Shown in pieces: positions 1 through 64,000 of a stretch of 64,000 bases of DNA; within the stretch, counting starts at the first letter, position 1, and the number at the start of each line of letters is the position of its first letter. The notes beneath the pieces are model-generated. The model saw only the letters and a program-made list of their open reading frames with translations, was not told the DNA's origin and made no database searches. Made by a program: the position numbers and the translations under genes. The DNA is taken from IMG/VR virus record IMGVR_UViG_3300020477_000990, positions 1 to 64,000 of that record. One strand, written 5' to 3'.

Positions 1-76
1 GGGGGATTAGCTCAGCTGGGAGAGCGCCTGATTTGCATTCAGGAGGTCAGCGGTTCGATCCCGCTATCCTCCACCA
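1..76 (+). tRNA. tRNA-Ala(TGC)
   Basis: Cloverleaf: acceptor GGGGGAT/ATCCTCC with G3:U70, anticodon arm CCTGA-TTTGCAT-TCAGG, GGTTCGATCC T-arm, encoded CCA. Confidence 0.97.
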
Positions 77-124
77 ATTTAAATATAAGTTATTCGAAAA
101 ATCAACAAGTTAAATATAATAGTA

Positions 125-1333
125 ATGAAACATATTAGAAAACAATTTCCGATATTTAATAAAAAACTACCTAGTGGAAAGACGCTAGTGTACTTTGATA
201 GTGCTAATTCTTCACAAAAACCACAAAGAGTAATTGATCGAATGAATACGTTTTTAACAGAAGAGTATTCTAGTGTTGGTAGAAGTATACATGAATTGTC
301 TAATAGTGCAACAAAGGCGGTTGAAGATAGTAGACAAGCAGTTGCTAAATTTATTAATGCTAGAGAACCAGATGAAATTGTTTTTACAAAATCAGCCACA
401 GAAGCAATTAATATGATATCAACGTCATATGGTAGAACAATGCAACCAGGTGATGAAATAATTACAACAGAAGTAGAACATCATTCAAATTATATTCCGT
501 GGCATTTACAACGTAAGTTTAATGGAGCAGTTATTAAGTTTCTTAAATTAAATAATGAGCATCAAATTAATATTGATGAGCTAGAATCATTAATTACAGA
601 CCGTACTAAAATAATTGCAATTACACATTTATCAAATACTACAGGGCAAACAATAGACGTTAAACGTGTTTGTGAAATTGCTCATGCAAAAGGTATAGTT
701 GTATCAGTTGATGGAACACAAGGTGCTCCACATATGAAAGTTAATGTACAAGATATTGATTGCGATTTTTATGTAATGAGTGGTCATAAAATGTATGCAC
801 CAAGTGGTATTGGAGTAATGTATGCTAAACGTAAATGGATTGATGAATTAGATCCAGCATTAGGTGGTGGTGGAATGATTACAAATGTTGATCATGATAC
901 TGTTGACTTTGCAGAAGGTTCTAAAAAATGGGAAGCTGGAACGTTAGCAGTAACTGAAATTGTTGGCTTACATGAAGCATTAAATTTTTATGTAGATACA
1001 GGTTTTGATGAAATGGTTAAGCATGAAGAAGAATTAATTAATTATGCTTATGAAAAAATGTCAGAAATAGATGGAATGCAGTTTATTGGAACAAAAAAAC
1101 GTAGTGCTGTTATTTCGTTTAATATTGATGGAATACATCATCAAGATATGGCTATGTTTTTAGATGCTTATGGAATAGCAACTCGTCCAGGGCACCATTG
1201 TACACAAATGCTACATAGACAAATAGGATGGACAGGATCTTGTAGAATATCTACAGGAGTGTACAATACAAAAGAGGAAGTTGATTATTTTCTAACTTGT
1301 TTAAATGAAATTAAAGGCAGGTTTGGCAAATAA
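125..1333 (+). CDS. sufS: Cysteine desulfurase, SufS class
   Basis: YFDSANSSQKP, PLP-lysine SGHKMYAPSGIG, catalytic RPGHHC. Confidence 0.93.
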   Translation: MKHIRKQFPIFNKKLPSGKTLVYFDSANSSQKPQRVIDRMNTFLTEEYSSVGRSIHELSNSATKAVEDSRQAVAKFINAREPDEIVFTKSATEAINMISTSYGRTMQPGDEIITTEVEHHSNYIPWHLQRKFNGAVIKFLKLNNEHQINIDELESLITDRTKIIAITHLSNTTGQTIDVKRVCEIAHAKGIVVSVDGTQGAPHMKVNVQDIDCDFYVMSGHKMYAPSGIGVMYAKRKWIDELDPALGGGGMITNVDHDTVDFAEGSKKWEAGTLAVTEIVGLHEALNFYVDTGFDEMVKHEEELINYAYEKMSEIDGMQFIGTKKRSAVISFNIDGIHHQDMAMFLDAYGIATRPGHHCTQMLHRQIGWTGSCRISTGVYNTKEEVDYFLTCLNEIKGRFGK

Positions 1334-1345
1334 ATATTAATATAG

Positions 1346-1420
1346 GCGGGTGTAGCTCAGTGGTAGAGCGTCTCGTTGCCAACGAGAAGGTCATGGGTTC
1401 GAACCCCATTACCCGCTCCA
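1346..1420 (+). tRNA. tRNA-Gly(GCC)
   Basis: GCGGGTG/TACCCGC acceptor, TCTCG-TTGCCAA-CGAGA anticodon arm, TTCGAA T-loop, TCCA end. Confidence 0.97.
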
Positions 1421-1422
1421 TG

Positions 1423-1430
1423 TATAAATA
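1423..1430 (+). promoter_or_regulatory. T4-type late promoter TATAAATA
   Basis: Exact TATAAATA upstream of ORF 1449. Confidence 0.55.
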
Positions 1431-1448
1431 AATAAAAAGAAAGAAAAA

Positions 1449-2105
1449 ATGAAAACAGAAAAAATAGAACAGTTTTTAAAGAAGGTAGAATCAGAAGTTT
1501 ATTCTGAACCAGATTCACCTATGCATACACAAATGATAGATATGGTTGTTAAAGATCTTTTAGAAAATCAATTAAAAGAAACAGATAAACAAATTCGTAT
1601 TTTAGATATAGGTTGTGGCCAAGGATATGCATTAATAAAATTTAAAGAAGCTGGGTTTGAAAACTTGCAAGGAATAACAATGAGCAAAGAAGATGTTGAT
1701 AAAACTATTGAAAGAGGATTTAAATGTGAAAACATGGATCAGTCTTTTATGACATTTGATGATAATAGTTTTGATTTTATGTTTTCAAGACATTGTTTAG
1801 AACATTCACCATTTCCATATTTAACATTAATAGAATATTTTAGAGTGTGCAAACCAAATGGTAGAATTTATATAGAAATGCCTGCCCCTAATAATCATCG
1901 TCCATTAGAAAGAATAGCAAATCATTATTCAATTATGGATACTAAAATGTGGGGTGCATTAATGATGAGAGTAGGTTGGCAAGTTTTAGTTGCTAACCAT
2001 TTTACTATTAAATTAACTGACAACAACAATCCTGATAAACCGTTTGACGAAAAGAATTTAGTTTTCGTTTTACAAAAACCAACCAATGAACAATCAACCA
2101 AATAA
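1449..2105 (+). CDS. Class I SAM-dependent methyltransferase
   Basis: ILDIGCGQG motif I; FDDNSFDF...HCLEH; RVCKPNG. Confidence 0.88.
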   Translation: MKTEKIEQFLKKVESEVYSEPDSPMHTQMIDMVVKDLLENQLKETDKQIRILDIGCGQGYALIKFKEAGFENLQGITMSKEDVDKTIERGFKCENMDQSFMTFDDNSFDFMFSRHCLEHSPFPYLTLIEYFRVCKPNGRIYIEMPAPNNHRPLERIANHYSIMDTKMWGALMMRVGWQVLVANHFTIKLTDNNNPDKPFDEKNLVFVLQKPTNEQSTK

Positions 2106-2120
2106 TAATTGGAGATAATA

Positions 2121-3179
2121 ATGATCAAAATAGATACAATTTCTCAAGAAGGATATGAGAAAGTAATACGTATAACTGAACCAGAAAGTGGATTAAATTG
2201 TGTTATTGCATTATGTGATTATTTAAAAACAAAACACATTGCTTTATGTAGTATTAAAGTAGAAGAATATACATCAGATAATTTGCATTTAGATAGAACA
2301 TTAAGATATGCTAATAGTGTAGCTAAAAAACTATCGTATGCAGGATTACCTTACACTGGTGGTTCAATAACAATCAATAAAAGTTCAATTAAAAGTGAAA
2401 GAGAAGCATTAAACCAATTGTCTACTTTTTTAACAACAAATTTAAAAGATGAGTTAGTAGCCTTTGTAGAATATGGTCTTGAAGAATTAGCATTAGATCA
2501 TTTATGTAAAAATTGTGATAGTGTTATACAAATTGATAGTGATTTGTATTTTAAAGCACAGGCAAAAGGTGCATACTATTCTATACGAGCTTTACAACAA
2601 TTTCAAAGTGGAAATAAAAATTTAAAATATAAACATATTGTAATAGACGGAGTCGGACCATTAGGTTCAGAGTTAGCACAATTACTTGATCGTGCAGGAG
2701 CAAATATTACTGTTTGTGATAATGACGAACAAAATATAAACGATTTATATGCTCATATGCATTTTGGTAAATGTACAGTTGAAGAAGCTCCTTCAGTTCC
2801 AGGTGATGTATATGTTTTATGTAGTAGTCCAGAAAAATTAGATAAGAAGTCTACATATGAAATTAAGTCGTCAAGAATTGTAGGTGTAACTGATGCACAA
2901 TTATCTAGTAACAAAGCAGGATATAATTTACATAGTAAAGATATTATATATGTTCCTGAGTTTGTTGCAGGAGTTGGTGGGTTAGTTGCTATTGCAAAAC
3001 AACAATCAAAAGTTAAAAAAACTTTAGACAAAGAGTTAGATACTATTTTTACTAGAACATTGTCGTTATTAAACCATAGTTCAAAAAATAGAAAGCCACC
3101 ATTTATTGTAGCTGAACAACAAATGACAGATAAATCACCAACTAAACAGGCCAAACAACCAGAAACAATAACAATATGA
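2121..3179 (+). CDS. Glu/Leu/Phe/Val dehydrogenase homologue, catalytic motifs degenerate
   Basis: GYEKV...ESGLNCVIAL N-terminus, DGVGPLG Rossmann motif, IIYVPEFVAGVGG; GGAG at 2111 supports ATG 2121. Confidence 0.75.
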   Translation: MIKIDTISQEGYEKVIRITEPESGLNCVIALCDYLKTKHIALCSIKVEEYTSDNLHLDRTLRYANSVAKKLSYAGLPYTGGSITINKSSIKSEREALNQLSTFLTTNLKDELVAFVEYGLEELALDHLCKNCDSVIQIDSDLYFKAQAKGAYYSIRALQQFQSGNKNLKYKHIVIDGVGPLGSELAQLLDRAGANITVCDNDEQNINDLYAHMHFGKCTVEEAPSVPGDVYVLCSSPEKLDKKSTYEIKSSRIVGVTDAQLSSNKAGYNLHSKDIIYVPEFVAGVGGLVAIAKQQSKVKKTLDKELDTIFTRTLSLLNHSSKNRKPPFIVAEQQMTDKSPTKQAKQPETITI

Positions 3180-3376
3180 CAGATTTAGTATTAACCAATA
3201 TTCTTTACTCATTGCGAGTATTGTTAGTTGGTGGAATATTAGTTAGAGTGTTTATGTATTTTGGCCAGAAATATAAATTAAAATATGAGCATAATTATTG
3301 GATTTCTGTATTTCTAATGAGTCAAATAACTTTTTGGATAGATTATATCCTATTTTCGCAACTTTTAACTCGATAA
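3176..3376 (+). CDS. Small membrane protein
   Basis: Two hydrophobic segments; ATGA overlap with upstream gene. Confidence 0.55.
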   Translation: MTDLVLTNILYSLRVLLVGGILVRVFMYFGQKYKLKYEHNYWISVFLMSQITFWIDYILFSQLLTR

Positions 3377-3378
3377 AG

Positions 3379-3420
3379 ATTAGTCTTTTTGGTTGACAAA
3401 AGACTAATAGATGTTATATT
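3379..3420 (+). promoter_or_regulatory. Sigma70-type promoter overlapped by an 11-bp inverted repeat
   Basis: TTGACA 3393-3398, TGnTATATT to 3420; ATTAGTCTTTT (3379-3389) / AAAAGACTAAT (3398-3408). Confidence 0.7.
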
Positions 3421-3426
3421 AATATT

Positions 3427-3873
3427 ATGACTATGCATTTAGAACGTGGCTTAACCACTCTGAATACAAAGAAGCGAAAGACTAAACCCAAGAAAATTGA
3501 GTATTATATGAAAGGGTTTAAAGAACAAAATAAGTTCTTAAAAAGTAAAGGTTTAGTACAAATGACCATGCAAGAATATATTGATTACAGACGTGGCAAG
3601 TTTAAGTCACCCGTTACTACAAATAGGAGTGTAGTGTCAACGGTTAGCACGTCGGTCTCCAAAACCGAAAGTGAGGGTTCGAATCCTTCCACTTCTGCCA
3701 AACCAGAACCTAAATTGAGTAACAAAATAGGCGGTGGTGCTACAAGAAATTGGCGTGAAGAAAAAGAAAGATTAGAAGTAAGTAGAAAATATTCAATTGT
3801 ACCTGCTTATAATAAAGGACCATATATGGTTGTATCAAAAGACGATTTAAAAACAGCAGGTAGAAAAGTATGA
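3427..3873 (+). CDS. Basic phage protein with C-terminal PAYNKGxY motif; contains tRNA-Trp internally
   Basis: Uninterrupted 148-codon ORF directly after a promoter; its stop overlaps the next ATG. Confidence 0.72.
   Translation: MTMHLERGLTTLNTKKRKTKPKKIEYYMKGFKEQNKFLKSKGLVQMTMQEYIDYRRGKFKSPVTTNRSVVSTVSTSVSKTESEGSNPSTSAKPEPKLSNKIGGGATRNWREEKERLEVSRKYSIVPAYNKGPYMVVSKDDLKTAGRKV
3625..3700 (+). tRNA. tRNA-Trp(CCA), nested in CDS 3427..3873
   Basis: AGGAGTG/CACTTCT acceptor, GTGT/GCAC D-stem, TCGGT-CTCCAAA-ACCGA, GAGGG-TTCGAAT-CCTTC, G73, encoded CCA. Confidence 0.93.
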
Positions 3874-4190
3874 TAAGAAATCCTGGAATTTTATTTTTAA
3901 TGTTATTATGGATTACTGCGATTGTATTTTTACAAGGGTGTGCATTCCTTCCAACAACGGCTACAACAACAGCAACAGCATCAGGTTCTTATCAAACATA
4001 TAAAACAATTACTATTGCAAAAACAGGAGTTGATGGAGCACTTGCACTTCAAGATAAAAAAACAACTACTGATCATATTTTAGAAATTGTAACAGGTAAA
4101 GACTGTAAAATTATGAGAGCAGTTAAAGAAGAAAGTTTAACATTTTTCTGTGTTGATACAATACCAGAACATATACAATCTAGAGACTAA
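3870..4190 (+). CDS. Putative lipoprotein
   Basis: Hydrophobic signal ending in LQGC lipobox. Confidence 0.6.
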   Translation: MIRNPGILFLMLLWITAIVFLQGCAFLPTTATTTATASGSYQTYKTITIAKTGVDGALALQDKKTTTDHILEIVTGKDCKIMRAVKEESLTFFCVDTIPEHIQSRD

Positions 4191-4192
4191 TA

Positions 4193-4381
4193 ATGTACGA
4201 AATTTGGTATATACCTAGAATACAAGATGAATTAGTTGTAGCACGATTTGAAAATGAAGAAGATGCACAATCGGCAATGACAGATTTAAAAGATAAAAGA
4301 CCAAAAGCATTTCCACATCATTATATTTGGAATACAGAAACTAAAACTAAAATCAACTACAAAGGAGAAATAAATGCCTAA
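4193..4381 (+). CDS. Hypothetical protein
   Basis: Tightly packed in operon. Confidence 0.6.
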   Translation: MYEIWYIPRIQDELVVARFENEEDAQSAMTDLKDKRPKAFPHHYIWNTETKTKINYKGEINA

Positions 4382-4706
4382 AACAGATGATCCGTTAGGA
4401 CTATATAAAACTAATCAATATTCTTGGTCAGAAGAACTTGATAGAGAAACTACACTTGGACTTGATTTTCAGTGGTGGTGGAATATGCGTAAGTACAAGA
4501 AAAAAGATATTCCAGCAAAACAATTTAGTGATGTAAAAATTAAACAACGTAATGCAGGTAATTATGGATGGCCTGGACCTGAAAAAACTGTAAAGTATTG
4601 GGTTGAACTTATTAATGGTTATGCAGTAGGTATGCATGAACCAAAACGTGGCAAAGCGGAATTTCCGATGTATGAAATGCCTAAAAAGAAAGAAGAGGTT
4701 GCATAA
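4374..4706 (+). CDS. Hypothetical protein
   Basis: AGGAG RBS; overlaps upstream ORF. Confidence 0.65.
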   Translation: MPKTDDPLGLYKTNQYSWSEELDRETTLGLDFQWWWNMRKYKKKDIPAKQFSDVKIKQRNAGNYGWPGPEKTVKYWVELINGYAVGMHEPKRGKAEFPMYEMPKKKEEVA

Positions 4707-4774
4707 TGGAACCAGCAAGTATAGTATTAGCAATATTTTTAGCCCTGTGGATAGCAGGAACTATTGATGGTTAA
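4706..4774 (+). CDS. 22-aa single-TM peptide (MEPASIVLAIFLALWIAGTIDG), not in ORF track
   Basis: TAATG coupling, GAGGT upstream, fills the gap. Confidence 0.4.
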   Translation: MEPASIVLAIFLALWIAGTIDG

Positions 4775-5108
4775 AAAATTAGATATGAAAGCAGTAAAGA
4801 AAGAACTGGATGAAATGTTTGATAATTATAAACCAAATCAAAAAATAAAAAAAGAACCAGAAGTTATAGATTTGGTTGAACAAGTAGCAAGGGCAAATCA
4901 AAAAGAACGTGATGCATTTACTAGAGGATTAGTTGCAAAATGGCCTTTGTTAGCAAAACAAATTATGGATAGCATACAAGTTGAAATTTTTGAAGCACGA
5001 ATTAAAGAAGAGCAAGAAACTTTAGAACGTATTTCAGAAGAAGCACGTAAAGAGGATGAACCTCTAATATTAACAAAAGAAATGGAAGTAGGTAAAAATG
5101 GAAATTAA
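4767..5108 (+). CDS. Hypothetical protein
   Basis: ORF coupled to pepA. Confidence 0.6.
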   Translation: MVKKLDMKAVKKELDEMFDNYKPNQKIKKEPEVIDLVEQVARANQKERDAFTRGLVAKWPLLAKQIMDSIQVEIFEARIKEEQETLERISEEARKEDEPLILTKEMEVGKNGN

Positions 5109-6597
5109 ATTTATCGACGATATGGCAGGTAGTGGTGAAAGCAATTGCGAAGTACACTTCTTGTATAAAATTAAAGATGATATACAACTATCACAACCAT
5201 CAGCAATATTAGATGAAGGCACAGATGGATTATTAAGTGAAACATTAAACAATAATAAATTTAAAGGAAAGTTTTTAGATAGTTTCTTTATAACATCAAA
5301 TAATTTGCCTTGCCATGATGCATTGTTTATATGTGTTGGTGATCCTAATGAATTAACAGAAAGCAAAAATGAAAAAATTGGTGGAGCAATTTATAGTAAA
5401 TTGCAAGAACGTGGCACACAAGGAAAAGTATTAATTTTTATTGATGATAAAATGAAAGGTCATCCTGCAACAAATATTGGGTTTGGTATGCAGTTAAAAG
5501 AATATAAGTTTGACAAATATTTTACTAAAAAAGATAAAGAAAAAACAGACTTTGAAGTAGTTGTTTGTCGCGACGGTGTTGCATCTACAACATTAGAAAA
5601 AGAATTTATAGATAAACAAGCAATGGCTGATAGTATTGCCTTTACTAAAGATTTAATTTCTGAACCATCAAATGTATTGTATCCTAAATCATATGCTGAT
5701 AGAGTTAACGATTTAGAAAAATTTGGAATAAAAGTTACAGTATATGGTGAAAAAGAATTAAAAAAAATAGGTGCAGATGCATTATTGGCAGTTGGACAAG
5801 GTAGTGAAAGAGAATCACAAATGGTAGTAATGGAATGGCAAGGTGGTAAAAAATCTGAAAAACCTGTAGCATTTGTTGGTAAAGGAGTTTGCTTTGATAC
5901 TGGTGGGTATTCAATTAAGCCATCTAAAGGTTTAAAAGACATGAAATATGATATGGGTGGATCAGCAGTAGTTGTTGGTACTATGATGAGTATTGCAAAA
6001 CGTAATTTACCTATTAATGCAGTTGGAGTTATTGGATTAGTTGAAAATATGGTGTCTAGTACAGCATATAAGCCAGGTGATGTTATTAATTCTATGAGTG
6101 GGCAAACAATTGAAATTGATAATACAGATGCAGAAGGTAGAGTAGTATTAGCAGATTGTTTATGGTACACACAAGATAAGTTTAAACCAAAAACAATGAT
6201 TAATTTAGCAACATTAACAGGAGCAATATCAATTGCACTTGGTGATCAACTTGCTGGTATATTTTCAAATAATGATGAATTAAGTAATCAATTAATTGAT
6301 GCTGGGCATCAAGTAGATGAAAAAGTTTGGCGTTTACCATGCGATCCAATAGGAGAAAGATATGACAAGTATGTTGATTCAACTATTGCAGATATGCATA
6401 ATGTAGGTAAAGGTGGTGAAGCAAGTTCAACAACAGCGGCACAATTTTTGCAAAGGTTTGTTAATGATACTCCATGGACACATATTGATATAGCTGGAGT
6501 TACTTGGAATGATAAAGGATCTATGACAGCATCTGGTGGTGCAACTGGTTGGGGAGTTAAGCTCTTAAACAAATGGGTAGATAACCTTGATGGTTAA
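5098..6597 (+). CDS. pepA: Leucyl aminopeptidase (M17)
   Basis: VGKGVCFDTGG, MKYDMGG, NTDAEGR, ATLTGA, HIDIAG. Confidence 0.95.
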   Translation: MEIKFIDDMAGSGESNCEVHFLYKIKDDIQLSQPSAILDEGTDGLLSETLNNNKFKGKFLDSFFITSNNLPCHDALFICVGDPNELTESKNEKIGGAIYSKLQERGTQGKVLIFIDDKMKGHPATNIGFGMQLKEYKFDKYFTKKDKEKTDFEVVVCRDGVASTTLEKEFIDKQAMADSIAFTKDLISEPSNVLYPKSYADRVNDLEKFGIKVTVYGEKELKKIGADALLAVGQGSERESQMVVMEWQGGKKSEKPVAFVGKGVCFDTGGYSIKPSKGLKDMKYDMGGSAVVVGTMMSIAKRNLPINAVGVIGLVENMVSSTAYKPGDVINSMSGQTIEIDNTDAEGRVVLADCLWYTQDKFKPKTMINLATLTGAISIALGDQLAGIFSNNDELSNQLIDAGHQVDEKVWRLPCDPIGERYDKYVDSTIADMHNVGKGGEASSTTAAQFLQRFVNDTPWTHIDIAGVTWNDKGSMTASGGATGWGVKLLNKWVDNLDG

Positions 6598-6856
6598 GCA
6601 AGAAACAATATCACGTCAAGAGCTTAATGAATTAAAAGAATTAATTCAAGAAGAAGCATTAATAACTAGAAGGACAATAGTGAAAACATCACAAAAAACA
6701 GACCCACAAAGTTTAAGGCGTAAAGTTTCTGAAGTAGAACGAAAACAAAAACAGGAACAATATATGCGTAAAAAATATCCAGCAGTTAATGAAGCATATA
6801 AAAATTATCAAGAAGCATTTAAGTATTATAAAATGATAATGAGAACTGTAAAATAG
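6587..6856 (+). CDS. Hypothetical helical protein, paralogue of next ORF
   Basis: Shares SLRRK...EQYMRxxYPxVNEAYKxYQ with 6860..7093. Confidence 0.65.
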   Translation: MMVKQETISRQELNELKELIQEEALITRRTIVKTSQKTDPQSLRRKVSEVERKQKQEQYMRKKYPAVNEAYKNYQEAFKYYKMIMRTVK

Positions 6857-6859
6857 AGT

Positions 6860-7093
6860 ATGGACAAAGAAAAAGATTTAGCACATGAGTTTGAAAATAT
6901 GAGACAAGAATTAATGAAGCACCACGATACAGAATACGGAAATGAAATAGAAGTTCATTCTTTAAGACGTAAGCTCTTAAAACAAGAGCAAAAAATGAAG
7001 CATGAGCAATATATGAGAAGACGTTATCCGTCAGTAAATGAAGCATATAAGCAGTATCAAATGCTCCTAAAATTAACAAAATCGCATAAGTAA
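6860..7093 (+). CDS. Hypothetical helical protein, paralogue of previous ORF
   Basis: Same shared motif. Confidence 0.65.
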   Translation: MDKEKDLAHEFENMRQELMKHHDTEYGNEIEVHSLRRKLLKQEQKMKHEQYMRRRYPSVNEAYKQYQMLLKLTKSHK

Positions 7094-7107
7094 ATTGATA
7101 AATAAAT

Positions 7108-7133
7108 ACTGAAGAGCAGACTTCAGTTTATTT
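7108..7133 (+). terminator. Hairpin in hfq leader, possible terminator
   Basis: ACTGAAG/CTTCAGT stem followed by TTATTT. Confidence 0.35.
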
Positions 7134-7143
7134 AGGTATAACT

Positions 7144-7350
7144 ATGAACGAAAATGAAACAAATTTTATAAAAAAATTAATAGACAAAAATGCACAGGTG
7201 ACAATTTTTCTAATTAATGGTGTTAAACTAACTGGAGAAATTACCGCTGTGGATCAAAATACATTAAATTTGAAACGTGAAAAACATACTCAATTGGTAT
7301 ATAAAAACGCGATTTCAACTATAATGCCCCTAGAACCCCTAGAAATTTAA
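7144..7350 (+). CDS. hfq: RNA chaperone Hfq, divergent
   Basis: Sm1 VTIFLINGVKLTG and Sm2 QLVYKNAISTIMP. Confidence 0.9.
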   Translation: MNENETNFIKKLIDKNAQVTIFLINGVKLTGEITAVDQNTLNLKREKHTQLVYKNAISTIMPLEPLEI

Positions 7351-7351
7351 T

Positions 7352-7359
7352 TATAAATA
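7352..7359 (+). promoter_or_regulatory. T4-type late promoter TATAAATA
   Basis: Exact match directly before the non-coding structured region. Confidence 0.6.
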
Positions 7360-7363
7360 CTAT

Positions 7364-7575
7364 TGATATAGATGAGTAAGGAAACTTATGAAGGGACTGG
7401 AAAGGTTTTCCTATTTTAGAGCCCGACTATATAAGGTGTGTCATATCTCGCCTATTGACTGAACATATGGCCGGGTGAATATACCGTTGGGTAACACCAG
7501 AGAATTATTCTAACGGAACCCTGTAGAAGAAGGATATATTTTAGGCCAAAGTATAGCTGGGCATTGCAGGGTTTA
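7364..7575 (+). ncRNA. Putative structured ncRNA (~210 nt), family unrecognised
   Basis: No ORF, GC-richer than flanks, several nested stems (7376-7389 GAAA hairpin, 7421-7476, 7484-7516, 7517-7573). Confidence 0.6.
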
Positions 7576-7585
7576 GTGATTTTAA

Positions 7586-7614
7586 TTGACTTTTTATGAA
7601 AAAAATATTAAAAT
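7586..7614 (+). promoter_or_regulatory. Sigma70-type promoter
   Basis: TTGACT-N17-TAAAAT. Confidence 0.5.
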
Positions 7615-7636
7615 AAAACATAATAAGGAGAAATAT

Positions 7637-7819
7637 ATGAGTACAACAAATCAACAACTTTTAACTTTATTTGATGAATACAAAGAAAACAATGATAAGT
7701 TTGCAGAAAAAGGTAATAAAGCCGCAGGTACTAGAGCTAGAAAAGCCTTATCTGAAATGACAAAGTTAGCTAAAGTGAGAAGAAAAGAAATCCAAGAAGC
7801 AAAAACTGTAACGGCATAA
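7637..7819 (+). CDS. Small basic histone H1/Hc1-like nucleoid protein
   Basis: GNKAAGTRARKAL...RKEIQ; AAGGAG RBS before ATG 7637. Confidence 0.7.
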   Translation: MSTTNQQLLTLFDEYKENNDKFAEKGNKAAGTRARKALSEMTKLAKVRRKEIQEAKTVTA

Positions 7820-7823
7820 TTAA

Positions 7824-8366
7824 ATGGAAACTTCGAACGACAAGTACGAAATTATAAGAACGGTGTGGCGTTCTGGTCGCAAGAATGATTTTGGAGATGA
7901 ATTGGTTGTTACACAAGGTAATGTTAATTTAAAGTTAGCATATATTATGGCATGGGAAGTAAATGAAAATAGACCCGAGTGTGTTTGCTGGAATGGCACC
8001 GTAGCATACTTTCCACGTATGTTTTGGTTAGACAGCATTCCAAAAAATTTTATTAAAGTTTATAACCACTCTGAAGAGAAACATTACTTAATTGAAAAGG
8101 ATAAACATTATACTATAAATGAAGATGGCATTTATGTGAAGTATAATAAAGAAGAAGGTACAGATGTGTATCAACCACAATTTATAAATGTAACTAAAAA
8201 CCCATCAGCATTAACACAGGCAATAGAATATGTGCTTTGGTTTAATGAAAATCAACGTCAACTTGACACTTATAATAGGTTATTAAGTACGTCAAAACAA
8301 GCAAGAAAACGTAGAAGAAATAGAGCTTCTAAAACGGTTGAAAAACAGATAAATACTACATTATGA
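7824..8366 (+). CDS. Hypothetical protein
   Basis: 180-aa ORF in operon. Confidence 0.65.
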   Translation: METSNDKYEIIRTVWRSGRKNDFGDELVVTQGNVNLKLAYIMAWEVNENRPECVCWNGTVAYFPRMFWLDSIPKNFIKVYNHSEEKHYLIEKDKHYTINEDGIYVKYNKEEGTDVYQPQFINVTKNPSALTQAIEYVLWFNENQRQLDTYNRLLSTSKQARKRRRNRASKTVEKQINTTL

Positions 8367-8686
8367 TAACACTTACAGATTCAGCAAAACAACAGATTAT
8401 AGATTTGTGTAAGCAAAATGAAGTAGATGCAGTTAAGCTATCAGTAGAAGGTGGCGGATGTGCAGGCTTTAAGTATGACTGGGGATTTACTAGTAATGAT
8501 AAAATTGCATCAGATGATGAAGTTTTTGAATTAACAGAAGGTAAATTTGTAGTAGATGGTATGAGTGTGATGTATATTGCAGGTACAGAAATAGATTATG
8601 TACGTGAAGTATTTGGTTCACATTTTGAAATTAGAAATCCATCAGCATCATCGTCATGTGGCTGTGGTGAAAGCTTCGGAGTCTAA
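8363..8686 (+). CDS. iscA: A-type Fe-S carrier (IscA/HesB family)
   Basis: GGGCAGFKY and CGCGESF. Confidence 0.92.
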   Translation: MITLTDSAKQQIIDLCKQNEVDAVKLSVEGGGCAGFKYDWGFTSNDKIASDDEVFELTEGKFVVDGMSVMYIAGTEIDYVREVFGSHFEIRNPSASSSCGCGESFGV

Positions 8687-8687
8687 T

Positions 8688-8927
8688 ATGTCTGACATTA
8701 AAAATGTTTTTGAACGTCCTGATCTAGATGATGAAAGTTTAGTACAACTAGTTAGAAGTATTCAACAAAAATTGGCTTACATTGAAAAGACAGGTGGTTA
8801 TACATCAGCTCATGAGCAAATGAGAAGACAGTTAGATTTTTTACTAATAGAATTAAATACTCGTCAAAATAAAAAAGAAAGTGATGTAGTATTAAATGAA
8901 AAGCCATTTATAATTGGTGAGGAGTAA
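8688..8927 (+). CDS. Hypothetical protein
   Basis: ATG just after the iscA stop. Confidence 0.55.
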   Translation: MSDIKNVFERPDLDDESLVQLVRSIQQKLAYIEKTGGYTSAHEQMRRQLDFLLIELNTRQNKKESDVVLNEKPFIIGEE

Positions 8928-8931
8928 CTTT

Positions 8932-9111
8932 ATGTCAATGAATTTAAATGAACAAAAATTAAAAAGAGAATATGAATATTTAAAAGATAAAGTTGAAGAA
9001 GCAGAAAAAGTAAGAGACTTAAGAAGAGGACCTAATAGTTGGAAAAAATTAAGAACACTTAAAAAATTAAAATTAAATATAAAAGATAGGTTAGCACAAT
9101 TAGAAAGATAA
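8932..9111 (+). CDS. Small coiled-coil protein (DUF465-like)
   Basis: GAGGAG RBS; LKKLKLNIKDRL C-terminus. Confidence 0.55.
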   Translation: MSMNLNEQKLKREYEYLKDKVEEAEKVRDLRRGPNSWKKLRTLKKLKLNIKDRLAQLER

Positions 9112-9112
9112 A

Positions 9113-9532
9113 ATGGGTAAAAAACCAAAGTCGAATACAAAAACGTCATATACATCTAAAGGTGGCCTTGGCGGAAGAGTAGGACGCAAAACCCGTAACA
9201 TGATGAGACGTGCAAGACGTTCAGGTGAATTAACAGATGAATCAGTTATGAGAGGTTGGGTAGCTAGAGAAAAATATTGGAAAGAGTTATCAACAAGACG
9301 TGATCAAAAATCAAAAGATAGATATGCCAAATGGGCAGAGGAAGAAAAAATTAAATTAGAGGCTAGTAAATTACATAGAACATATAAGCCTGCAGGTTGT
9401 ACTTATGGCGCCTGTGTTCAAGCATTGAAAACTAATTATTTGTCACAATTTACAGAAAAGTGGAATAAACAATTAGGCGAAACTTCAGGCGGAAATATAC
9501 ATTATGGAAGACAGCGAAGACGACCTTCATAG
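9113..9532 (+). CDS. Basic hypothetical protein
   Basis: ORF in operon. Confidence 0.6.
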   Translation: MGKKPKSNTKTSYTSKGGLGGRVGRKTRNMMRRARRSGELTDESVMRGWVAREKYWKELSTRRDQKSKDRYAKWAEEEKIKLEASKLHRTYKPAGCTYGACVQALKTNYLSQFTEKWNKQLGETSGGNIHYGRQRRRPS

Positions 9533-9761
9533 TCAGCCGCGGGAAAGTCTTTCTGAGAAAGTCGTTCTTCCCCCGGCCAAGCTAAAAAAGAGAGTCAATT
9601 ACATTCTCCAAAAATTAATAATTGAGCATTCACCCAAAGAAGTTGTTGATTATCTATTTGACTTTATTAACCAAAATTATAAAGGTGATAAAAGAATAGA
9701 TGTAGCACTTAAAGAATTTTTAGAAAAACAAGAAAACAATAAAGACATTGACAATTCCTAG
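9504..9761 (+). CDS. Hypothetical protein
   Basis: ORF in operon. Confidence 0.5.
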   Translation: MEDSEDDLHSQPRESLSEKVVLPPAKLKKRVNYILQKLIIEHSPKEVVDYLFDFINQNYKGDKRIDVALKEFLEKQENNKDIDNS

Positions 9762-9776
9762 AATTTAATATATAAT
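9748..9776 (+). promoter_or_regulatory. Sigma70-type early promoter
   Basis: TTGACA-N17-TATAAT. Confidence 0.8.
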
Positions 9777-9785
9777 TTGGTTATA

Positions 9786-10325
9786 ATGATTGATACTGGA
9801 AGAATTACAAATATAAATGAATATGGTGAACCGGTTGTTAATTGTAATGACCTAGTTGAATTAATATATCAAGGTAAAACAATAGACAATTTAAAAGTAA
9901 ATGATAAGCGAATTGACTTATATAATACTGTAATTTCTGATTTAAATATTGATTGGCCAGAAATTAAAAAATTATCTAAGATAGATATTTCTGTAAAAGA
10001 TTATGATACTGCTCTACAATCAGATTGGTATATGCCAGATGAATATAAAAAACTTGATGTAGTATCACATATAAAATCATTAGCAAAATCAGATGAAGAG
10101 ATAAAAAGAGTTGACACAGAGCTTGAATTATATGTAAAATATGATTTGTTAAATGTATTAAGATTTTTAGTATATTTAATTAAAATAATGAGAGATAATA
10201 ATATTGTATGGGGAGTTGGAAGAGGATCATCAGTTTCATCATATGTATTATATTTGATAGGAATTCATAAAGTAAATTCTATTAAATATGGCTTAGATAT
10301 AGGTGAATTTTTAAAAGATAAATAA
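9786..10325 (+). CDS. Stand-alone fragment of DNA polymerase III alpha (DnaE)
   Basis: RVDTELEL...WGVGRGSSVSSYVLYLIGIHKV...EFL matches the DnaE GRGS region; no DxD catalytic motif. Confidence 0.8.
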   Translation: MIDTGRITNINEYGEPVVNCNDLVELIYQGKTIDNLKVNDKRIDLYNTVISDLNIDWPEIKKLSKIDISVKDYDTALQSDWYMPDEYKKLDVVSHIKSLAKSDEEIKRVDTELELYVKYDLLNVLRFLVYLIKIMRDNNIVWGVGRGSSVSSYVLYLIGIHKVNSIKYGLDIGEFLKDK

Positions 10326-10343
10326 TTATATAGGAGTTTTATT

Positions 10344-10721
10344 ATGGCAACTAGAAGAACAAATCAAGGTCAAACTTTAGATATGGAAGGTCTTGCTTTA
10401 AGAAATGAAAAAGCTGTAGCAGTAGGAAATATGAATACTAATGCTAGAGGCGATAAACTTGATGCAGATGGTAATATAGTTAAAACTAAAACTGAACAAG
10501 CACAGGCTTATTATGCAAATAATCCAAAAGCAGTTGTGAAAACAGTTAGTATTAAAGATGCTATTGATCCAGTTCAAACTAAAAAAATGGAAAGTGCACC
10601 AGTACAAAAAGCAAAACCAAAAGCACCTAAGGCAAAACCAGCACCAGCACAAAAGGTAAAGAAAACTGTTGAAGTTGAATTACCAAATGGTGATATTGAA
10701 CTTAGAGAAATAGAAGAATAA
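10344..10721 (+). CDS. Hypothetical late protein
   Basis: GATAAATA at 10317, AGGAG RBS; AVGNMNTNARGD. Confidence 0.7.
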   Translation: MATRRTNQGQTLDMEGLALRNEKAVAVGNMNTNARGDKLDADGNIVKTKTEQAQAYYANNPKAVVKTVSIKDAIDPVQTKKMESAPVQKAKPKAPKAKPAPAQKVKKTVEVELPNGDIELREIEE

Positions 10722-10723
10722 AA

Positions 10724-11104
10724 ATGGCTCACAGAATATATGGGAAAATAATACCCATAAAAGAAAAAATATTGGTAAAACATATTGATAAGGGCGAAAG
10801 AAAAACAGCAGGTGGACTTATTCTACCATCTAGCGATGAAGTTGCAGATGGTGGGTCAGGAGTAAGACCTCGCTGGGCTCAAGTTTATGCAGTTGGTCCG
10901 AAAGTAGATTATTTACATGAAGGCCAATGGGTTTTAATGGATCATGGACGTTGGACAAATTCAATAGAACTTGATGACGGAAACGAAGTTTTTGATTTAA
11001 GGATTTGCGATGCAGACGGAATTCTTGGAGTTCAGGACGAAAAACCTTCAGGAATTGTTTCAGTAGGAATTGAAAATCCTGGCCACGGCCCACACACAAT
11101 TTAA
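10724..11104 (+). CDS. groES: GroES-like co-chaperonin
   Basis: P..EKILVK...KTAGGLILP...VYAVGP. Confidence 0.82.
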   Translation: MAHRIYGKIIPIKEKILVKHIDKGERKTAGGLILPSSDEVADGGSGVRPRWAQVYAVGPKVDYLHEGQWVLMDHGRWTNSIELDDGNEVFDLRICDADGILGVQDEKPSGIVSVGIENPGHGPHTI

Positions 11105-11108
11105 TCAT

Positions 11109-11137
11109 TTGACAAAACATCATTTATATACTATACT
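11109..11137 (+). promoter_or_regulatory. Sigma70-type early promoter
   Basis: TTGACA-N17-TATACT. Confidence 0.75.
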
Positions 11138-11184
11138 ATACGTTGTATGCGTAAGCTCTGGAATATATTAATAGGCGGGAAATA

Positions 11185-12111
11185 ATGAAAGAATTATGGG
11201 TAGAAAAGTATAGACCTAAAAAAGTAAAGGAATATGTTTTTCGCGATGAAAAACAGGAACGACAAGTTCAAAGTTGGATTGATTCAAAAGCAATACCTCA
11301 TTTAATGTTTAGTGGTGATCCTGGTACAGGTAAAACTACTTTAGCAAAATTGTTGTTGCATGAACTTGAAGTTGATAGAGGTGATATATTAGAAATAAAT
11401 GCATCTAATGAAAATAGTGTAGATGTAATGCGTGAAAAGATTACAAACTTTTCACAAACAATGCCATTTGGTGATTTTAAATATGTATTGTTAGATGAAG
11501 CAGATTATATTACACCAAACGGACAAGCAATATTGCGTGGACTTATGGAACAGTTTGCGTCAACGTGTAGATTCATATTAACTTGTAATTGGGAAAGAAG
11601 AATTATTCCAGCAATTCATTCAAGATGTCAAGGCTTTCATATAAAACAATTAGATAAAACAATGTTTTCAGTAAGAGCAGGCGAAGTTATGGCAAATGAA
11701 GGTGTTGAGTTTGATATGGATACATTAGACATATATGTTAAAGCAAATTATCCAGATTTAAGAAAATGTATTAATACTTGTCAGATGAATTCACAAACAG
11801 GTAAGTTAGAAAAACCTGAAGATGGTGATCTTACAGAAGGTAATTTAGAAATCACTTATGTAGCAATGTTTCAAAATGGTGACATTGAAAAAGCTAGAAA
11901 ATATATAGTTGAAAATGCAGATCAAAATCAGTATGATAATATATATAGAAAGATGTATGAGAACTTAGAATGGTTCGGAGATACACAAGAAAAACAAAAT
12001 AGAGCATTATTGGCAATTCGTGAAGGACTAGTAAATCACGCAGTTGTAGTAGATCCAGAGATTAATTTAGCGGCAACTATGGTCGAATTAGAAGTAATTC
12101 GAAATAAATAG
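11185..12111 (+). CDS. Clamp loader AAA+ subunit (RFC small/gp44-like)
   Basis: WVEKYRP, GDPGTGKT, LDEAD, SRC. Confidence 0.93.
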   Translation: MKELWVEKYRPKKVKEYVFRDEKQERQVQSWIDSKAIPHLMFSGDPGTGKTTLAKLLLHELEVDRGDILEINASNENSVDVMREKITNFSQTMPFGDFKYVLLDEADYITPNGQAILRGLMEQFASTCRFILTCNWERRIIPAIHSRCQGFHIKQLDKTMFSVRAGEVMANEGVEFDMDTLDIYVKANYPDLRKCINTCQMNSQTGKLEKPEDGDLTEGNLEITYVAMFQNGDIEKARKYIVENADQNQYDNIYRKMYENLEWFGDTQEKQNRALLAIREGLVNHAVVVDPEINLAATMVELEVIRNK

Positions 12112-12118
12112 TTGTAGT

Positions 12119-12439
12119 ATGAGCAAGAATAAAGGGCACTTCATAGTTTTCCAACATAGTTATATGCCTGCAGAAGGGGCCAATACTTCTATGAAAAATT
12201 TTGGTACTGAAGGAAAATGGAGAGTGCAAGAATATGTTTATTTTGTTGACAAATTAAAAACAAGACATTGGGATTCATCCACAGTTATAGTTGATTATGA
12301 TAATTGGAAAGTGTTAAAAGGCCCCTCAGATGGGGAACCAGTTACAGTTCAAGGTATGTTAGATCATATCCAAAAACATTATCCAAAACAGTTTGCAGAA
12401 TTTATGAATTTAGTTAGAGATGTTAAGCCAAAAAAATAA
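12119..12439 (+). CDS. Hypothetical protein
   Basis: ORF after clamp loader. Confidence 0.65.
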   Translation: MSKNKGHFIVFQHSYMPAEGANTSMKNFGTEGKWRVQEYVYFVDKLKTRHWDSSTVIVDYDNWKVLKGPSDGEPVTVQGMLDHIQKHYPKQFAEFMNLVRDVKPKK

Positions 12440-12440
12440 C

Positions 12441-12469
12441 TTTACAAAAACAAAAAATCGTTATATAAT
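12441..12469 (+). promoter_or_regulatory. Sigma70-type promoter giving a leaderless transcript
   Basis: TTTACA-N17-TATAAT; ATG 6 nt later, no SD. Confidence 0.7.
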
Positions 12470-12475
12470 AAAAAA

Positions 12476-13582
12476 ATGAAGATTTGGTTAATAGATTTAG
12501 AATCAGTTGAAACAAGATATACTTGCCAATGGAAGAGCCACGTTCCTACATTATTATTACTACAAGGCTATGAAGTAGAAATAGTTGGTGGTGCAAGAGA
12601 TATACCTCCTGCAACTACACCAGGTGCATTTTTAAACTTTGGTGGAACTAACATTTATAAATCAACGCAAATAGAAAAAGTTGCTAGGGCATTTACTGAA
12701 GGTAGAGTAAGTGCAGGTGATCATTTTATTTTTACTGACGCTTGGCATCCTGGTGTTATACAATTAAAATATATGAGTGAATTATTAGGTATTAAAATTG
12801 TAACACATGGTTTATGGCACGCCGGCAGTTATGATCCAGCAGACTTTTTAGGTAGACTTATTGGTGATGAACCGTGGGTAAGATATGCAGAACAATCTAT
12901 GTTTGAGTGTTTTGATCATAATTATTTTGCAAGTGATTTTCATATTGATATGTTTGGTAAAACTTTTGACAATGCAATGAATCATGTTGGACTTACACCA
13001 CAAGCAAAAAATAAAAAAATTGTACGTACTGGATGGCCAATGGAATATTTAAGTGATACACTTAAACCTTATAATGGAGCAGAAAAAGAAAATATTATTT
13101 TATTTCCACATAGAATTGCACCAGAGAAACAACCTGACATATTTAAAGATTTAGCAACAGCATTACCAGAATATAAATTTATAGTTTGTCAAGAACAACA
13201 ATTATCAAAAGATGAATATCATAAATTATTAGCAAAATCTAAAATGGTGTTTAGTGCTAACTTACAAGAAACATTAGGGATATCACCGTATGAAGGTTTA
13301 CTAGTAGGATCAATGCCACTAGTACCAGATAGATTAAGTTATACAGAAATGTATGATGCAGATTGGAAATATCCGTCAGAGTATACTGAAACATGGGATG
13401 GTTATATAACAAATAAACAAGCATTAGTATCAATTATTAAATCAGATATGGAAAGCTATGTAGATAAACTTCCTAAATTACTTAAATTGGAACAAAATTT
13501 AACTAAAAATTACTTCTCTGCAAATAATCTTTTAAATACTATAAAGGATTATGTAAATGAGGAAGAAAAAGAAAAAGTTTGA
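12476..13582 (+). CDS. GT-B fold glycosyltransferase
   Basis: FPHRIAPEKQP and QETLGISPYEG...PLVPDRLSYTE (GT4-like EX7E). Confidence 0.78.
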   Translation: MKIWLIDLESVETRYTCQWKSHVPTLLLLQGYEVEIVGGARDIPPATTPGAFLNFGGTNIYKSTQIEKVARAFTEGRVSAGDHFIFTDAWHPGVIQLKYMSELLGIKIVTHGLWHAGSYDPADFLGRLIGDEPWVRYAEQSMFECFDHNYFASDFHIDMFGKTFDNAMNHVGLTPQAKNKKIVRTGWPMEYLSDTLKPYNGAEKENIILFPHRIAPEKQPDIFKDLATALPEYKFIVCQEQQLSKDEYHKLLAKSKMVFSANLQETLGISPYEGLLVGSMPLVPDRLSYTEMYDADWKYPSEYTETWDGYITNKQALVSIIKSDMESYVDKLPKLLKLEQNLTKNYFSANNLLNTIKDYVNEEEKEKV

Positions 13583-13859
13583 AGTAGAATTTGATATGGA
13601 AAGTGAAAGTAGGTTACCTGAATATATCTCATGGGAAGAAGAAGAGGTTATGTATGAACTTGCTAAATTTTTTCGTACAAAAATAAAAAATGGCCAATAT
13701 AGAGTAACTATGGCAGAAATAGTAGAAAAGTTTGGACATATTCCTGAACCTCATATGTATAATCAAATATTTGAAATAGCGGAAAGTCTTAATCATCCTG
13801 CATCTGGAATTACCCATAAAGGAAAGTATTATCCTTTAGGAAATTCTACTATACACTAA
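13557..13859 (+). CDS. Hypothetical protein
   Basis: ORF overlapping the GT end. Confidence 0.55.
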   Translation: MRKKKKKFEVEFDMESESRLPEYISWEEEEVMYELAKFFRTKIKNGQYRVTMAEIVEKFGHIPEPHMYNQIFEIAESLNHPASGITHKGKYYPLGNSTIH

Positions 13860-13870
13860 TAAAAAAATAC

Positions 13871-13936
13871 TTGCATTTTAAATCTAAAATTGTTATAATA
13901 AACTTTATAGGCAACCCACTGCCTTAACATCGGGAG
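13871..13936 (+). promoter_or_regulatory. folE promoter plus leader hairpin/pseudoknot candidate
   Basis: TTGCAT-N17-TATAAT with extended -10; AGGCA-ACCCAC-TGCCT then TAACATCGGGAG. Confidence 0.6.
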
Positions 13937-13943
13937 AACATGA

Positions 13944-14618
13944 ATGAGTGTAAGTGAAGATATTAAAAAAAGATTAAAAGAAGCAGGGAAGAGATTTCAT
14001 TGTAATGATAATATATCAGAATATATTAAAGAAGGTGAAATTGCACAAATACAAGAAGAAGTAGAAGAAAAAATGCAAGGAGTTTTGAATAGCCTTGTTA
14101 TTGACACAGCCAACGATCATAACACAAAAGATACAGCAAGGCGTGTAGCTAAAATGTACGTCAACGAAGTTTTTGGTGGTAGGTTTAATCCACCTCCAAG
14201 AGTTACAACTTTTCCAAATATGGGATACAAAAGTTTGTACACTAGTGGGCCAATTTCAATTAAATCAACCTGTGCCCATCATTTTCAAAATATAGTAGGT
14301 AATTGTTGGGTAGGCATTGTACCAAATGGTGAAGTTATTGGTTTGAGTAAGTTTAATCGTATAGTTCATCATATAGCAGAACGTCCACAAATACAAGAAG
14401 AAATGACATCGCAAATTGCAGATGAATTACAGAAGTATGCGAAAACAGAAAATATAGCAGTTGTAGTAAAAGCAGAGCATCATTGCATGACACATAGAGG
14501 TGTTAGGGAACATGAATCTGATATGACCACAGCAATTATGGAAGGCGGTTTTAGAGATAATGAAGCACTTAGACAAGAGTTTTATAATTTAATGCTGAAT
14601 ATGAAGGGTCATGAATAA
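13944..14618 (+). CDS. folE: GTP cyclohydrolase I
   Basis: STCAHHF, IGLSKFNR, RPQIQEE, HHCMTHRGV. Confidence 0.95.
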   Translation: MSVSEDIKKRLKEAGKRFHCNDNISEYIKEGEIAQIQEEVEEKMQGVLNSLVIDTANDHNTKDTARRVAKMYVNEVFGGRFNPPPRVTTFPNMGYKSLYTSGPISIKSTCAHHFQNIVGNCWVGIVPNGEVIGLSKFNRIVHHIAERPQIQEEMTSQIADELQKYAKTENIAVVVKAEHHCMTHRGVREHESDMTTAIMEGGFRDNEALRQEFYNLMLNMKGHE

Positions 14619-14883
14619 ATCGAAATATGTTGCAGAACACAAATTGTTTACATTTCAACCAGCCGAAGATTCTGATTATATTGTTTGGGAAGAAATGGAA
14701 ATTGGTAAAAGAGTAACAAAGTATACTGATTGGTTTAAAAGTAATTCAGTAAATCCAAAAAAATATAATTTTAAAAAATATATAAATGAAGGCAATGGAT
14801 TTGAAAGTATTGTTGAAGGTCATGTTACAGTTCAAATCTTTGATAAAAAAATTGATACACTATTTAGGTTAACTTGGTTATGA
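14611..14883 (+). CDS. Hypothetical protein
   Basis: Overlaps the folE stop. Confidence 0.55.
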   Translation: MNKSKYVAEHKLFTFQPAEDSDYIVWEEMEIGKRVTKYTDWFKSNSVNPKKYNFKKYINEGNGFESIVEGHVTVQIFDKKIDTLFRLTWL

Positions 14884-15167
14884 TGCAAAAAGTAAAAAAG
14901 TTGTTTATAGAATCTTATCAAGAAAGCCCATTTTCGTTTTGGTGTGAAACAATTGAAACTATATTATTAGTTGGTGCAAGTGCTGTTTTAACTTTTACTA
15001 TATTAGAACCAGCTACTTGGATATTTGTTCCAATGTATTTGGTTGGGTCAGCATTAGGAATAATTAGTTCAGTTATACGTAAAGCGGCTATGGTAATTTT
15101 TTTATGTAGTTGGTTTACACTTATGAATTTAATTGCTTTAATAGTTTTAATTATGGATGTAATATGA
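14880..15167 (+). CDS. Small 3-TM membrane protein
   Basis: Hydrophobic segments. Confidence 0.65.
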   Translation: MMQKVKKLFIESYQESPFSFWCETIETILLVGASAVLTFTILEPATWIFVPMYLVGSALGIISSVIRKAAMVIFLCSWFTLMNLIALIVLIMDVI

Positions 15168-15682
15168 AGGTAGGAATAACATTCTCAACATTTGATTTAT
15201 TTCATTCTGGTCATGTGTTAATGTTAAAAGAAGCAAAAGAAAGTTGTGATCATTTAATTGCGGCTATACAAACAGACCCAACTATTGATAGACCTGGAAC
15301 AAAAAATAAGCCAGTACAGTCTATTGTTGAAAGGCAAATACAAGTTAACGGTTGCAAATACGTTGATTCTATAGTAGTATATGAGAGTGAAAAGGATGTC
15401 GAAGACATTTTAAAAAGTACTAAAATTGATGTTAGGATTTTAGGAATTGAGTATAAGGATAAAGAATTTACAGGCAAAAGTATTTGCAAAGAAAAAGGAA
15501 TAGAATTAGTGTTTAATAGTAGAGATCATGATTGGAGTACTACAGAATTACGTAACAGGATAGGAAATGTTATGCCAAAAAAGTCTGAATCGTCTAGTCC
15601 TGGAAAGACATTTGATGAAAAAATGGATGAAGAATTTAAAGATTTAAGTTTTTTAAAATACAAATATAAAGGGAATGTATGA
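15164..15682 (+). CDS. Cytidylyltransferase (TagD-like, HxGH)
   Basis: FSTFDLFHSGH...WSTTELR. Confidence 0.88.
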   Translation: MKVGITFSTFDLFHSGHVLMLKEAKESCDHLIAAIQTDPTIDRPGTKNKPVQSIVERQIQVNGCKYVDSIVVYESEKDVEDILKSTKIDVRILGIEYKDKEFTGKSICKEKGIELVFNSRDHDWSTTELRNRIGNVMPKKSESSSPGKTFDEKMDEEFKDLSFLKYKYKGNV

Positions 15683-16632
15683 TGTACGCAGAAGAGTTAG
15701 TTAACAATTCAATTGGAAGGCAGTATTGGATTTATAAAGATGATGCTTTTTATCAACAAAGAATTGCAAATGCTGGTCCTTATCAAAAACAAAATTTATT
15801 AAGATTGCGAGAATTAAAACCAAATGCAAGAACTATATTAGACGTAGGTATGAATATTGGTATGAATACAATTGAATATGCCACGTGGGCTAAAAAAGTT
15901 CATGGGTTTGAACCAACTAAACAAACATATAATATGGCATTAAAAAATATAATATTGGCTAAAAAACAATTAAATGAAAATATGATTAAGCCATGGTATT
16001 TAAATGGTACTACAAATTTTAATGGAAAGTTTGGAGGATCTTTAGAAATGATAGGTGAAGTTAGTACATATAATCATGGGTTAGGTGATAAGCCAGGACA
16101 ATTTGAAATATTAATTAAAAAAGATAATGCTGGGCACAATCATATAGAAAATATTAATGTGCCGTTAGCTAATGGAAGAAAACGAAGAAGAACAGTTCAA
16201 CCAGAAAAAGAAATTGTAGAAGTTAAAACTTTAGATTCATATAATTTTGAAGATGTTGATATTATTAAAATTGATACAGAAGGTTATGAGTTTCCAGTAG
16301 TAATGGGTGCAGAGCAAACAATTGTTTCACAACGTCCTATTGTACAATTAGAAATGGTTGATGGGCAACCTGAACGTTTTGGATTTAGTTGTCAACAAAT
16401 ATATGATTGGTTTTTATCAAGAGATTTTGTAATTACATTATCTGATGGTACAGATGTTGGTACTAAATGGGAACATTACACTAAAAAAATGGAAAGATTC
16501 TTTATACATAAAAGTTTATTAAATGACGAATATCTTAAAGAAGTTGCAGTTAAAAGAACTAAAACAATACCTAGTAGTGAAGAAAAAAAATTAAAAGAAC
16601 AAATTGAACCAATAATGTTGGCACCGATATGA
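15679..16632 (+). CDS. FkbM-family methyltransferase
   Basis: LDVGMNIG, GFEP, IKIDTEGYE. Confidence 0.87.
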   Translation: MMYAEELVNNSIGRQYWIYKDDAFYQQRIANAGPYQKQNLLRLRELKPNARTILDVGMNIGMNTIEYATWAKKVHGFEPTKQTYNMALKNIILAKKQLNENMIKPWYLNGTTNFNGKFGGSLEMIGEVSTYNHGLGDKPGQFEILIKKDNAGHNHIENINVPLANGRKRRRTVQPEKEIVEVKTLDSYNFEDVDIIKIDTEGYEFPVVMGAEQTIVSQRPIVQLEMVDGQPERFGFSCQQIYDWFLSRDFVITLSDGTDVGTKWEHYTKKMERFFIHKSLLNDEYLKEVAVKRTKTIPSSEEKKLKEQIEPIMLAPI

Positions 16633-17111
16633 AAAAAGAATATTACAATTGGGAAAATATAGAAGATATGATATCTGATGTTGTACAGCAAATTGCTGTA
16701 GATGGAGATAACTTTAAACCAGATTACGTAGTAGGATTAACACGTGGAGGTTTAATACCAGCAACAATGTTAAGTCATTATTATCAAGTGCCAATGCATA
16801 CACTAGAAATTAAATTGCGTGACCATGCAGTTACGCCAGAATCAAATAAATGGATGGCGAAAGATGCAGTTGATGGAAAAAATATTTTAATTGTAGATGA
16901 TATTAATGATACAGGTGATACACTTGCTTGGATTAAACAAGATTGGGGAAAGTCAGGTGAAATAAATTGGCCTGCTAATATTAGATTTGCAGTTTTAGTT
17001 GAAAATGAGCCAAGTAAGTTTGGTGATGTTGATTATGTTTCAAAATTTATTAACAAAAACGAAAATCCTCAATGGATAGTATTTCCATGGGAAGAATGGT
17101 GGGCAATATGA
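16629..17111 (+). CDS. Purine phosphoribosyltransferase (Gpt-like)
   Basis: GLTRGGLIPA, LIVDDINDTGDT, WIVFPWE. Confidence 0.9.
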   Translation: MKKEYYNWENIEDMISDVVQQIAVDGDNFKPDYVVGLTRGGLIPATMLSHYYQVPMHTLEIKLRDHAVTPESNKWMAKDAVDGKNILIVDDINDTGDTLAWIKQDWGKSGEINWPANIRFAVLVENEPSKFGDVDYVSKFINKNENPQWIVFPWEEWWAI

Positions 17112-17551
17112 ATAAATGGAAAGATGAACCATATCCGTGGCACAATGAACCGGTAAACAGATATCCAGATGAATTTAAAGATAGTGTCTGGGCAAGTGGA
17201 GATAGAAAACCAGTTCATGATGAACCATGCTTTGCAGTATATGAAGATAAGTATCCGGTTAAAAAAGGACACTTGTTATATATTCCAAAAACTAAAGATG
17301 CTCCAGGAATGATTGGGTTATGTTTTCAAGAAGCATATCGAAAAGGAATGGAAATGGTCAATGAAGGAAAAATTACAGGATTTAATTTAGGTATGAACTT
17401 TGGAGAGTCAGCAGGTCAAAGTATTTTTTGGCCTCATGTACATTTTATACCAAGAACAGATGGAGATCAAACAGGTCGACCTAAAGGTGTAAGACGTGCA
17501 TATCCAGATGATCCTTATCAACCTGAAAATATGAAAAAGGAAGTGAAGTAA
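17108..17551 (+). CDS. HIT-family nucleotide hydrolase
   Basis: DKYPVKKGHLL...AGQS...PHVHFIPR. Confidence 0.85.
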   Translation: MNKWKDEPYPWHNEPVNRYPDEFKDSVWASGDRKPVHDEPCFAVYEDKYPVKKGHLLYIPKTKDAPGMIGLCFQEAYRKGMEMVNEGKITGFNLGMNFGESAGQSIFWPHVHFIPRTDGDQTGRPKGVRRAYPDDPYQPENMKKEVK

Positions 17552-17552
17552 T

Positions 17553-18083
17553 ATGAACGTAGTAAATGAAATGTACAGAGATAAAGTACCACAAGTAACA
17601 TTTAAAGTTAGAGAAATGTTAACACCAGGTAAGTATGGTTGGAAAGATAAAACAACTGATGATTTTTTTAAAAATAAAACAGTTGTGCTATTTTCGTTAC
17701 CAGGTGCATTTACACCAACTTGTTCGTCTACTCATTTACCTGGATATGAAGAAAAGTATAAAGAACTTAAAAAATATGCTGATGACGTATATTGTATTAG
17801 TGTAAATGATTCATTTGTTATGAACAGTTGGGCAAAAGAGTTAGATTGTCAAAATGTAAAAATGATTCCAGATGGAAATGGCCATTTTACAAAAAAAATG
17901 GGTATGTTAGTTAATAAAGAACATTTAGGATTTGGCCAAAGAAGTTGGAGATATTCAGCATTAGTTAAAAACGGTGCTATAATGAAAATGTTTGTAGAAC
18001 CTGGAAAAAATGATAAAGGCGAAGATTTTGATCCTCTTGAAGTATCAGATGTAGACACAATGTTGGCCTATCTAAAAGGTTGA
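17553..18083 (+). CDS. Peroxiredoxin (Prx5 type)
   Basis: LPGAFTPTCSSTHLPG, SVND, RSWRY. Confidence 0.93.
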   Translation: MNVVNEMYRDKVPQVTFKVREMLTPGKYGWKDKTTDDFFKNKTVVLFSLPGAFTPTCSSTHLPGYEEKYKELKKYADDVYCISVNDSFVMNSWAKELDCQNVKMIPDGNGHFTKKMGMLVNKEHLGFGQRSWRYSALVKNGAIMKMFVEPGKNDKGEDFDPLEVSDVDTMLAYLKG

Positions 18084-18107
18084 CATATTGCCTAAATACT
18101 ATATAAT
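18080..18107 (+). promoter_or_regulatory. Sigma70-type early promoter
   Basis: TTGACA-N16-TATAAT. Confidence 0.7.
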
Positions 18108-18131
18108 ATGTAGTATAATGGATAATATAGT

Positions 18132-19058
18132 ATGACATTAGCACAGCATGAGTTTGGTAAAACTGTAGAAAAGAAGTTTTATTATTCAGAAATATTTCAC
18201 AGTATTCAAGGTGAAGGACATTATACAGGTGTTCCTACTGCTTGGATAAGATTCTTTTTATGTAATTTACAATGCAATGGATTTGGACAAAAAGATCCAA
18301 CAAATCCAGATACATATGAATTACCATTTGAAGACTTTGATGTATCAAGTGTAGATAAAGTAGAAGATCTTCCAGTATGGGATAAAGGTTGTGATTCGTC
18401 ATATACTTGGGCAAAAAAATTTAAACAATTAATGGGGTATGAAACTCCTACAGTATTAGCAAATAAAATTGTAGATATAATGAAAAATGAAAGTAATCCA
18501 GATGGATTATTTTTACATCCTGTTACAGGACAAAGACAACATTTATGTTTTACAGGTGGTGAACCATTAATGGTATTGGCACAAACAGCGATTGTGGGAA
18601 TTTATCAAGAATTACAAAAGCAAAATAATTTGCCAGGATCAATGACATTTGAAACTAATGGAACACAGAAATTAAGACCACAGTTTATAGATTGGGTAAA
18701 CTCAATTGATACAGAAGTGTTTTTTAGTTGTAGTCCAAAATTATTTACAGTATCAGGTGAAAAGTCTATGAAAGCAATTAAACCTGAAATAGTTGCAGAG
18801 TATAGAAAACTTTCTGATAAAGGACAATTAAAGTTTGTTGTAGGTTCTGAAGATAGAGAATGGGAAGAAATGGAATCAGTAATTAAACAATTTAAAGAAG
18901 CAGGTGTTGACTGGCCTATATGGGTTATGCCAACAGGTGCTAGAGAAGAAGAGCAAATAGAAGGTGCTGGTAAAGTAGCAGAAAAGGCTTTTAAACGAGG
19001 TTATAATGTTGCGGCAAGAGTTCACGTATATTTGTTTGGAAATGCAATAGGTACATAA
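18132..19058 (+). CDS. queE: 7-carboxy-7-deazaguanine synthase (radical SAM)
   Basis: EIFHSIQGEG, RFFLCNLQC...CDS, TGGEP, ETNGT, SPK, RVH. Confidence 0.88.
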   Translation: MTLAQHEFGKTVEKKFYYSEIFHSIQGEGHYTGVPTAWIRFFLCNLQCNGFGQKDPTNPDTYELPFEDFDVSSVDKVEDLPVWDKGCDSSYTWAKKFKQLMGYETPTVLANKIVDIMKNESNPDGLFLHPVTGQRQHLCFTGGEPLMVLAQTAIVGIYQELQKQNNLPGSMTFETNGTQKLRPQFIDWVNSIDTEVFFSCSPKLFTVSGEKSMKAIKPEIVAEYRKLSDKGQLKFVVGSEDREWEEMESVIKQFKEAGVDWPIWVMPTGAREEEQIEGAGKVAEKAFKRGYNVAARVHVYLFGNAIGT

Positions 19059-19387
19059 TGAGAAGTTTAAAAGATTTATGGTTTGATGCAGAAGATGTTG
19101 TTAAAAAAATACAGATTAATTTTCCTGGATTTTTTGAAGTAGCAGTTAAAATATTAAAAACAGTAATACTGTTTATTTTATGTTCAGCTATTTTTATGAT
19201 TCTAATTGCAAAAGAATTTATAGTATCAATGTATAAAAAAATTAAATCTAAATTAAAAAAAGATAATGCTGTAGAAGAACTAGATGAATATGTAGATGAA
19301 TATGGAGCAAGAGAAGAAATTGTATTACCTGATAAAGTTGAACCAGGAGAATTAGATAAATTAGATAAAGTAAGGAAGTGGATGTGA
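19058..19387 (+). CDS. Single-TM hypothetical protein
   Basis: TAATG coupling; hydrophobic stretch. Confidence 0.55.
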   Translation: MRSLKDLWFDAEDVVKKIQINFPGFFEVAVKILKTVILFILCSAIFMILIAKEFIVSMYKKIKSKLKKDNAVEELDEYVDEYGAREEIVLPDKVEPGELDKLDKVRKWM

Positions 19388-19533
19388 TTGAAGAAGAACT
19401 TAAATTAAGTAAAACACAAAAAGAGTGGATAAAAGAGTTTATAAAAAAACATACAGCAAGAGGTTCACATAGATGGGCATTTTGGTGTGAAGGAATTATA
19501 ATAGGTTTAATAATAGGAACATTAATGTTGTGA
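19384..19533 (+). CDS. 49-aa protein with C-terminal TM, not in ORF track
   Basis: GTGA overlaps at both ends. Confidence 0.5.
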   Translation: MIEEELKLSKTQKEWIKEFIKKHTARGSHRWAFWCEGIIIGLIIGTLML

Positions 19534-19970
19534 TAAAAGATTTTTTAAAAAGTCGTGTACGAACTATATATGATAGAGATGGTAAAAAACCATATATGAT
19601 TAGATACTACTTGTTTTTAAAAGATAGAAAATGGTTTCCATTTAACTTTACATTACATAAAATTTGCTTATCAGACGAACCAACATTACATGATCATCCA
19701 TGGCCATGGATGTCAATTATTCTTAAAGGTGGGTATTGGGAATGGACTAGTAAGAAAAATCCAAAATGGAAAGGTCCTGGAAGAATGTCTTTTAGCTCAT
19801 CTAAAAGATTACATAGATTGCAATTAGGAAAAGATGTTTGGAATAATACTATTCCTTGTTGGACATTGTTTTTTATGGGTCCGAAAAGACGTGATTGGGG
19901 ATTTAAAGTTAAAGACAAATGGATTAATAACGAAAAATACTTATCTGATCGTAAAAAAGATGATAGCTAA
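19530..19970 (+). CDS. Cupin-like phage protein
   Basis: LHDHPW...GGYWE...HRL. Confidence 0.7.
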   Translation: MIKDFLKSRVRTIYDRDGKKPYMIRYYLFLKDRKWFPFNFTLHKICLSDEPTLHDHPWPWMSIILKGGYWEWTSKKNPKWKGPGRMSFSSSKRLHRLQLGKDVWNNTIPCWTLFFMGPKRRDWGFKVKDKWINNEKYLSDRKKDDS

Positions 19971-20316
19971 ACAAATACCTACTTGTATTAATTATGGTTG
20001 TAATAGATTAGTTACTAAAAGTGGAAAGTATAAACTAAGGCCAGTTTGTTGGAAATGCCACGAATCATCATATGGTGCCAGACAATTAGAAGAAGGTGTA
20101 AAGTTTTTTAAAAAAGAATATTGTGAAAATGTTAATGGATTTTTAGGATATAAATGTACAGCACATATTCCTTATTCAGGAGCATTAGAATTAGATCATA
20201 AAGATGGTAATCAATATAATAATGTAGAGGCCAACATACAAACATTATGTAAAGTGTGTCATTCTTGGAAAAGTAAGCAAAGTAATGATTATAAAAAGAC
20301 TAAAGAAACAATTTGA
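19960..20316 (+). CDS. HNH/Zn-finger protein
   Basis: CWKCH; LELDHKDGNQYNN...NIQTLCKVCH. Confidence 0.75.
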   Translation: MIAKQIPTCINYGCNRLVTKSGKYKLRPVCWKCHESSYGARQLEEGVKFFKKEYCENVNGFLGYKCTAHIPYSGALELDHKDGNQYNNVEANIQTLCKVCHSWKSKQSNDYKKTKETI

Positions 20317-20341
20317 CAAAATGAATAAATACGTATATAAT
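20313..20341 (+). promoter_or_regulatory. Sigma70-type early promoter
   Basis: TTGACA-N17-TATAAT. Confidence 0.75.
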
Positions 20342-20487
20342 GAAATATATAGATTATTTAAAACACGTAATAAAATTAATGGCCTATGATAATATTATAT
20401 TGTTTCCTATGGACAAAGTAGTTAATAGTGATATTGAACATTTTGAAAAACAAGTAAAGCCATTAAAAGAAAAGAGTAAGGAAAAAA

Positions 20488-20907
20488 ATGAAAAAGATAA
20501 AGATACCGTTTAAATATAATCCAACTAGTTGGTTTTTAAAAGGAAAAGAAAAAGAAATAGCTCAAGCCAAATATGAACTTAAAGGAACTGCACTAGATAA
20601 AAAATTGGCTGACATTGATGAAAAGCCTTTTGTGACTGTACTTAATACACATTTTGATCCAAACAATCCAAAACAAGGATACTTTGAATTAGATTGGAAT
20701 GACTCATTTATTACTATGTTAAACAAAAATGGTTACTCAGGTATAACTGAAGATGAAACTGTTAATAAATGGTTTGATGATTTATGTAAAGGTATTGTTT
20801 TAGAAACAATGGATACAGATGTATTAGACGAGCTAAAGTCACAAAAGAAAGAAGCAGAAAGCATTAAGAAAACTGCATTAGAGGACGGCAAAGTTGAATA
20901 CTCGTGA
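20488..20907 (+). CDS. Phage hypothetical protein
   Basis: GYFELDWND motif; precedes RNase H. Confidence 0.7.
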   Translation: MKKIKIPFKYNPTSWFLKGKEKEIAQAKYELKGTALDKKLADIDEKPFVTVLNTHFDPNNPKQGYFELDWNDSFITMLNKNGYSGITEDETVNKWFDDLCKGIVLETMDTDVLDELKSQKKEAESIKKTALEDGKVEYS

Positions 20908-21896
20908 CATATATTTTAGTTGATACTGCAAATACATTTTTTAGAGCCAGACACGTTTCAGGTAGAGGCACAGACCTTGATACAAAGATTAGTTTAGCAT
21001 TTCATATACTTTTTAATTCACTTAAAAAAGCAAATACTATGTTTTCAGGATCACACGTTGTATTCTGTTTAGAAGGACGTAGTTGGCGTAAAGATGTATA
21101 CGAACCATATAAAAAGAATCGTGCTGTAGTATTAGATAAAAGATCAACCGGCGAAAAAGAAGAAGATGAAGTATGGTGGGAAGCATTTGATGATTTTTGT
21201 ACATACGTAAAAGAAAACACAAATTGTTCAGTCTTGCGTGAATTAACATCAGAAGCAGATGACTTAATTGCGTTATGGACTCAAGCACACCCAAATGATA
21301 AACACGTTATTATATCTTCTGACTCTGATTTTTATCAATTAATTAATAATAACATTTCTTTATATAATGGTGTAGCAAATCAAATTGTTACTGCAAATGG
21401 ATTTTATGATGAAAAAGATAAACCTATTATAGATAAAAAAACAGGGCTAACAAAAATGCCACCTAATCCAGAGTGGATGTTATTTGAAAAATGTATAAGA
21501 GGAGATTCGGCTGATAATGTATTTTCTGCTTATCCAAAAGTACGTAAGACAAAATTAGAAGAAGCATTTAATGATAGATCCAACCAAGGTTTTATGTGGA
21601 ATAATTTAATGTTGCAACGTTGGACAGATCATAATGGTATTGAGCATAGAGTAAAAGAATGCTATGAACGAAATCAAAAGTTAATTGATCTTACTATGCA
21701 ACCAGAAGAAATTAAAACAAAAATTTATAAAGAAATTTATGATGCACAAAATCCAAAACACGTTGAGCAAGTTGGTGTTCGTTTTATGAAATTTTGTGCA
21801 AAATATGGTTTAAATAAGTTATCTGAACAGCCAACTGACCATGCTCAATATTTAAATGCAGGATATCCTCGTGCTACAAGCGAAGCAAATAATTAA
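20904..21896 (+). CDS. 5'-3' exonuclease / T4 RNase H-like
   Basis: LVDTAN, SWRK..YK.NR, EADDLI, SSDSDFYQL, GDSADN. Confidence 0.9.
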   Translation: MTYILVDTANTFFRARHVSGRGTDLDTKISLAFHILFNSLKKANTMFSGSHVVFCLEGRSWRKDVYEPYKKNRAVVLDKRSTGEKEEDEVWWEAFDDFCTYVKENTNCSVLRELTSEADDLIALWTQAHPNDKHVIISSDSDFYQLINNNISLYNGVANQIVTANGFYDEKDKPIIDKKTGLTKMPPNPEWMLFEKCIRGDSADNVFSAYPKVRKTKLEEAFNDRSNQGFMWNNLMLQRWTDHNGIEHRVKECYERNQKLIDLTMQPEEIKTKIYKEIYDAQNPKHVEQVGVRFMKFCAKYGLNKLSEQPTDHAQYLNAGYPRATSEANN

Positions 21897-22380
21897 AGAT
21901 TCATTTTGGATTTTAGAAAGCAATGAGCAAAAGGTTGGAACTATGAGGAAATCATCTAATACTTGGCAAATCTTATTAGAGCAAAATAAACAAGAATTTC
22001 AAGATTATAATGATGTAATTAACTTTTTAGGTTCAGATCCTTTAATTAAGAAAAAAAATAATATAGAAGAACCAGAAGCAGGAAAGTTTGATGTAAATGG
22101 GTATCCTACAGACATCAAGCCATATAATATTGAAGTACATAATAACTTACCAACCTACACTAAGACGTCAAAATCGCAGGTTAGGCATTGTGCAGGGTAT
22201 TATTGTGTAGAGTTTCCAAAGGGCTGGGTACCCTCTTATAACCCCAAATTACCTACCTTAATTGAGAATGCTATGTCGTTCGCAGGTCCATTTTATTCAG
22301 AAATGGAAATGCAAATCAACATAAATAATAAAAAGCGAGAAAGACGACAAGCATGGCAACAAACAACTACGAAAACGTAA
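21856..22380 (+). CDS. Hypothetical protein
   Basis: ORF; KSQVRHCAGYY. Confidence 0.65.
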   Translation: MQDILVLQAKQIIKDSFWILESNEQKVGTMRKSSNTWQILLEQNKQEFQDYNDVINFLGSDPLIKKKNNIEEPEAGKFDVNGYPTDIKPYNIEVHNNLPTYTKTSKSQVRHCAGYYCVEFPKGWVPSYNPKLPTLIENAMSFAGPFYSEMEMQININNKKRERRQAWQQTTTKT

Positions 22381-22580
22381 AGAATTTTTGCAATAGAGTT
22401 ATTAATTTAGAAAAGACTCATAGCACGGAAATTCGTCTAACTCGTGAAGAAGCTGTATCAATTATGTGTGAACTTAATCAATTGTTAATTAACGAATCTG
22501 CAAAAATTAAAGTTCCTGTAAGTAATACACAGAAAATGGTTTCTAGTGTATCTGTAGATGCAGGCACATTTAAGGATTAA
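22353..22580 (+). CDS. Hypothetical protein
   Basis: ORF in operon. Confidence 0.6.
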   Translation: MATNNYENVKNFCNRVINLEKTHSTEIRLTREEAVSIMCELNQLLINESAKIKVPVSNTQKMVSSVSVDAGTFKD

Positions 22581-22582
22581 TA

Positions 22583-23713
22583 ATGAAAAAGTTTTTAACA
22601 GTATTATCTATTATATTTTTACTGACTATTCCAACGAATGTCTCTAGTAATCAAGATGATAATAATCCAAATACATTTGAATACAAAACGTCTATATTCA
22701 GTAGCACAGCGGATATAGTTGACAAAGTAATATCATCAGTAGTTTACATTTATATTGAGCAAAGAGTTGCAACTGAAGAAGGTGACAATGATTTTGGTGG
22801 GCTTATGCCTCCACGTGGAGTTCCAATTACTGGAGTAGGTACAGGATTTTTTATAAACGATCAAGGATATATTGTTACAAATGCACACGTGGTTAAAGGT
22901 GCACAAGATCTTACAATTTATTATTGGTCATCACCATTAGAATTTAATAAAGCACAAATAATAGGTGTTGATGCAATAGCTGACATTGCCGTAATTAAAA
23001 TTGAACCATTGTTACCAACTGATTATGTTGAATGGGGTGATAGTGAAGCAGTAAGATTAGGTGAAGATGTTCTTGCAATTGGTCACGGTATGAGTATGCC
23101 ATGGTCAGTTACTAAAGGAATTATTAGTTATACACACAGACAAAAACCTGGATCTCCAATGATTGTTTACAATCAATCTGATGCTGTTATTAATCAAGGT
23201 AATTCAGGTGGTCCATTGTTTAATATGAATGGAGAAGTTATCGGTGTTAATACTTTATTATTTTCGCAAACTGGTTCATTTTCAGGAGTTGGATTTTCTT
23301 TACCATCAGTTTTAGCAGAACGTTCTGTTAGACATATTATGAATACTGCGGAATATGATAGTGATGGAAATATTACTAAACAAGGATTTGTTACATATCC
23401 AGCAATTGGAATTCATGTAACAACAGTTGAAACTAAAGAAGAACGTCAAGAGTTACTTGATAAAGGAATAAAATCTATAGTTATAATTGACCAAACACCA
23501 GAAGATGGTGCGGCATATGAAGCCGGATTACTAAAAGGTGATATTATAACGTTTGTTGATGGAAATGAAATAATAACTTCACTTGACCTTATAAAGCAAT
23601 TGTGGTATAATGATATAGGTGATACAGTAGATGTAGTAGTAATAAGAAATGATGAAGAACTAACAATACCTGTAACATTAAAAGAGTTTAAATTTGCAAA
23701 AGAAGGAAAATAA
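22583..23713 (+). CDS. HtrA/DegP-like serine protease with PDZ domain
   Basis: Signal peptide; TNAHVV, DIAVIKI, GNSGGPL; C-terminal GLLKGDII. Confidence 0.93.
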   Translation: MKKFLTVLSIIFLLTIPTNVSSNQDDNNPNTFEYKTSIFSSTADIVDKVISSVVYIYIEQRVATEEGDNDFGGLMPPRGVPITGVGTGFFINDQGYIVTNAHVVKGAQDLTIYYWSSPLEFNKAQIIGVDAIADIAVIKIEPLLPTDYVEWGDSEAVRLGEDVLAIGHGMSMPWSVTKGIISYTHRQKPGSPMIVYNQSDAVINQGNSGGPLFNMNGEVIGVNTLLFSQTGSFSGVGFSLPSVLAERSVRHIMNTAEYDSDGNITKQGFVTYPAIGIHVTTVETKEERQELLDKGIKSIVIIDQTPEDGAAYEAGLLKGDIITFVDGNEIITSLDLIKQLWYNDIGDTVDVVVIRNDEELTIPVTLKEFKFAKEGK

Positions 23714-23949
23714 TGAAAAAAGTAGTTTTATATTCTAAAAATTTATGTGGATATTGCACAATGGCTAAATCATGGTTAAACAATAAAGGTGTACAATATG
23801 AAGAAATTAGTATTGAAGAGCCAGAAATACGCGAAAAGTTCATGAAAGATTATCCACAGCTTCGTCAAATGCCACAAATCTTTGTAGATGGTGAAAATAT
23901 TGGTGGTTATCAGCAATTAATTAAACTAGACGAATCATCATTAAAATAG
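23713..23949 (+). CDS. Glutaredoxin
   Basis: CGYC, PQIF, IGGY. Confidence 0.9.
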   Translation: MKKVVLYSKNLCGYCTMAKSWLNNKGVQYEEISIEEPEIREKFMKDYPQLRQMPQIFVDGENIGGYQQLIKLDESSLK

Positions 23950-23957
23950 TATAAATA
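23950..23957 (+). promoter_or_regulatory. T4-type late promoter
   Basis: TATAAATA 8 nt before ATG 23966. Confidence 0.65.
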
Positions 23958-23965
23958 CAATTGTT

Positions 23966-24472
23966 ATGGAAGCAAACGATATAGTTAATAATCATTATGC
24001 AATTCACAAAAGCACTAGCCTTTTAGATGCTTTGCTTGAGTTTGAAAAAGCATTAGATGAAATGGGGTTATATACCTATAGAAATTGGGATCAAGGCGAA
24101 ATAGTTGAAGGTCCTAAAATTAGTAGATATTGGATAGAAACAACATTAATGTATCCACGCAATGAGATGCCAGATCCAACAGGTGGACAACGATTATTAG
24201 GCTATGACTGTAAAGTGTCTTATAAAAAAGACAATTACAAATCACCACGCAAAGTAGAATCATATGACGATTATCAACCAGGCACAAGAAAGCCAAAAGT
24301 TGATGACGTTCCAGTTTGGTTAGTTAATATAAAAATGCCTAAGAAATTTTTAGAAAACTTTAATTTAGAATTAGAAGCAGATCAAACAGATCAAACTGCG
24401 GCTGATCAAGAAGCCCAACAACAAGGGCAGGAGGAAGGGTTAAACGATGAAGCTTTACTCACTGATCAATAA
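23966..24472 (+). CDS. Phage hypothetical protein (late)
   Basis: NW..GE.VEGP...RYW...MPDPTGG. Confidence 0.75.
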   Translation: MEANDIVNNHYAIHKSTSLLDALLEFEKALDEMGLYTYRNWDQGEIVEGPKISRYWIETTLMYPRNEMPDPTGGQRLLGYDCKVSYKKDNYKSPRKVESYDDYQPGTRKPKVDDVPVWLVNIKMPKKFLENFNLELEADQTDQTAADQEAQQQGQEEGLNDEALLTDQ

Positions 24473-24872
24473 AGATAAGTTAGACGAAGGTCTAAGACCA
24501 AATGATTTACAACATTTGATTTTAGATAAAATTAGTCTTGATGAGTTTGAACCAAAAAGTGGTGATTCAAAAGATATATTAGTAATGGGCTTGTATTCAG
24601 TTGATGAAGAGCCTGCAAGAGATTTAAGTAGATTTATTGAACGAGGTTATATTGATGTAATTGATACAGAAGTATCACCTGGACCAGATGAAGATGGAAA
24701 CTATATGGTGTTTGTTGAAATCAATAAAAATAAAGACACAATGAAAAGAGTTTCAGAAATATTAAATGATATTAAGACTATTACATCTATTAATGAATGG
24801 CAATTACATTTTTATCGTGGCGGAGTACGTTCTTTAACTGAAGATATGATCAAACAAGCTATCAGAGGTTAA
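24447..24872 (+). CDS. Phage hypothetical protein
   Basis: ORF in late operon. Confidence 0.7.
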   Translation: MKLYSLINKDKLDEGLRPNDLQHLILDKISLDEFEPKSGDSKDILVMGLYSVDEEPARDLSRFIERGYIDVIDTEVSPGPDEDGNYMVFVEINKNKDTMKRVSEILNDIKTITSINEWQLHFYRGGVRSLTEDMIKQAIRG

Positions 24873-25090
24873 TGACGAAAGATAATATTATAAAAATGAG
24901 TGGTTCGGTGATCTCAGTTTTACCAGCTGGAATGTTTAAAGTAAAATTAGAAAATGGACATGAAATAATGGGGCATTTGAGCGGTAGGATGAGAAAGAAT
25001 CACATTAAAATTTTAGTTGAAGATAAAGTAGATTTAGAAATATCAGCTTATGATGTTACTAAAGGAAGAATAGTATATAGGTACAAATAA
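24872..25090 (+). CDS. infA: Translation initiation factor IF-1
   Basis: LPAGMFKVKLENGH...SGRMRKNHIKIL...YDVTKGRIVYR. Confidence 0.95.
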   Translation: MTKDNIIKMSGSVISVLPAGMFKVKLENGHEIMGHLSGRMRKNHIKILVEDKVDLEISAYDVTKGRIVYRYK

Positions 25091-25091
25091 T

Positions 25092-25385
25092 ATGTGGGAA
25101 TATATTACATCAATGATTAATGCAATGTTCACAGATAGATTGTGGATGTGGACAGCTATTGCAGGTGCAATATTTGGTGCATTGTTTATTGCATATATGC
25201 GTAACACAAGAATTGCTGTTTGGGTTTATGGCAAGTGGGACGCATTAATTGATTTCTTTCGTGATAGATACGGATGGACTTGGCTTAATCAAGACTTAGG
25301 TGCTTGGAGAAAAGTACACCCGCAACTAACAAAAGAAATAGAAGTTATCAAGAGTAGGCTTGATAAACTTGAAAAGAAAAAGTAA
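25092..25385 (+). CDS. Membrane protein
   Basis: N-terminal TM segment. Confidence 0.65.
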   Translation: MWEYITSMINAMFTDRLWMWTAIAGAIFGALFIAYMRNTRIAVWVYGKWDALIDFFRDRYGWTWLNQDLGAWRKVHPQLTKEIEVIKSRLDKLEKKK

Positions 25386-25389
25386 GGAG

Positions 25390-25554
25390 ATGAACATGAA
25401 TTATATTACTGAGAGACTAGGCGAAAAAGCATCACATGGTGGACTAGGTTTAGTTGCTGTGGGATTAATTATTTTATTTTTAGGTAGCTGGGTGAATATC
25501 GCGGCTTATGCCGCTATTGCCTTCGGTGCTTATCAATTTTTAACTAGAGGCTAA
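25390..25554 (+). CDS. Small 2-TM protein (holin-like?)
   Basis: AAGGAG RBS, Met-Asn-Met dual start, ERLGEKAS plus two TMs. Confidence 0.55.
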   Translation: MNMNYITERLGEKASHGGLGLVAVGLIILFLGSWVNIAAYAAIAFGAYQFLTRG

Positions 25555-25555
25555 T

Positions 25556-26053
25556 ATGAGATTTAGAGAACTAGTTCAGGCAATACAAGAAAGCATGAGT
25601 TTTAATGCAGGTTATCTAGAAAAACGAGATGACGGAAAGCATTGGGTCGGTGTTATAGATTCTGGTGATAGATATGAACCAGATGCTTATAAATCAGATT
25701 GGCCTGCTAACAAAATGCCGAAAATGAATCCGAAATATAAACCTGAGCTAGACCTCTCTCTTGCTAACACAAATATGAGAATGGTAATGGATGAACTTGG
25801 GTATCCAACAAATTTAGAAGACGTTGATCCATTTCCAATTGATGAATTTATTGCAAGAACTACACAATGGTTACAAAAAGCAATTGGAAAACCATCACCA
25901 GAAGAAAAACCACACGTAGATCAAAATCCAGGCGGACCAACAATGATTAGTGGTGGCAAACCAGAGGGTTATTATAACCAAGTAATTAAAGGTATGAACC
26001 ATATTGCTAGGGTTGGTAAGCAGAATGGAGCAACTCATGTCTGGGCCATTTAA
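25556..26053 (+). CDS. Hypothetical protein
   Basis: 165-aa ORF. Confidence 0.7.
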   Translation: MRFRELVQAIQESMSFNAGYLEKRDDGKHWVGVIDSGDRYEPDAYKSDWPANKMPKMNPKYKPELDLSLANTNMRMVMDELGYPTNLEDVDPFPIDEFIARTTQWLQKAIGKPSPEEKPHVDQNPGGPTMISGGKPEGYYNQVIKGMNHIARVGKQNGATHVWAI

Positions 26054-26831
26054 CTTTACGGTTGATAAATTTGATAAAGATACAGCATTATTTTTTGCTA
26101 AATTAAGTAAAGCGGCATACTATTCACAAAAAGCATTTATACATTTTTTAAGACAAGAAGAAATTTCTAAAATTAATTATAAATTTTTAGATCTTGACAG
26201 TAGTCAAGCATACGTACTATGGGATGATGAAAATTTTATAGTTGCATTTAGAGGAACAGAAACATCTGAAGTAAAAGACATCTTATCAGATGCTAAAATT
26301 TGGAAATCACGTGCTTGGGAAGGTGGAAAAGTTCATAGCGGATTTAAAGGTTATGTTGATGAAATTTGGGCAGATATTAAAATGCTTTTCTTTAAGCATG
26401 GTACTAATGAAGAAACTAAAAAAACTAAAAAGGTATATTTTACAGGACATTCATTAGGAGGTGCCGCGGCAACAATTGGAGCGGCAAGGTTAGGAACATT
26501 TTCAACAGGTTGTTTTACTTTTGGGTCACCAAGAGTTGGTAATAGAAAATTTGTTAAGTCAATTTATTGTCCTGTTTGGCGTTTTAGAAATAAAAGAGAT
26601 TTAGTTTCTAGAGTTCCAACAGCATTTTTTGGATATACACACGCAGGTAAGTTTTGCTATATAGATGAAAAAGGTGTATTACGTATAGGTGCTGTTTCAT
26701 TTGCTAGATTATTTAAAGATAGTATTAAAAGTTTGCTTAATTTTACACTAGGTGATGGTTTATTAGATCATTCTATAAGTGATTATTGTAAACATATAAA
26801 TAACTGTGATAAGGTATTAGTAAAAAAATAA
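26037..26831 (+). CDS. Lipase class 3
   Basis: VAFRGT, VHSGF, TGHSLGGA, FGSPRVG, DLVSRVP. Confidence 0.92.
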   Translation: MSGPFNFTVDKFDKDTALFFAKLSKAAYYSQKAFIHFLRQEEISKINYKFLDLDSSQAYVLWDDENFIVAFRGTETSEVKDILSDAKIWKSRAWEGGKVHSGFKGYVDEIWADIKMLFFKHGTNEETKKTKKVYFTGHSLGGAAATIGAARLGTFSTGCFTFGSPRVGNRKFVKSIYCPVWRFRNKRDLVSRVPTAFFGYTHAGKFCYIDEKGVLRIGAVSFARLFKDSIKSLLNFTLGDGLLDHSISDYCKHINNCDKVLVKK

Positions 26832-26832
26832 A

Positions 26833-27312
26833 ATGTTCGGTTATATTAGATTAATAATGACAATCGCTTTAATAGGTGGTTTAGCAGGTGCAGGAATGTA
26901 CGTGATGAAATTACGTGCGGATAATGCCATTTTAAAAACAAATCAAATTAAATTAGAGCAAAGCATAGAAGCACAGCACAAAACTATTGAACAGCAAAAG
27001 AAAGATATAAAAGAAATAGTTGCGGCTAATAGAGAAATGAATAAGTTAGTTAATAATTTAAAAGAAGATTTACAAAATTTAGATAAAAGATTTACTAAAA
27101 ATGGAAGAGACATTGGTAAACTTGCAGAGAAAAAACCAAAGTTAATTGAAAAGATTGTTAATAATGCAAGTGAACGTGCAAAACGATGTGTTGAAATAGC
27201 ATCAGGGGCCCCATTAACAGAACAGGAATTAAATGCTACGAAGAAATCAGAAATTAATCCTGAATGTCCTTCAATAGCAAATCCAAATTATGTACCTTAT
27301 GCGGTGGAGTAA
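26833..27312 (+). CDS. Putative i-spanin (Rz-like)
   Basis: N-terminal TM, long coiled coil, C-terminal Cys pair. Confidence 0.55.
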   Translation: MFGYIRLIMTIALIGGLAGAGMYVMKLRADNAILKTNQIKLEQSIEAQHKTIEQQKKDIKEIVAANREMNKLVNNLKEDLQNLDKRFTKNGRDIGKLAEKKPKLIEKIVNNASERAKRCVEIASGAPLTEQELNATKKSEINPECPSIANPNYVPYAVE

Positions 27313-27316
27313 CGAT

Positions 27317-27700
27317 ATGGAAAAAATTTTAGCATCAATATTATTAGTGTTATTTTTATCAGGTTGTTCAGCTGGGTTTGGTGAAAAAAGAATTAAATTA
27401 TTTACAGTAGAAGAACCAAGAGCTAAATTAGATTTAGAATCTCCTGCTCCTTTAACATTAGAAGACATTAGATGGATTATTATTACATCTGAAAATGCTG
27501 AAGAAGTATTTAAAAAATTAGAAGCAGAAGGATATGATCCAGTTTTATTTGGCCTAACTGATAAAGAATATGAAATGATTGCCAAAAACTTTGCAAAAAT
27601 TCGTTCGTATCTAAAAGAACAAAACGCAATACTTGAAAAATATAGAGAGTATTACGAAGAAGACAATTCCAAAAAAGAAAATACCAATAAAGCCAAATAA
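27317..27700 (+). CDS. Putative o-spanin (Rz1-like lipoprotein)
   Basis: LSGC lipobox; directly follows the Rz-like gene. Confidence 0.55.
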   Translation: MEKILASILLVLFLSGCSAGFGEKRIKLFTVEEPRAKLDLESPAPLTLEDIRWIIITSENAEEVFKKLEAEGYDPVLFGLTDKEYEMIAKNFAKIRSYLKEQNAILEKYREYYEEDNSKKENTNKAK

Positions 27701-27704
27701 TTGC

Positions 27705-27732
27705 TTGACATTCTTTTTAAGTGTTATATAAT
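27705..27732 (+). promoter_or_regulatory. Sigma70-type promoter giving a leaderless dnaJ transcript
   Basis: TTGACA-N16-TATAAT; ATG 6 nt later. Confidence 0.72.
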
Positions 27733-27738
27733 ATACAT

Positions 27739-28629
27739 ATGAGCGATTACTATAAAATTCTGGGTGTACAATCAACAGCTTCACAAGATGAAATAAAGAG
27801 GGCTTATAAAAAATTAGCCAGAGAACATCATCCTGATGTTAGTGGTGGAGATGGTAATAAATTTAAAGAAATAAGCGAAGCACATGATACATTAAAAGAT
27901 GCTCAAAAAAGACAGCAATATGATTTGCAACGTAAGTTTGGCGGCCAAGCTGGACAAGATGGATTTAGTTTTTCTACAGGTGACTTTGATGATATAGTAA
28001 TTAATATGAGTGGTGGCAATGGTTTTGAATCTATGTTTGAACAATTTTTTGGTCATCATCATCCAATGGGCAGAGGAAGAAGAACTTACAGGCAAAGACA
28101 AAGCCAACCAATGCGTAATCAAGACATTAGAATTAATTTAACAGTCTCGCTTGAAGACATTTATAAACAAGAAACAAAAGAGTTATTAGTTAAAACGCCA
28201 GATGGATCAAATAAAAGTGTAAAAGTTACAATTCCAGCAACAGCAGATGATGGAACGCAAATTAAATTTAGTGGATTAGGATCGTCAAAGCATAATAATT
28301 TAAGGCCAGGAGATCTTTATGTTGTATTGTCATTATATCCACATCCTAATTATACTAAAAAAGGTTATGATTTGTATACAACAATAGATGTAGATGTATT
28401 TGATGCATTGTTAGGAGTTGAAGTAATTATAAATCATTTTGCTGGAAAAGTAAAATTAAAAGTACCTGCATTGACTGAACCAGATAGTGTTATTAGGCTT
28501 AAAGGTAAAGGAATGCCAACAGCATCTGGTAGTTTTGGTAATTTATATATTAAATTAAATTATATAGTTCCAACTACATTAACTGATGAACAAAAATCAT
28601 TGTTAAATAAATTAAAGGAAAGTAAATAA
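27739..28629 (+). CDS. DnaJ/CbpA-type J-domain co-chaperone (no Zn finger)
   Basis: DYYKILGV...HPD, G/F region, GDLYV, RLKGKGMP. Confidence 0.92.
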   Translation: MSDYYKILGVQSTASQDEIKRAYKKLAREHHPDVSGGDGNKFKEISEAHDTLKDAQKRQQYDLQRKFGGQAGQDGFSFSTGDFDDIVINMSGGNGFESMFEQFFGHHHPMGRGRRTYRQRQSQPMRNQDIRINLTVSLEDIYKQETKELLVKTPDGSNKSVKVTIPATADDGTQIKFSGLGSSKHNNLRPGDLYVVLSLYPHPNYTKKGYDLYTTIDVDVFDALLGVEVIINHFAGKVKLKVPALTEPDSVIRLKGKGMPTASGSFGNLYIKLNYIVPTTLTDEQKSLLNKLKESK

Positions 28630-29126
28630 TGGAATTAGTTTATGCCCCATCAGAAATTTTAAAAACACCCACAATAAATGTTGACGAAGACATGGATAAT
28701 ATAGTACAATATGGTAAACAAATGTACGACTTAATGATGAAGAGTAATGGTGTTGGTTTAGCGGCACCACAGGTAGGAATTAACAAGAGCTTTTTTATAA
28801 TGGGCAGTAGAGAATCATATACAATAATAACAAACCCAAAAATTATAGAATCAAGTAAAGATTTAGTTAAAATGGAAGAAGGATGTTTAAGTTTTCCGGA
28901 TTTATACTTAAAAGTTCTGCGTCCAGATAATGTAACTGTAGAATATGTAAATACTATAGGGAAGAGAGTAACTGAAAAGTTAGAAAGTATGGTTTCTAGA
29001 ATATTTCAACATGAAACAGATCATACTAATGGTATAACTTATGACACTCGAGTTTCTAAACTAGCTTTAGACATTGCTACAAGGAAACGGAATAAACTTT
29101 GGAGAAAACATGGACGAGCAATTTGA
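28629..29126 (+). CDS. def: Peptide deformylase
   Basis: GVGLAAPQ, EGCLS, QHETDH. Confidence 0.95.
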   Translation: MELVYAPSEILKTPTINVDEDMDNIVQYGKQMYDLMMKSNGVGLAAPQVGINKSFFIMGSRESYTIITNPKIIESSKDLVKMEEGCLSFPDLYLKVLRPDNVTVEYVNTIGKRVTEKLESMVSRIFQHETDHTNGITYDTRVSKLALDIATRKRNKLWRKHGRAI

Positions 29127-31338
29127 CCCAATAGAACAAGTTCTTGATAGAGCAATGGAATATGCTTCTGAACGTAATCATGAATATGTTGTATTAGAAC
29201 ATTTATTATTATCATTGATGGAAGAGAAAGATATTCAAAACCTAATTAGTGAAATTGGTGGTGAAACTTCTGAAATTATGCACGAGTGTATGGCGTATTT
29301 AGATAATGCACTTGGAGATATCGTAGTTCAAACAGAAGAAGCACCTCGTAAGACATCAGCATTAGAAAGAGTATTTAATAGAGCAGTTACACAGGTTATA
29401 TTTTCAGGTAGAAAAAAACTTGGTATTAAAGATGTGTTTGTTAGTTTATTAAGTGAAAAGCAAAGTTATGCATTATTTTTTTTAAAAAAACATAAAGTAA
29501 GTAGACAGTCAGTTATTGAGCAATTAACTAAAGAAAGATATGGTGAAGAGCCAGGATTACAAGAACGTGGATTTCCAGGACAACCAGGATCAGGTCCACA
29601 AATCAATTTTGAAGATTTTTGTACAGATTTAAATAAAGAAGCAAAAGAAGGTCGTGTTGATGAGTTAATTGGTAGAACAGATGAAGTAGATGATATAGTT
29701 CATATATTAGCAAGGCGTAAAAAGAATAATGTTATTATTTGTGGTGAGCCTGGTGTAGGTAAAACAGCAATTGCTGAAGGACTTGCTAAAAAAATTATTA
29801 ATAAGCAAGTACCAGAAGTACTTAGAAATAGAATTGTTTATAGTTTAGATGTATCATCATTAGTAGCTGGTACTAAATTTAGAGGTGATTTTGAAGAACG
29901 TGCTAAAGTTGTATTAGATGAATTAAAAAAACGTAAAAATACTATTTTGTTTATCGATGAAATTCATCAAATTATGGGTGCAGGTTCGGCAGGACAATCT
30001 AATTTAGATTTTGGTACATTATTAAAACCTATATTAGCAAAAGGTAAATTATTGTGTATTGGTACAACAACATTTGAAGAATATAGAGAAAATTTTGAAA
30101 AAGATCGTGCTTTAATGAGACGTTTCCAAAGATTAGATTTAAACGAGCCTTCAAAAGAAGATACAAAATTAATTTTAAATGGAATTAAAGTTTATTATGA
30201 AAAATTCCATAAAACAAAATATGAACCTGGTACAATTGATTTAGCAGTTGATTTATCTGCTAGATTTATACATAATAAATTTTTACCAGATAAAGCAATT
30301 GATGTAATTGATGCCGCTGGAGCAAAAGCAAGATTATCTGACGCACCATCAGTTACAGTATCAATGATTGAAGAACAAGTTAGTAAAATTTCTAAAGTGC
30401 CTATGGATATTATTAATGAGAAAAAGACTGATAACTATGCTGGATTAGAAGGCAAAGTTAAAACAAAAGTATTTGGGCAAAATGAAGCAATTGAAAAGTT
30501 AGTTGATTCTATAATGATTGCTAAAGCAGGATTAAGACCATACAACAAACCAATTGGATCATACTTGTTTGTAGGTCCAACAGGAGTTGGTAAAACTGAA
30601 GTATGTAGACAACTTGCAGAGTCTTTAGGAATTAAATTATTAAAATATGATATGTCAGAATATCAAGAAAAACATTCTGTATCTAAACTAATTGGTGCTC
30701 CTCCGGGGTATGTAGGTTATGCAGAAGGTTCTATTGGATCAGGACAGTTAATTAATGATGTTGAAGACAATCCAAATTGTGTATTACTATTAGATGAAGT
30801 AGAAAAATCAGCACCAGAAGTATTACAAGTGTTATTACAAGTAATGGATGATGGTAAACTTACTTCGTCAACAGGTAAAATGGTAATGTTTAATAAAGTA
30901 ATTTTATGTTTAACATCTAACCTAGGTGCTGAAGCAAGTGAAAAAGCACCAATGGGTATTGGAGTAACTAGATCTGATAAACAAGATGATTATGTTAAAG
31001 ACTTTTTTGCACCTGAATTTAGAAATAGATTAGATGCAACAATTAAATTTAATAAATTAACAAAAACTGAAATTCTTAAAATTGTTAATAAAGTAAAAGA
31101 TGAAACTAATGTAATGTTAAAAGATAAAAAAGTTGTTATTGATTTAGATGCAAATGCTGTACAATGGGTTTGTGATAAAGGTTACAATCCGGCTATGGGT
31201 GCTAGACCAATGCAACGTATATTTGATCAAAATATTAAAAAGCCACTTGCTAAAGAAATATTATTTGGTAAATTAATTAATGGTGGTAATGTTTTAGTTA
31301 AAATTGTTAATGATAAAGTAGAGTTAGAGATAAAATAA
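29110..31338 (+). CDS. clpA: ATP-dependent Clp protease ATPase subunit ClpA
   Basis: ClpA N-domain; two AAA+ modules (GEPGVGKT, GPTGVGKT); no ClpB middle domain. Confidence 0.92.
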   Translation: MDEQFDPIEQVLDRAMEYASERNHEYVVLEHLLLSLMEEKDIQNLISEIGGETSEIMHECMAYLDNALGDIVVQTEEAPRKTSALERVFNRAVTQVIFSGRKKLGIKDVFVSLLSEKQSYALFFLKKHKVSRQSVIEQLTKERYGEEPGLQERGFPGQPGSGPQINFEDFCTDLNKEAKEGRVDELIGRTDEVDDIVHILARRKKNNVIICGEPGVGKTAIAEGLAKKIINKQVPEVLRNRIVYSLDVSSLVAGTKFRGDFEERAKVVLDELKKRKNTILFIDEIHQIMGAGSAGQSNLDFGTLLKPILAKGKLLCIGTTTFEEYRENFEKDRALMRRFQRLDLNEPSKEDTKLILNGIKVYYEKFHKTKYEPGTIDLAVDLSARFIHNKFLPDKAIDVIDAAGAKARLSDAPSVTVSMIEEQVSKISKVPMDIINEKKTDNYAGLEGKVKTKVFGQNEAIEKLVDSIMIAKAGLRPYNKPIGSYLFVGPTGVGKTEVCRQLAESLGIKLLKYDMSEYQEKHSVSKLIGAPPGYVGYAEGSIGSGQLINDVEDNPNCVLLLDEVEKSAPEVLQVLLQVMDDGKLTSSTGKMVMFNKVILCLTSNLGAEASEKAPMGIGVTRSDKQDDYVKDFFAPEFRNRLDATIKFNKLTKTEILKIVNKVKDETNVMLKDKKVVIDLDANAVQWVCDKGYNPAMGARPMQRIFDQNIKKPLAKEILFGKLINGGNVLVKIVNDKVELEIK

Positions 31339-31940
31339 TGCAATTTAAAAATACAACAAAACTATTTTATGGTGAATTTCCATATAAGTTAGTTTTGCAT
31401 CATCAAAATATTGATATTGATAATTGGTATACTCATATGAGAAAAACTTTAGAATGGTTGCGTAATTTACCAAAAGAAAATTATCGTGTAAGGCATATGA
31501 ATAGTATGCAATTATTTTTTAAATCAAGAAAAGATTTAATGCACGTATTAGATAATGATCATAGGTATGCAATTGAAGTGCATGAGCCAATTAATAAAAA
31601 GCATTATGAACATTTAATGGATAATCCTAATTGTATTACAAGAACAACTTTGTTTTGGAACAAATACAAATATAAAATTACATTTGATAATCATAAAAAC
31701 TTTTCACCTGAATGGTTTACTGGATTTTTTCAAGATCGTGAGCCAAGTAGATATAGATATGGATCTTCAATGGCAAAAATGATTAGAACAAAAGGACAAT
31801 ATGAATATTATTGGTGTAATCCAGTTTTATATCTTGCTAATAATGATGATGTAATGTTATGTAAATTAGCAATGAATGATAAAATTTTAAAAATAGAAAC
31901 AGCGATAACATTTGATGAATTTAAGGAGGATAAAAAATGA
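31338..31940 (+). CDS. Hypothetical protein
   Basis: TAATG coupling. Confidence 0.7.
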   Translation: MQFKNTTKLFYGEFPYKLVLHHQNIDIDNWYTHMRKTLEWLRNLPKENYRVRHMNSMQLFFKSRKDLMHVLDNDHRYAIEVHEPINKKHYEHLMDNPNCITRTTLFWNKYKYKITFDNHKNFSPEWFTGFFQDREPSRYRYGSSMAKMIRTKGQYEYYWCNPVLYLANNDDVMLCKLAMNDKILKIETAITFDEFKEDKK

Positions 31941-32046
31941 TCTCATTTTGGATATGGCATATTCTAGCGATTTGTACTGTAATAGCAGTATCATTTAGCA
32001 TAGGATATAGTGTAGGTAAAGCAACGAAAAAAGAAAGAAAAATAAA

Positions 32047-32358
32047 ATGGACAAACAACTCGGAGATACGTTAATTAAACGTAAAATAGTTTCTGTAGAT
32101 ACTGAAATTGAAGCCTGGTATAAAGCAAATGAATTTGGTGGTGGAACATTTGACCAAAAAGGCTTTTTTACTATAAATGAAATAGAGCAAAAAGACAATG
32201 GAGCAGTATGTTTCCATGCTAGATCTAATATTGATGGCAAATGGTATGATTTTAACTATAGCAATATAATTGCAATCGATGGCATGGAGCCAGAAAAACT
32301 AGCAAATGCGTATGGAATTAAACTTCCAAAGGTAAATAAAAATACTAACAAGAAATAA
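32047..32358 (+). CDS. Hypothetical protein
   Basis: IDGMEPEKLA motif. Confidence 0.65.
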   Translation: MDKQLGDTLIKRKIVSVDTEIEAWYKANEFGGGTFDQKGFFTINEIEQKDNGAVCFHARSNIDGKWYDFNYSNIIAIDGMEPEKLANAYGIKLPKVNKNTNKK

Positions 32359-32363
32359 GCATT

Positions 32364-33392
32364 ATGAAAAACAATGTAGCTATCATCGGTAATGGTAAAA
32401 TTGGCAGAGTCATCGCCAGTTTATTAAAATCAGAGTATTTCAATGTAACTATAGCAGATCAAGAACCACAAGGCGGAGCAGTATTGCTTGATGCCACAGA
32501 TCAAAAAGCACTTGAACATTTTATACAAGGTAAAGATGTTGTAGTATCAGCGGCACCATATTTTTTAAATAAAAAAATAGCCTTAGTTGCTTCTGAAATG
32601 GGAGTAGCATATTTTGATTTAACAGAAGATATTGATGTAACAAGTTATATTCAAAGTTTAAACACAAAAACATTCATGATGCCACAATGTGGGTTGGCGC
32701 CTGGAGCAGTTAATATTATAGGTTCTAATCTAATAAAAGAATTTGATGAAGTGCATGATGTTCAAATGAGAGTAGGAGCATTACCGCGATATCCATCAAA
32801 CGAAATGAGTTATTATTTAACTTGGTCTACAAATGGTTTAATAAATGAGTATTGTAATTTGTGTGATGCTATAGTAGATGGCCAAAAATTAGAAATTCCA
32901 CCATTAACAGGTGTAGAAAGAATTTATATTGATGGTAGAAAATACGAAGCATTTAATACTTCAGGTGGAGTAGCAACAATGTGTGAAACATTTGATGGCA
33001 AAGTACAAAATTTAAGTTATAAAACTATTAGGTATCCTGGACATAGAGACAGGATGAATTTTTTATTACAAGATTTAGGATTAAAAAGAAATAGAGATAA
33101 AATTGCAGACCTTTTTGATCAACAAGTTCCATATACAACAGAAGATGTCATCGTTATGCTAGTTAAAGTAATTGGAGTAGCTAACGGAAAACTAATCGAA
33201 CGTTCATATCAAAAAAGTATTTTTGGACAAGATGGAATGAGTGCAATTCAGAGGTCGACAGCGTCAGGAGTTTGTGCTATAGTGTTAGCTTATTGTAGAG
33301 ATGAAATAACAGGTGAAGGTTTCATTAAACAAGAAGACATTAATTGGGATACATTTATTAACAACAAATTCGGACAAGTATATAGCAAATGA
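32364..33392 (+). CDS. Saccharopine/lysine-6-dehydrogenase family protein
   Basis: IIGNGKIG, YFDLTED, CGLAPG, YKTIRYPGH. Confidence 0.87.
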   Translation: MKNNVAIIGNGKIGRVIASLLKSEYFNVTIADQEPQGGAVLLDATDQKALEHFIQGKDVVVSAAPYFLNKKIALVASEMGVAYFDLTEDIDVTSYIQSLNTKTFMMPQCGLAPGAVNIIGSNLIKEFDEVHDVQMRVGALPRYPSNEMSYYLTWSTNGLINEYCNLCDAIVDGQKLEIPPLTGVERIYIDGRKYEAFNTSGGVATMCETFDGKVQNLSYKTIRYPGHRDRMNFLLQDLGLKRNRDKIADLFDQQVPYTTEDVIVMLVKVIGVANGKLIERSYQKSIFGQDGMSAIQRSTASGVCAIVLAYCRDEITGEGFIKQEDINWDTFINNKFGQVYSK

Positions 33393-36109
33393 GTTATGTA
33401 GACGCTTACCTAAATAGAGACAAAGATACTATTAATATTGTTGAAAGAATAGATGGCAAAAGGGTATATAAAAGTTATCCTACTTGCTATAGATTTTATC
33501 ATGACGACAAAGATGGAACATATACATCAATATATGGTAGGTCATTAAGTAAATTTGAAACAGCAAATAGTAGAACATTTCAAAAAGAAAAGAAATTATT
33601 TGATGGGCAAAGGTTATATGAATCAGACCTAAATCCTGTGTTTAGATGTTTAGAAGAAAATTATCTTGATAAAGAAGCACCGGATCTTCATATAGCATTA
33701 TTTGATATTGAGGTTGACTTTGATAAAGATCGTGGATTTGCTAAACCAGATGATCCACATCAACGTATTACAGCAGTTACACTACATTTAAGTTGGTTAG
33801 ATAGTTTAATTACATTATGTCTTGCTCCAAAAGATATGCCTTTTGAAATGGCAGACCAAATTGCTAAAAAGTTTGAGAATACTGTATTGTGTGAAACTGA
33901 ATCACAATTACTAAACACTTTTTTACATTTAATTGAAGATGCTGATATATTGAGTGGTTGGAATAGTGAGGGTTTTGATATTCCATATCTTGTAAACAGA
34001 ACTGAAATGATATTAAGTAAAGATGATGTTAGACGTTTTAGTTTATGGGATTTGTATCCACGTGAAAGAATGTTTACAAAGTTTGGTGTAGAACAGCAAA
34101 CATATGATTTCTTTGGCAGAGTTCATTTAGATTATTTAGAATTATATAGAAAATATACATATCATGAAATGCATAGTTATAGATTAGATGCAATTGGTGA
34201 ATATGAAATTAGTGAAAAGAAAATACCATATGAAGGAACATTAGATCAGTTATATAATGAAGATTTTGAAAAGTTTATTGCATATAACAGACAAGACGTT
34301 GCACTATTGGCAAAACTTAATAAAAAATTAAAGTTCATTGACTTGTCAAATGTACTAGCACACGCAAATACTGTTTTATTGCAGACTACAATGGGTGCAG
34401 TTGCAGTTACAGAACAAGCAATTGTAAATGAAGCACATAAAAGAAATTTAATTATTCCTGATAGAAAATATCGTAAGCCACATTCAACAGATGCGGCAGT
34501 TGGTGCCTATGTAGCAAAACCTAAGAAAGGATTGCATGATTGGATAGGAGCAATTGATATTAATTCACTATATCCAAGTGTTATTAGAAGTTTAAATATG
34601 GGTCCAGAAACTATTATTGGGCAGTTACGACCAACACATACAGAAAAATACATTAATGATAAAATTTATAATGAAAAGAAATCACCAGCAGATGCTTGGG
34701 AAGGATTATTTGGTACATTAGAATATACCGCAGTTACAGAACAAGATAGAGGTACAAATATTATTGTTGATTTTGAAGATGGTACTACCGAAGAAATGAG
34801 TGGTGCTGAATTGTATGCAGTAATATTTCAACAAAATACAGATTGGTGTTTGTCAGCAAATGGTACAATTTTTAATACACAAGAAAAAGCAATTATTCCT
34901 GGATTATTAGAACATTGGTTTGCAGAAAGAAAAGTGTTACAAGGCAAAATGAAAGAAGCAATTGAAAAAGGTGATTCAGATGAAATAGCATTTTGGGATA
35001 AGCGTCAATTAGTTAAAAAGATTAATTTAAATTCATTATATGGTGCAATATTAAATCCAGGTTGTAGGTTTTTTGATCATCGTATTGGGCAATCAGTTAC
35101 ATTAACTGGTAGAACAATTACAAAACACATGGCTTCAATTACAAATGAAATTATAGCAGGTGAATATGATCATAGAGGTAAAGCAATTGTATATGGTGAT
35201 ACAGATTCAGTTTACTTTAGTGCGTACTCAATGGTTAAAGAAGATGTTAAAAGTGGTAGGTTACCATGGGATAAAGAAGCAGTAATAGAATTATATGATA
35301 ATGTAGCAAATGAAGTTAATAAATCATTTCCAGCATTTATGAAAAAAGCAACAAATGTTCCAATTAAAAATGGTGAAATAATTGTTGGTGGTAGAGAAAT
35401 GGTTGCATCAAAAGGATTGTTTATTACAAAGAAAAGATATGCAGTTCTTATATATGATTTAGAAGGACATAGACAAGATGTTGATAATCCAGGTAAACTT
35501 AAAGCAATGGGTCTTGATTTAAAAAGATCTGATACACCTGAGTTTGTACAAAACTTTTTGTCAAAAATTTTAATTGAAATTTTAACAGGCAAAGATAAAA
35601 AAGAAATATTATCCGGCATACAAGAATTTAAAAGAAAGTTTGGTGAAAGACCTGGTTGGGAAAAAGGTACACCAAAACGTGTAAACAATTTAACAAAGTA
35701 TGTTGATGAACTTGAACGTTATAGTAAGCATACAGCGAGAGTAGGATATATTAATGGCAATGGCAATGGTAAACTTAAAAAACCAGCATTACCTGGTCAT
35801 GTAAGAGCAAGTATTAATTGGAATAAAATGCGTGAAGCATATAGAGATTTGTATTCGTTGCCAATTATGGACGGACAAAAAGTTATTGTATGTAAATTAA
35901 AATCAAATCCAATGAATTATACATCAATTGCATATCCAATTGATGAATTAAATATTCCAAAATGGTTTAAAGAATTACCTTTTGATCATGAAGCAATGGA
36001 ACAAGCAATAATTGATCAAAAAGTTAGTAATTTAATGAGTGGGTTAGGATGGGATTTAGAGTCAACTAAAAAGTCAGCAGTATTTGATTCTTTATTTGAA
36101 ATGGTATAA
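33389..36109 (+). CDS. Family B DNA polymerase
   Basis: Exo DIE, GWNSEGFD; Pol DINSLYPS, KINLNSLYG, YGDTDS, KKRY. Confidence 0.96.
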   Translation: MSYVDAYLNRDKDTINIVERIDGKRVYKSYPTCYRFYHDDKDGTYTSIYGRSLSKFETANSRTFQKEKKLFDGQRLYESDLNPVFRCLEENYLDKEAPDLHIALFDIEVDFDKDRGFAKPDDPHQRITAVTLHLSWLDSLITLCLAPKDMPFEMADQIAKKFENTVLCETESQLLNTFLHLIEDADILSGWNSEGFDIPYLVNRTEMILSKDDVRRFSLWDLYPRERMFTKFGVEQQTYDFFGRVHLDYLELYRKYTYHEMHSYRLDAIGEYEISEKKIPYEGTLDQLYNEDFEKFIAYNRQDVALLAKLNKKLKFIDLSNVLAHANTVLLQTTMGAVAVTEQAIVNEAHKRNLIIPDRKYRKPHSTDAAVGAYVAKPKKGLHDWIGAIDINSLYPSVIRSLNMGPETIIGQLRPTHTEKYINDKIYNEKKSPADAWEGLFGTLEYTAVTEQDRGTNIIVDFEDGTTEEMSGAELYAVIFQQNTDWCLSANGTIFNTQEKAIIPGLLEHWFAERKVLQGKMKEAIEKGDSDEIAFWDKRQLVKKINLNSLYGAILNPGCRFFDHRIGQSVTLTGRTITKHMASITNEIIAGEYDHRGKAIVYGDTDSVYFSAYSMVKEDVKSGRLPWDKEAVIELYDNVANEVNKSFPAFMKKATNVPIKNGEIIVGGREMVASKGLFITKKRYAVLIYDLEGHRQDVDNPGKLKAMGLDLKRSDTPEFVQNFLSKILIEILTGKDKKEILSGIQEFKRKFGERPGWEKGTPKRVNNLTKYVDELERYSKHTARVGYINGNGNGKLKKPALPGHVRASINWNKMREAYRDLYSLPIMDGQKVIVCKLKSNPMNYTSIAYPIDELNIPKWFKELPFDHEAMEQAIIDQKVSNLMSGLGWDLESTKKSAVFDSLFEMV

Positions 36110-36193
36110 AATGATAAGATTAATTCTTTGGATTATGTTATTAGGAACTTGGAGTTTTGTAATATTAGCAAGTGTAAAAGGTGTATCAGGATT

Positions 36194-36445
36194 ATGAAAA
36201 CAGCAATAGTAATAACAATATTATTTTTTATGTTCGTTTTTGGTTTGCCTATGATGGCAATGTTGAATACAGCACATATTATTACTGGCCAAAGTAATGT
36301 AGAACAAGTTTTAAAAGATATAGAGCAGAAAAAACTTAAATTAAAAATGGCTCATGAAAAGCAATTAGCAATAAACATGGAGGCACTTCATAATGGAACT
36401 TATAAACCAAGGCCTTGGAAAGGTTTGCAAATAGATACACAATGA
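36194..36445 (+). CDS. Membrane-anchored hypothetical protein
   Basis: N-terminal TM. Confidence 0.55.
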   Translation: MKTAIVITILFFMFVFGLPMMAMLNTAHIITGQSNVEQVLKDIEQKKLKLKMAHEKQLAINMEALHNGTYKPRPWKGLQIDTQ

Positions 36446-36705
36446 AAATACTTAGAATTATATTATGGCCTTTTAAGATGTTGTCAAACATATTATCTGC
36501 AAATTACTGGGCAAACAAAATAGCCGATAAAACCAATATGCATGAAAAGGTAAAAGGTAGTAGATTTAATAGATGGCAGAATAGTCTACCTCAACCATAT
36601 AGATTTATATTCAAAACATCTATGTTGATAATATGTATCTACCTTATTGAGATGTATTTTAATCTAGTAGGTATGTCAATGTTGCCATGGAGATGGGATT
36701 GGTAA
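36442..36705 (+). CDS. Membrane hypothetical protein
   Basis: ATGA overlap; hydrophobic C-terminus. Confidence 0.6.
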   Translation: MKILRIILWPFKMLSNILSANYWANKIADKTNMHEKVKGSRFNRWQNSLPQPYRFIFKTSMLIICIYLIEMYFNLVGMSMLPWRWDW

Positions 36706-37484
36706 TGAAAATAATTGTAACAGGTAGCACAGGATTTATTGGAAAGCATTTAGTTAAAAAATTAAATGAAGATGGCCATGATATTATACAATGGGATAGA
36801 TCACATGGTTGGGATATTGCTGATTTTACAGCAGATAAAGTACAATTTGATGTAGACTTTGTAATACACTTGGCCGCAATAGCAGATGTTAGACGTAGTT
36901 TAAAAGAACCAGAATTATATTGGAAAACTAATGTAGAATATAGTAAAAAGATTTTTGATCTTTGTTATAAAAATAATATTCCAGTTGTATATGCATCAAG
37001 TTCTTGCGTACACGCATGGTGGAAGTCGCCATATGGTACAAGTAAAAAAGCAATGGAGGCAATAGCACATCCAGGGCAAATTGGATTAAGATTTACTACT
37101 GTTTTTGGTGAAGGTGCTAGAGATACTATGCTTATGTCAAGAATACGTAATGGAACAGTTAAGTTTGCTACAGAACATATTAGAGATTTAATTTTTGTAG
37201 AAGATATAGTGTCAGCAATTATGATATTTGTTAATACCGGAACTAAAAATAAAAATACAACGTATGAAGTAGGAACTGGCCAAGGAACAAAAGTATCAGA
37301 TATAGTAAAACACGCAGGATATAATGTTCCTACACAAGAAGGCCAAGATGCAGAAGCTGATGATAATACAGCAAATAATTCAGAGTTAAGAAAATTAGGT
37401 TGGAAGCCAACATTAACAGCAAAAGAGTGGATAGATATTAGGATTGCCGTAGATTATACAAATAGATTAGGTGAACCAAAATAA
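36705..37484 (+). CDS. NAD-dependent epimerase/dehydratase (extended SDR)
   Basis: TGSTGFIG, HLAA, ASSS, YGTSK. Confidence 0.9.
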   Translation: MKIIVTGSTGFIGKHLVKKLNEDGHDIIQWDRSHGWDIADFTADKVQFDVDFVIHLAAIADVRRSLKEPELYWKTNVEYSKKIFDLCYKNNIPVVYASSSCVHAWWKSPYGTSKKAMEAIAHPGQIGLRFTTVFGEGARDTMLMSRIRNGTVKFATEHIRDLIFVEDIVSAIMIFVNTGTKNKNTTYEVGTGQGTKVSDIVKHAGYNVPTQEGQDAEADDNTANNSELRKLGWKPTLTAKEWIDIRIAVDYTNRLGEPK

Positions 37485-37497
37485 ATTAAAAAGTGTA

Positions 37498-37526
37498 TTG
37501 ACATCAATAACTAAAAATGCTATTAT
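37498..37526 (+). promoter_or_regulatory. Sigma70-type promoter
   Basis: TTGACA-N17-TATTAT with extended -10 TG. Confidence 0.7.
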
Positions 37527-37562
37527 AAAAACAATAAAACAAACGTCGGAGGCGAAATATTT

Positions 37563-38306
37563 ATGTTAAGAGATGTATTATTAGACATTGTGAAGCATAC
37601 TCATTCATTGGGGTTTATTCAAGCAGTTAAAATTGAAAATACCGATGAAGGAACTATGGTTGAAGCAATGGATGAAGAAAGAACAGTTGTTCTAAAAGGT
37701 AAATTGAACAACAAATTAAACGAAGTACCTGGCTTGGTTGGAATGGGTAGACTTGGTGTATTATCAGGTTATTTAAATTACGAAGCATATGGTAAAGAAG
37801 GTGCAAACATTGAAGTTGTAACTGCATCAAGAGATGGTAAAGATGTTGCAGAAGAAATGAAGTTTACATCACCAGGTGGATATACTGCAAATTATAGATT
37901 TATGGTAAGTTCATTAATTGAAGAACAACTTAAAACTATTAAGTTTAAAGGTGTTAGTTGGGATGTTAGTATACAGCCAACAGCACAAAATTTAAAAGAC
38001 CTTTCATACTTCAATGGTATTATGGGTGGGTTTGAACCTACATTTGTTGCAAAAACAGATGGTACTACATTAAAATTTTATATTGGTGATGGTGCTAATG
38101 ATAGAGTTGAAATACCATTTGCTACAAACGTTGAAGGTAAACTTACAAAAGGTTGGGCTTGGCCATTAGCACAGGTATTAAGTATTTTAAAATTAAGTGA
38201 TACTTCAAAGGCTACTATGGGTTTCAGTGATCAAGGAGCAATGCAAATTGAAATTGATTCTGGAATAGGCAAATACGAATATATACTTCCTGCACGGAGC
38301 CAATAG
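37563..38306 (+). CDS. Probable sliding clamp (gp45/PCNA-like)
   Basis: ~250 aa, C-terminal YEYILPA, context with PolB and clamp loader; inferred. Confidence 0.6.
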   Translation: MLRDVLLDIVKHTHSLGFIQAVKIENTDEGTMVEAMDEERTVVLKGKLNNKLNEVPGLVGMGRLGVLSGYLNYEAYGKEGANIEVVTASRDGKDVAEEMKFTSPGGYTANYRFMVSSLIEEQLKTIKFKGVSWDVSIQPTAQNLKDLSYFNGIMGGFEPTFVAKTDGTTLKFYIGDGANDRVEIPFATNVEGKLTKGWAWPLAQVLSILKLSDTSKATMGFSDQGAMQIEIDSGIGKYEYILPARSQ

Positions 38307-39829
38307 TGAATAAACCATACGGTGAAGATTTAACTGCAAGTCATAAAGATTATGCTGTCTTCTTACCAGCGGTAAGTGGATTTTATCAAACTTACGTTAG
38401 TAAACAACAGCAAACATTTGGTACAGATAAACAATTTGTTCCAGATGAACGTATTCCAAAAGGTTTTGAACAAGGTATTGAAGGATTAAATTATCTTAAT
38501 AAAGAAAAAGGATATTTTAATTACAAATACGGATTATATTCGGCAGGTCACGCACATCTAGATGTTGACAAGTCAATGGTTCAAGAATCTATGTTTCATA
38601 CAAGAAACAAAAATGATACCATTATAGTTGGTGATTCCGGCGGTTACCAAATTGGTAAAGGAATATTAAAATTTGATTGGCAAAATTTTAAAGGTAAGTC
38701 AGCAAATGATATGCGTACAAAAATCTTGCATTGGTTAGAACTTACAGCAGATTGGTCAATGGTATTAGATATTCCTAGTTGGGCTTGTGATGCCACACAT
38801 AGTCCAAAGACAGGATTAAAATCATATGGTGACTGTATTTCAGGTACAGTACATAATAACGAATTTTTTTTAAAAAATAGATTAGGACAAACGAAGTTTC
38901 TTAATGTGTTGCAAGGCTTTGATGCTCAAACGGCTGACGTTTGGTATGATGCTGTTAAGCATTTTCCATTTGAAGGCTGGGCATTTGGCGGAAACAATAT
39001 GTGTGATATGACTATGGCTCTCCGACGCCTAATTATATTGCGAGATTCTAAATTACTAGATAATAGGGATTGGGTTCACTTCTTAGGTACTAGTAAATTA
39101 GATTGGGCTTGTTTCTTGACGTCCATCCAACGTCAATTGAGAAAACACGTTAATGAGAACCTAACCGTATCTTATGATAGTGCAAGTGCCTTTGTGGCAA
39201 CAGCACATGGTTTGGTTTACACTTCACCAGTTCATACTAATAAGCGATGGTCTTATATTATGGATAAGGCAACAGATAGTAAAGCCTTAAAACTTTCTAC
39301 TATTCCTTTTCCATGGGAGTCGGAAATCGGTAAACGATTGACAATAGGAGACATTTGCTGGTATGGACCTGGTGATTTAAACAAAGTTGGAAAAGAAGGT
39401 AAAACTTCTTGGGATTCATTTGCTTATGCATTAATGATGGGTCATAATGTAAATCAACATATTAAGATTGTACAAAAAGCAAATCAAATAATGGATATTG
39501 AATCAGTAATTCATAAACCAGATTATAGGCATTGGAGAAAAGCAAAACAAAAAGAGACAGCAACAGAATATAGTGATTGGTGTCCTAGAAATGTACTGTA
39601 TTTTAATTCATTTATTGAAGACTTTTTTAAATCAGAAAAACCTATGGAAATGCTAAATGATAATAAAGCATTTTTAGATGACATTAAAGGTGTTAGATGG
39701 ACAGGTAATTCAGGAAATGTGTTTAATGATTTATTTGATGTAGAAACTAAAAGCTCAATGGGTGATGAATTATCTAATCCTAACGATGAGAAGTTAGAGA
39801 AATTAGGGAAAGTTTTAGAAACTATTTAA
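38306..39829 (+). CDS. TGT-fold transglycosylase, DpdA-like
   Basis: DSGGYQ, MVLDIP, NVLQG, GWAFGG, HFLG, SYDSAS in TGT order. Confidence 0.78.
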   Translation: MNKPYGEDLTASHKDYAVFLPAVSGFYQTYVSKQQQTFGTDKQFVPDERIPKGFEQGIEGLNYLNKEKGYFNYKYGLYSAGHAHLDVDKSMVQESMFHTRNKNDTIIVGDSGGYQIGKGILKFDWQNFKGKSANDMRTKILHWLELTADWSMVLDIPSWACDATHSPKTGLKSYGDCISGTVHNNEFFLKNRLGQTKFLNVLQGFDAQTADVWYDAVKHFPFEGWAFGGNNMCDMTMALRRLIILRDSKLLDNRDWVHFLGTSKLDWACFLTSIQRQLRKHVNENLTVSYDSASAFVATAHGLVYTSPVHTNKRWSYIMDKATDSKALKLSTIPFPWESEIGKRLTIGDICWYGPGDLNKVGKEGKTSWDSFAYALMMGHNVNQHIKIVQKANQIMDIESVIHKPDYRHWRKAKQKETATEYSDWCPRNVLYFNSFIEDFFKSEKPMEMLNDNKAFLDDIKGVRWTGNSGNVFNDLFDVETKSSMGDELSNPNDEKLEKLGKVLETI

Positions 39830-40048
39830 ATGAATGAAGATCATATGGCGAAAAGATACACAGCAGAATATATGGCAAACGAATATAGAAACGAAGCGGC
39901 AGACGTAAAATATAAGTATAAAGAATTAAGGAATTTAGTAGTTGAACTAATAGATGCTATTCCAGAAGACAGAATATTGTGGCATCAAGATGTAAATGAC
40001 TTAATAACAAAAGTAAAACAGAAAATGGAGAATGATGATGTCAGATAA
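39830..40048 (+). CDS. Hypothetical protein
   Basis: ORF in operon. Confidence 0.55.
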   Translation: MNEDHMAKRYTAEYMANEYRNEAADVKYKYKELRNLVVELIDAIPEDRILWHQDVNDLITKVKQKMENDDVR

Positions 40049-40442
40049 TATTGATTTGAAAGAGTATTCTGATTTTGTAGATAAGGTTACAAGTGATGAA
40101 TCAAAAGATAGTGGAGCATTTAGGCAAAGATTAGACGATTTAGGAGATGGTGATATTCCTAGGTTACTTACAGCGTCATTAGGGTTATCAGCTGAATCAG
40201 GTGAGTTTACTGAGATAGTTAAAAAGTTAGTATTTCAAGGTAAGCCATTAACTGATGAAACTAAAGCACATATGGCCAAAGAATTAGGAGATGTAATTTG
40301 GTATTGGATACAAGGGTGTATGGCAATTGGAATTGACCCAAATGAAGTTATTAACACAAATAAAGAGAAGTTAATGGCCAGATATCCGGCCGGAGAGTTT
40401 TCAGCTATAAGAAGTGAAAATAGAAAAGAGGGTGATATCTAG
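40032..40442 (+). CDS. MazG-like NTP pyrophosphohydrolase
   Basis: GLSAESGEFTEIVKK...KELGDVIWY...NKEKL.ARY. Confidence 0.88.
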   Translation: MMMSDNIDLKEYSDFVDKVTSDESKDSGAFRQRLDDLGDGDIPRLLTASLGLSAESGEFTEIVKKLVFQGKPLTDETKAHMAKELGDVIWYWIQGCMAIGIDPNEVINTNKEKLMARYPAGEFSAIRSENRKEGDI

Positions 40443-40444
40443 TA

Positions 40445-40472
40445 TTGACATTCTCAGTAATTCTGTTATAAT
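40445..40472 (+). promoter_or_regulatory. Sigma70-type promoter giving a leaderless transcript
   Basis: TTGACA-N16-TATAAT with extended -10; ATG 6 nt later. Confidence 0.75.
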
Positions 40473-40478
40473 AGTATT

Positions 40479-41000
40479 ATGAAGAGAACATACGATAATA
40501 ATGAACAACGTGATGATGTTTTAACTTTTACTGGAATAGAAGTTGAAAGAACACCATGTTATGGTCTCAAAACATATTTTGTAGTTGGAGTTCCAAGAGA
40601 AGATCCTGTAGTTTTTATTAATAAAGTAATGAAGCAGGAATGTGAACAAATTTATTTTGGTGCAAATCATTCATTAAAAGATTGGAAAGATGATTGGACT
40701 GGTCCAATGACTGCATTAATAAAAGAAAGTCTTAATGCTAAATTTTGGGTTACATTAGATGTTGATGGTACAAAACTACCTCCAATGTTAACTGATTTTT
40801 TAACAAACAAATATTTTAGTGTAACTTATTCAATACAAGTTCCTAATGTTGATAAAATTAATGGTAATATTAATATTAAAATAGATGATGAAGATTTTGA
40901 AGCAACAAATAAAGGTGTTTGGTCAACTACTTTAAGATCAATTAAAGTTAAAAATAATTTTACTCCATGGGATGATTATAAGAAAGATACAGTAATATGA
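40479..41000 (+). CDS. Phage hypothetical protein (IYFGANHS)
   Basis: FTGIEVERTP..G.KT.FV; KIDD.DF.ATN.GVW. Confidence 0.75.
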   Translation: MKRTYDNNEQRDDVLTFTGIEVERTPCYGLKTYFVVGVPREDPVVFINKVMKQECEQIYFGANHSLKDWKDDWTGPMTALIKESLNAKFWVTLDVDGTKLPPMLTDFLTNKYFSVTYSIQVPNVDKINGNINIKIDDEDFEATNKGVWSTTLRSIKVKNNFTPWDDYKKDTVI

Positions 41001-41185
41001 AAAAAGTATCTATAACATTAGAAGTGGGAGACAAAATAGATTTAGGTCGTTTTAGAAATGTACGAGCTGAAATAATTGATATTAAAAAAGACCAATATGG
41101 ACAGCCTGTAATTGTAACAAGTAAAGGCGATAAAAAAGCATTAACATTTAGGTTAGTTAAATTAGATAATGACAAAAAGAGCTAA
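40997..41185 (+). CDS. Small hypothetical protein
   Basis: ATGA overlap. Confidence 0.6.
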   Translation: MKKVSITLEVGDKIDLGRFRNVRAEIIDIKKDQYGQPVIVTSKGDKKALTFRLVKLDNDKKS

Positions 41186-41321
41186 AATAAAGAAAAAAGA
41201 TTATCAAGATTATTATGATGTAATTGTTACAGATCAATGTCCACCAGAAGATATTGCATATTGGTTTAGTGATTTAAAATTTTTAGAATGGTTTAGAAAA
41301 CAAAAGGATAGAAAAGAATAA

Positions 41322-41672
41322 ATGGACAGTAAAATAAAAGAACAAATTAAAAGTAATATTGATAATAATGATGTTTTTCTTTTTATGAAAGGAACACCTG
41401 ACGCACCACAATGTGGATTTTCAGGAATGGTGTGTGGAGTATTGAAAAAATTTAATGTGACATTTAATCATTGTAATGTTTTAGAAAATAATGATATTAG
41501 AGAAGGAATAAAAGAATATAGTGATTGGCCAACAATACCTCAGTTATATATAAAAGGAGAGTTTGTAGGTGGAGCAGATATTGTTAGAGAAATGGTTCAA
41601 TCTAGTGAGTTAATTGATTTGCTTAATTCAAAAGAAATTAAAAATAATTATACAAAGGAGAATGTAAAATGA
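41322..41672 (+). CDS. grxD: Monothiol glutaredoxin Grx4
   Basis: FMKGTP..PQCGFS, WPTIPQLY, GGADI. Confidence 0.95.
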   Translation: MDSKIKEQIKSNIDNNDVFLFMKGTPDAPQCGFSGMVCGVLKKFNVTFNHCNVLENNDIREGIKEYSDWPTIPQLYIKGEFVGGADIVREMVQSSELIDLLNSKEIKNNYTKENVK

Positions 41673-41878
41673 AAAACTTTTTTCTTAATGTATGGTATTT
41701 TTTTGTTGGTGTGCCAATAGATTTAACTTATTGGTTTAATGGACAAGAAGTTAATGTAAAAGTTCGTAACTTTAGAAATATGAGAGCTGGACGTATAACT
41801 TTTAAAAATATTGATACAGGAAAAATAGAAACAATAAGCTCACCAGATTTAAAATATAAAATTGTAAAGGAGGACTAA
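41669..41878 (+). CDS. Hypothetical protein
   Basis: AGGAG RBS. Confidence 0.55.
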   Translation: MKNFFLNVWYFFVGVPIDLTYWFNGQEVNVKVRNFRNMRAGRITFKNIDTGKIETISSPDLKYKIVKED

Positions 41879-42336
41879 TGGCACAAAAAAGAATGATATG
41901 GGTAACATTTCGCAAAGAAGGTATTCACAAATATCCTGCGGCATTAGATGATCCTAAATTAGCAACAGGTAAAGATGATGATGTTAGTTTTTTAGGATAT
42001 CCACATAGGCATATATTTCATTTTAAAGTTGCTATTGAAGTGTTTCATGATGATAGAGATATTGAATTTATACAATTCAAAAGATGGCTTGAAGCATTAT
42101 ATCAAGGAACATTAGAATTAAATTATAAGTCTTGTGAAATGATTGCAGATGATTTGTATGCACAGATTAAACAAAAATATCCAAAAAGAGATGTTAACAT
42201 AGAAGTTTCAGAAGATGGAGAAAATGGAGCATCAATTTCATATCCAAAAGCTGAAAGTGTAAAAACAAAATATAAAACTTATTCTGAAATGGAAGAAGAC
42301 TTTGCTGATGAGTATTCAGCACAAAATACATTGTAA
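41878..42336 (+). CDS. T-fold QueD paralogue (DpdL-like CDG decarboxylase candidate)
   Basis: LGYPHRHIF (LxxxHRHxF), SCEMIA, VSEDGENG; lacks canonical QueD CxxxHGH. Confidence 0.7.
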   Translation: MAQKRMIWVTFRKEGIHKYPAALDDPKLATGKDDDVSFLGYPHRHIFHFKVAIEVFHDDRDIEFIQFKRWLEALYQGTLELNYKSCEMIADDLYAQIKQKYPKRDVNIEVSEDGENGASISYPKAESVKTKYKTYSEMEEDFADEYSAQNTL

Positions 42337-42348
42337 AAGGAGAGGACA

Positions 42349-42801
42349 ATGAAATTAACTGAAAATTTTACACTAGCAGAATTGTGTAAAAGTCAAACGG
42401 CTTTAAGAAAAGGTATTGACAACTTACCAAATGATCCAAATGTTGTTACAAAATTACAAACAATTGCTGAAAAAATATTACAACCAGTTAGAGATAAATT
42501 TGGTCCAACGGTAATTAATTCAGGTTATAGATGTAAAAAATTGAATACAGCTATTGGTGGTTCTAAAAAATCACAACATTGTTTTGGAGAAGCGGCAGAT
42601 ATAGAAGTTCCAACATTAAGCAATAGAGATTTAGCCGAATGGATTAAAAATAATTTAGATTTCGACCAACTAATATTGGAATTTTATAATGGAAAAGATC
42701 CACGTAGCGGTTGGGTTCATGTGTCATTTAAGTCTGATGGTAATAATCGTAAGCAATGCCTAACAATTAATAAACAAGGTACTTTTAACGGTTTTGTTTA
42801 G
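42349..42801 (+). CDS. Peptidase M15A (D-Ala-D-Ala carboxypeptidase-like; possible endolysin)
   Basis: SGYRC..LN..IGG..SQH..GEAAD...WVHVS. Confidence 0.88.
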   Translation: MKLTENFTLAELCKSQTALRKGIDNLPNDPNVVTKLQTIAEKILQPVRDKFGPTVINSGYRCKKLNTAIGGSKKSQHCFGEAADIEVPTLSNRDLAEWIKNNLDFDQLILEFYNGKDPRSGWVHVSFKSDGNNRKQCLTINKQGTFNGFV

Positions 42802-42919
42802 AATTCTATATATTATTACATAATATAGGCCTCTTTAGCATAAATAAAAGTGTAAAACTTAATGATTCGGAGAATTGGGCCGGATTGTTATTTTAATAAA
42901 TTTTATAGGAGAACATACC

Positions 42920-43222
42920 ATGGCATTAGGTATTGGAAATCCTAACACGGCACCTTCAGCAGGTCAAAATATTGCTGGTTCATTGAGCCACTTTACTCTT
43001 GCTGACGGTAATACAGACTGTTCAACAGCGGCTAACTTAAAAAACCTAGTTGAAGTTATTCAAATGATTTCAACTACAGTTGTTATCGGTGCAGTTGCGG
43101 CAGGTGGCTTTAGATTTGCAGTTGAAAACAACGGCACTACAGCGGCACAAATGCAGGCACATATCAGAGCAAACGGCTTGTCTGGTTTCTCAGATTTAAC
43201 AATTGCTGATTTTGATTACTAA
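42920..43222 (+). CDS. Small late (probable virion) protein
   Basis: CATAAATA at 42839, leader hairpin 42861-42889, AGGAG RBS, own terminator. Confidence 0.7.
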   Translation: MALGIGNPNTAPSAGQNIAGSLSHFTLADGNTDCSTAANLKNLVEVIQMISTTVVIGAVAAGGFRFAVENNGTTAAQMQAHIRANGLSGFSDLTIADFDY

Positions 43223-43260
43223 TCTGTAATCCGTAATAGGAATATAAAACAAATATATAA

Positions 43261-43290
43261 AGGGCGGGCCTTAAAATCCGCCCTTTTTTT
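43261..43290 (+). terminator. Rho-independent terminator
   Basis: AGGGCGGG/TCCGCCCT stem plus T-run. Confidence 0.88.
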
Positions 43291-43381
43291 ATGACTATAC
43301 AAATATATAATAAAACAATAAATACTAGCATATAATGGCGTCTAATTCCTATTTTAAGCGTCATATAAAAGGATTTATAGC

Positions 43382-45292
43382 ATGAGAGCACTCATAGTAC
43401 CAAATACAGACGTCATATCAAAAGAAGCTCTAATTACAGAGCTAGAAACAGAAGGCCAAGGTGATATTTCACGTTCTGTAACTATTGTAGATAGAGATAC
43501 TCCAGAAATTATTTGGGTTGAATTAGATTCAAGAGATGAATTTGATATATTATTAAATTCACCAAAAGTGGCCGGTGCTAATAGTGATGCATATGAAGAC
43601 AGTTTAAAATTTGATCCTCAAGGTTCAGCAACAATTAATCCACAAAAAACACATTTAATAAGTGATGCATATCATAATTGGGGATTAGCACAAATGACTC
43701 AAGATGGTACAACACTTGCAACAACATTTTCATGGCAGAATGATGGTGCAAATGTTGATGTAGTTATTATGGATACAGGTATTACAGTAGGACATCCTGA
43801 ATTTAATGATTTAGCAACAAATACATCATCAAGAATTAATCAAGTTAATTTTGGTGGTACACAAGGAGCAAGTTTTTATACTGACCCAGATGGACATGGT
43901 ACACACGTTGCAGGTATAATGGCAGGAAGAACACAAGGTTGGGCCAGAGATGCAACTATACATTCATTTACATCTAACATTGGTGGATTGACACATGGAT
44001 ATAATATTTCACAAATGGGATTGCTAACTTCTTGGCATACAGCAAAATCAAATAATAAACCAACGGTAGTTAATATGAGTTGGGGAACGTCAACTTGGTA
44101 TCCACCAAATCATCCTAGCCATACTATTACTATTTTAGATTGGGATCCAAATGCAATTCCAGATAGTCAATATCATATGACACGTTCGTCAAGTTATGAT
44201 ACGTTAGTAAGAAATATGGTTAATGCAGGAATTGTTGTAGTATGTTCAGCAGGTAATGATAGTGAAAGGATTTATGCAACAAGTGAAACTGGAGCAAATG
44301 AGTGGAATTCAGGTTATTGGTATTTCTTTGATTCGGGTAACGATGTAGGTTATGGTGGTGGTACAAAAATGTATATGCAAGATGCATCAGCACATGATCC
44401 AAATGTTCATGGTACGGGATCTAGATCAGGTATACCTGGAGCACCTCCAGGTGGTAGTTATAATAACACAATTTATTTTCAAGCAACAAATAATGGACAA
44501 TCTCCTAGTAATGCTTGGTTACAAGATGGAACGTCTACAAGACATGATATTGCTGTAATGTCTCATAATATGTATTTGTCTAAATCTAGTTTTTCAAATT
44601 ATGGAACGCCATTAAGAGTATGGGCACCAGGAACATATATTATGAGTGCATATATTAATTCAGGATCTGCGGTTCAAATAGGTGCAACAGGATATTATGT
44701 TAACAAGTTAAGTGGAACGTCAATGGCATCTCCACAAGTTGCAGGATTAATTGCTTGTTATCTTGATAGAGATGCAACAACTTATGCTGGAATAACAACA
44801 AAAGCAAATCAAGAATCTGCAATAGCATTTATAGAAAATGATGGTGATATTGATGATGGTGTTGGTGATTGGGGAAGTGCTCCACCAAATAGAAATAGAG
44901 CATATCAACCTTATCAAGAATATAATTATACGTGGAATGTTGGTCATGGTGTAGGTGGAACGTATTCAATTGGTACAGAAGATGAAAATGATCCTTTAAG
45001 TTATCAATTAAATGCAACAATTAGAAATAAAGCATCTGAGCAATTACATACAGCAACATTTTCAATACAATCTGGTTCTTTACCAGATGGTATTACTTTT
45101 AATAATTCAACAGGTACAATTACAGGATCGCCTAGTGCTACATCAGGTGGGCAAACATATACCTTTGTTGTTAGAGCAGATAATGGTTTTGAATATATGG
45201 ATAAAAGTTATTCTTTAACAATTAGTGATGATGTTGCTAATTATACTATTAGTGGCGGAGTAATAATAGGCGGCGGAGTGTCAATAGGATAA
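43382..45292 (+). CDS. Subtilisin-like S8 protease with C-terminal Ig-like domain
   Basis: VIMDTG, GHGTHVAG, SAGN, SGTSMASPQVAG; GSLPDGITFN..TGTITGSP. Confidence 0.9.
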   Translation: MRALIVPNTDVISKEALITELETEGQGDISRSVTIVDRDTPEIIWVELDSRDEFDILLNSPKVAGANSDAYEDSLKFDPQGSATINPQKTHLISDAYHNWGLAQMTQDGTTLATTFSWQNDGANVDVVIMDTGITVGHPEFNDLATNTSSRINQVNFGGTQGASFYTDPDGHGTHVAGIMAGRTQGWARDATIHSFTSNIGGLTHGYNISQMGLLTSWHTAKSNNKPTVVNMSWGTSTWYPPNHPSHTITILDWDPNAIPDSQYHMTRSSSYDTLVRNMVNAGIVVVCSAGNDSERIYATSETGANEWNSGYWYFFDSGNDVGYGGGTKMYMQDASAHDPNVHGTGSRSGIPGAPPGGSYNNTIYFQATNNGQSPSNAWLQDGTSTRHDIAVMSHNMYLSKSSFSNYGTPLRVWAPGTYIMSAYINSGSAVQIGATGYYVNKLSGTSMASPQVAGLIACYLDRDATTYAGITTKANQESAIAFIENDGDIDDGVGDWGSAPPNRNRAYQPYQEYNYTWNVGHGVGGTYSIGTEDENDPLSYQLNATIRNKASEQLHTATFSIQSGSLPDGITFNNSTGTITGSPSATSGGQTYTFVVRADNGFEYMDKSYSLTISDDVANYTISGGVIIGGGVSIG

Positions 45293-45300
45293 ATACTTTT

Positions 45301-45672
45301 ATGTCAAGAACTAGTGTACAAATGTTGTCAAAAGATACCGCTGGAGCTTCAATTACATTACCTTTTTCAGGTGCAAGTGTAACAAGTTCAAATGTTCCAG
45401 CTGATTCCTATTATGGATTTTCAGACGGTTTACATACTGTAGGCATCACTTTAGATGGTTTTACAGGCTCTATTGCGATTGAAGGCACGTTAGCTAAGAC
45501 TCCTGGAGCAAATGATTGGTTTAGAATATCATTAGGCGGGCAAAATGCAGTTCCATTTACTACACATACAGGTACTACTGCATATACATTTACTGGTAAT
45601 TATTTGTATATACGAGCATTGGTATTTGGTAGATCTGCAGGTTCAGTAACGTCATTTCTTTTAAACCACTAA
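45301..45672 (+). CDS. Probable virion structural protein
   Basis: GATAAATA 5 nt upstream; YYGFSDGLHTV...FTGNY. Confidence 0.7.
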   Translation: MSRTSVQMLSKDTAGASITLPFSGASVTSSNVPADSYYGFSDGLHTVGITLDGFTGSIAIEGTLAKTPGANDWFRISLGGQNAVPFTTHTGTTAYTFTGNYLYIRALVFGRSAGSVTSFLLNH

Positions 45673-45732
45673 AATTACTTCCAGAAATAAATACATATAA
45701 TACATATATTGTATAAAAGGGATTGATAAAAT

Positions 45733-48700
45733 ATGGCTGATAACACGGGTTCAAATTTAGGTACAGGACACATAGTCTTTAGTTCAAAAGTAGGTAATGA
45801 TCTACAATTTAAAACACTAGTAGGTGGTACTAATATAACATTGGCAAATACTGCCTCAGAAATAACTATTACTGCATCAAATGATACTACTGCTTTAAAT
45901 ATAGGTACAGGATCAGGTATATTTACTAGTAAAGCAGGCGATAATATACAGTTTAAATCGCTTATAGCAAATGCGGCATCTGGTATTAGTTTAACTTCAA
46001 ATGCAGATGATTTAACTTTTCAATTAGTTTCAGCAAATGTAGATGCTGGTAAATTAGGTGGTGTAGCGGCATCAGACTTTTTACAAAAATCAAATAACTT
46101 ATCTGGATTGACAAATCTAGCAACAGCAAGATCAAATTTATCAGTATATTCAAAAGCAGAAGTAGATGGCTTTGCAGTCAAAAATAATGCTAATGTATTA
46201 CCATCAGCAGACAATACATGGTCTCTAGGAGATAACTCAAATAGATGGGCGGCAATCTACGCAAATAGATTTTACGGAATGGCAACTACAGCAGGTAGTA
46301 TGGCATCACTTAATGATATTACTGATGTTGATACTTCTGGTGCAGTTAACAATTCAGTATTAAAATGGAATTCATCAACATCACAATGGGAAATTGGTGT
46401 TGACTCAGGTGGAGGCGGTGGATCGTCTAGCTTCGTTGGTTTATCAGATACACCTGGAAACTTTACAGGTGACGCAAACAAATATGTAAGAGTTAATGCA
46501 GGAGAAACTGCATTAGAATTTGTAGATGGTGTTGCAACAGAGGCTTATGTAACAACACAGGTTAATAATTTAATTGACTCGGCACCTGGAGCATTAGATA
46601 CATTAAACGAATTAGCGGCGGCGTTAGGTGATGATGCAAACTTCTCAACAACAATAACAAATTCAATTGCAACAAAACTAGCAACAGCAGATTTTAACAA
46701 TACATTTGATACAAGATTTGGAAATAAAAATATTAGTGACTTATCAAACGTACACACAGCGGCACCAACAGATGGACAAGTACTTTCTTGGGATAATGGA
46801 AATTCAAGATGGGCACCATCAAATGTAGGTTCAGGAGATATTACAAGAGTTAATATTACAGCAGGAACAGGGTTAAGTGGTACACAAGATACAACATCAG
46901 GTGATCATACACAAACACTTGCAGTTGATGTTGGTACAAGTGCAGGCAAAATTGTACAACTAGATGGTTCAGCTAAATTACCAGCAGTAGATGGTTCGGC
47001 ACTTACAAACTTGCCGGCGGCTTATACTAATGCAAGTGTAGATGCACATTTAAATCAATCAAATCCAACTTCAGGATTTGTATTAAGTTGGAATGGATCA
47101 GATTATGCTTGGGTTACTAATGCAGGTTATACTGATACAGATTTTGATAATAGATTAGCTACTAAATCAACAACAAATTTAACAGAAGGCACAAATCTTT
47201 ATTATACAGATGCTAGAGTAAACGCAAGAGTTGGAGCATTAGGTTCAGCAAACTGGGATACAGCATTTGGTTGGGGTGACCACTCGAGTGCAGGTTACTT
47301 ATCATCAGTTGCGTTGAATAATTTAACAGATGTTAATACGGCAGGCGTCGCAAATGGAAAAATTTTAAAATACAATGGTACTTCTTGGGTAGTTGCAGAT
47401 GACACAGGTGGTCCTGCAGATACAGATGCGTTAGGAGAAGGTTCAACTAACCTTTACTTTACTAATGCAAGAGCAGATGCACGTATTAGTGCGGCAACAT
47501 TTACTACATTATCAGATGTAGATGCTGTAGTAGCCGGTGATAATGGAAAAATTTTATATTATGATCACGGTACAACTTCATTTAAATGGAAAGTTGATGC
47601 AGGTGGTCCAGCAGACACAGATGCTTTAGCAGAAGGTTCAACTAATTTATACTTTACTAATGCAAGAGTAGATACACACTTAAACCAAAGTAATCCAACA
47701 AGTGGATATGTTCTTTCTTGGAACGGTTCAGATTATGTTTGGGTAGCAAATGGTACACCTGGTGCTATTACAGATATTGTTAATGACGCAACTCCACAAT
47801 TAGGTGGAACATTAGATGCAAACGGTAATACAATTGACATGGGTACAAATGTATTAACAGATGTAAATCTTGGACAATTTATAACAGCACACGGTTGGGG
47901 AGATCATAGTGGTGCTGGATATTTAACAAGTACTGGTGTAATAAGTTCACACACAGATGTACACAATGCGGCGGCAACAGATGGGCAAGTATTAAAATGG
48001 GATAATGCGAATTCAAGATGGGCACCTGCAAACGATACAGATACAGTTTATAGTTCATTTAACTCAGACTTTGATACAAGATTAACAGCAAAAGACACAG
48101 GTGATTTAAGTGAAGGATCTAACTTATACTTTACTAATGCAAGAGCAGATGCACGTATAGGTGCGGCAAGTATTAATGCATTATCAGATGTAGATACATC
48201 TGGTGCGGCAAATGGTAAAATTTTAAAACATAATGGAACAAGTTGGGTAGTAGCAGATGACACAGATACTGATACAGGGATATTAAATGTTGTAGAAGAT
48301 ACAACACCACAACTAGGTGGAAATTTAGATGTACAAACTAACACAATTAAATCAAGTGATAATGTACAATTAGGTGAAGGTGTTAGTGCAACAGGTATTA
48401 CTGGAACACTTGCAACTAGAGTAAGTGGATTTGGTGCATACTTTGGATTTACTTCAGACAACTCAAAAAGACATTATAATAATGTTTGGCAATCTAAACA
48501 AACATTATCTACAAATGTAGATACAGGAAATAAAAAGCAAGGTTGGCTTATAGATTCAGTTTTAGAATTAGATGGTAATACACACGGTGCTAATGATACT
48601 GCTGATGTTTCAAAATTATTTGGTGACTATAGTTATACAAGTCTTAAATCAAGTAGTGGAAATACAAGTGCTAATGGTGTAGTTGGTCATTCATTCTCGG

Positions 48701-51270
48701 CAGAAGTTACAGATGCTTCAACTAATACTGTTAATACATCACACATTATTGGTATTAAGGCTAGAGCAGGAAACTTTAAAGCAGGAAGTACTGCCACTAA
48801 CGCATATGGTTTATATGTTGACACATCAAAAGATGGTGCGGCAACTATAACAAATAGATATTCAATTTACGCACCACAGTCAAGTGATAAGGCATACTTT
48901 GCAGGTCAAGTACAAATAGGTGCATTTACAATACCAAATACAGATGGTACTAATGGACAATTTTTAAAAACAGATGGTGCTGGAAACCTTACATGGACAT
49001 CAATAACACAAGAAAATTTAGCAGATAATGATACAGATGATTTAAGTGAAGGTTCTTCTAACTTATACTTTACTAATGCAAGAGCAGATGCACGTATTGG
49101 AGCATCAAGTTTAAGTGATATATCAAATGTACACACAGCGGCTCCAACAGATGGTCAAGTACTTAAATGGGATAACGGAAATAGTAGATGGGCACCAGCG
49201 GCAGACACAGATACAGTTTATACTTCATTTAACTCAGACTTTGATACAAGATTAGCGGCAAAAGATACAGGTGATTTAAGTGAAGGAAGTAATTTATATT
49301 ACACAGATGCAAGAGCTGATGCAAGAATTACAAACGCATTAATTGATGAAGACAATATGGCTTCAGATAGTGCTACAAAATTACCATCACAACAATCAGT
49401 TAAGGCATACGTTGATTCACAAGTAGCAAGTGAAAATGAATTAAGCGAAATGAATGATGTAACTTTATCAGGTTTAGCATCAAGTCAATTCTTACAATAC
49501 AATGGTACTGCTTGGGTGAATGTAAGTAGTTCAGCAGTTCCGGCAGGCTCAGATACAGAAGTTCAATTTAATGATGGTGGTGGTTTTGCTGGTGATTCAG
49601 ACTTTACATATAATAAAACAACAAATAAAATTACAGTTGGATCAGTTACAACAACAGGTGCTTCACCGTCTATTTCATCTTCAGGTGCTTTAGGAATTTC
49701 AACTACAGCATCAAACAGCGATATTACAATTACACCACATGGTACTGGTGACATTGTACTTGATAGTCAAAAATGGCCACAGGCAGATGGTCCAGCAGGT
49801 TCATATTTAAAAACAGATGGTGCTAGTCAGTTAAGTTGGGACTTGTTAGATACAGATGATGTAGGTGAAGGCGGAAGATTATATTATACAACTGCAAGAG
49901 TTGATCAAAGAATTACAGGACAATGGTTAGTTGATGAAGATAATATGGCATCAGATAGTGATACTAAAATTCCTTCTCAACAATCAGTTAAAGCATACGT
50001 AGACGCACAGATTTTAACAAAAGATAATACAGATGAAATTGCAGAAGGTTCAACTAATCTTTATTATACAGATGCAAGAGCACAGGCAGTTTCAATTAAT
50101 AATTTAGTAGAAGATACTACTCCACAGTTAGGCGGTACACTTGATGCCAACAGTAATACAATTGACATGGGTACAAATATTATTACTGATGCAAAAGTTG
50201 GTAATTGGGATACAGCACATGGTTGGGGTGACCACTCAAGTGCAGGTTACTTAACATCAATTAGTGCAAATTCAATTAATGATACACACATTGATTGGGG
50301 AACAGGTGCTAATCAAGTATCATCAGCTGATGTTCCAGAACAAACAAATTTATATTACACAGATGCAAGAGCTGATGCAAGAATTGGAGCGGCAAGTATT
50401 AATGCATTATCAGATGTTAATACATCAGGTGCGGCAAATGGCAAGATATTAAAACACAATGGTACTGATTGGGTAGTAGCAGATGACTCAGGTGGTCCTG
50501 CAGATACAGATGCATTATCAGAAGGTTCAAGTAACTTATACTTTACTAATGCAAGAGCAGATGCACGTATAGCCGCGGCAACGTTTACTACACTATCAGA
50601 CGTAGATGCTGTAGTAGCCGGTGATGATGGTAAGATATTATACTACGATCATTCATCAACTTCATTTAAATGGAAAGCAGATGCAGGTGGTCCAGCAGAT
50701 ACTGATGCATTGTCAGAAGGTTCAAGTAACTTATACTTTACAAACGCAAGAGCTGATGCACGTATTGGAGCGGCGGATATAGCTGACTTAAACAATGTAC
50801 ACACAGCGGCGGCAACAGATGGACAAGTACTTACTTGGGATAATGGAAATTCAAGATGGGCACCAGCTGATGCAGGTGGTGGTGGAACAACCACAGTAGA
50901 AAGATTTAAAATTAACTATGCAACAAATGGTAACTTACAAAGTATTACAGATATAACATCTGGAATATCAGGAGTAAACATTGATTCAGCGGCAGGTGGT
51001 GATATTACAATTACATTTACAGGATACAGTTATCCACCAGCAGGTATATTATACTTTGGTTACAAATATGCATCAAATGAATATGATATTATGCCTTGGA
51101 ACAAAGACGTTACATTAAGAAAAGTACCAGGCGGTGGATCATCAGGATCTCCAACAGCATTTGGATCAATATCAACAATTTCAATTAAAGCGGCTGAAGG
51201 TGATACTGGAGCTTCAAGATCATTTGGTACAGTTACTCATGCATGGATACAATTGGTAATGGGAGGCTAG
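45733..51270 (+). CDS. Large repeat-rich tail fibre / virion adhesin (1845 aa)
   Basis: APGALDTLNELAAALGDD fibre motif; ~11 NLY(F/Y)T.AR repeats; GQVL.W repeats. Confidence 0.85.
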   Translation: MADNTGSNLGTGHIVFSSKVGNDLQFKTLVGGTNITLANTASEITITASNDTTALNIGTGSGIFTSKAGDNIQFKSLIANAASGISLTSNADDLTFQLVSANVDAGKLGGVAASDFLQKSNNLSGLTNLATARSNLSVYSKAEVDGFAVKNNANVLPSADNTWSLGDNSNRWAAIYANRFYGMATTAGSMASLNDITDVDTSGAVNNSVLKWNSSTSQWEIGVDSGGGGGSSSFVGLSDTPGNFTGDANKYVRVNAGETALEFVDGVATEAYVTTQVNNLIDSAPGALDTLNELAAALGDDANFSTTITNSIATKLATADFNNTFDTRFGNKNISDLSNVHTAAPTDGQVLSWDNGNSRWAPSNVGSGDITRVNITAGTGLSGTQDTTSGDHTQTLAVDVGTSAGKIVQLDGSAKLPAVDGSALTNLPAAYTNASVDAHLNQSNPTSGFVLSWNGSDYAWVTNAGYTDTDFDNRLATKSTTNLTEGTNLYYTDARVNARVGALGSANWDTAFGWGDHSSAGYLSSVALNNLTDVNTAGVANGKILKYNGTSWVVADDTGGPADTDALGEGSTNLYFTNARADARISAATFTTLSDVDAVVAGDNGKILYYDHGTTSFKWKVDAGGPADTDALAEGSTNLYFTNARVDTHLNQSNPTSGYVLSWNGSDYVWVANGTPGAITDIVNDATPQLGGTLDANGNTIDMGTNVLTDVNLGQFITAHGWGDHSGAGYLTSTGVISSHTDVHNAAATDGQVLKWDNANSRWAPANDTDTVYSSFNSDFDTRLTAKDTGDLSEGSNLYFTNARADARIGAASINALSDVDTSGAANGKILKHNGTSWVVADDTDTDTGILNVVEDTTPQLGGNLDVQTNTIKSSDNVQLGEGVSATGITGTLATRVSGFGAYFGFTSDNSKRHYNNVWQSKQTLSTNVDTGNKKQGWLIDSVLELDGNTHGANDTADVSKLFGDYSYTSLKSSSGNTSANGVVGHSFSAEVTDASTNTVNTSHIIGIKARAGNFKAGSTATNAYGLYVDTSKDGAATITNRYSIYAPQSSDKAYFAGQVQIGAFTIPNTDGTNGQFLKTDGAGNLTWTSITQENLADNDTDDLSEGSSNLYFTNARADARIGASSLSDISNVHTAAPTDGQVLKWDNGNSRWAPAADTDTVYTSFNSDFDTRLAAKDTGDLSEGSNLYYTDARADARITNALIDEDNMASDSATKLPSQQSVKAYVDSQVASENELSEMNDVTLSGLASSQFLQYNGTAWVNVSSSAVPAGSDTEVQFNDGGGFAGDSDFTYNKTTNKITVGSVTTTGASPSISSSGALGISTTASNSDITITPHGTGDIVLDSQKWPQADGPAGSYLKTDGASQLSWDLLDTDDVGEGGRLYYTTARVDQRITGQWLVDEDNMASDSDTKIPSQQSVKAYVDAQILTKDNTDEIAEGSTNLYYTDARAQAVSINNLVEDTTPQLGGTLDANSNTIDMGTNIITDAKVGNWDTAHGWGDHSSAGYLTSISANSINDTHIDWGTGANQVSSADVPEQTNLYYTDARADARIGAASINALSDVNTSGAANGKILKHNGTDWVVADDSGGPADTDALSEGSSNLYFTNARADARIAAATFTTLSDVDAVVAGDDGKILYYDHSSTSFKWKADAGGPADTDALSEGSSNLYFTNARADARIGAADIADLNNVHTAAATDGQVLTWDNGNSRWAPADAGGGGTTTVERFKINYATNGNLQSITDITSGISGVNIDSAAGGDITITFTGYSYPPAGILYFGYKYASNEYDIMPWNKDVTLRKVPGGGSSGSPTAFGSISTISIKAAEGDTGASRSFGTVTHAWIQLVMGG
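47395..50751 (+). repeat. Intragenic direct repeats in the fibre gene (~270-bp copies at ~47395-47667 and ~50479-50751; ~100-bp copies at ~48030 and ~49200)
   Basis: Near-identical in both DNA and protein. Confidence 0.85.
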
Positions 51271-51273
51271 TAG

Positions 51274-53250
51274 ATGGCCTACAAAACTAATTATATTGAT
51301 GTTAATAAACCAGCAAAAGTTTTAAGTTTAAACATTACATCAATTGCAAACAAAACACAATGGCCACATAATGATGGACAAGGTGATAAATGGTGGTCGA
51401 GTGGTTCAAATCCAAAATATTATCAATGGACAGTTCAAGGAACAGTAACAGCACAGAATCATGGTTCTCACTTAACAAGAAAAGATTTTCAATATAATGG
51501 ATTAGATATACAAGTAGGTGATTGGATTGCAGGTGCATCAACAGGATTATGTTGTAGAATTGTTTCTATATCAGCAAAAGCAACAGGTAGTTTTACCTGT
51601 ATTGTAGAAGATTGGTTAAGATATAATACATTTAGATCATCTTCAGGTTCTGGTATATTTGCTACAGGTACAGCGGTTTGTTTTCAATTAAATGAAAACG
51701 GACACCCTATGATAGATCCAGTACCAGCATCTATTACTTCTGGAACGTTTTATCAAAATATTAACTCAAGATTTCAATATTTAAATCCACAAATGCACTA
51801 TGTATTAGATCAAACAGCACATGGTTTTGCGGCAGGAGATGTTATATCAATTACAGGTTCAGGCTTTGCTAAAACAACAGGTGCAACAGCAAGTAAAACA
51901 ATTGGTACAGTAACTAATCCAGGACCAGGCCCAAATCAATTTATGTTAAGACCAAATACAAGAATTATTGATTTCAATCCTGCTATACCAGGATCAGTAG
52001 GTGATTTTATTTACACAGACAATAGTACAGCAGGTGGTTTAACAACTACTTCAACATCAGGTAAGATACAGTTTTTAAAAATAGCAGATGCTATTGCTTC
52101 ATCAGTTACAGGATCACAAGTAGACCCAACAACTACAGCAAGTGATGTTTTAGAAATTAATGAAATAGCGGTTACATTTACTGGTGGTAATTTGACACAA
52201 ACAATAACAGACATTAATGGTGGTACAGGAACGCATGGGGTTTCAGCATCAAGTTCACCTTCACCAACTACAGCAACCACGGCAGTAGAAAGTTTAGCTT
52301 ATGGACTAGTTGGTGTTTATCCAAATGGACAAATTACTATTAATGGTACTAATGTAACATTTACAACTACAACGGCTGGACAAGCGGCATATGGTATTGC
52401 AGTTGGTATTGCAGATGATATTATTGCAGATGTTAACGCGGCATCTCCAACAAATATTACAGCAAGTAAGTCAGGATCAAATGTTATATTAACAGAATCA
52501 CAAGGTAATGCAATTACAATTGTAAATGTACAAAATGATGGACAAGGTAATCCAGTAGCAGGTCCAAGTTCAGGTACAGGATGGGAATTGTCAACAAGTG
52601 CATCATCAGGTGCTTATATAAAATTAACAAGATCAGATGGTGGAGAAATTTTATTAGATGAAACAACTGGAACACCATTAAACGATTTAGGATTATTTTC
52701 CGTACATAATGGAAGACCACCGTTAGCAGTAACAGTAGAACAAGGTATTGTTGCAGGTGGCGGCGGAACAACTGTTGTAAATGATATAGCGGCAAGAAAT
52801 GCTTTATCTCCTTCAGTTGGAGATATGGTCTATGTAATTGATTCAGGTAATAGTGAGTATGCTTTCTATGTTTATAGTGGCGGTACTTGGAAATTACTTG
52901 CAGATGAAGATTCAGCAAATACAGATGCTAATACACTTTCAGCAACTATAACACAGGCAGGCGGCTCAGGTACAACAGCAATTGGAACAGTATCAGATGG
53001 TTCAAGAATAACATTAATTAGTGTAGAAGTTACAGTAGCATTTGACGATGCACCAACATTAACAATTGGTGACGCAAGTGATAATGATAGACTTGTTACT
53101 AATAATGAAATAGATTTAGGATCTGTAGGAACCTATGCAATACAGCCTGCTTATCAATACTCTACAGGTTCAGATGCGACTATAAATGCGTATTTTAATG
53201 TTGCAAGTGCAACAACAGGATCGGCTAAAATACTAGTTAGTTATATGTAA
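51274..53250 (+). CDS. Probable virion structural protein
   Basis: T/G/S-rich, beta-rich; follows the fibre gene. Confidence 0.75.
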   Translation: MAYKTNYIDVNKPAKVLSLNITSIANKTQWPHNDGQGDKWWSSGSNPKYYQWTVQGTVTAQNHGSHLTRKDFQYNGLDIQVGDWIAGASTGLCCRIVSISAKATGSFTCIVEDWLRYNTFRSSSGSGIFATGTAVCFQLNENGHPMIDPVPASITSGTFYQNINSRFQYLNPQMHYVLDQTAHGFAAGDVISITGSGFAKTTGATASKTIGTVTNPGPGPNQFMLRPNTRIIDFNPAIPGSVGDFIYTDNSTAGGLTTTSTSGKIQFLKIADAIASSVTGSQVDPTTTASDVLEINEIAVTFTGGNLTQTITDINGGTGTHGVSASSSPSPTTATTAVESLAYGLVGVYPNGQITINGTNVTFTTTTAGQAAYGIAVGIADDIIADVNAASPTNITASKSGSNVILTESQGNAITIVNVQNDGQGNPVAGPSSGTGWELSTSASSGAYIKLTRSDGGEILLDETTGTPLNDLGLFSVHNGRPPLAVTVEQGIVAGGGGTTVVNDIAARNALSPSVGDMVYVIDSGNSEYAFYVYSGGTWKLLADEDSANTDANTLSATITQAGGSGTTAIGTVSDGSRITLISVEVTVAFDDAPTLTIGDASDNDRLVTNNEIDLGSVGTYAIQPAYQYSTGSDATINAYFNVASATTGSAKILVSYM

Positions 53251-53258
53251 TTTTAACC

Positions 53259-53291
53259 AATTCCAGATAAATATGTGTATAGAATGGAGTT
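53259..53291 (+). promoter_or_regulatory. Late promoter inside an SD-sequestering hairpin
   Basis: AATTCCA/TGGAGTT stem; GATAAATA (53266-53273) in loop. Confidence 0.5.
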
Positions 53292-53294
53292 ATA

Positions 53295-53597
53295 ATGAGT
53301 AGACCAAAACCAGATATTTTATTAGAATTTACGAATCCAAAGAACTATAAGAGTGAACAGGTTCTTAAGGCCGAGGCAATCTATGCGGTTTTCTTTAAAG
53401 ATGCTCCAATCAATTTACGTTCATTAAATACTTTAGTGAACTACCCCGGACCTAAGTACAAAAAAGTCTCCTTTTCAAATTCAGGACACGCAATTAACCT
53501 TGCGGAAAAATTAAATTCATTATTCAAATGTGATGATTTTTCAGTCCACGTTTTAACAGCAGGAAAGAAACTTAATGTACAAGGACAACCAAAGTAA
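53295..53597 (+). CDS. Phage hypothetical protein (MSRPKP...)
   Basis: PGPKYKKVSFSNSGHA. Confidence 0.75.
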   Translation: MSRPKPDILLEFTNPKNYKSEQVLKAEAIYAVFFKDAPINLRSLNTLVNYPGPKYKKVSFSNSGHAINLAEKLNSLFKCDDFSVHVLTAGKKLNVQGQPK

Positions 53598-53964
53598 AAA
53601 AATCATTTTAGATTATTTAAAAAGTAAGAATGTGTCAGATGCACAGATGTTTACTATGTTTGTGAGTCGTATTGGCAAAGATTCTTTTGAGCAATCATTA
53701 AGATTAACAAAAATGGGTGTACAGGTATTAGAAGAACACTTTCCTTCTTATGTAATTAAAATTAAACAGCCTTTTACAGTTAAAGCAATTCATATACATA
53801 ATTTAGAACGTGAAATGCTATTACCTTATTATATAGATAATAAAAAAATTGTAGTTTTTAATGAAAAAGATGCAGTAGATCTAAAGTTAATTGACGGTGA
53901 TGTTGAGCTTTGGTCCAGAAATTTCAGCATAAACAACCAAGATTATTCTCCTAAATTTGACTAA
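53575..53964 (+). CDS. Hypothetical protein
   Basis: SLRLT..G; PYYI. Confidence 0.7.
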   Translation: MYKDNQSKKIILDYLKSKNVSDAQMFTMFVSRIGKDSFEQSLRLTKMGVQVLEEHFPSYVIKIKQPFTVKAIHIHNLEREMLLPYYIDNKKIVVFNEKDAVDLKLIDGDVELWSRNFSINNQDYSPKFD

Positions 53965-53971
53965 AAGAGGA

Positions 53972-54052
53972 TAAGTCATTGAAATCATTGGCTTTTTTCT
54001 GGCCATTTTTCTGACAAATAATGGTTGACAGATTTCTATATGATGCTATTAT
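53972..54052 (+). promoter_or_regulatory. Duplicated promoter cassette, copy 1 (IHF-like site + sigma70 promoter)
   Basis: TAAGTCATTGAAATCATTGGCTTTTTTCTG...ATAATGGTTGACAGATTTCTATATGATGCTAT. Confidence 0.8.
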
Positions 54053-54086
54053 ATAATTATAAACAAAAAAGCAGAAAGAGGCTAAA

Positions 54087-55178
54087 ATGGTGAAAACAAA
54101 TACAACAGAAACTAGAACAGTTAGACCAAGCGATGTTAAAGCAGAAGTTCTAGCCTGTATAGATGCAAAGAGACCTGTAATGTTATGGGGTCCTCCAGGC
54201 ATTGGAAAATCAGAAATTATTAATGAAATAGGACAAGACTTAAATCGTAATGTTATTGATTTAAGATTGTTATTATTGGAACCAACAGATTTACGTGGTA
54301 TTCCATATTTTAATTCGAAAGCGAATAAAATGGATTGGGCACCACCAGTAGATCTTCCAAGTGATCCTAAAGATAATTCAATATTATTTTTAGACGAAAT
54401 AAATGCCGCACCACAATCAGTACAGGCCGCGGCGTATCAATTAGTTCTTAATAGAAGAATTGGTACTTATAAATTACCAGATGGAGTATCAATTGTAGCG
54501 GCTGGTAATAGAGAAAGTGATAGAGGTGTTACTTATAGAATGCCTTCACCACTTGCTAACAGAATGTTACATATTGAGATGGCTGTTAATTTTGAAGATT
54601 GGCAGGATTGGGCAACCAAAAATGAAATCCATGCTGATGTAGTTGGATATTTAACATTTGCTAAAAATGATTTATATGACTTTGATCCTAGAAGTTCATC
54701 TAGAGCATTTGCAACACCAAGAAGTTGGTCGTTTGTAAGTGATATGCTAGAAACTGGAAAACTTGAAGGTTCAAGATTAACTGATATTATCACAGGGTCA
54801 GTTGGTGAAGGTCTTGCAGTAAAATTTATAGCACATAGAGATGTTGCTGGTAAATTACCTAACCCATCTGATATTTTAAGTGGTAAAGTTAAAAAACTTG
54901 ATACTAAAGAAGTTAGTGCTATGTATTCATTAATTACTTCATTATGTTATGAATTAAAAGATGAATGTGAAAAGGCTCAAAAATCTAAAAAGATGGCTGG
55001 GTGGCATAAAATGGCAGATAACTTTTTGCAGTATATGATGGATAATTTTGAAACTGAAATGGTAGTGCTAGGGGCAAGAATTGCTCTTAAAAATCATCAA
55101 CTACCGTTTAGTCCTAAAGAGCTAAAGAGCTTTAAGGACTTTTATAAGAGATATGGTAAGTTAATCGTTGACGTTTAA
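54087..55178 (+). CDS. MoxR-like AAA+ ATPase
   Basis: GPPGIGKS, LFLDEIN, AAGNR, PLANR, TPRSW. Confidence 0.9.
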   Translation: MVKTNTTETRTVRPSDVKAEVLACIDAKRPVMLWGPPGIGKSEIINEIGQDLNRNVIDLRLLLLEPTDLRGIPYFNSKANKMDWAPPVDLPSDPKDNSILFLDEINAAPQSVQAAAYQLVLNRRIGTYKLPDGVSIVAAGNRESDRGVTYRMPSPLANRMLHIEMAVNFEDWQDWATKNEIHADVVGYLTFAKNDLYDFDPRSSSRAFATPRSWSFVSDMLETGKLEGSRLTDIITGSVGEGLAVKFIAHRDVAGKLPNPSDILSGKVKKLDTKEVSAMYSLITSLCYELKDECEKAQKSKKMAGWHKMADNFLQYMMDNFETEMVVLGARIALKNHQLPFSPKELKSFKDFYKRYGKLIVDV

Positions 55179-55191
55179 TTTATCATTATAT

Positions 55192-55241
55192 GGGGACTAG
55201 GTCTACCTCTCTCTGCTCTTTCGGAAGACCGGTCCCCGCCA
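55192..55241 (+). ncRNA. tRNA-like minihelix RNA (7+5 bp, GCCA end, pyrimidine-rich loop)
   Basis: GGGGACT-A-GGTCT pairs with AGACC-GGTCCCC, followed by GCCA. Confidence 0.5.
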
Positions 55242-55255
55242 AATTATGATAAGTA

Positions 55256-55651
55256 TTGTATATGGACAAAGTGCTAATATTAATAAAATTAATTTCGTTA
55301 TTATATCCTAAGAAAAATTGGGATAAGAATTCTCATTTTATTTTTACACATCAAGATAGAAAATTAATGAAAGAGTATTTAAAGTCAGCAAAGAAAATGG
55401 GACTTCATAAAATATTAAGAGAAGTGAATTTAATAGATCATGATTTTTTATCTTATGAAAAAGGTGAAGTATATCATTTATATATTGGTCCTAAATATAT
55501 TTGGGATCATGATTATAAAATGCTTTGGAAACCCCATGAAGATAAAGGCATTTGGAAAATAGAAAAAATATTTAATGAAAAAATTTCTCATGTACCTAAA
55601 GTAATGGGACAAAAAATATTAGGTAATTATTCATCGAAAGGTAAGGAATGA
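55256..55651 (+). CDS. Hypothetical protein
   Basis: ORF. Confidence 0.55.
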   Translation: MYMDKVLILIKLISLLYPKKNWDKNSHFIFTHQDRKLMKEYLKSAKKMGLHKILREVNLIDHDFLSYEKGEVYHLYIGPKYIWDHDYKMLWKPHEDKGIWKIEKIFNEKISHVPKVMGQKILGNYSSKGKE

Positions 55652-55836
55652 AAATAACATTTTTAGATAAAAAATATGCAACAATGAGATATGAAAAACT
55701 TTTATCTAATTGTGATAAAGCATTATTAGAAGCAGAAGATCAATGGGCTATTACTTATTGGACTAATGTAAAAGAAAAATTAAGAAAAAATATGTCTAAA
55801 TTAGGTTTATTAAAAGGAAGTAAAATAGTTAACTAA
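55648..55836 (+). CDS. Hypothetical protein
   Basis: ATGA overlap. Confidence 0.6.
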   Translation: MKITFLDKKYATMRYEKLLSNCDKALLEAEDQWAITYWTNVKEKLRKNMSKLGLLKGSKIVN

Positions 55837-56109
55837 ATGGAACAACAATTTAATAACAAAGTATATCCAATTTATAAAAACGATATAGGTGTAAAAGAAA
55901 TACAGATAGGAGTAAAAAGTTTTATGTGTATGGGATGTTCACCACCAGATGATCACCCACACGTCTTTTTAACTATGGGAAATGATGAGTCATTAAATTG
56001 TATCTATTGCAATACAAAATATGTATATGATCATACACTAACATTTAGATATACTAATCCACCTGAGTGCTATGCAGGTGATAATATAATAGGTGAAAAA
56101 AATGAGTAA
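55837..56109 (+). CDS. zf-CHCC zinc-finger protein (alphaproteobacterial type)
   Basis: FMCMG.SPP.DHPHVFL.MG...CIYC. Confidence 0.82.
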   Translation: MEQQFNNKVYPIYKNDIGVKEIQIGVKSFMCMGCSPPDDHPHVFLTMGNDESLNCIYCNTKYVYDHTLTFRYTNPPECYAGDNIIGEKNE

Positions 56110-56401
56110 AGAAGAACTTTCAGTTTTGAAAAATCATAAGAGAAAGTTTTTAGGAATGCCAGCGGTTTGTGAAAATTATTTTGGTAAAAAGTATAAACAC
56201 AATGTTCATTTTCCTACAAAGAATGTAGCTGAAAATATAGGTAACTGGCTTGAAACAGGACCACAGGGTAAATGGGGTTGGTATTATGAAGCCCATAAAA
56301 CTGATATGGAAATGATGTATGATGAACCAGTTAGAAAAGAACACGTGGTATTATCATTTGAAAATGGAGAAGATGCTTTAATATGCCAAATGAAAAAGTA
56401 G
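56093..56401 (+). CDS. Hypothetical protein
   Basis: ORF. Confidence 0.6.
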   Translation: MKKMSKEELSVLKNHKRKFLGMPAVCENYFGKKYKHNVHFPTKNVAENIGNWLETGPQGKWGWYYEAHKTDMEMMYDEPVRKEHVVLSFENGEDALICQMKK

Positions 56402-56763
56402 AAATAGAAGAATATAAAGTTAAAAAAAATAAATCTACTTATCGTAAAAAGAGTAATGAAGAATTAAAACAATTGGCTATTGAATGTTATCGAGGATCAG
56501 TATTTACAAGTTACCAAATACATCAGCAAGATATGAATATGTTGCAATCAATTTTTATGCCATTAGCATTTATGAACCCAGCACAATTAAAAGATACATA
56601 TAAAGATAAGCCTCATATGTATTATTCACACGAGAAAGATGCATTTCCAACTGGAATAAATGGATATGGCTGTTATGGATCTGTAGCATATCTTAATAAA
56701 GAAGATGGAGATCGTTTTAGAAAATACTATAATGCAATAGAAGAAAAACTAGAAAAATTATAA
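56383..56763 (+). CDS. Hypothetical protein
   Basis: ORF; PTGINGY. Confidence 0.65.
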   Translation: MPNEKVEIEEYKVKKNKSTYRKKSNEELKQLAIECYRGSVFTSYQIHQQDMNMLQSIFMPLAFMNPAQLKDTYKDKPHMYYSHEKDAFPTGINGYGCYGSVAYLNKEDGDRFRKYYNAIEEKLEKL

Positions 56764-57002
56764 TGCAAATATCATCACACGAATTTATGGAATTAGATCA
56801 AGATTATTATGTGATAGATATACATACAGTTTTTGAATCAAAAGAAGATAAATTAATAGAAGATGTATTAAAAAAACACACAACAGGTTGGTATTATAAA
56901 GCAGGATCATTTTTTGCATTTGAAAAAGCAAAAGATAGAGATATTGTAAAAGGTGCATTGGCTTGGGATAAGTTAACAAAGAGTTTTAAAAAAGATGAGT
57001 AA
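56763..57002 (+). CDS. Hypothetical protein
   Basis: TAATG coupling. Confidence 0.6.
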   Translation: MQISSHEFMELDQDYYVIDIHTVFESKEDKLIEDVLKKHTTGWYYKAGSFFAFEKAKDRDIVKGALAWDKLTKSFKKDE

Positions 57003-57177
57003 TGTATATTACAAGGTTACAGTCACTAAAAACGATATGGAATGTACTTTATATTGGTGGGAAAAAACATATAAAAAGTTAATGGAATCAGTTGACTTAT
57101 TGTATAAATGTGCTAAAGTAGATGCAGTAGAATTAGAAATGGTTACAAAGGAAGAATATGATGAAAATTTTGTATAA
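56995..57177 (+). CDS. Hypothetical protein
   Basis: Overlapping start. Confidence 0.55.
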   Translation: MSNVYYKVTVTKNDMECTLYWWEKTYKKLMESVDLLYKCAKVDAVELEMVTKEEYDENFV

Positions 57178-57186
57178 GGAAATATT

Positions 57187-57507
57187 ATGACAGTAAAAAA
57201 GACAATAAAAGATGTGGTAGAAGAACAGGTCACACTCGCCATACAAGATAAGAAAAAACTAATTAAAAAGGTAACACCATTACATGATAGGTCATGGTAT
57301 GTTAAATGGGTATCCTCTTTTATTATAATAATAGCAATGGCACTTACAGCTCTAGATTGGCATCCGTACAATTTGTTTTTTCATTTAGTTGGTGTAACAG
57401 GATGGGGAATTGTTGGATATCTATGGCACGATAGAGCATTAATGTTATTAAATGGAATAGCCGTTGGTATATTTACGGCCGGAATTATCGGATTTTATAC
57501 AGGGTAA
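57187..57507 (+). CDS. Small membrane protein (DUF6552-like)
   Basis: SWYVKW...PYN...GW..VG.LWHDRAL..LN. Confidence 0.7.
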   Translation: MTVKKTIKDVVEEQVTLAIQDKKKLIKKVTPLHDRSWYVKWVSSFIIIIAMALTALDWHPYNLFFHLVGVTGWGIVGYLWHDRALMLLNGIAVGIFTAGIIGFYTG

Positions 57508-57574
57508 GTCATTGAAATCATTGGCTTTTTTCTGATCAGATAATGGTTGACAGAATTCTATATGATGCTATACT
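57505..57574 (+). promoter_or_regulatory. Duplicated promoter cassette, copy 2
   Basis: 30-bp block identical to 53972-54001; 32-bp block with 1 mismatch to 54018-54049. Confidence 0.8.
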
Positions 57575-57604
57575 ATATATATAATTAGAAAAAGGAAGAG
57601 CTAG

Positions 57605-58855
57605 ATGACTTTTAAAACAACAACAAAATCAAAGATTAATAAGAAGCCAAAAATAGTGGCACAAACAGATGATGAAATTCGTGAAAGAATTGTACAAAGT
57701 AGAGTAAGACTTCTTTTAAAACATCCATTCTTTGGTAATCTAGCAACAAGATTGAAACTTAAAAACGCAGATGATTTTTGTCCTACCGCGGCAACTGATG
57801 GTAGACATTTTTATTATAATAGAGAATTTATTACTCCGTTAACACCTGAAGAATTAGACTTTCTTGTAGGCCATGAAGTGATGCATTGTGTTTATGATCA
57901 TATGGAAAGAAGAGAAGGAAGAAATCCTCAAATTTGGAATATGGCAACGGACTATGTGATAAATGGTCAGCTTGTTCGTGAAGGTCTTGGTAAAATGCCA
58001 AAACAAGGATTGCACGATTCAAAATATTATGATAAAAATTCAGATGAAGTATATCAAGATTTAGAGAAAAATGCAGTAGAAATTAAAGTTACTTTAGATA
58101 TGCATATGGATGGTGAAGGTCAACAAGGTAAAGGTGATCAACAAAATCCTGGAGACAAAGATGGTGAAGGTAAAGAAAAAATGCCAGTTATGTCTAAAGA
58201 AGAAAAAGAAAAATTAAAAGACGAAGTTAAAAATGCAGTATTACAAGCGGCACAGGCGGCAGGTGCTGGTAATGTTCCAAAAGGTGTTGAAAGACTTATT
58301 AAAAATATTACAGAACCTAAAATGGATTGGCGTTCGTTATTAGATCAGCATATTACATCAGTTGTAAAATCAGACTATTCATTTATGAGACCTTCAAGAA
58401 AAGGTTGGTCAGTAGATGCAGTATTACCTGGATTACAACCAGAACCAGCAGTAGATGTATGTGTTGCAATTGATACTTCAGGTTCTATTAGTGATAAGCA
58501 GTTGCAAACATTTTTAGCTGAAGTAAAAGGTATTATGGATTCATTCCAAGATTATAAAATACATATATGGAGTTTTGATACAGATGTTCATAATCCAGAA
58601 GTGTTTACACCAGATAAAGATATTACAGATTATAAGCCTGGTGGCTTTGGTGGTACAGAATTTACTGCCAATTGGGAATGGATGAAAGAAGAAGGTATAC
58701 AGCCTAAAAAATTAATTGTATTTACAGATGGTTATCCTTGGGGTTCATGGGGTGATGAAAACTATTGTGATACACTTTGGGTAATTCATTCTAATCACGA
58801 TAAAGATTTAGAAGCACCTTTTGGTGTAACTTGTCATTATGATGAGGTTGCTTAA
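57605..58855 (+). CDS. Metallopeptidase-like (HExxH) + VWA protein, DUF2201-type MoxR partner
   Basis: TAATDG, HEVMH, IDTSGS MIDAS, GGT.F, FTDG. Confidence 0.88.
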   Translation: MTFKTTTKSKINKKPKIVAQTDDEIRERIVQSRVRLLLKHPFFGNLATRLKLKNADDFCPTAATDGRHFYYNREFITPLTPEELDFLVGHEVMHCVYDHMERREGRNPQIWNMATDYVINGQLVREGLGKMPKQGLHDSKYYDKNSDEVYQDLEKNAVEIKVTLDMHMDGEGQQGKGDQQNPGDKDGEGKEKMPVMSKEEKEKLKDEVKNAVLQAAQAAGAGNVPKGVERLIKNITEPKMDWRSLLDQHITSVVKSDYSFMRPSRKGWSVDAVLPGLQPEPAVDVCVAIDTSGSISDKQLQTFLAEVKGIMDSFQDYKIHIWSFDTDVHNPEVFTPDKDITDYKPGGFGGTEFTANWEWMKEEGIQPKKLIVFTDGYPWGSWGDENYCDTLWVIHSNHDKDLEAPFGVTCHYDEVA

Positions 58856-58953
58856 TGCTTTGGTTTTTATTATTTCTTTTACTATCAATTTATGCATTTG
58901 GATTTAAAAATGTTTTAAGGGTTAGTTTACTAACCTTTGCTATGCTATTTGTA

Positions 58954-59178
58954 TTAGTTGTTTTTCTTGGAGTTATGGCATAACCTATCATCTAGGTGCT
59001 CACTAATTTTTTTAACTAGTTTAGAACTAGTATTTTCAAATATAAAAGGAAAGAAGGCATGAATAAATGTCATCATGCATAAAAGTAAAAATTTTATGCT
59101 ATATGATAATGAATGTATCATATGAGTGAAGTATGATTCACCGACACTATTAGGATGTTTCATAAATAGGTTTTTCAT
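58954..59178 (-). CDS. Small protein (DUF6356-like)
   Basis: F.KHPNSVGESYF.H...IHAFFPF.F...SS. Confidence 0.7.
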   Translation of the reverse strand: MKNLFMKHPNSVGESYFTHMIHSLSYSIKFLLLCMMTFIHAFFPFIFENTSSKLVKKISEHLDDRLCHNSKKNN

Positions 59179-59182
59179 TTTA

Positions 59183-59707
59183 CTACTCTATATTAGAATA
59201 GTCTACTGTAGAAGTATAATCGCGACACATTTGAGATTTTTCAAGTAGACCTTTAACAACATTAGCTATCATGGCAGGGTTTTCTTTGCCTTGTGCTAAC
59301 ACTAAACCTATAGACTGTTGAGTCTGGACCTGGTTACGTCTCATTTGTTCTATTAATCCTGGTAAAGGAAAATTGTAATCTTTTATTAATTTTTTAATAA
59401 CCATTTGAGATTTACTTTCAAACATTTGCCTTTGTGCTTTAATATTTGCAAGTAGTTCTTGCATACGTTGTAAATATTCTGTTGGGTAGCCTAAATTTGA
59501 ACCTACACCATAATTAACAGCCACTAACATCATTAAGTTATCATGGATTGCTCCACAGACAGTATATTCTCTAAAGTCACTTGCTATTGCTTGATATGTT
59601 GCATCGTTTGTATAGTCATGATTTTCATCTGGGTAAGTAACTGCTTGAACTGATGTTGTTAAACAGAATAGTATTACAAAAATAAAACCGACAATGCTCT
59701 TTCTCAT
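59183..59707 (-). CDS. Secreted hypothetical protein
   Basis: Signal peptide ending VQA; 174 aa. Confidence 0.7.
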   Translation of the reverse strand: MRKSIVGFIFVILFCLTTSVQAVTYPDENHDYTNDATYQAIASDFREYTVCGAIHDNLMMLVAVNYGVGSNLGYPTEYLQRMQELLANIKAQRQMFESKSQMVIKKLIKDYNFPLPGLIEQMRRNQVQTQQSIGLVLAQGKENPAMIANVVKGLLEKSQMCRDYTSTVDYSNIE

Positions 59708-59785
59708 AATAATATTTAACTATATATTTTTCTATAATAACATACTGGTTAACTTGTAGTTTAGTTTAAGATAAATATTTTTGAA

Positions 59786-60322
59786 ATGAGTTCCACCTTA
59801 ATATTAAATTCAACTGGTTCCCCTTTAAGTTTACTTCCTATTAGTGCGGTTAATTGGCATTTATCAATTAAATTACTTGTTTTAGATAAGTTTAAGGTAT
59901 TAGATGAATATGAAGATTGGATTATCCACAGCCCATCAATGGAAATGAAAGTTCCAGCGGTAATGATAGCAAAAAGATATTTAAATTTAACAAGATATCC
60001 AAAGTTTTCGCGGGGTAATGTATATCTAAGAGATTTATTCACTTGTCAGTATTGTGGTTGTGAGCATGGCTGGAATGATTTAACATTAGATCATGTACTT
60101 CCAAGAGCAAAAGGAGGCAGGTCAGCTTGGGAAAACATTGTGACTGCCTGTCATGATTGTAATGTATCAAAAGGTGATGATAAGTTATCTCCAATGAAAG
60201 ATCCATATAAGCCACATTATTGGGAATTGGCCAATAAAAGAGCCAGGTATCCTGTTAAAGTTGGCCATCATAGTTGGGTAAAATATCTAAAATGGAATGA
60301 AAATCTTATTAATGTTGCATAA
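59786..60322 (+). CDS. HNH endonuclease
   Basis: RD.FTCQYCG, LTLDHVLPRAKGG..WENIVTAC..CN. Confidence 0.9.
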   Translation: MSSTLILNSTGSPLSLLPISAVNWHLSIKLLVLDKFKVLDEYEDWIIHSPSMEMKVPAVMIAKRYLNLTRYPKFSRGNVYLRDLFTCQYCGCEHGWNDLTLDHVLPRAKGGRSAWENIVTACHDCNVSKGDDKLSPMKDPYKPHYWELANKRARYPVKVGHHSWVKYLKWNENLINVA

Positions 60323-60330
60323 AATAAAGG

Positions 60331-60360
60331 TTGACAATAAATATTAAAGTATACTATAAT
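60331..60360 (+). promoter_or_regulatory. Sigma70-type promoter
   Basis: TTGACA-N18-TATAAT. Confidence 0.65.
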
Positions 60361-60382
60361 AGAACAATAAGGAGTAAAAAAT

Positions 60383-60718
60383 ATGGCCGATACTCAAGAA
60401 GTAAAAAAACAAGAAGCAGTAGCACCTAGCCCAGATCAGGCAGTTGCTCCTCAATTAACAATTGCAGACTTAACACAATTGTTGAATATAATTGATGCCG
60501 CTTCTTCAAGAGGAGCCTTCAGAGCCAATGAACTTACTAACGTTGGTAGTGTAGTTGATAAACTTTCTAAGTTTTTACAATACGTTACAGACCAACAAAA
60601 AGCAGAAGCTGAAGCGAAAGCTAAAGCAGAAGGCGGATCAGTTGACGCAGGAACCGTAAGTGGTACTGATGCATCAGCTGGAAGTGGTTCAGGTGAATCT
60701 GAAGCTTCGAAAAAATAA
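60383..60718 (+). CDS. Phage hypothetical protein
   Basis: AAGGAG RBS; IID.ASSRGAFRANEL. Confidence 0.8.
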   Translation: MADTQEVKKQEAVAPSPDQAVAPQLTIADLTQLLNIIDAASSRGAFRANELTNVGSVVDKLSKFLQYVTDQQKAEAEAKAKAEGGSVDAGTVSGTDASAGSGSGESEASKK

Positions 60719-60750
60719 ATGAATAATAATTGCAATTAAGGAGAAACATC

Positions 60751-61377
60751 ATGACTGACATGATTAAACATACAGGTAGGATAGACTCAACTAACAGACG
60801 TGTTATTGTTGTATTTCCACAAATTCCTGAAGATCAAGAAAATTGTCTTGTAGTTGATGTTGATTCATTACCAGAGAAATATCACGATGGTTTAATGAAA
60901 ATAGTTGAATCAGCAGAATCGCAAGAATCAAATCAGTTGTATGAAGTATTAGGAAGAAATTTATTTTGGGATGGTAAAAATTGTTTGTCAACTTTGCACG
61001 AACAAGGTTTTTTAAGACGTGTTCCTGTTAATACAGTTACATTATTACCAAGACCAGATCAGTCTCTTCCATTAAAAGACTTTAATGCATACCAAAGTAT
61101 GGTAGCTGAAACAAAAACAACACCAGCAGAACCTACTGATGCTCAAACTACACGAGCTGGGGATATTACAAATCCAGCAGATGAAACTGACAGCGAAGGT
61201 ATAGCAAGAAATCTTTTAGTGCAGGCAGAATTACTTGAAAATGAAGCACGTCAAAAACGTGCAGAAGCAGAACAAGTGTCACCTGGTATACAGGTTAAAT
61301 TAGGTAAAGTTACTACCGTTGTTACAAAACGTGGTAGAGGAAGACCTAAAAAAGCCGAAGCTACAACGACTGCGTAA
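60751..61377 (+). CDS. Phage hypothetical protein with C-terminal AT-hook-like RGRGRPKK
   Basis: AAGGAG RBS; basic tail. Confidence 0.75.
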   Translation: MTDMIKHTGRIDSTNRRVIVVFPQIPEDQENCLVVDVDSLPEKYHDGLMKIVESAESQESNQLYEVLGRNLFWDGKNCLSTLHEQGFLRRVPVNTVTLLPRPDQSLPLKDFNAYQSMVAETKTTPAEPTDAQTTRAGDITNPADETDSEGIARNLLVQAELLENEARQKRAEAEQVSPGIQVKLGKVTTVVTKRGRGRPKKAEATTTA

Positions 61378-61393
61378 TTAATAATTATTAATT

Positions 61394-61439
61394 AATCTGC
61401 CTATGTTTTATGATAAATATTACGTAGGCAGATTTTTTT
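61394..61439 (+). terminator. Terminator-like hairpin containing a late promoter
   Basis: AATCTGCCTATGT/ACGTAGGCAGATT plus T-run; GATAAATA (61412-61419) in loop. Confidence 0.7.
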
Positions 61440-61790
61440 ATGACAGAAGAGCAAAATTCAAATAGAAAATTTTTACCATCTAAAGAATCGGGAGATCACG
61501 ATCATGCGGAATTTAATAAAATAATGCATGAAATTGCTCCAAAAGAAATTCCAGCTAAATTTGTTGATATGATTAAAATTATCCGTAAAGATGGAACTGT
61601 TACTAATATGACAAGAGATGATATTGTTAATACTGTTCCTCTTGCAGGTCCAGTTGATTGGGAAAGCATAGCTGGTAATTATCATGATATCCGCGATATG
61701 GAAATTTATATAGATATGGATGCCTTAGAATATACAGTTCATAAAAATGTTCATCGAATGCTTGGTAAATTCTTTAAAAAAAGCAATTAA
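61440..61790 (+). CDS. Hypothetical protein
   Basis: ORF. Confidence 0.7.
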   Translation: MTEEQNSNRKFLPSKESGDHDHAEFNKIMHEIAPKEIPAKFVDMIKIIRKDGTVTNMTRDDIVNTVPLAGPVDWESIAGNYHDIRDMEIYIDMDALEYTVHKNVHRMLGKFFKKSN

Positions 61791-61821
61791 TTGACAATCT
61801 TATTAAAATATGTTATAAATA
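61791..61821 (+). promoter_or_regulatory. Overlapping early and late promoter
   Basis: TTGACA-N17-TATAAA; the -10 also reads TATAAATA. Confidence 0.7.
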
Positions 61822-61866
61822 CTAATACAAATTACCGTATTAAACAATAGGGGTTGGGGTAATATT

Positions 61867-62418
61867 ATGATAAAAACTATTTTAGCATTTCTTTATATTT
61901 CAGGCATTCTTGCCTTGGGAAGATTAATTCCACATCCACCAAACTTAACACCAATATTAGCCGCGGCTATTTTCGCTCCATACATTATTAATGATCGTTG
62001 GACAGCAATTGCAATTCCTTTAATGGCGATGTTTATTGCAGATTTAGTTATAGGGTTTCATCCATATATGTTATGGGTCTATGGTGCAATAGGTTTATCA
62101 ACTTTAATTAGTAAATGGTCAATGCAATTTAATAAAAAGTATATTCAATTAGGAGCAATGACAATAGTATCTTCTGTATTATTTTTTATAATAACAAATT
62201 TTGCAGTATGGACTATGTGGGATTACTATCCAAAAACATTAGATGGTTTAATAATGTGTTATACAATGGCAATACCATTTTTTCAAAATACATTATTAGG
62301 AACTATAATATATACAGCTCTAATGGCATCTTTAACTGTAGCATTAACTCGACCTTTTGAAAATACCTATGTACTGGTAATAAGCAAAGGAAGAGATTAT
62401 GTTAACAAACATTTTTAA
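61867..62418 (+). CDS. BtuM-like (DUF6580) ECF S-component membrane transporter
   Basis: RLIPHPPNLTPI, SSVLFFIITNFAVW, YP.T..GL..CY..AIPFF.N; ~6 TM. Confidence 0.78.
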   Translation: MIKTILAFLYISGILALGRLIPHPPNLTPILAAAIFAPYIINDRWTAIAIPLMAMFIADLVIGFHPYMLWVYGAIGLSTLISKWSMQFNKKYIQLGAMTIVSSVLFFIITNFAVWTMWDYYPKTLDGLIMCYTMAIPFFQNTLLGTIIYTALMASLTVALTRPFENTYVLVISKGRDYVNKHF

Positions 62419-64000
62419 GTTAATAATAATATTTTTTATTTTTTTAGGAACAGCAAAAGCAAACGAATGCTATTGGGAAGAAATGAAAGACGAAACAATC
62501 GTTTGTGATTCGTTAGTTATTAATATACCAATATTTTTTACACAAACACCTTCACATAGAAGTAATGAAATACATAATAACGAATACATATTTCCAGACA
62601 ACGAAAGTATTCTAACAGATGCATTAAATGATGTAGCAAATTTTAATGCAGTACGTTCTGGATCAAAAGGACAACAAACATCGTTGTTTACTAGAGGAAC
62701 AAATTCAAATCATACATTAGTAACAATAAACGGATCAGCAATTACAGATCACTCAACAACTAATGGAGCAACAGATCTTAACAATGTAAATATAAATTTT
62801 GCAGATGGTATACATTTGTATACAGGTCCTATGAGTACTATATATGGACCTAATGCAATAGGTGGTGTAGTTGATATTAAAACAAGTGATGTTAAAGAAA
62901 ATGAAGTAGTAGTTACTTATGGATCTAACAATACCAAACAAACACATATTACAATTAGTGAAGGACTTACAAACTTTGGAATAAATTTTGAAGAATCAGA
63001 TGGTATATCAGTTTATCCAAAAGGTGATGAAAAAGATGGATACAACATACTTGGATTTAACTTTGGGCATTTAACAAAAATTGATAATACAGAAATTAAA
63101 ATAACAGGAATAACAAATAATACAGAATCAGATTTAGATGCCTCGGGTGCAGATGATTTAGACTATACAGCAGATACTAAATTCCATTTTGGACAAATAC
63201 AAACGTCTACAGAATTTGATGATGGAATTCTTAAATCAGTTTTAGATGCTACCTATTGGGATAGAGAATATGTAAATGGAACTGAACTTGATGAATATGA
63301 TTCTTCAGCTATACATTCAGCAACTGATTGGATAACACACACAGACAAAGTATCAACTAAAACTGGAATAGATACTGTTTGGTATAGTGCAGAATTTAAC
63401 AACAGAGGATCTTATAATTCTTCTGTAGATAAAGAAGCAAATACAACTGGAATATATCATAACTTTGATTATGTAACTGATTTAGATATAGTAGTGTCAG
63501 GTGGTTTACGTTATGATTATAATTCAATAGTAGAAGGGCAATCAACATACAGGGTTGGTACAGCATACAAAGGACTTTACTTTAGTAGGTCAACAGGGTA
63601 TAGAGCACCAACACTATATGAATTATATGGTGCAGACAATTACGGGTATAGTGGTAATGAAAATTTAAAAGCAGAAACTTCTGTAACAAATGAAGTAGGA
63701 TATAAATTTGGTAACCAAACGGTAAATGGTAATATTAGTGTTTACTCTACAAAAATAGAAGATATGATTACATACGGAAATTCTACTTATAGTAATGACA
63801 GTAATGGTACGTCAACAATGAAAGGTGGAGATATAAAACTTAACTACTACAAAGGAAATTATGGTTTTCATAATAGTATAGCATTTACGTCAGCACAAGA
63901 CTCAACTGATAATTGGTTAAAAAGAAGACCACATACGATTATCAATTCATCAGTTAGTTATTATAAAGATGATTTTTATATTTCTCCAAGTATAAATTAT
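62399..64000 (+). CDS. btuB: TonB-dependent receptor, BtuB-like (partial, runs off window; not in ORF track)
   Basis: Hand translation open for 534 codons: signal peptide, SGSKGQQTSLFTRGTNSNHTLV, GPMSTIYGPNAIGGVV, TGYRAPTLYELYG..GNENLKAE. Confidence 0.85.
   Translation, partial: MLTNIFKLIIIFFIFLGTAKANECYWEEMKDETIVCDSLVINIPIFFTQTPSHRSNEIHNNEYIFPDNESILTDALNDVANFNAVRSGSKGQQTSLFTRGTNSNHTLVTINGSAITDHSTTNGATDLNNVNINFADGIHLYTGPMSTIYGPNAIGGVVDIKTSDVKENEVVVTYGSNNTKQTHITISEGLTNFGINFEESDGISVYPKGDEKDGYNILGFNFGHLTKIDNTEIKITGITNNTESDLDASGADDLDYTADTKFHFGQIQTSTEFDDGILKSVLDATYWDREYVNGTELDEYDSSAIHSATDWITHTDKVSTKTGIDTVWYSAEFNNRGSYNSSVDKEANTTGIYHNFDYVTDLDIVVSGGLRYDYNSIVEGQSTYRVGTAYKGLYFSRSTGYRAPTLYELYGADNYGYSGNENLKAETSVTNEVGYKFGNQTVNGNISVYSTKIEDMITYGNSTYSNDSNGTSTMKGGDIKLNYYKGNYGFHNSIAFTSAQDSTDNWLKRRPHTIINSSVSYYKDDFYISPSINY

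Follow-up and report, generated by a model that had tools for sequence, protein, structure and literature searches.

A predicted mini-pseudoknot RNA in the folE leader of uncultured phages

Overview

We found that the roughly 30-nt leader of the GTP cyclohydrolase I gene (folE) of a jumbo phage is one copy of a widespread, structurally conserved pseudoknot RNA that covers the ribosome-binding site and that, as far as searched, is restricted to phages. It looks like a new and unusually small riboswitch, although ligand binding is inferred from sequence comparison alone. The DNA analysed here, referred to as the window, is the first 64 kb (64,000 nucleotides) of IMG/VR record IMGVR_UViG_3300020477_000990, a 328,149-bp phage genome with direct terminal repeats, estimated complete, with 31.8% GC. 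It encodes T4-like replication and chaperone proteins, namely a gp44-like clamp loader and Cpn10.

The folE leader and its promoter

The original prediction described, at 13906-13946, a miniature H-type pseudoknot candidate in which the CCC of a hairpin loop can pair with the GGG of the Shine-Dalgarno (SD) sequence. This observation was confirmed, as every element reads exactly as described (Table 1). The leader lies just downstream of an extended -10 promoter element, which predicts a transcription start near 13906-13907, about 7 nt after the -10 and 2-4 nt before the hairpin; this start is inferred from the promoter sequence alone, and the predicted 5' boundary of 13906 fits it. An out-of-frame AUG at 13940 is only 3 nt from the SD. 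The -35-like hexamer was not listed by the promoter scan, since it matches only 3/6 of TTGACA, but related loci carry TTGACA..CCTAAATA..TATAAT at the same place. This promoter-like consensus, TTGACA-N4-5-CCTAAATA-N3-5-TATAAT, recurs upstream of folE and queE-like genes in many of these phages (for example in loci L070, L075, L078 and L052, L numbers designating the sequence loci retrieved here, and at 18080-18107 of the window), and is possibly their early-promoter signature.

Table 1. Features of the folE leader and of its genomic surroundings (window coordinates)
Feature	Coordinates	Strand	Description
-35-like hexamer	13871-13876	+	TTGCAT; 17 nt before the -10
Extended -10	13891-13899	+	TGTTATAAT
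P1 5' strand	13909-13913	+	AGGCA, conserved core GGCA 13910-13913; pairs with 13920-13924; core pairs in 51 distinct leaders AU/GC/UA/CG, GC (50) and CG (1), AU/CG/UA/GC, CG/AU/GC
Loop	13914-13919	+	ACCCAC: A13914 (L1), C13915-C13917 (P2 5' strand, can pair with G13934-G13932), A13918, C13919 (L2)
P1 3' strand	13920-13924	+	UGCCU (core UGCC 13920-13923, then U13924)
L3 tail	13925-13931	+	UAACAUC, read as U-AAC-A-UC; extra A at 13929
Shine-Dalgarno	13932-13936	+	GGGAG; G13932-G13934 form the P2 3' strand
folE	13944-14618	+	GTP cyclohydrolase I; PF01227 E 3e-47, NCBIfam FolE E 1.6e-51; ATG 7 nt after the SD
Purine-type phosphoribosyltransferase (PRTase)	16629-17111	+	PF00156; nearest NCBIfam models xanthine and hypoxanthine-guanine PRTases, below cut-off
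QueE-like radical SAM gene	18132-19058	+	own promoter, no motif; E 2.7e-44 to the family that follows folE in motif loci; only QueE models hit in NCBIfam, all below cut-off
Gene run	12476-19058		GT1-like glycosyltransferase, folE, two small ORFs, nucleotidyltransferase (RfaE domain II-like), FkbM methyltransferase, purine-type PRTase, HIT protein, redoxin, QueE-like
tRNA genes	1-76, 1346-1420, 3625-3700		Ala-TGC, Gly-GCC, Trp-CCA, at the start of the record

Taken alone, the structure of this single sequence was not above chance: the minimum free energy was -6 kcal/mol (hairpin only; z = 0.13), and 104 of 200 shuffled sequences folded as well. It becomes significant only by comparison, on the basis of which chance complementarity without function is refuted by the covariation and gene linkage described below.

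Comparative evidence for the structure

Among FolE relatives on viral contigs (80 loci at 71-88% identity), a subset showed the same leader with different stem sequences. A covariance model built from 20 distinct leaders, with P1 only, hit 27 of these 80 loci, each with one hit, always ending a few nucleotides before folE. In the 328-kb genome the model hit once, the next best place scoring E 0.7. Two further FolE-seeded sets, from clades only about 38% identical to the FolE of the window, carried the motif in 73/80 and 64/80 loci, the three FolE clades being only 35-45% identical to each other. Loci without the motif have short plain leaders, a deleted hairpin or a different promoter type, and these include some close relatives, so that the element is dispensable. 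FolE relatives without the motif (L004-L011, L015, L016, L019, L021 and L025 among others) share, about 50 nt upstream of folE, a different conserved block, ..CTGCTGTACAATGGTATAA.., which resembles a T4-type middle-promoter layout in our reading.

P1 and P2 covariation was seen in a first set of 20 leaders, and an alignment of 51 distinct leaders from the FolE-seeded sets revealed that (i) 99.4% of cells are paired, against 75% in shuffles, (ii) all four core P1 pairs (99% paired) change on both sides, even the near-invariant G:C becoming C:G once, (iii) all three loop:SD pairs (YCC with GGR) are always paired, with one of the three varying on both sides, U:A in 48 leaders and C:G in 3, and (iv) the covariation score is 0.579 against 0.112, reached by 0 of 500 shuffles, while every slid register collapses to 28-50% paired. 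The absence of conserved or compensated pairing, named beforehand as part of the outcome that would refute the candidate, was thus not observed. It should be noted that P2 has only three pairs, two of them invariant because they are also the SD, so that support for the pseudoknot rests on a single covarying pair plus a few register-shifted variants. In these rare variants (the L624 type and L581) three pairs are kept, with loop AUACCUC and UAGGAA, and UCUCGC and UAGGAG. A DNA-level operator (palindrome) was rejected, since the stem covaries freely and occasional G:U pairs work only on the sense RNA strand.

Ten unpaired positions are invariant or nearly so, although the proteins have diverged to 35% identity. 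These include the A after the P1 5' strand (A in 50/51, G in 1), the C before the P1 3' strand (51/51; alignment column 15), and, in the tail (columns 30-35), AAC (51, 50 and 51), then U (51) and C (50) before GG. The fifth loop position is never G. Such conservation is typical of a binding pocket and is not expected of a plain hairpin.

As an independent test of the pseudoknot pair, we ran motif-first scans of viral contigs with four combinations of loop and SD; except for the second, which was complete, these scans were partial and the counts are lower bounds. We found that (i) for UCC with GGAG, of 80 matches examined, 59 had 4/4 stem pairs (about 2% expected by chance) and 62 were followed within 5-10 nt by a FolE only 35-77% identical to that of the window (counted as at least 59 folE leaders), (ii) for CCC with GGGAG, 12 of 72 matches were followed by folE, (iii) for CCC with GGAG, 1 of 79, and (iv) for UCC with GGGAG, 0 of 80. 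On a FolE tree of 168 proteins the CCC/GGG state arose at least three times. L139 and L161 (GC-rich, inside a coding region) and the other pattern matches with 2 or fewer stem pairs were regarded as chance hits. In L148 (1892-2281, minus strand) and L140 (548-934, plus strand), the motif precedes a 129-aa ORF with no Pfam or PHROG match, which may be a further pathway protein; in L148 folE follows directly, so that in this locus the link to folE holds as an operon.

A second coupling links the closing pair of P1 to tail length. Leaders whose P1 closes with A:U always have one extra A after AAC (17/17), and those closing with C:G or G:C never do (0/41). On the FolE tree the two traits change together in 13 of 13 independent pairs (p 0.00024). 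This suggests that the tail touches the top of P1, a tertiary contact, although the linkage of two leader alleles moved by recombination could account for it as well.

These data bear on a ligand-independent leader, in which a constitutive anti-SD loop would tune folE translation down or make it temperature-dependent, and a 5' hairpin would protect the mRNA from decay. In its favour, the loop UCC is simply an anti-SD mimic, the hairpin sits at the predicted 5' end, and the element can be lost without losing folE. However, this view does not explain the invariant A8, C15, AAC, U and C, the ban on G at loop position 5 or the coupling of closing pair and tail length, nor why only folE, out of several hundred genes in a 328-kb genome, has the element. 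We consider it unlikely.

Distribution

A 25-nt IUPAC pattern scanned over one genome for each of 185,579 prokaryote species gave 10 matches, of which two are real. Both lie on 4-5.5-kb contigs of Crocinitomicaceae-type metagenome-assembled genomes (MAGs) and have the phage-type promoter and folE; one of these MAGs holds a second such contig. The short contigs of this kind (L217, L218 and L703), in Crocinitomicaceae and Lishizhenia MAGs, are probably phage contigs binned into the MAGs, or a hint at the host. No hit was found in 150 further genomes of the order of the MAG that holds L217. The 50,697 GenBank phage records gave no credible hit, short-query BLAST returning only partial hits at E>=2, and the six cultured phages with the closest FolE had no covariance-model hit upstream of folE with filters off. 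Among cultured phages, the 469-kb Sinorhizobium phage Phosso (L709, 1332-6606) keeps the order glycosyltransferase, folE, queE-like, but its 97-nt folE leader has a different hairpin and no match to the model. As far as searched, the family belongs to uncultured aquatic phages.

Comparison with described RNAs

Rfam 15 gave nothing at gathering score in the window, and nothing relevant at E<=10 in short searches (71-251 nt) of three family members, preQ1-I, -II and -III (RF00522, RF01054 and RF02680) and THF-II included. A hit to BSnc150, a Brucella sRNA (E 0.25, 19.5 bits against a gathering score of 73), lies mostly over the SD-to-start stretch, is absent from other family members and was treated as chance. 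Full-text literature searches found no description of the motif; a survey of pelagimyophages reported that a riboswitch scanner found none in such phages (PMC7029224).

The closest system is the preQ1-I riboswitch, especially the translational Thermoanaerobacter type, likewise a tiny H-type pseudoknot in a 5' leader that controls genes of the GTP-derived 7-deazaguanine route. The order of elements is the same, P1, a short L1, P2 made from hairpin-loop bases and the first SD bases, an L2 ending in a conserved C immediately 5' of the P1 3' strand (the ligand-reading position in preQ1-I), and a tail beginning UUAAC/AUAAC. The present motif differs in that it is about 28 nt against 34, its loop is 6 nt against 10-12, L1 is an A and not the U of preQ1-I, and L3 is WW-AAC-(A)-UC rather than the run of A that supplies the ligand-contacting A; it was found on phage contigs only and on folE, not on queCDEF or queT. 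We therefore do not assign it to preQ1-I. That it could nevertheless be a divergent preQ1-I type, binding preQ1 or preQ0 as the described members do, is supported by the shared layout and by the QueE-like and QueD-like genes, but is doubtful in view of the missing covariance-model match, of these differences, and of the absence from the phages of QueC above cut-off and of TGT or DpdA hits (QueF having been left out of this search), which makes preQ1 unlikely to be their product.

The THF-II riboswitch ("folE motif") of Rhizobiales also sits directly upstream of folE, with the ribosome-binding site (RBS) in a helix and translational OFF control, but is a 50-60-nt hairpin with an internal loop (P1-J12-P2-J21) whose RBS is in the right arm of P1 (PMC6800512, PMC9881143), whereas here the SD pairs with the loop of an upstream hairpin. 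The motif is therefore not THF-II. In the single-stranded J12 (UCAAC) of THF-II, A20 and A21 make A-minor contacts in the P1 minor groove and C22 plus a U read the pterin (PMC9881143); an invariant AAC also follows P1 here, and at the level of sequence this tail recalls J12. Other riboswitches in which the ligand stabilises a pseudoknot that includes or abuts the SD (preQ1-II, SAM-II/SAM-V, guanidine-III) are larger (40-80 nt), have different conserved cores and are linked to different genes, and none matched. The T4 gene 32 leader pseudoknot, also a small H-type pseudoknot, in the leader of an early or middle gene and used for translational feedback, is bound by the gene's own protein, lies further from the SD and has an unrelated sequence.

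The latter example raises the possibility of a protein operator, in which the pseudoknot would be bound by FolE itself (autoregulation) or by a phage or host RNA-binding protein, as with T4 gene 32 or the gp43 and RegA operators, and no small molecule would be bound by the RNA. The link of the motif to folE alone fits autoregulation equally well, these are T4-like phages, a group with leader operators, and invariant unpaired bases suit protein recognition too. On the other hand, FolE has diverged to 35-45% identity between clades while the unpaired bases of the RNA stay identical, FolE is not known to bind RNA, and the layout, with a C next to P1, an AAC tail and a junction between two stacked helices, mirrors small-molecule aptamers. 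A protein operator is not excluded, but we regard it as the less likely reading.

Pathway context

The protein family most often found after folE in motif loci (38 of 77) is "QueE-like radical SAM" (phrog_2076, E 7e-50), of which the window has a copy (Table 1). A PRTase lies within 3 kb of folE in 54 of 73 related loci. A QueD-like PTPS is encoded at 269701-270153 of the whole record; its promoter is bracketed by an 11-nt inverted repeat, ATGCGTTGTTT...AAACAACGCAT (269575-269640; L085 1300-1365), which looks like an operator or a leader hairpin. A loose pattern hit at 269353, upstream of a small ORF near the PTPS gene, has no stem and no covariance-model score, and the PTPS leaders of four phages share no such motif. 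The small radical SAM proteins next to PTPS are not QueE by NCBIfam. The genome encodes 22 radical-SAM domain ORFs (for example 68864-69358, 74558-78557, 85272-85784 and 291222-296015) and four related records hold 11-25 each, an unusually large complement for a virus. A full-length ClpX homologue (NCBIfam E 5e-178) is also encoded (273525-274797; L694 5526-6797).

A classic DpdA-type DNA modification set was not supported, as there was no TGT or DpdA hit and QueC-like hits were only below cut-off, and neither was a folate set in this genome, in which no FolP and no DHFR were found. FolE, QueD, QueE and PRTase without QueC resemble tubercidin-type 7-deazapurine nucleoside pathways, and the gene run of the window, with the distant QueD-like PTPS and with no QueC above cut-off and no DpdA, may represent a nucleotide-level 7-deazapurine pathway. 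This is a lead rather than a result.

Proposed mechanism and significance

Overall, we favour, with moderate confidence, a translational OFF riboswitch of preQ1-I-like topology. In this view, the mRNA starts a few nucleotides before a 4-5 bp hairpin (P1), three loop nucleotides (YCC) pair with the first three nucleotides of the SD (GGR), giving an H-type pseudoknot of about 28 nt, and the layout is P1, a one-nucleotide L1 (A), a three-pair P2, a two-nucleotide L2 ending in C and a 7-8-nt L3, the AAC-(A)-UC tail running along P1 and an invariant A and C flanking the junction of the two helices. In preQ1-I the ligand stacks between the helices and pairs with the corresponding C. We propose that a small molecule would likewise stack between P1 and P2 and pair with the invariant C next to the P1 3' strand, locking the 3-bp P2, which should be unstable alone, hiding the ribosome-binding site and switching off FolE synthesis, as end-product feedback on the first step of the pathway. 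Because the start codon follows the SD by 5-10 nt and the promoter lies just upstream, there is no room for a terminator and control must be translational. The most likely ligand class would be a 2-amino-4-oxo heterocycle made from GTP, either a 7-deazaguanine intermediate (CDG, preQ0 or preQ1 type) or a reduced pterin. The conservation, both helices, the overlap with the SD, the exclusive link to folE and the restriction to phages are established by the comparisons reported here, whereas ligand binding, the identity of the ligand and the OFF logic are inferred. Against this view, an aptamer of about 28 nt would be smaller than any known natural one.

The interpretation given in the original prediction was therefore partly supported. 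Its structural half held, as did its remark that the loop does not fit the preQ1-I consensus, while its functional half, feedback control of the first pathway step by a guanine, pterin or deazaguanine ligand, remains an inference made more plausible by the QueE-like, QueD-like and PRTase genes in the same phages. A more speculative possibility, which we consider rather unlikely, is that this is the smallest natural riboswitch class yet (about 28 nt from P1 to P2), confined to phages, sensing a 7-deazapurine intermediate such as CDG or preQ0 and throttling the first enzyme of a phage FolE-QueD-QueE-PRTase pathway, which lacks QueC and DpdA and so may make 7-deazapurine nucleotides at the nucleotide-pool level.

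Riboswitches carried by phages are few, and those described are copies of bacterial classes. Here, a conserved, covarying leader RNA occurs in hundreds of uncultured phage contigs and guards the entry enzyme of the GTP-to-pterin/7-deazaguanine route. If it is a protein operator, it is still a new, abundant phage translational control element. If it binds a metabolite, it would set a new lower size limit for natural aptamers, would show that phages evolve their own metabolite sensors, and would give a handle on what these folE/queE/PRTase gene sets make.

What the first reader, a model, noticed from the sequence alone, without database searches (positions are those of the whole stretch)
53972..58855. 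MoxR ATPase and VWA-peptidase genes split apart but driven by a duplicated promoter cassette
Seen: a 30-bp identical block and a 32-bp block with one mismatch precede both 54087 and 57605, and I saw them nowhere else in the window. TAAGTCATTGAAA reads TTTCAATGACTTA on the other strand, one mismatch from the IHF consensus WATCAANNNNTTR. Spacing to the -35 differs by 11 bp, about one helical turn, so phase is preserved. Established: MoxR and VWA proteins act as pairs. Inference: a dedicated co-regulated early regulon; the repeats could also delete the 3.5 kb between them.
Basis: partly seen in the sequence, partly recalled or inferred. Interest (0 to 1): 0.6.

Follow-up and report, generated by a model that had tools for sequence, protein, structure and literature searches.

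The report
Paired portable promoter cassettes, marine jumbo phage
The two repeats are real: they are two near-identical copies of a portable host-type promoter cassette that a 328-kb marine T4-like phage uses about two dozen times, kept alike by recombination, so they are not a private switch for the MoxR and VWA genes.

Summary
Block A (30 bp, exact) and block B (32 bp, 1 mismatch) precede both genes, and the A-to-B gap is 16 versus 5 nt.

Block B is a near-consensus sigma-70 promoter with an extended -10. It is the best-matched pair in a family of about 22 strong promoters in this 328-kb phage, which has a T4-type capsid and no RNA polymerase or sigma factor of its own.

In distant relatives MoxR and VWA are adjacent, separated only by a terminator plus a promoter. 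So each gene always had its own promoter. The split here is a later insertion of eight ORFan genes into that spacer.

Block A occurs at five places in the genome and is conserved in relatives. Its hairpin potential is not conserved. The positions that stay constant form a lambda-H'-like IHF site on the bottom strand: A-tract, 8 nt, WATCAA-like core, 4 nt, TTR. It always sits 52-53 or 41-42 bp before the -35.

Three dispersed copies share derived bases, which points to gene conversion.

The closest known system is the PeSL cassettes of T4-type phages. "Dedicated regulon" is not supported. The IHF idea is plausible but untested. No deletion joint was seen in the metagenome contigs.

The parts
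53972..54001 (+). Block A, copy 1. Upstream module ending in T6. The bottom strand reads A6, 8 nt, TTTCAA, 4 nt, TTA (an IHF H'-like layout). It can also form a weak hairpin followed by a U-run. It begins 53 bp before the -35.
54002..54017 (+). Linker, copy 1 (16 nt against 5 nt in copy 2). It contains a second T-run, as in the MoxR cassettes of relatives.
54018..54052 (+). Block B, copy 1. Promoter with -35 TTGACA at 54025-54030, a 16-nt spacer, TG at 54044-54045 and -10 TATTAT at 54047-54052. PWM score 38 bits.
54087..55178 (+). MoxR-type AAA+ ATPase gene (363 aa). Purine-rich ribosome-binding site at 54073-54081.
55192..55238 (+). Conserved GC-rich stem-loop right after the MoxR stop, with no T-run. 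Its pyrimidine loop is invariant in relatives. It lies where distant relatives have the MoxR terminator.
55256..57507 (+). Eight small ORFs with no PHROG match; the last is Pfam DUF6552. The block evolves fast (25-71% aa against relatives, compared with 83-90% for the flanking genes). It has no family promoter inside.
57505..57534 (+). Block A, copy 2. Its first three bases are the stop codon of the DUF6552 ORF. It begins 42 bp before the -35.
57540..57574 (+). Block B, copy 2. Promoter with -35 at 57547-57552, a 16-nt spacer, TG, and -10 TATACT at 57569-57574. PWM score 36 bits.
57605..58855 (+). Gene for a DUF2201_N metallopeptidase-like domain (HEVMH) plus a VWA-like domain (DTSGS), 416 aa.

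Best explanation
The window is the first 64 kb of a complete 328-kb marine phage. It has a T4-type major capsid protein and no detectable RNA polymerase or sigma factor, so it must use the host enzyme. The two repeats are two copies of a composite, portable regulatory cassette.

The core (block B) is a near-consensus extended -10 promoter for the host's primary sigma factor: GGTTGACAGA, 3 nt, CTATA, 3 nt, TGCTAT and a -10 hexamer. It is one of about 22 strong promoters of this family in the genome, nearly all on the plus strand.

MoxR and VWA are an old gene pair, and each has long had its own promoter. In distant relatives they are adjacent, with a terminator and a promoter in the spacer. In this clade eight ORFans were inserted into that spacer. 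That gives two units: P1 - MoxR - stem-loop - ORFans, and P2 - VWA.

The near-identity of the two cassettes, which ends at the -10 and at the left edge of block A, comes from recent recombination or gene conversion between paralogous cassettes. This is the behaviour described for PeSL cassettes of T4-type phages. It gives both genes the same promoter strength and timing as a by-product.

Block A is an optional upstream module. I think it most likely acts at the DNA level as a site for a bending protein (IHF-like), phased one helical turn apart in the two cassette types, rather than as an RNA terminator.

Shown: the repeats, the promoter family, the ancestral adjacency, and the conservation and spacing of block A. 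Inferred: host RNA polymerase use and early timing, gene conversion, and the role of block A.
For: Genome and phage type.

Promoter family: 20 plus-strand and 2 minus-strand sites at 18 bits or more, against 0 in a shuffled genome; consensus. The cultured relative PA5oct depends on host RNA polymerase and has 32 putative TTGAC/TATAATA promoters (PMC7318152).

Ancestral state: in most of the ~30 loci at 45-60% aa identity, MoxR and VWA lie 24-230 nt apart (a few 500-900 nt, with one small ORF between). In most of them the gap holds a GC-rich hairpin, a T-run and a TTGACn/TATAAT promoter. Phosso is the same. PA5oct was split independently by a homing endonuclease and hypothetical genes.

Close relatives (L003-L005, and L039 upstream of MoxR) carry the same cassette type.

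Concerted evolution: window copies 53972, 57505 and 129782 share derived bases. These are absent from relatives and from the ancestral-looking copy at 127988. The B blocks are identical within L003 and within L005 but differ between genomes.

Block A acting on DNA rather than RNA:
- There is no consensus hairpin, and relatives fold at only -0.5 to -2 kcal/mol.
- The invariant positions are the A-tract, TCAA and TTA.
- The IHF core is exact in 5 of 10 copies and one base off in 3; with L039, 11 copies are known, 4 of them one base off.
- The layout equals lambda H' (site anatomy in PMC1874591).
- Only two spacings occur, -52/-53 and -41/-42, even though the linkers differ in sequence.
- The copy at 129782 lies between divergent promoters, where no gene ends.

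A metagenome variant has a joint exactly at the left edge of block A, copy 2.
Against: - There are no transcript 5' or 3' ends. Only contigs were available, so promoter use, timing and termination are untested.
- The host is unknown, so the presence of IHF is unknown. The phage encodes no HU/IHF homologue.
- The window copies miss the well-conserved A of WATCAA.
- The window copies do fold (-6 to -10 kcal/mol, z -2.2 and -2.8) and are followed by U6. The copy at 185968 is a good terminator hairpin at -16 kcal/mol. So a terminator role is not excluded.
- The block A copies are related by descent and come from few genomes, so conservation and fixed spacing carry limited weight.
- No recombinant joint between the two cassettes was seen.
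Confidence: 0.6

Rival explanations
1. Block A is the stem-loop terminator of a classical PeSL. It ends the upstream unit (o129, or the MoxR-ORFan unit) and insulates the promoter that follows. The IHF likeness would then be a by-product of an AT-rich hairpin plus a T-run.
For: The hairpin plus U6 folds at -6 to -10 kcal/mol, with z -2.2 and -2.8. Block A sits right at stop codons. Relatives have true terminators at this position before the VWA promoter. The copy at 185968 is a 7-bp stem at -16 kcal/mol. 7 of 22 family promoters have an upstream hairpin plus T-run of -6 kcal/mol or better, against 6% of random sites.
Against: RNAalifold finds no common structure, and the relatives' copies fold at -0.5 to -2 kcal/mol. 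The copy at 129782 lies between divergent promoters with no gene ending there. A terminator would not need two fixed, helically phased distances to the -35.
Confidence: 0.25
2. One reading: a dedicated, IHF-dependent early regulon made to keep the split MoxR and VWA genes co-expressed.
For: The two cassettes are the most similar pair in the genome. L019 also has MoxR and VWA promoters that share a private 17-nt stretch. The pair is conserved, and the complex prediction gave weak support: 0.58 against a best control of 0.00, runs agreeing in at least 77% of contacts, partner pLDDT at least 70.
Against: The same promoter subfamily and block A also precede unrelated genes at 129897 and 186040. 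A separate VWA promoter predates the split. Most distant relatives have dissimilar MoxR and VWA promoters.
Confidence: 0.12
3. Block A has no function of its own. It is passenger sequence copied along with the promoter by duplication or conversion.
For: All copies are homologous and come from few lineages. Three window copies are identical over 18-30 nt, which fits recent copying.
Against: Block A persists upstream of MoxR down to 69% aa identity (L039), while the linker next to it is replaced and its length is kept. One copy stands alone without a promoter at 127988.
Confidence: 0.15

Closest known systems
PeSL (promoter-early stem-loop) cassettes of T4-type phages (Arbiol et al. 2010, PMC2839356; Comeau et al. 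2014, PMC4122927)
   Same: - A composite element with a strong, near-consensus sigma-70 promoter and an upstream module ending in a T-run.
- Many copies per genome.
- Copies flank ORFans in a fast-evolving stretch inside a T4-type genome.
- Copies lie at the borders of gene-content differences between close relatives.
- Direct repeats are long enough for phage recombination.
   Different: - The stem-loop is weak here and is not conserved in relatives.
- What is conserved is an IHF-like sequence at fixed, phased distances.
- The host phage is a 328-kb marine jumbo phage of the PA5oct/Phosso/Rak2 neighbourhood.
- One cassette pair brackets a conserved gene (MoxR) as well as the ORFans.
- No mini-circle or deletion was observed.
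Host-polymerase promoters of jumbo phage PA5oct (Lood et al. 2020, PMC7318152)
   Same: PA5oct is a related phage (VWA protein 46% identical). It depends on host RNA polymerase and has 32 putative TTGAC/TATAATA promoters. Its ATPase and VWA-like genes are also split by inserted genes.
   Different: The sequences differ. No block A is visible upstream of its ATPase or VWA gene.
IHF sites upstream of phage early promoters (lambda pL, Mu Pe) and the lambda attP H' site
   Same: The layout is the same: A-tract, 8 nt, WATCAA-type core, 4 nt, TTR (H' read from NC_001416; site elements in PMC1874591). The site lies some 50-90 bp upstream of the start of a strong sigma-70 promoter. The pL and Mu Pe examples are from my own knowledge.
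   Different: Binding is untested and the host is unknown. The window copies have T where the consensus has its second base, A.
MoxR AAA+ / VWA partner pairs (RavA-ViaA, CbbQ-CbbO, NorQ-NorD; Pfam bpMoxR note)
   Same: An AAA+ MoxR-type ATPase paired with a VWA/MIDAS protein, conserved as neighbours.
   Different: The VWA partner carries an N-terminal HExxH peptidase-like domain (DUF2201_N). The function in phages is unknown. The genes are in separate transcription units.

Membership tests
PeSL cassette | Strong sigma-70-like promoter (-35, about 17 nt, -10) followed by a ribosome-binding site and start codon | tested here: met
   11/12 hexamer matches with TG extension at both copies. PWM scores 38 and 36 bits, against 0 shuffled hits at 18 bits or more. 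Purine-rich ribosome-binding sites lie before both ATGs.
PeSL cassette | Stem-loop terminator just upstream of the promoter | tested here: inconclusive
   The window copies fold at -6 to -10 kcal/mol and are followed by U6. The relatives' copies fold at -0.5 to -2 kcal/mol with no consensus structure. 7 of 22 family promoters have a hairpin plus T-run.
PeSL cassette | Many copies, associated with ORFans and with indels between close relatives | tested here: met
   About 22 promoters. Eight ORFans without a PHROG match lie between the two copies. The block is 25-71% identical against 83-90% for the flanks, and part of its content is replaced. A strain variant has a joint at the edge of block A.
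PeSL cassette | Recombination between copies giving deletions or mini-circles | tested here: inconclusive
   There is no 54001-to-57505-type joint in the contigs of 4 runs, and contigs drop rare forms. Shared derived bases among paralogous copies point to conversion.
IHF binding site | WATCAR, 4 nt, TTR core | tested here: inconclusive
   12/13 in the window copies and at 129782. Exact at 185968 and in four cassettes of L003/L004. Absent in L005. Background is 3.5 sites per kb at up to 1 mismatch and 0.17 per kb exact.
IHF binding site | A-tract of 4-6 A in the other half-site, at H'-like spacing | tested here: met
   A6-7 lies 8 nt from the core in all copies. The composite pattern hits 6 loci in the genome, 5 of them A blocks, against a mean of about 1.6 hits in shuffles. 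Lambda H' has the same layout.
IHF binding site | Host encodes IHF and the protein binds the site | not testable with these tools
   The host is unknown. The phage has no Bac_DNA_binding gene. Cultured relatives infect Proteobacteria.
MoxR-type AAA+ ATPase | AAA_3/AAA_5 domain with Walker A and Walker B | tested here: met
   AAA_3 at 29.7 bits and AAA_5 at 28.4 bits, both above cut-off. GPPGIGKS and LFLDE are present.
DUF2201 metallopeptidase-VWA protein | DUF2201_N plus the DUF2201 VWA-like domain, with HExxH and MIDAS DxSxS | tested here: met
   156.8 and 77.2 bits. HEVMH and DTSGS are present.

The most novel reading that the evidence does not exclude
The MoxR/VWA pair of this phage lineage may be tied together by two layers that PeSL cassettes are not known to have.

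(1) The stem-loop module has been replaced by a helically phased IHF-type bending site. This site tunes, or makes host-state dependent, a subset of early promoters.

(2) A conserved stem-loop at the 3' end of MoxR has an invariant pyrimidine loop complementary to the unusual AG-repeat ribosome-binding sites of MoxR and VWA. It could act as an anti-Shine-Dalgarno element that couples their translation.
Probability: 0.15. Interest if true: 0.6.

Novelty: new variant of a known kind. Interest (0 to 1): 0.35.

Why it matters
- PeSL-type portable promoter cassettes were described in T4-type coliphages and vibriophages. This result suggests they also shape gene order in uncultured marine jumbo phages.
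- It gives a concrete case in which a conserved two-gene partnership was pulled apart by ORFan insertion without losing matched expression signals.
- If the upstream module is a phased IHF-type site, it would link a subset of phage early promoters to a host nucleoid protein. It would also hint that the host is a proteobacterium.
- For annotation, the promoter model gives about 22 transcription-unit starts in a genome with almost no known functions.

Tried and rejected
- Megablast of the region against 50,697 phage records found no match.
- Rfam found nothing in 50000-64000 or in the promoter-rich 127-139.5 kb stretch.
- PHROGs found nothing for the eight ORFans or for the two genes upstream of MoxR.
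- My first extended -10 pattern search used the wrong spacing and returned nothing. This was corrected.
- Deletion test: contigs of two DNA and two RNA-library runs show no joint between the two cassettes. Contigs cannot exclude rare forms.
- Expression: the RNA-library contigs lie on MoxR and some ORFans but not on VWA up to 58400. Because these are contigs and DNA carry-over is possible, I draw no conclusion.
- PA5oct supplementary tables, wanted for the temporal class of its ATPase and VWA genes, are not held.
- The VWA gene was not found in the L039 record, because that contig ends about 1.1 kb after MoxR.
- Complex prediction for MoxR with VWA gave only weak support: 0.58 against a best control of 0.00. 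The test's own calibration: 51 of 78 solved complexes and 2 of 108 mismatched pairs reached the pass mark, but only 5 of those 78 solved complexes did so at 0.60 or under, as did all 4 of the 180 mismatches (harder ones counted) that passed.
- A cyanophage origin was considered: no psbA was found.
- A phage-encoded HU/IHF, sigma factor or RNA polymerase was looked for: none was found. The T7-type polymerase search had no positive control.
- The large protein searches were not used, as the operators advised. Pfam settled both proteins.
Full report
**1. Observation**

- Block A (30 nt) lies at 53972 and 57505 with no mismatch.
- Block B (32 nt) lies at 54018 and 57540 with one mismatch.
- Searches allowing 3 mismatches find only these two copies in the window, and none in 100 shuffles.
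- The similarity runs from 53968/57501 (33/34) to just past the -10 (40/48 over the next 48 nt). It stops sharply on both sides: 8/40 on the left, 18/40 on the right.
- The A-to-B linker is 16 nt in copy 1 and 5 nt in copy 2.

The gene calls hold.
- 54087-55178 is a MoxR-type AAA+ ATPase (AAA_3, AAA_5, Walker A and B).
- 57605-58855 has DUF2201_N (HEVMH) and a DUF2201 VWA-like domain (DTSGS).

**2. Genome context**

- The window is bases 1-64000 of a 328,149-bp IMG/VR virus record with terminal repeats, rated complete, at 31.8% GC.
- The phage has a T4 gp23-type capsid gene (E = 6e-97).
- It has no match to RNA polymerase beta, T7-type polymerase, sigma-70 region 2, HU/IHF or psbA. The T7-type polymerase search had no positive control, so that one absence is not shown.
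- The DNA occurs in marine metagenomes from ten studies.
- The nearest cultured relatives of the VWA protein are jumbo myoviruses of Proteobacteria: Phosso, PA5oct, Atu_ph07 and the GAP32 group, at 36-47% identity.
- PA5oct depends on the host polymerase and has 32 putative TTGAC/TATAATA promoters (PMC7318152).

**3. Block B is one member of a promoter family**

- Each copy has TTGACA, a 16-nt spacer, a TG extension and TATTAT or TATACT.
- Genome-wide, a weight matrix built from 19 such sites finds 20 plus-strand and 2 minus-strand sites at 18 bits or more. A shuffled genome gives none.
- The two copies score 38 and 36 bits, among the top four.
- Seven sites share the conserved spacer form (GA, 3 nt, CTATA).
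- Downstream genes are diverse: a cell-wall hydrolase, a polysaccharide lyase, another AAA protein, a glycine-zipper lipoprotein and ORFans.

The promoter type is therefore a general class, presumably early and read by the host enzyme. It is not a private MoxR/VWA signal.

**4. The split is derived; separate promoters are ancestral**

A scan of IMG/VR with the VWA protein gave 31 loci.
- In loci at 45-60% identity, the module o100 - o129 - MoxR - VWA is kept. MoxR and VWA lie 24-230 nt apart (a few 500-900 nt, with one small ORF between); L022 and L031 have no MoxR within the fetched flank.
- In most of them that gap holds a GC-rich hairpin, a T-run and then a TTGACn/TATAAT promoter. Phosso is the same.
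- PA5oct was split independently by three hypothetical genes and a homing endonuclease.
- Three close relatives (L003-L005; MoxR about 90%, VWA 83-85%) share the window's layout. Small ORFs (3.1-4 kb between MoxR and VWA) lie between them, only 25-71% identical and partly replaced. These ORFs have no PHROG match.
- No family promoter lies inside the block. It is probably read from the MoxR promoter.

**5. The cassettes evolve in concert**

- L003-L005 carry the same cassette type before both genes, and L039 (MoxR 69% identical) carries it before MoxR.
- Within L003 and within L005 the two B blocks are identical, yet they differ between genomes at spacer positions.
- In the window genome, the block A copies at 53972, 57505 and 129782 share derived bases. 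These are not found in relatives, nor in the window's own ancestral-looking copy at 127988.
- The copy 1 linker looks chimeric. It has the second T-run typical of MoxR cassettes and the ATAATGG typical of VWA cassettes.
- A metagenome contig variant skips 57162-57504 (the DUF6552 ORF), and its right joint falls exactly on the first base of block A, copy 2.

This is the behaviour reported for PeSL cassettes: strong sigma-70 promoters with an upstream stem-loop, clustered among ORFans, recombining to shuffle genes and to form mini-circles (PMC2839356; PMC4122927). No joint between the two window cassettes was seen in the contigs of four runs. That cannot exclude rare events. Such a deletion would also remove MoxR.

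**6. What block A is**

*Terminator reading.*
- The window copies fold at -6 to -10 kcal/mol and are followed by U6 (z -2.2 and -2.8).
- They abut stop codons.
- Relatives have true terminators at that place.
- The copy at 185968 is a good hairpin, and 7 of 22 family promoters have an upstream hairpin plus T-run, against 6% of random sites.

*Evidence against the terminator reading.*
- RNAalifold finds no shared structure among eight copies, and the relatives' copies fold at only -0.5 to -2 kcal/mol.
- The copy at 129782 sits between divergent promoters, where no gene ends.

*What is conserved.*
- The conserved positions are a sequence on the bottom strand: an A6-7 tract, 8 nt, a WATCAA-like core, 4 nt and TTA.
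- The core is exact in five of ten copies and one base off in three, including both window copies. L039's copy, found later, is also one base off, so 11 copies are known and 4 of them are one base off.
- The composite pattern marks six loci in 328 kb, five of them A blocks, against a mean of about 1.6 hits in shuffles.
- This is the layout of the lambda attP H' site, read here from NC_001416. It also matches the four-element description of IHF sites (PMC1874591; bioRxiv 10.1101/382655).
- Block A starts either 52-53 bp or 41-42 bp before the -35: the MoxR type, 129782 and L039 at the first distance; the VWA type and 185968 at the second. The linkers differ in sequence.

I rate a DNA-level, IHF-like role at about 0.4, a terminator role at about 0.25-0.3, and no function at about 0.15. 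The caveats are that the copies are homologous and come from few lineages, the host is unknown, and the window copies miss one conserved consensus base.

**7. The protein pair**

Conserved adjacency across about 30 loci supports a functional MoxR/VWA pair. The complex prediction gave weak support: median score 0.58, best control 0.00, runs agreeing in at least 77% of contacts, partner pLDDT at least 70. The mark was reached by 51 of 78 solved complexes and 2 of 108 mismatched pairs, but passes at 0.60 or under are often wrong.

**8. Side finding**

- Right after the MoxR stop lies a GC-rich stem-loop (55192-55238) with no T-run: -28.4 kcal/mol for the 91-nt stretch, z -3.45.
- It is conserved in L003-L005 and L039, with compensatory stem changes and an invariant pyrimidine loop.
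- The loop is complementary to the AG-repeat ribosome-binding sites of MoxR and VWA.
  - The best near-match to its reverse complement in the whole genome is the MoxR leader.
  - By duplex energy, MoxR ranks 7th and VWA 17th of 405 ORF starts.
  - In L003-L005, MoxR ranks 1st and VWA 2nd to 4th of 29-38.
- This is a lead for post-transcriptional coupling, not a result.

**9. Verdict**

The repeats are real and non-random. They are best read as two recombining copies of a PeSL-like portable promoter cassette in a marine T4-type jumbo phage. They flank MoxR and an ORFan insertion that split an old MoxR/VWA pair. The 'dedicated regulon' reading is not supported. The IHF idea is strengthened but unproven.

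Noticed in passing
window 55192-55238 (+); L003 about 4895-4945; L004 about 3944-3993; L005 about 4003-4052; L039 about 1062-1108 (-): A conserved GC-rich stem-loop lies right after the MoxR stop, with no T-run. It shows compensatory stem changes and an invariant pyrimidine loop (CCTCTCTCTGCT). The loop is complementary to the AG-repeat ribosome-binding sites of MoxR (rank 7 of 405 in the genome; rank 1 in three relatives) and of VWA (rank 17 of 405; ranks 2-4). It may be an anti-Shine-Dalgarno or RNA-stability element.
   Followed up: partly
window 57162-57504: One marine metagenome (X4) holds a contig variant that skips the DUF6552 ORF. Its right joint lies exactly at the first base of block A, copy 2 (depth 16.6, against 28.8 for the reference form).
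   Followed up: no
G000 127000-139500 (locus L053): A dense cluster of 13 of the 22 strong family promoters lies here, including two divergent pairs at about 128.2 kb and 129.8 kb. They drive small ORFs, a cell-wall hydrolase, a polysaccharide lyase and an AAA protein. It looks like the main early or hyperplastic region of the phage.
   Followed up: partly
G000 127988-128015 (- strand): A stand-alone block A of the ancestral (relative-like) sequence type, with no promoter after it. It lies 13 nt before a small minus-strand ORF and about 145 nt downstream of the minus-strand promoter at 128198.
   Followed up: no
window 1-76, 1346-1420, 3625-3700: Three tRNA genes (Ala-TGC, Gly-GCC, Trp-CCA) lie at the left end of the genome. 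A family promoter at 3393 has its -35 inside a hairpin.
   Followed up: no
locus L019 (and L030), upstream of MoxR and of VWA: In this distant relative the MoxR and VWA promoters share a private 17-nt stretch covering the spacer and the -10. This is a second, independent case of matched promoters for this gene pair.
   Followed up: no
window 54196-56809: Contigs from two marine metatranscriptome libraries lie on MoxR and several ORFans. None lies on VWA up to 58400. These are contigs only, so transcription is not shown.
   Followed up: partly
window 58916-58939: A hairpin lies between the end of VWA and the convergent minus-strand ORF 59183-59707. It is a likely two-way terminator.
   Followed up: no

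Follow-up and report, generated by a model that had tools for sequence, protein, structure and literature searches.

A hairpin in the 3'UTR of a phage MoxR-like ATPase gene with a loop complementary to ribosome-binding sites

The analysed window is a 64,000-nt AT-rich stretch (about 31% GC; positions 1 to 64,000 of the IMG/VR record IMGVR_UViG_3300020477_000990) of a 328-kb contig of an uncultured phage. The features of the ATPase and VWA genes described below lie on the plus strand. A near-consensus sigma-70-type promoter at 54025-54052 (-35 TTGACA, 16-nt spacer, extended -10 TGcTATTAT; 11/12 match with TG), which is conserved in relatives, precedes a predicted short 5'UTR (54059-54086, with the start site inferred from the position of the -10 element) and a gene for a 363-aa MoxR-like AAA+ ATPase (54087-55178; Pfam AAA, AAA_3 and AAA_5; PHROG 1297 ATPase, E = 6e-103). 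The leader contains a purine-rich Shine-Dalgarno (SD) tract, AGCAGAAAGAGG (54070-54081), 5 nt upstream of the ATG at 54087, with a low opening energy of 2.5 kcal/mol. A second, near-identical copy of the promoter cassette (57547-57574) drives the gene for a 416-aa VWA partner protein (57605-58855). The two copies share an identical motif of 23 specified bases that is found nowhere else in the window, and the duplication extends about 55 nt upstream of the -35 hexamer (53968-54052 and 57503-57574; shared upstream sequence GGrTAAGTCATTGAAATCATTGGCTTTTTTCTG), well beyond what a promoter needs. This extension could hold an UP element, an operator or a weak terminator, although only a 5-bp terminator-like stem was flagged, at 53989-54005. 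The VWA protein matches PHROG 1314, which is labelled 'HNH endonuclease', but Pfam finds a DUF2201_N putative metallopeptidase domain plus a VWA-like DUF2201 domain and no HNH, so that the PHROG label looks wrong. The window also carries three tRNA genes, Ala-TGC (1-76, cut by the window edge), Gly-GCC (1346-1420) and Trp-CCA (3625-3700).

Thirteen bases after the ATPase stop codon, the sequence forms a hairpin (55192-55237) that consists of GGGGACT (55192-55198), a bulged A (55199), GGTCT (55200-55204), a 21-nt loop (55205-55225) with two weak inner pairs, AGACC (55226-55230) and GGTCCCC (55231-55237), followed by GCCA (55238-55241) and no U run. The fold is stable, with a minimum free energy (MFE) of -26.6 kcal/mol and z = -3.2, and 0 of 200 shuffled sequences fold as well. 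The loop segment CCTCTCTCTGCT (55206-55217) is 11/12 complementary to the ATPase SD tract, with an internal A-C mismatch, and the loop segment GCTCTTTC (55215-55222) pairs 8/8, with one G-U, with GGAAGAGC (57594-57601), 3 nt upstream of the VWA ATG at 57605. The 14-nt loop core, CCTCTCTCTGCTCT (55206-55219), has a mean unpaired probability of 0.85, whereas the variable 3' part of the loop (55220-55225, TTCGGA here), together with GCTCT, forms the segment that pairs with the VWA ribosome-binding site (RBS). The first-pass annotation, which described this hairpin, its tail and both complementarities, was accurate to the base. In the window and in one relative (L204; L numbers denote related loci), an additional outer helix (TTATCAT/ATGATAA; 55179-55190 and 55245-55254) extends the hairpin, but this helix is absent from the other relatives. 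Searches with the stem sequences found no second copy of the hairpin in the window.

The complementarities exceed the chance expectation within the window. The best non-self match to the 15-nt loop core on either strand of the 64 kb is the ATPase RBS, with 2 mismatches. When the unpaired loop was scored against 97 plus-strand translation initiation regions, the ATPase ranked 2nd (-17.3 kcal/mol) and VWA 3rd (-14.7), against a mean of -7.2 and a standard deviation of 3.3. The first place (-17.9) belongs to the leader (24417-24452) of an unrelated virion structural protein gene (24447-24872; PHROG 13138), which lies beyond the reach of the related loci. A scan with the whole 60-nt 3'UTR placed VWA only 16th of 93, a result that reflected stem bases that are not available for pairing. 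Of 93 genes, the ATPase gene has the most stable pairing between its own initiation region and its own 3'UTR, and genes in general show no such trend (self -9.1, cross -8.7). After subtraction of the opening costs, the net energies are about -10.7 kcal/mol for the ATPase site and about -10.3 for VWA (duplex -12.2). The targets are purine-rich SD regions, which are biased towards matching any CU-rich loop, and the background distribution controls for this bias only imperfectly.

A search of the region 53900-55700 against 50,697 deposited phage genomes, in near and distant modes, detected no DNA similarity. An exact search for the 15-nt loop core in viral contigs gave at least 119 hits, but all except the known relatives are unrelated, lack the flanking GGGG/CCCC stem and, by our reading, are largely antisense to coding sequence, so that they are uninformative. 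A scan of a genome collection gave one hit, in a freshwater Bacteroidetes MAG, which provides no host clue for this clade. In contrast, protein-guided searches yielded 160 related loci. In all relatives with 72-100% identical ATPase (31 distinct hairpin sequences), a hairpin is found in the same place. The stem changes through compensatory substitutions in five pairs, for example, GGTCT/AGACC to GATCT/AGATC, and through whole-arm replacements, such as GGGAAACTTGCTC or GGAGAACTTGTTC, with matching partners, whereas the 14 bases of the loop core are invariant. Because a MAFFT/RNAalifold alignment of the hairpins mis-registers the bulge and recovers only 9 pairs, we relied on folds of individual sequences. 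The ATPase RBS varies (GCAGAAAGAGG, AAAGAGAGAGG, ACAGAGAGAGA, AAGGAGAGAGG), but every relative that carries the hairpin retains a complementary purine tract, with 9-12 pairs to the loop. Because the loop core never varies, the loop-RBS pairing shows only one-sided change within this clade, and the two-sided covariation comes from the comparison of clades and from the other types described below.

The tRNA-like reading fails in the relatives at 72-100% identity. The tail is GCCA in only 2 of the 31 distinct sequences, with GCCC in 14, ACCC in 12 and other sequences in 3; the helix is 13-15 bp, with a bulge that moves or disappears; and the loop is 18-24 nt, with no T-loop. ARAGORN calls only the three true tRNAs in the window, and Rfam (4227 families, tRNA, tmRNA and C4 included) gives only weak chance hits, with no C4 match at the gathering threshold over the window and no tRNA, tmRNA or C4 match in 55000-55450 even at E up to 10. 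What is conserved is a purine followed by CC directly after the stem, in 28 of the 31 distinct relatives, across clades whose flanks otherwise differ, and none of the explanations considered here accounts for this. The hairpin does not have the features of an intrinsic terminator either: the tail is GCCAAAUUAUG, a terminator scan of 50000-64000 lists no site at the hairpin, and in the clade with 73% identical ATPase, a separate canonical terminator lies downstream of it. In the 90% clade, no terminator follows the hairpin, so that the 3' end of the putative regulatory RNA is undefined. A conserved GATAAGTA motif lies between the hairpin and the start codon of the next gene (55246-55264 in the window, and the same position in L001-L003 and L201-L237), although the downstream genes differ between relatives, and a similar GGATAAGT/GGGTAAGT precedes both promoter cassettes. 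In one subclade (L225 4236-4250; the same position in L226 and L228), a GAGAGAGA tract that is complementary to the loop lies about 15-20 nt downstream of the hairpin and could form a local pseudoknot that competes with the distant targets.

The decisive comparative result comes from more distant clades, with 57-63% identity, in which the 3'UTR shares no sequence similarity with this hairpin and yet carries the reverse complement of that locus's own SD/start region, immediately after the stop codon or, often, in the apical loop of a long hairpin or terminator. At least seven covarying types exist: AGGAGCGCAA/TTGCGCTCCT, AGGAGCAA/TTGCTCCT, GGAGACTCTCAC/GTGAGAGTCT, GGAACACAGCCC/GGGCTGTGTTC, GGAGTCAT/ATGACTCC, AGGAGTTAAC/GTTGACTCC and the CU-loop type of the window. 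Over 96 distinct loci, the leader of a locus pairs with its own 3'UTR 3.3 kcal/mol better than with those of others (means of -16.3 and -12.9 kcal/mol, respectively), and with 11 clusters at 80% identity as units, only 3 of 20000 permutations were as low as the observed value. Within the GGAGACTCTC type, 12 distinct combinations keep 9-12 contiguous pairs through matched changes next to the start codon (CAC/GUG, CAU/AUG, CAA/UUG and CAUA/UAUG). The MFE folds of the complete mRNAs (1.15-1.23 kb) pair the SD with the 3'UTR in 7 of 7 loci with a linear anti-SD, whereas among 8 relatives without one, 5 had no initiation-region base paired to the 3'UTR; in the CU-loop type, an 11-bp helix between the loop and a distant site would be a pseudoknot, which the folding tools cannot evaluate. 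Several clades have only a plain terminator, as does the closest cultured relative, Pseudomonas phage PA5oct (53% identity), which has no anti-SD, so that the element is not essential to the gene family. An origin of the complementarity as DNA-level inverted repeats flanking a mobile cassette was rejected because several pairings rely on G-U pairs that would be mismatches in DNA, and the repeats coincide exactly with the SD/start region.

The complementarity to the VWA leader is conserved as well. In every locus of the CU-loop type, the duplicated promoter cassette drives either VWA directly (90% clade) or a small membrane ORF to which VWA is probably translationally coupled (73% clade). This 34-codon hydrophobic ORF (starting MLELMKRIV; L227 3796-3897, L230 6382-6486 and L231 3613-3717) follows the duplicated promoter and overlaps the VWA start (TAATGATG). 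All 16 distinct leader sites of the VWA operon pair with the loop at -14.4 kcal/mol or lower (mean -15.6), compared with 3.5% of 283 other initiation regions from the same loci. The pairing registers differ and follow the variable 3' part of the loop, with UUUCG against GGAAGAGC in the subclade of the window, UGUUC against GAACAG or AACAGAG in another, and GGAGAGAGA, ACAGAGAGA or AGGAGAGCAGA against the invariant core elsewhere, whereas a third promoter type in the same loci has non-complementary sites. The ATPase and VWA leaders descend from one duplicated cassette, so their similarity is partly inherited. In the 73% clade, a terminator separates the two transcription units, so that the predicted interaction with the VWA leader must be between molecules. 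The distance between the ATPase stop and the VWA start ranges from 68 nt to about 4.2 kb among the relatives, and the clade of the window has acquired a variable set of small ORFs between the two partner genes (55242-57546).

Taken together, these observations are best explained, with moderate confidence, by a regulatory element in the 3'UTR of the ATPase mRNA, in which a stable stem holds a pyrimidine-rich anti-SD sequence open in the loop. The 5' half of the loop (CCUCUCUCUGC) would pair with the RBS of the same gene, about 1.1 kb upstream, either within one mRNA or between copies, whereas the 3' half (CUGCUCU plus a variable extension) would pair with the RBS that leads the separately transcribed VWA operon, so that this half of the element probably acts in trans. 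Two overlapping targets would explain why the whole loop core is frozen. Both genes are driven by copies of one strong sigma-70-type promoter, and pairing most probably occludes the SD sequences; if so, once ATPase transcripts are complete and accumulate, translation of the ATPase and of its VWA partner would be throttled together. The structure, its conservation, the complementarities and their covariation across the family are demonstrated by the present analysis, whereas the occurrence of the pairing in vivo, repression rather than stabilisation as its outcome, the choice between cis and trans action, the mode of 3'-end formation and the existence of a processed small RNA are inferences from sequence alone.

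The first-pass annotation had interpreted the hairpin as a CCA-ended tRNA-like minihelix, a 3'UTR-derived sRNA of about 50 nt that shuts off both co-promoted partners in a self-contained feedback circuit, by analogy with the P1 C4 and P4 CI antisense RNAs matured by RNase P, while allowing that the short, purine-rich matches could be due to chance. This interpretation is only partly supported: the anti-RBS reading, aimed at both the ATPase and the VWA gene with their shared promoter cassette, is strongly supported and extends more widely than proposed, whereas the tRNA-like minihelix and, by extension, maturation by RNase P are not supported.

Among the alternatives, the main one concerns the sign of the effect. 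The pairing might be real but positive, whereby closing of the mRNA ends, or tethering of the ATPase and VWA mRNAs, protects them from ribonucleases or couples their expression, resembling the hbs 5'/3'-UTR interaction in B. subtilis (PMC5737220) or the hly-prsA2 mRNA pairing in Listeria (PMC8722363). The comparative evidence is the same for both signs, and the two proteins are partners, which usually need balanced expression. However, the paired segment covers the SD itself and, in several types, the start codon, and SD pairing of this kind blocks initiation in icaR (PMC3868564) and in a systematic B. subtilis screen (PMC12697547), so that a positive role appears unlikely. The minihelix excised by RNase P and acting purely in trans is similarly doubtful. 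It draws on the 7 + 5 bp geometry followed by GCCA in the window, on the conserved purine-CC, which is compatible with, but no evidence for, recognition by RNase P (the ribozyme contacts the RCC of its substrates), and on the support for an anti-RBS loop with a trans target. However, besides the lack of conservation of the CCA, stem length and bulge, and the absence of a T-loop and of model matches, other clades place the anti-SD in linear 3'UTRs or terminator loops with no such geometry, and a cis-acting 3'UTR on the full-length mRNA explains the ATPase half equally well. It is also unlikely that the hairpin is merely structural, that is, a barrier to 3' exonucleases, a processing site or a weak terminator that stabilises the ATPase mRNA, with the complementarity a by-product of a CU-rich loop meeting purine-rich SD sequences. 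The GC-rich stem directly after a stop codon, the purine-rich targets and the unrelated gene at 24447 that scores as well as the ATPase fit this view, but a stabiliser does not need an invariant 14-nt loop while its stem drifts, the terminator scan of 50000-64000 lists no site at the hairpin, in the 73% clade a separate true terminator follows it, and this view explains neither why unrelated 3'UTRs in other clades match their own RBSs nor why the VWA leaders keep the complementarity in different registers. Least likely, the loop could be an operator for a phage or host RNA-binding protein, such as a translational repressor or the ATPase/VWA complex itself, with the GA-rich leaders bound independently, as the strict invariance of 14 loop bases across about 27% protein divergence is typical of protein or multi-partner recognition, but other clades replace the loop sequence completely while it always stays complementary to the local RBS, as base pairing but not a shared protein predicts, and two overlapping RNA targets already explain the invariance.

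The closest precedent is the icaR mRNA of Staphylococcus aureus, in which a pyrimidine-rich anti-SD motif in the 3'UTR is complementary to the SD of the same gene across the whole coding region, and the pairing blocks initiation and creates an RNase III site (PMC3868564). The phage element shows this arrangement of an anti-SD in the 3'UTR, and conservation and covariation indicate selection for the pairing. It has no sequence relationship to icaR, its 3'UTR is very short, the anti-SD is held in the loop of a 13-15 bp hairpin, the pairing is longer (9-12 bp against UCCCCUG), the support comes from covariation over many clades rather than from experiment, and there is probably a second target on another transcript. 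More generally, anti-SD-like sequences hundreds of nucleotides downstream pair with the RBS, repress expression and are normally depleted from genes (PMC12697547). The 3'UTR-derived trans-acting sRNAs of enterobacteria, such as CpxQ, SroC and DapZ, likewise have a conserved seed at the 3' end of an mRNA that pairs with RBSs of other transcripts and remains invariant while its flanks drift; in the phage element, the conserved seed and complementary targets on another transcript are present, but there is no evidence of a discrete processed RNA and no terminator with a U tail in the clade of the window, the seed sits in a large hairpin loop rather than in a single-stranded 5' part, and one target is the parent mRNA itself. 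The P1 C4 and P4 CI RNAs are phage-encoded and expose loop bases that pair with RBSs, and a purine-CC follows the stem in most relatives of the element described here; however, this element does not match the Rfam C4 model, its CCA is not conserved, its helix length is variable, and it lies in the 3'UTR of a protein gene rather than in an immunity operon leader. In lambda int retroregulation, a phage gene is also controlled from a structured site downstream of its coding region, but sib works as an RNase III hairpin that triggers 3'-to-5' decay and does not pair with the RBS.

Thus, the principle of 3'UTR anti-SD control is already known, whereas its presence in phages, the display of the seed on a hairpin loop, the probable second target and the unusually rich natural covariation appear to be new; a literature search for phage 3'UTR anti-SD regulation found nothing relevant. 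Very few natural long-range 5'UTR-3'UTR interactions are documented in bacterial mRNAs, with only three cited in a 2025 survey (PMC12697547), and none that we found comes from phages or rests on phylogenetic covariation. A more far-reaching scenario, which we consider possible but tentative, is that a family of aquatic phages has evolved a self-contained RNA circuit, in which the loop-displayed seed closes its own mRNA and, as an mRNA-mRNA or processed-sRNA regulator, also silences the separately transcribed VWA partner operon, so that the output of a two-protein machine is set from two identical strong promoters. This would be the first 5'UTR-3'UTR and mRNA-mRNA regulatory interaction in phages supported by family-wide covariation, and the conserved RCC tail might mark a tRNA-independent RNase P or CCA-enzyme processing site. 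One gene family here offers many independent sequence solutions to the same pairing, which makes it a ready comparative data set for learning the rules of distal anti-SD control and, in the hairpin plus leader, a compact part amenable to testing in reporters. These findings also suggest that the phage MoxR/VWA pairs, whose function is unknown, need tightly limited and co-ordinated expression.

Follow-up and report, generated by a model that had tools for sequence, protein, structure and literature searches.

A giant marine T4-like phage carries a BtuB-type receptor gene and a DUF6580 gene that probably serve vitamin B12 import

Why should a phage encode an outer-membrane receptor of the vitamin B12 type together with a small membrane protein, and may both together import B12 into the infected cell? 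This question was raised by the end of a 64,000-nucleotide stretch of DNA, positions 1 to 64,000 of the IMG/VR record IMGVR_UViG_3300020477_000990, which is named the window here. An earlier note, made from the sequence alone, had interpreted positions 61791 to 64000 as a phage-encoded module of a BtuM-like and a BtuB-like protein for B12 uptake across two membranes, preceded by a combined early/late promoter but not by a cobalamin riboswitch. The core of this interpretation agreed with every test that could be performed, although uptake itself is inferred, and the assignment of the small protein to BtuM had to be corrected.

Evaluation of the locus needs to consider first whether the DNA is that of a phage or of its host. 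The 328-kb contig is a virus record with direct terminal repeats and was rated 100% complete by CheckV. It carries genes for a T4 gp23-type capsid protein, a large terminase, and a family B DNA polymerase, and phage genes continue downstream of the gene pair. This is a T4-like jumbo phage and not host DNA.

Both open reading frames exist as described in the note. The first, at 61867 to 62418 on the plus strand, encodes a protein of 183 amino acids that matched Pfam DUF6580 (PF20221) at an E value of 7.6e-44, with 150.2 bits compared to a cutoff of 27 and over model positions 7 to 157 of 162, which was confirmed by a genome scan. The second starts at 62399 on the plus strand, overlaps the first by 20 nt, and is cut by the end of the window at 64000; in the whole contig, it continues for another 213 nt to the stop at 64213, yielding 604 amino acids. 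An AGGA ribosome-binding site is located 7 nt upstream of its ATG. The product contains a Sec-type signal peptide (amino acids 1 to 21), a plug domain (72 to 157; E = 1.9e-15), a TonB_dep_Rec barrel (232 to 604; E = 5.4e-21), and a C-terminal phenylalanine, with the sequence ending in WKF. Its AF2 model had a pLDDT of 86 and showed a full barrel. This is an intact TonB-dependent receptor.

The sequence upstream of the pair contains a TTGACA-17-TGTTATAAATA promoter motif. The −35 hexamer TTGACA at 61791 to 61796 begins directly after the TAA stop codon (61788 to 61790) of an upstream open reading frame of 116 amino acids and is followed by a 17-nt spacer and by TGT-TATAAATA at 61811 to 61821. 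The latter is an extended −10 site (TGn-TATAAA), which reads at the same time as the T4-type late-promoter octamer TATAAATA (61814 to 61821). In this genome, TTGACA-N16-18-TATAA[AT] occurred 12 times on the plus strand and 0 times on the minus strand, compared to 1.15 expected. The octamer TATAAATA occurred 25 times on the plus strand and 4 times on the minus strand, and 17 of the 25 sites were within 60 nt upstream of the start of an open reading frame, a region comprising 6.8% of the genome positions. This indicates that both motifs behave as promoters in this genome. TTGAC was invariant in five related contigs and TGTTATAAATA was invariant in relatives.

A 45-nt leader (61822 to 61866) with a G-rich ribosome-binding region (GGGGTTGGGG, 61850 to 61859) follows. 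It is nearly invariant across relatives with proteins that are only 62 to 77% identical, but neither a folding signal (z = −0.32) nor covariation was found that would indicate a hidden RNA element. No cobalamin-type Rfam match at an E value of ≤10 was obtained in contig positions 60001 to 65000, and the intergenic gap is only 76 nt. A riboswitch was also absent from the near relative L101. Metatranscriptome contigs cover pieces of the receptor gene at 96 to 97% identity, but they are short, may represent DNA carryover, and cannot show transcription or a 5′ end.

Is the receptor indeed BtuB-like? The best NCBIfam matches were TIGR01779 (TonB-B12) with 146.9 bits, compared to 72 bits for the next subfamily, heme receptors, and NF007926 with 119.3 bits. 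Both scores are far below the equivalog cutoffs of 599.7 and 836, respectively, but these were nevertheless the two best families by a wide margin. A sequence search of PDB gave BtuB at 1e-17 and Cir at 4e-07, and the 12 best Foldseek matches in PDB were all BtuB entries (E values of 1e-37 to 1e-32; TM, 0.82/0.85) before the first siderophore receptor at 1e-28. The alignment to Escherichia coli BtuB (PDB 1NQH, 2GSK) was end to end, with 27% identity over 576 columns (E = 3e-33), and both proteins are similar in size, with 604 and 614 amino acids as precursors. In contrast to E. coli BtuB, the phage protein has a short cysteine-containing N-terminal extension before the presumed TonB box and is not under the control of a riboswitch. 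In a phylogenetic tree, FepA and CirA were excluded with a support of 99, and the phage clade was the sister of riboswitch-linked receptors with a support of 92, but E. coli BtuB was on an unresolved long branch and could not be resolved against FhuA and FecA. The AU test gave a p value of 0.45 for a grouping with BtuB and of 0.068 for a grouping with siderophore receptors, which disfavors the latter but does not formally reject it.

The small protein is not a member of the BtuM family but BtuM-like in predicted fold and gene context only. Its model shows the six-helix fold of an ECF S component, with the best Z score of 14.3 for BtuM of Thiobacillus denitrificans (PMC6072759; PDB 8OVV, 8C7P), a solitary B12 transporter that is likewise about 20 kDa, encoded next to a btuB-type gene, and not accompanied by an ECF module. 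The identity, however, is 13%. Neither a single-sequence phmmer search (E ≤ 1), which gave no hit at all, nor a profile of 60 sequences (E ≤ 10) found a BtuM chain among the PDB chains, which include BtuM entries. The invariant and essential Cys80 in loop 3 of BtuM, a cobalt ligand (PMC6072759), has no counterpart: loop 3 of DUF6580 reads G63-F-H65, and the only cysteine, C130, is located near helix 6 and is replaced by alanine or serine in several members of the 60-sequence alignment. The only PDB chain reached by the profile was the 182-amino-acid “Membrane protein” chain of 6FNP (6fnp_A), presumably CbrT, the B12-specific S component of ECF-CbrT from Lactobacillus delbrueckii (PMC5997447). 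This match was marginal (E = 0.04) and covered 84 positions in helices 1 to 3, including the R..PHPPN loop region. Solitary CbrT does not transport without an ECF module (PMC5997447), CbrT needs EcfT and EcfAA′, and no EcfT was found in the phage genome. Moreover, CbrT is from Firmicutes, whereas the DUF6580 loci analyzed here are mostly those of Gram-negative marine bacteria with outer-membrane receptors.

The assignment to B12 rests mainly on the context of these genes. Of 80 bacterial DUF6580 loci, 24 have a receptor gene within 4 kb; 17 of 18 of those tested carry a Cobalamin or AdoCbl-II riboswitch, 10 of them in the order riboswitch-receptor-DUF6580 on one strand. Eight of 20 loci without a detected receptor also carry such a riboswitch, in three or four cases directly in front of DUF6580, resulting in 25 of 38 loci altogether. 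Chromosomal, uncharacterized operons of riboswitch, receptor gene, and DUF6580 occur in SAR116, Pelagibacteraceae, Neomarinimicrobiota, Ignavibacteria, and others, usually with the receptor gene preceding DUF6580. The closest DUF6580 protein (68% identity) is that of a SAR116 single-cell genome. The closest cellular relatives of the receptor, at two loci designated L094 (47% identity) and L098 (45%), are each encoded directly behind an AdoCbl-II riboswitch, and in L094, the neighbors are DUF6580 and a B12-binding radical SAM gene.

A similar context is present in viruses. At least 80 IMG/VR contigs carry DUF6580, 35 of them together with the receptor gene, with translational coupling in 23 loci and adjacent genes in 12 more, and the pair is syntenic in related contigs. 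The viral contigs L096, L116, L126, and L170 keep an AdoCbl-II riboswitch inside the same module, and L096/L097 has genes for terminase, UvsX, and UvsW beside it. On the other hand, a tblastn search of 50,697 GenBank phage records with DUF6580 gave no match, the receptor matched only bacterial contamination or short fragments there, and PHROGs contained no family for DUF6580 and only an unnamed family for the receptor.

Which phage enzyme may require the cofactor? No NrdJ or MetH is encoded, although the note had suggested to look for both, and the ribonucleotide reductase of the phage is class I, composed of NrdA with an ATP-cone plus NrdB; the reductases of relatives also scored below the NrdJ cutoff. 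A TonB protein was not found either (no TonB_C), and one weakly MotA/ExbB/TolQ-like protein at 281 kb of the contig is too ambiguous to be regarded as an energizer. Five genes downstream of the pair, at contig positions 68294 to 70075, is the gene for a radical SAM protein of 593 amino acids that scored 156.6 bits (E = 7e-46) to NF033712, the KedN5 methylcobalamin-dependent family. A scan of the genome for the Pfam B12-binding domain (PF02310) was negative but too insensitive for this divergent domain, which gave a weak hit of 18 bits when the protein was scanned directly. The gene is part of the same tightly packed plus-strand gene block, together with those for SufBCD and four further radical SAM genes. 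Similar genes occur in four of six other scanned viral records with the module (G001, G003, G005, and G006), and a 92%-identical homologue is located in the locus of a seventh, G004. This makes the enzyme the likely consumer, albeit on the basis of proximity and co-occurrence without a control set. It is not the orthologue of the B12 radical SAM gene product beside DUF6580 in L094 (20% identity), so that the three genes were not captured as one block.

Taken together, the two overlapping genes probably form a phage-carried import module for corrinoids. The receptor should be exported through Sec and inserted into the outer membrane of the host, where it would take up a cobalamin-type ligand using the TonB-ExbBD energy of an unknown host, and the DUF6580 protein, as a solitary S-component-like candidate carrier, would move the ligand across the inner membrane. 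All these steps are inferred; no transport or binding experiment exists for any DUF6580 protein or for this receptor clade. In this explanation, the module derives from bacterial operons of the form cobalamin riboswitch-receptor-DUF6580, and the riboswitch was replaced in this phage lineage by the conserved promoter reading as both sigma-70 type and T4-late type. Expression is therefore no longer shut off by B12 and may run through infection, likely to supply the cofactor to the cobalamin-dependent radical SAM methyltransferase-like enzyme.

Other explanations are unlikely but not excluded. The module may handle a corrinoid-related compound other than finished B12, for instance, cobinamide, pseudocobalamin, or a lower-ligand precursor, or DUF6580 may be a membrane-bound corrinoid-processing or chaperone protein instead of a transporter. 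Linkage to the riboswitch shows membership in the B12 regulon but not substrate identity, BtuM also decyanates B12 (PMC6072759), and CbrT binds both cobalamin and cobinamide (PMC5997447). DUF6580 has an invariant His23, a near-invariant Asp59, and His65 in most members but no invariant cysteine, so its chemistry would differ from that of BtuM. However, no enzyme-like domain was detected, the predicted fold is that of substrate-capturing S components, and the usual pairing with an outer-membrane importer fits a serial transport route.

Alternatively, and slightly less likely, the receptor may alter the cell surface as a decoy or replacement, a possibility also mentioned in the note, that blocks superinfection by phages or bacteriocins using the BtuB-type receptor of the host, or it may serve adsorption or release of the phage itself. 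BtuB is a classical receptor for phages and colicins (BF23, PMC10644984; the BtuB-colicin E3 structure was among the fold matches), the viral receptors carry the short N-terminal extension, often with two cysteines, that the closest bacterial relatives lack, and loss of the riboswitch gives B12-independent expression. A decoy, on the other hand, needs no inner-membrane partner such as that coupled or adjacent in the viral loci, several viral versions keep a B12-sensing riboswitch, which makes sense for nutrient homeostasis, and many phage contigs carry DUF6580 alone. Import of a siderophore, heme, or another metal chelate for the Fe-S machinery, with DUF6580 unrelated to B12, is the least likely explanation, because, despite the location directly upstream of SufB, SufC, SufD, and several radical SAM genes, the L098 receptor gene right after a Suf operon, weaker NCBIfam hits to heme and siderophore receptor families, and the AU test result, BtuB was the best match at every level, the mature protein of about 583 amino acids has the size of BtuB instead of that of siderophore receptors with 700 to 800 amino acids, the L098 receptor is itself behind an AdoCbl-II riboswitch, and the DUF6580 loci are strongly linked to riboswitches.

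A TonB-dependent receptor in a large marine phage has been reported before, as an auxiliary gene of the megaphage Mar_Mega_1 (PMC9723777), but that receptor was annotated as SusC (carbohydrate) type, and an inner-membrane partner, a riboswitch, or a link to B12 was not reported. In the literature searched, no paper was found that describes a phage-encoded B12 import route across both membranes or phage-borne cobalamin riboswitches. Vitamin B12 is scarce in the ocean, made by few microbes, and limits many plankton. Infected cells would become B12 sinks under viral control if the module is functional. It is possible, although somewhat less likely than not, that a cosmopolitan group of marine T4-like jumbo phages (about 330 to 440 kb by CheckV estimates) runs its own B12 supply chain, with DUF6580 as a third, previously unrecognized family of solitary S-component-type B12 transporters, and with the module governed, depending on the lineage, by a phage-borne AdoCbl-II riboswitch or by a constitutive early-plus-late promoter. 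It would feed phage-encoded cobalamin-dependent radical SAM methyltransferases, and infection would redirect the flux of a scarce micronutrient. The radical SAM gene points to cobalamin-dependent chemistry in jumbo phages with an unknown product. For DUF6580, these data give the first strong functional lead; it would be a riboswitch-regulated inner-membrane B12 carrier in Gram-negative bacteria that lack BtuCDF-type annotation, and this family has thousands of members, with 4457 representative clusters at an E value of ≤0.001.

The window is the first 64 kb of a single contig of 328,149 bp whose two ends repeat the same tRNA-Ala. The contig is an IMG/VR virus record with direct terminal repeats, was rated 100% complete by CheckV, has a GC content of about 31%, and carries almost all of its genes on the + strand. 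It is a T4-like jumbo phage, with a gp23-type major capsid protein (PF07068, E 6e-97) at 207 kb, a large terminase at 228.6 kb, a family B DNA polymerase at 33-36 kb, and a tail-fibre-like protein of 1845 aa. The possibility named in the earlier note, that the contig becomes host chromosome at the gene pair, is therefore not borne out. Phage genes are located on both sides of the pair, and the same gene order recurs in the independent metagenomic contigs L003-L006 and in the IMG/VR contigs L101, L103 and L115. A marine metatranscriptome run (X3) held a 421-nt contig, at a word depth of 77, that was 100% identical to window positions 60552-60972, a stretch spanning the end of a 111-aa ORF and the start of a 215-aa ORF, and this exact phage seems to be present, and this region is abundant, in that RNA library.

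Both ORFs of the pair are real. ORF A (61867-62418, 183 aa) is Pfam DUF6580 (E 7.6e-44). ORF B starts at position 62399, 20 nt inside ORF A and behind an AGGA ribosome-binding site, and ends at contig position 64213, giving a protein of 604 aa with a Sec signal peptide (…GTAKA|NE), a Plug domain, a TonB-dependent-receptor barrel and a terminal Phe. The viral receptors carry a short N-terminal extension before the presumed TonB box (ECYWEEMKDETIVCDS here, window 62462-62533, receptor aa 22-45), often with two cysteines, which the closest bacterial relatives lack.

In a comparison of the receptor with the NCBIfam models, TonB-B12 (TIGR01779, 146.9 bits) and BtuB (NF007926, 119.3 bits) ranked first and the next subfamily (heme/transferrin) scored 72 bits, although both B12 scores were far below the equivalog cut-offs. 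The best PDB sequences were those of E. coli BtuB (1e-17), well ahead of Cir (4e-07), and a BLASTP alignment with MG1655 BtuB extended from the plug to the C terminus with 27% identity over 576 columns (E 3e-33). When an AlphaFold model of the receptor (pLDDT 86) was used in a fold search, twelve BtuB entries were found first (E 1e-37 to 1e-32, TM 0.82/0.85, rmsd 3.0-3.6 A), followed by siderophore and copper receptors from 1e-28. In a maximum-likelihood tree of 50 sequences, the phage protein was placed in a fully supported clade of 31 rows, which contained receptors from viral contigs plus a few cellular ones and grouped (SH-aLRT 92) with cobalamin-riboswitch-linked receptors of SAR116 and Pelagibacteraceae. 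FepA and CirA were excluded (99), whereas E. coli BtuB, FhuA and FecA were located on unresolved long branches. In AU tests, holding all candidate B12 receptors, including E. coli BtuB, as one clade cost 0.8 log-likelihood units (p 0.45), and forcing the phage clade together with the four siderophore receptors cost 15.4 units (p 0.068). The tree is therefore compatible with the B12 reading and leans against a siderophore grouping, but it is not decisive alone.

For the small membrane protein, neither a search of PDB with the single sequence nor one with a 60-sequence profile found BtuM. The only hit was the 182-aa membrane chain of entry 6FNP, the ECF-CbrT vitamin B12 transporter, at a marginal E value of 0.04. 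The AlphaFold model (pLDDT 91) is a six-helix ECF S-component, and the top Foldseek matches were S-components. The family has invariant R19, P22, H23 and N26 residues (the loop-1 motif R-x-x-P-H-P-P-N), as well as invariant G63, F106, Y121, G127 and P137, while D59 is near-invariant. The loop-3 cysteine that defines BtuM (PMC6072759) is absent, and the frequent Cys130 is replaced in several members. The designation "BtuM-like" in the earlier note is thus appropriate with respect to predicted fold and gene context, but DUF6580 is not a member of the BtuM family.

The B12 assignment rests mainly on gene context. A scan of one genome per species returned at least 581 DUF6580 loci, of which 80 were kept, and 24 of these 80 had a TonB-dependent receptor within 4 kb. 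Of 18 such loci searched with Rfam at gathering thresholds, 17 had a Cobalamin (RF00174) or AdoCbl-II (RF01689) riboswitch directly upstream of the receptor, and ten were arranged as riboswitch-receptor-DUF6580 on one strand. Of 20 loci without a detected receptor, 8 still carried such a riboswitch, several of them immediately upstream of DUF6580, so that in total 25 of 38 loci were riboswitch-linked. The closest cellular relatives of the phage receptor, in the loci L094 and L098, were 47% and 45% identical, respectively, and both have an AdoCbl-II riboswitch ending about 30 nt before the receptor start. In L094, the divergent neighbours are DUF6580 and a 606-aa B12-binding radical SAM gene. 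In L098, from a low-GC (26%) marine single-cell genome (GCA_902579955.1), the receptor follows a Suf operon, the SufB of which (L098:1-921) is 84% identical to the phage SufB (contig 65019-66485), whereas SufC (40%) and SufD (32%) are much less similar. This is a lead to a host or donor.

Other viral contigs keep an AdoCbl-II riboswitch (78-93 bits against a gathering score of 36.5) directly upstream of, or within, the DUF6580-receptor module. These are L096 (4348-4426), with terminase, UvsX and UvsW genes nearby (L096/L097), L116 (7818-7898), L126 (7812-7890) on a 243-kb contig, and L170 (8447-8527), where the riboswitch is located between the two genes. In a further viral contig, L136, a glutamine riboswitch lies upstream of the receptor and a "freshwater-2" RNA after DUF6580 (5713-5760 and 8510-8589), and another one, L153 (14670-15049), carries an alpha-type permuted tmRNA and five tRNAs next to the module. 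A SusC-like receptor has been noted in a marine megaphage (PMC9723777), but no report of phage-encoded BtuB-type receptors, DUF6580, or phage-borne cobalamin riboswitches was found in the part of the literature that could be searched. The system would work like BtuB plus BtuM but with a different inner-membrane family, and it is located in a virus.

A scan of IMG/VR with one peptide pattern gave 82 confirmed viral contigs, of which 80 were kept. An adjacent receptor was present in 35 of them, with the order DUF6580 then receptor in 23, the two ORFs overlapping in most, and the reverse order in 12, while others carried DUF6580 alone, for example after DnaB. The larger contigs were rated 16-67% complete, which implies genomes of roughly 330-440 kb.

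In the phage itself, no cobalamin-type RNA was found at E<=10 in contig 60001-65000. The 76-nt gap upstream of ORF A holds TTGACA, 17 nt, and then TGT-TATAAATA. The sigma-70-type pattern TTGACA-N16-18-TATAA[AT] occurs 12 times on the + strand and never on the - strand, against 1.15 expected, and most sites are located 16-76 nt before an ORF. The T4 late-type octamer TATAAATA is rarer than chance overall but strand-biased 25:4, and 17 of the 25 + strand sites lie within 60 nt upstream of an ORF start, where 6.8% of genome positions lie. The "combined early/late promoter" of the earlier note is therefore a reasonable reading. The promoter and the whole 45-nt leader (window 61822-61866) are almost invariant in five related contigs whose proteins are only 62-77% identical. 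No thermodynamic or covariation signal of an RNA structure explains this conservation, and a binding site for a translational regulator is one possibility. No terminator-like site separates the receptor from the next ten abutting + strand genes. A 9-bp hairpin (CTGCCTATG ... CGTAGGCAG) followed by ATTTTTTT, located further upstream at 61397-61439, after ORF 60730-61377 and directly before the ATG at 61440, looks like an intrinsic terminator and was missed by the consensus scan.

Classical B12 enzymes and the energising system were absent: no MetH-type B12-binding domain was detected at the sensitivity of a genome scan, the ribonucleotide reductase is a class I enzyme rather than NrdJ, and no TonB was found. 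A 187-aa protein of the MotA/ExbB/TolQ family (Pfam 34 bits; weak TolQ, ZorA and ExbB NCBIfam hits) is located next to DnaK at contig 281253-283096 (L012:1210-3053), followed by two membrane-anchored proteins with no family match. This could be a phage proton-channel stator, but no link to the receptor is shown.

A candidate consumer of B12 is encoded downstream of the pair, in a dense + strand block just beyond the window (contig 64267-79657, L001:4267-19657). The block contains a fatty-acid desaturase-like gene, SufB, two SDR-like genes, GNAT, a radical SAM gene, a 254-aa ORF with no family match, SufC, a short SufD and a 2OG oxygenase, and then, after two - strand genes, four more radical SAM/SPASM genes, three of them with twitch domains, and Asp/Asn beta-hydroxylase-like genes. 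It looks like a biosynthetic or modification pathway with its own Fe-S assembly. The 593-aa radical SAM protein (contig 68294-70075) best matches the KedN5 family of methylcobalamin-dependent radical SAM C-methyltransferases (156.6 bits, E 7e-46), albeit below the family cut-off. It also gives weaker hits to other B12-radical-SAM families, and a weak Pfam B12-binding hit lies N-terminal to the radical SAM core. Its homologue is 91-92% identical in L101, L103 and L115, which is more conserved than the transport genes. Similar genes occur in the viral records G001, G005 and G006, and B12-binding radical SAM genes occur in G003. That the module supplies this enzyme is inferred and is the least secure step of the interpretation.

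The two genes are thus likely to form a corrinoid uptake module, with the insertion of the receptor into the outer membrane, its dependence on the TonB of the host, the corrinoid specificity, the inner-membrane transport by DUF6580 and the timing of expression all being inferred. A different corrinoid-related substrate or activity of DUF6580 is less likely, as is a role of the receptor as a surface decoy or in exclusion. Uptake of iron or heme for the Fe-S cluster genes is also less likely. A MoxR-type AAA ATPase (window 54087-55178) and a DUF2201 metallopeptidase/VWA protein (window 57605-58855) are encoded a few kb upstream of the pair and are conserved in the related contigs.
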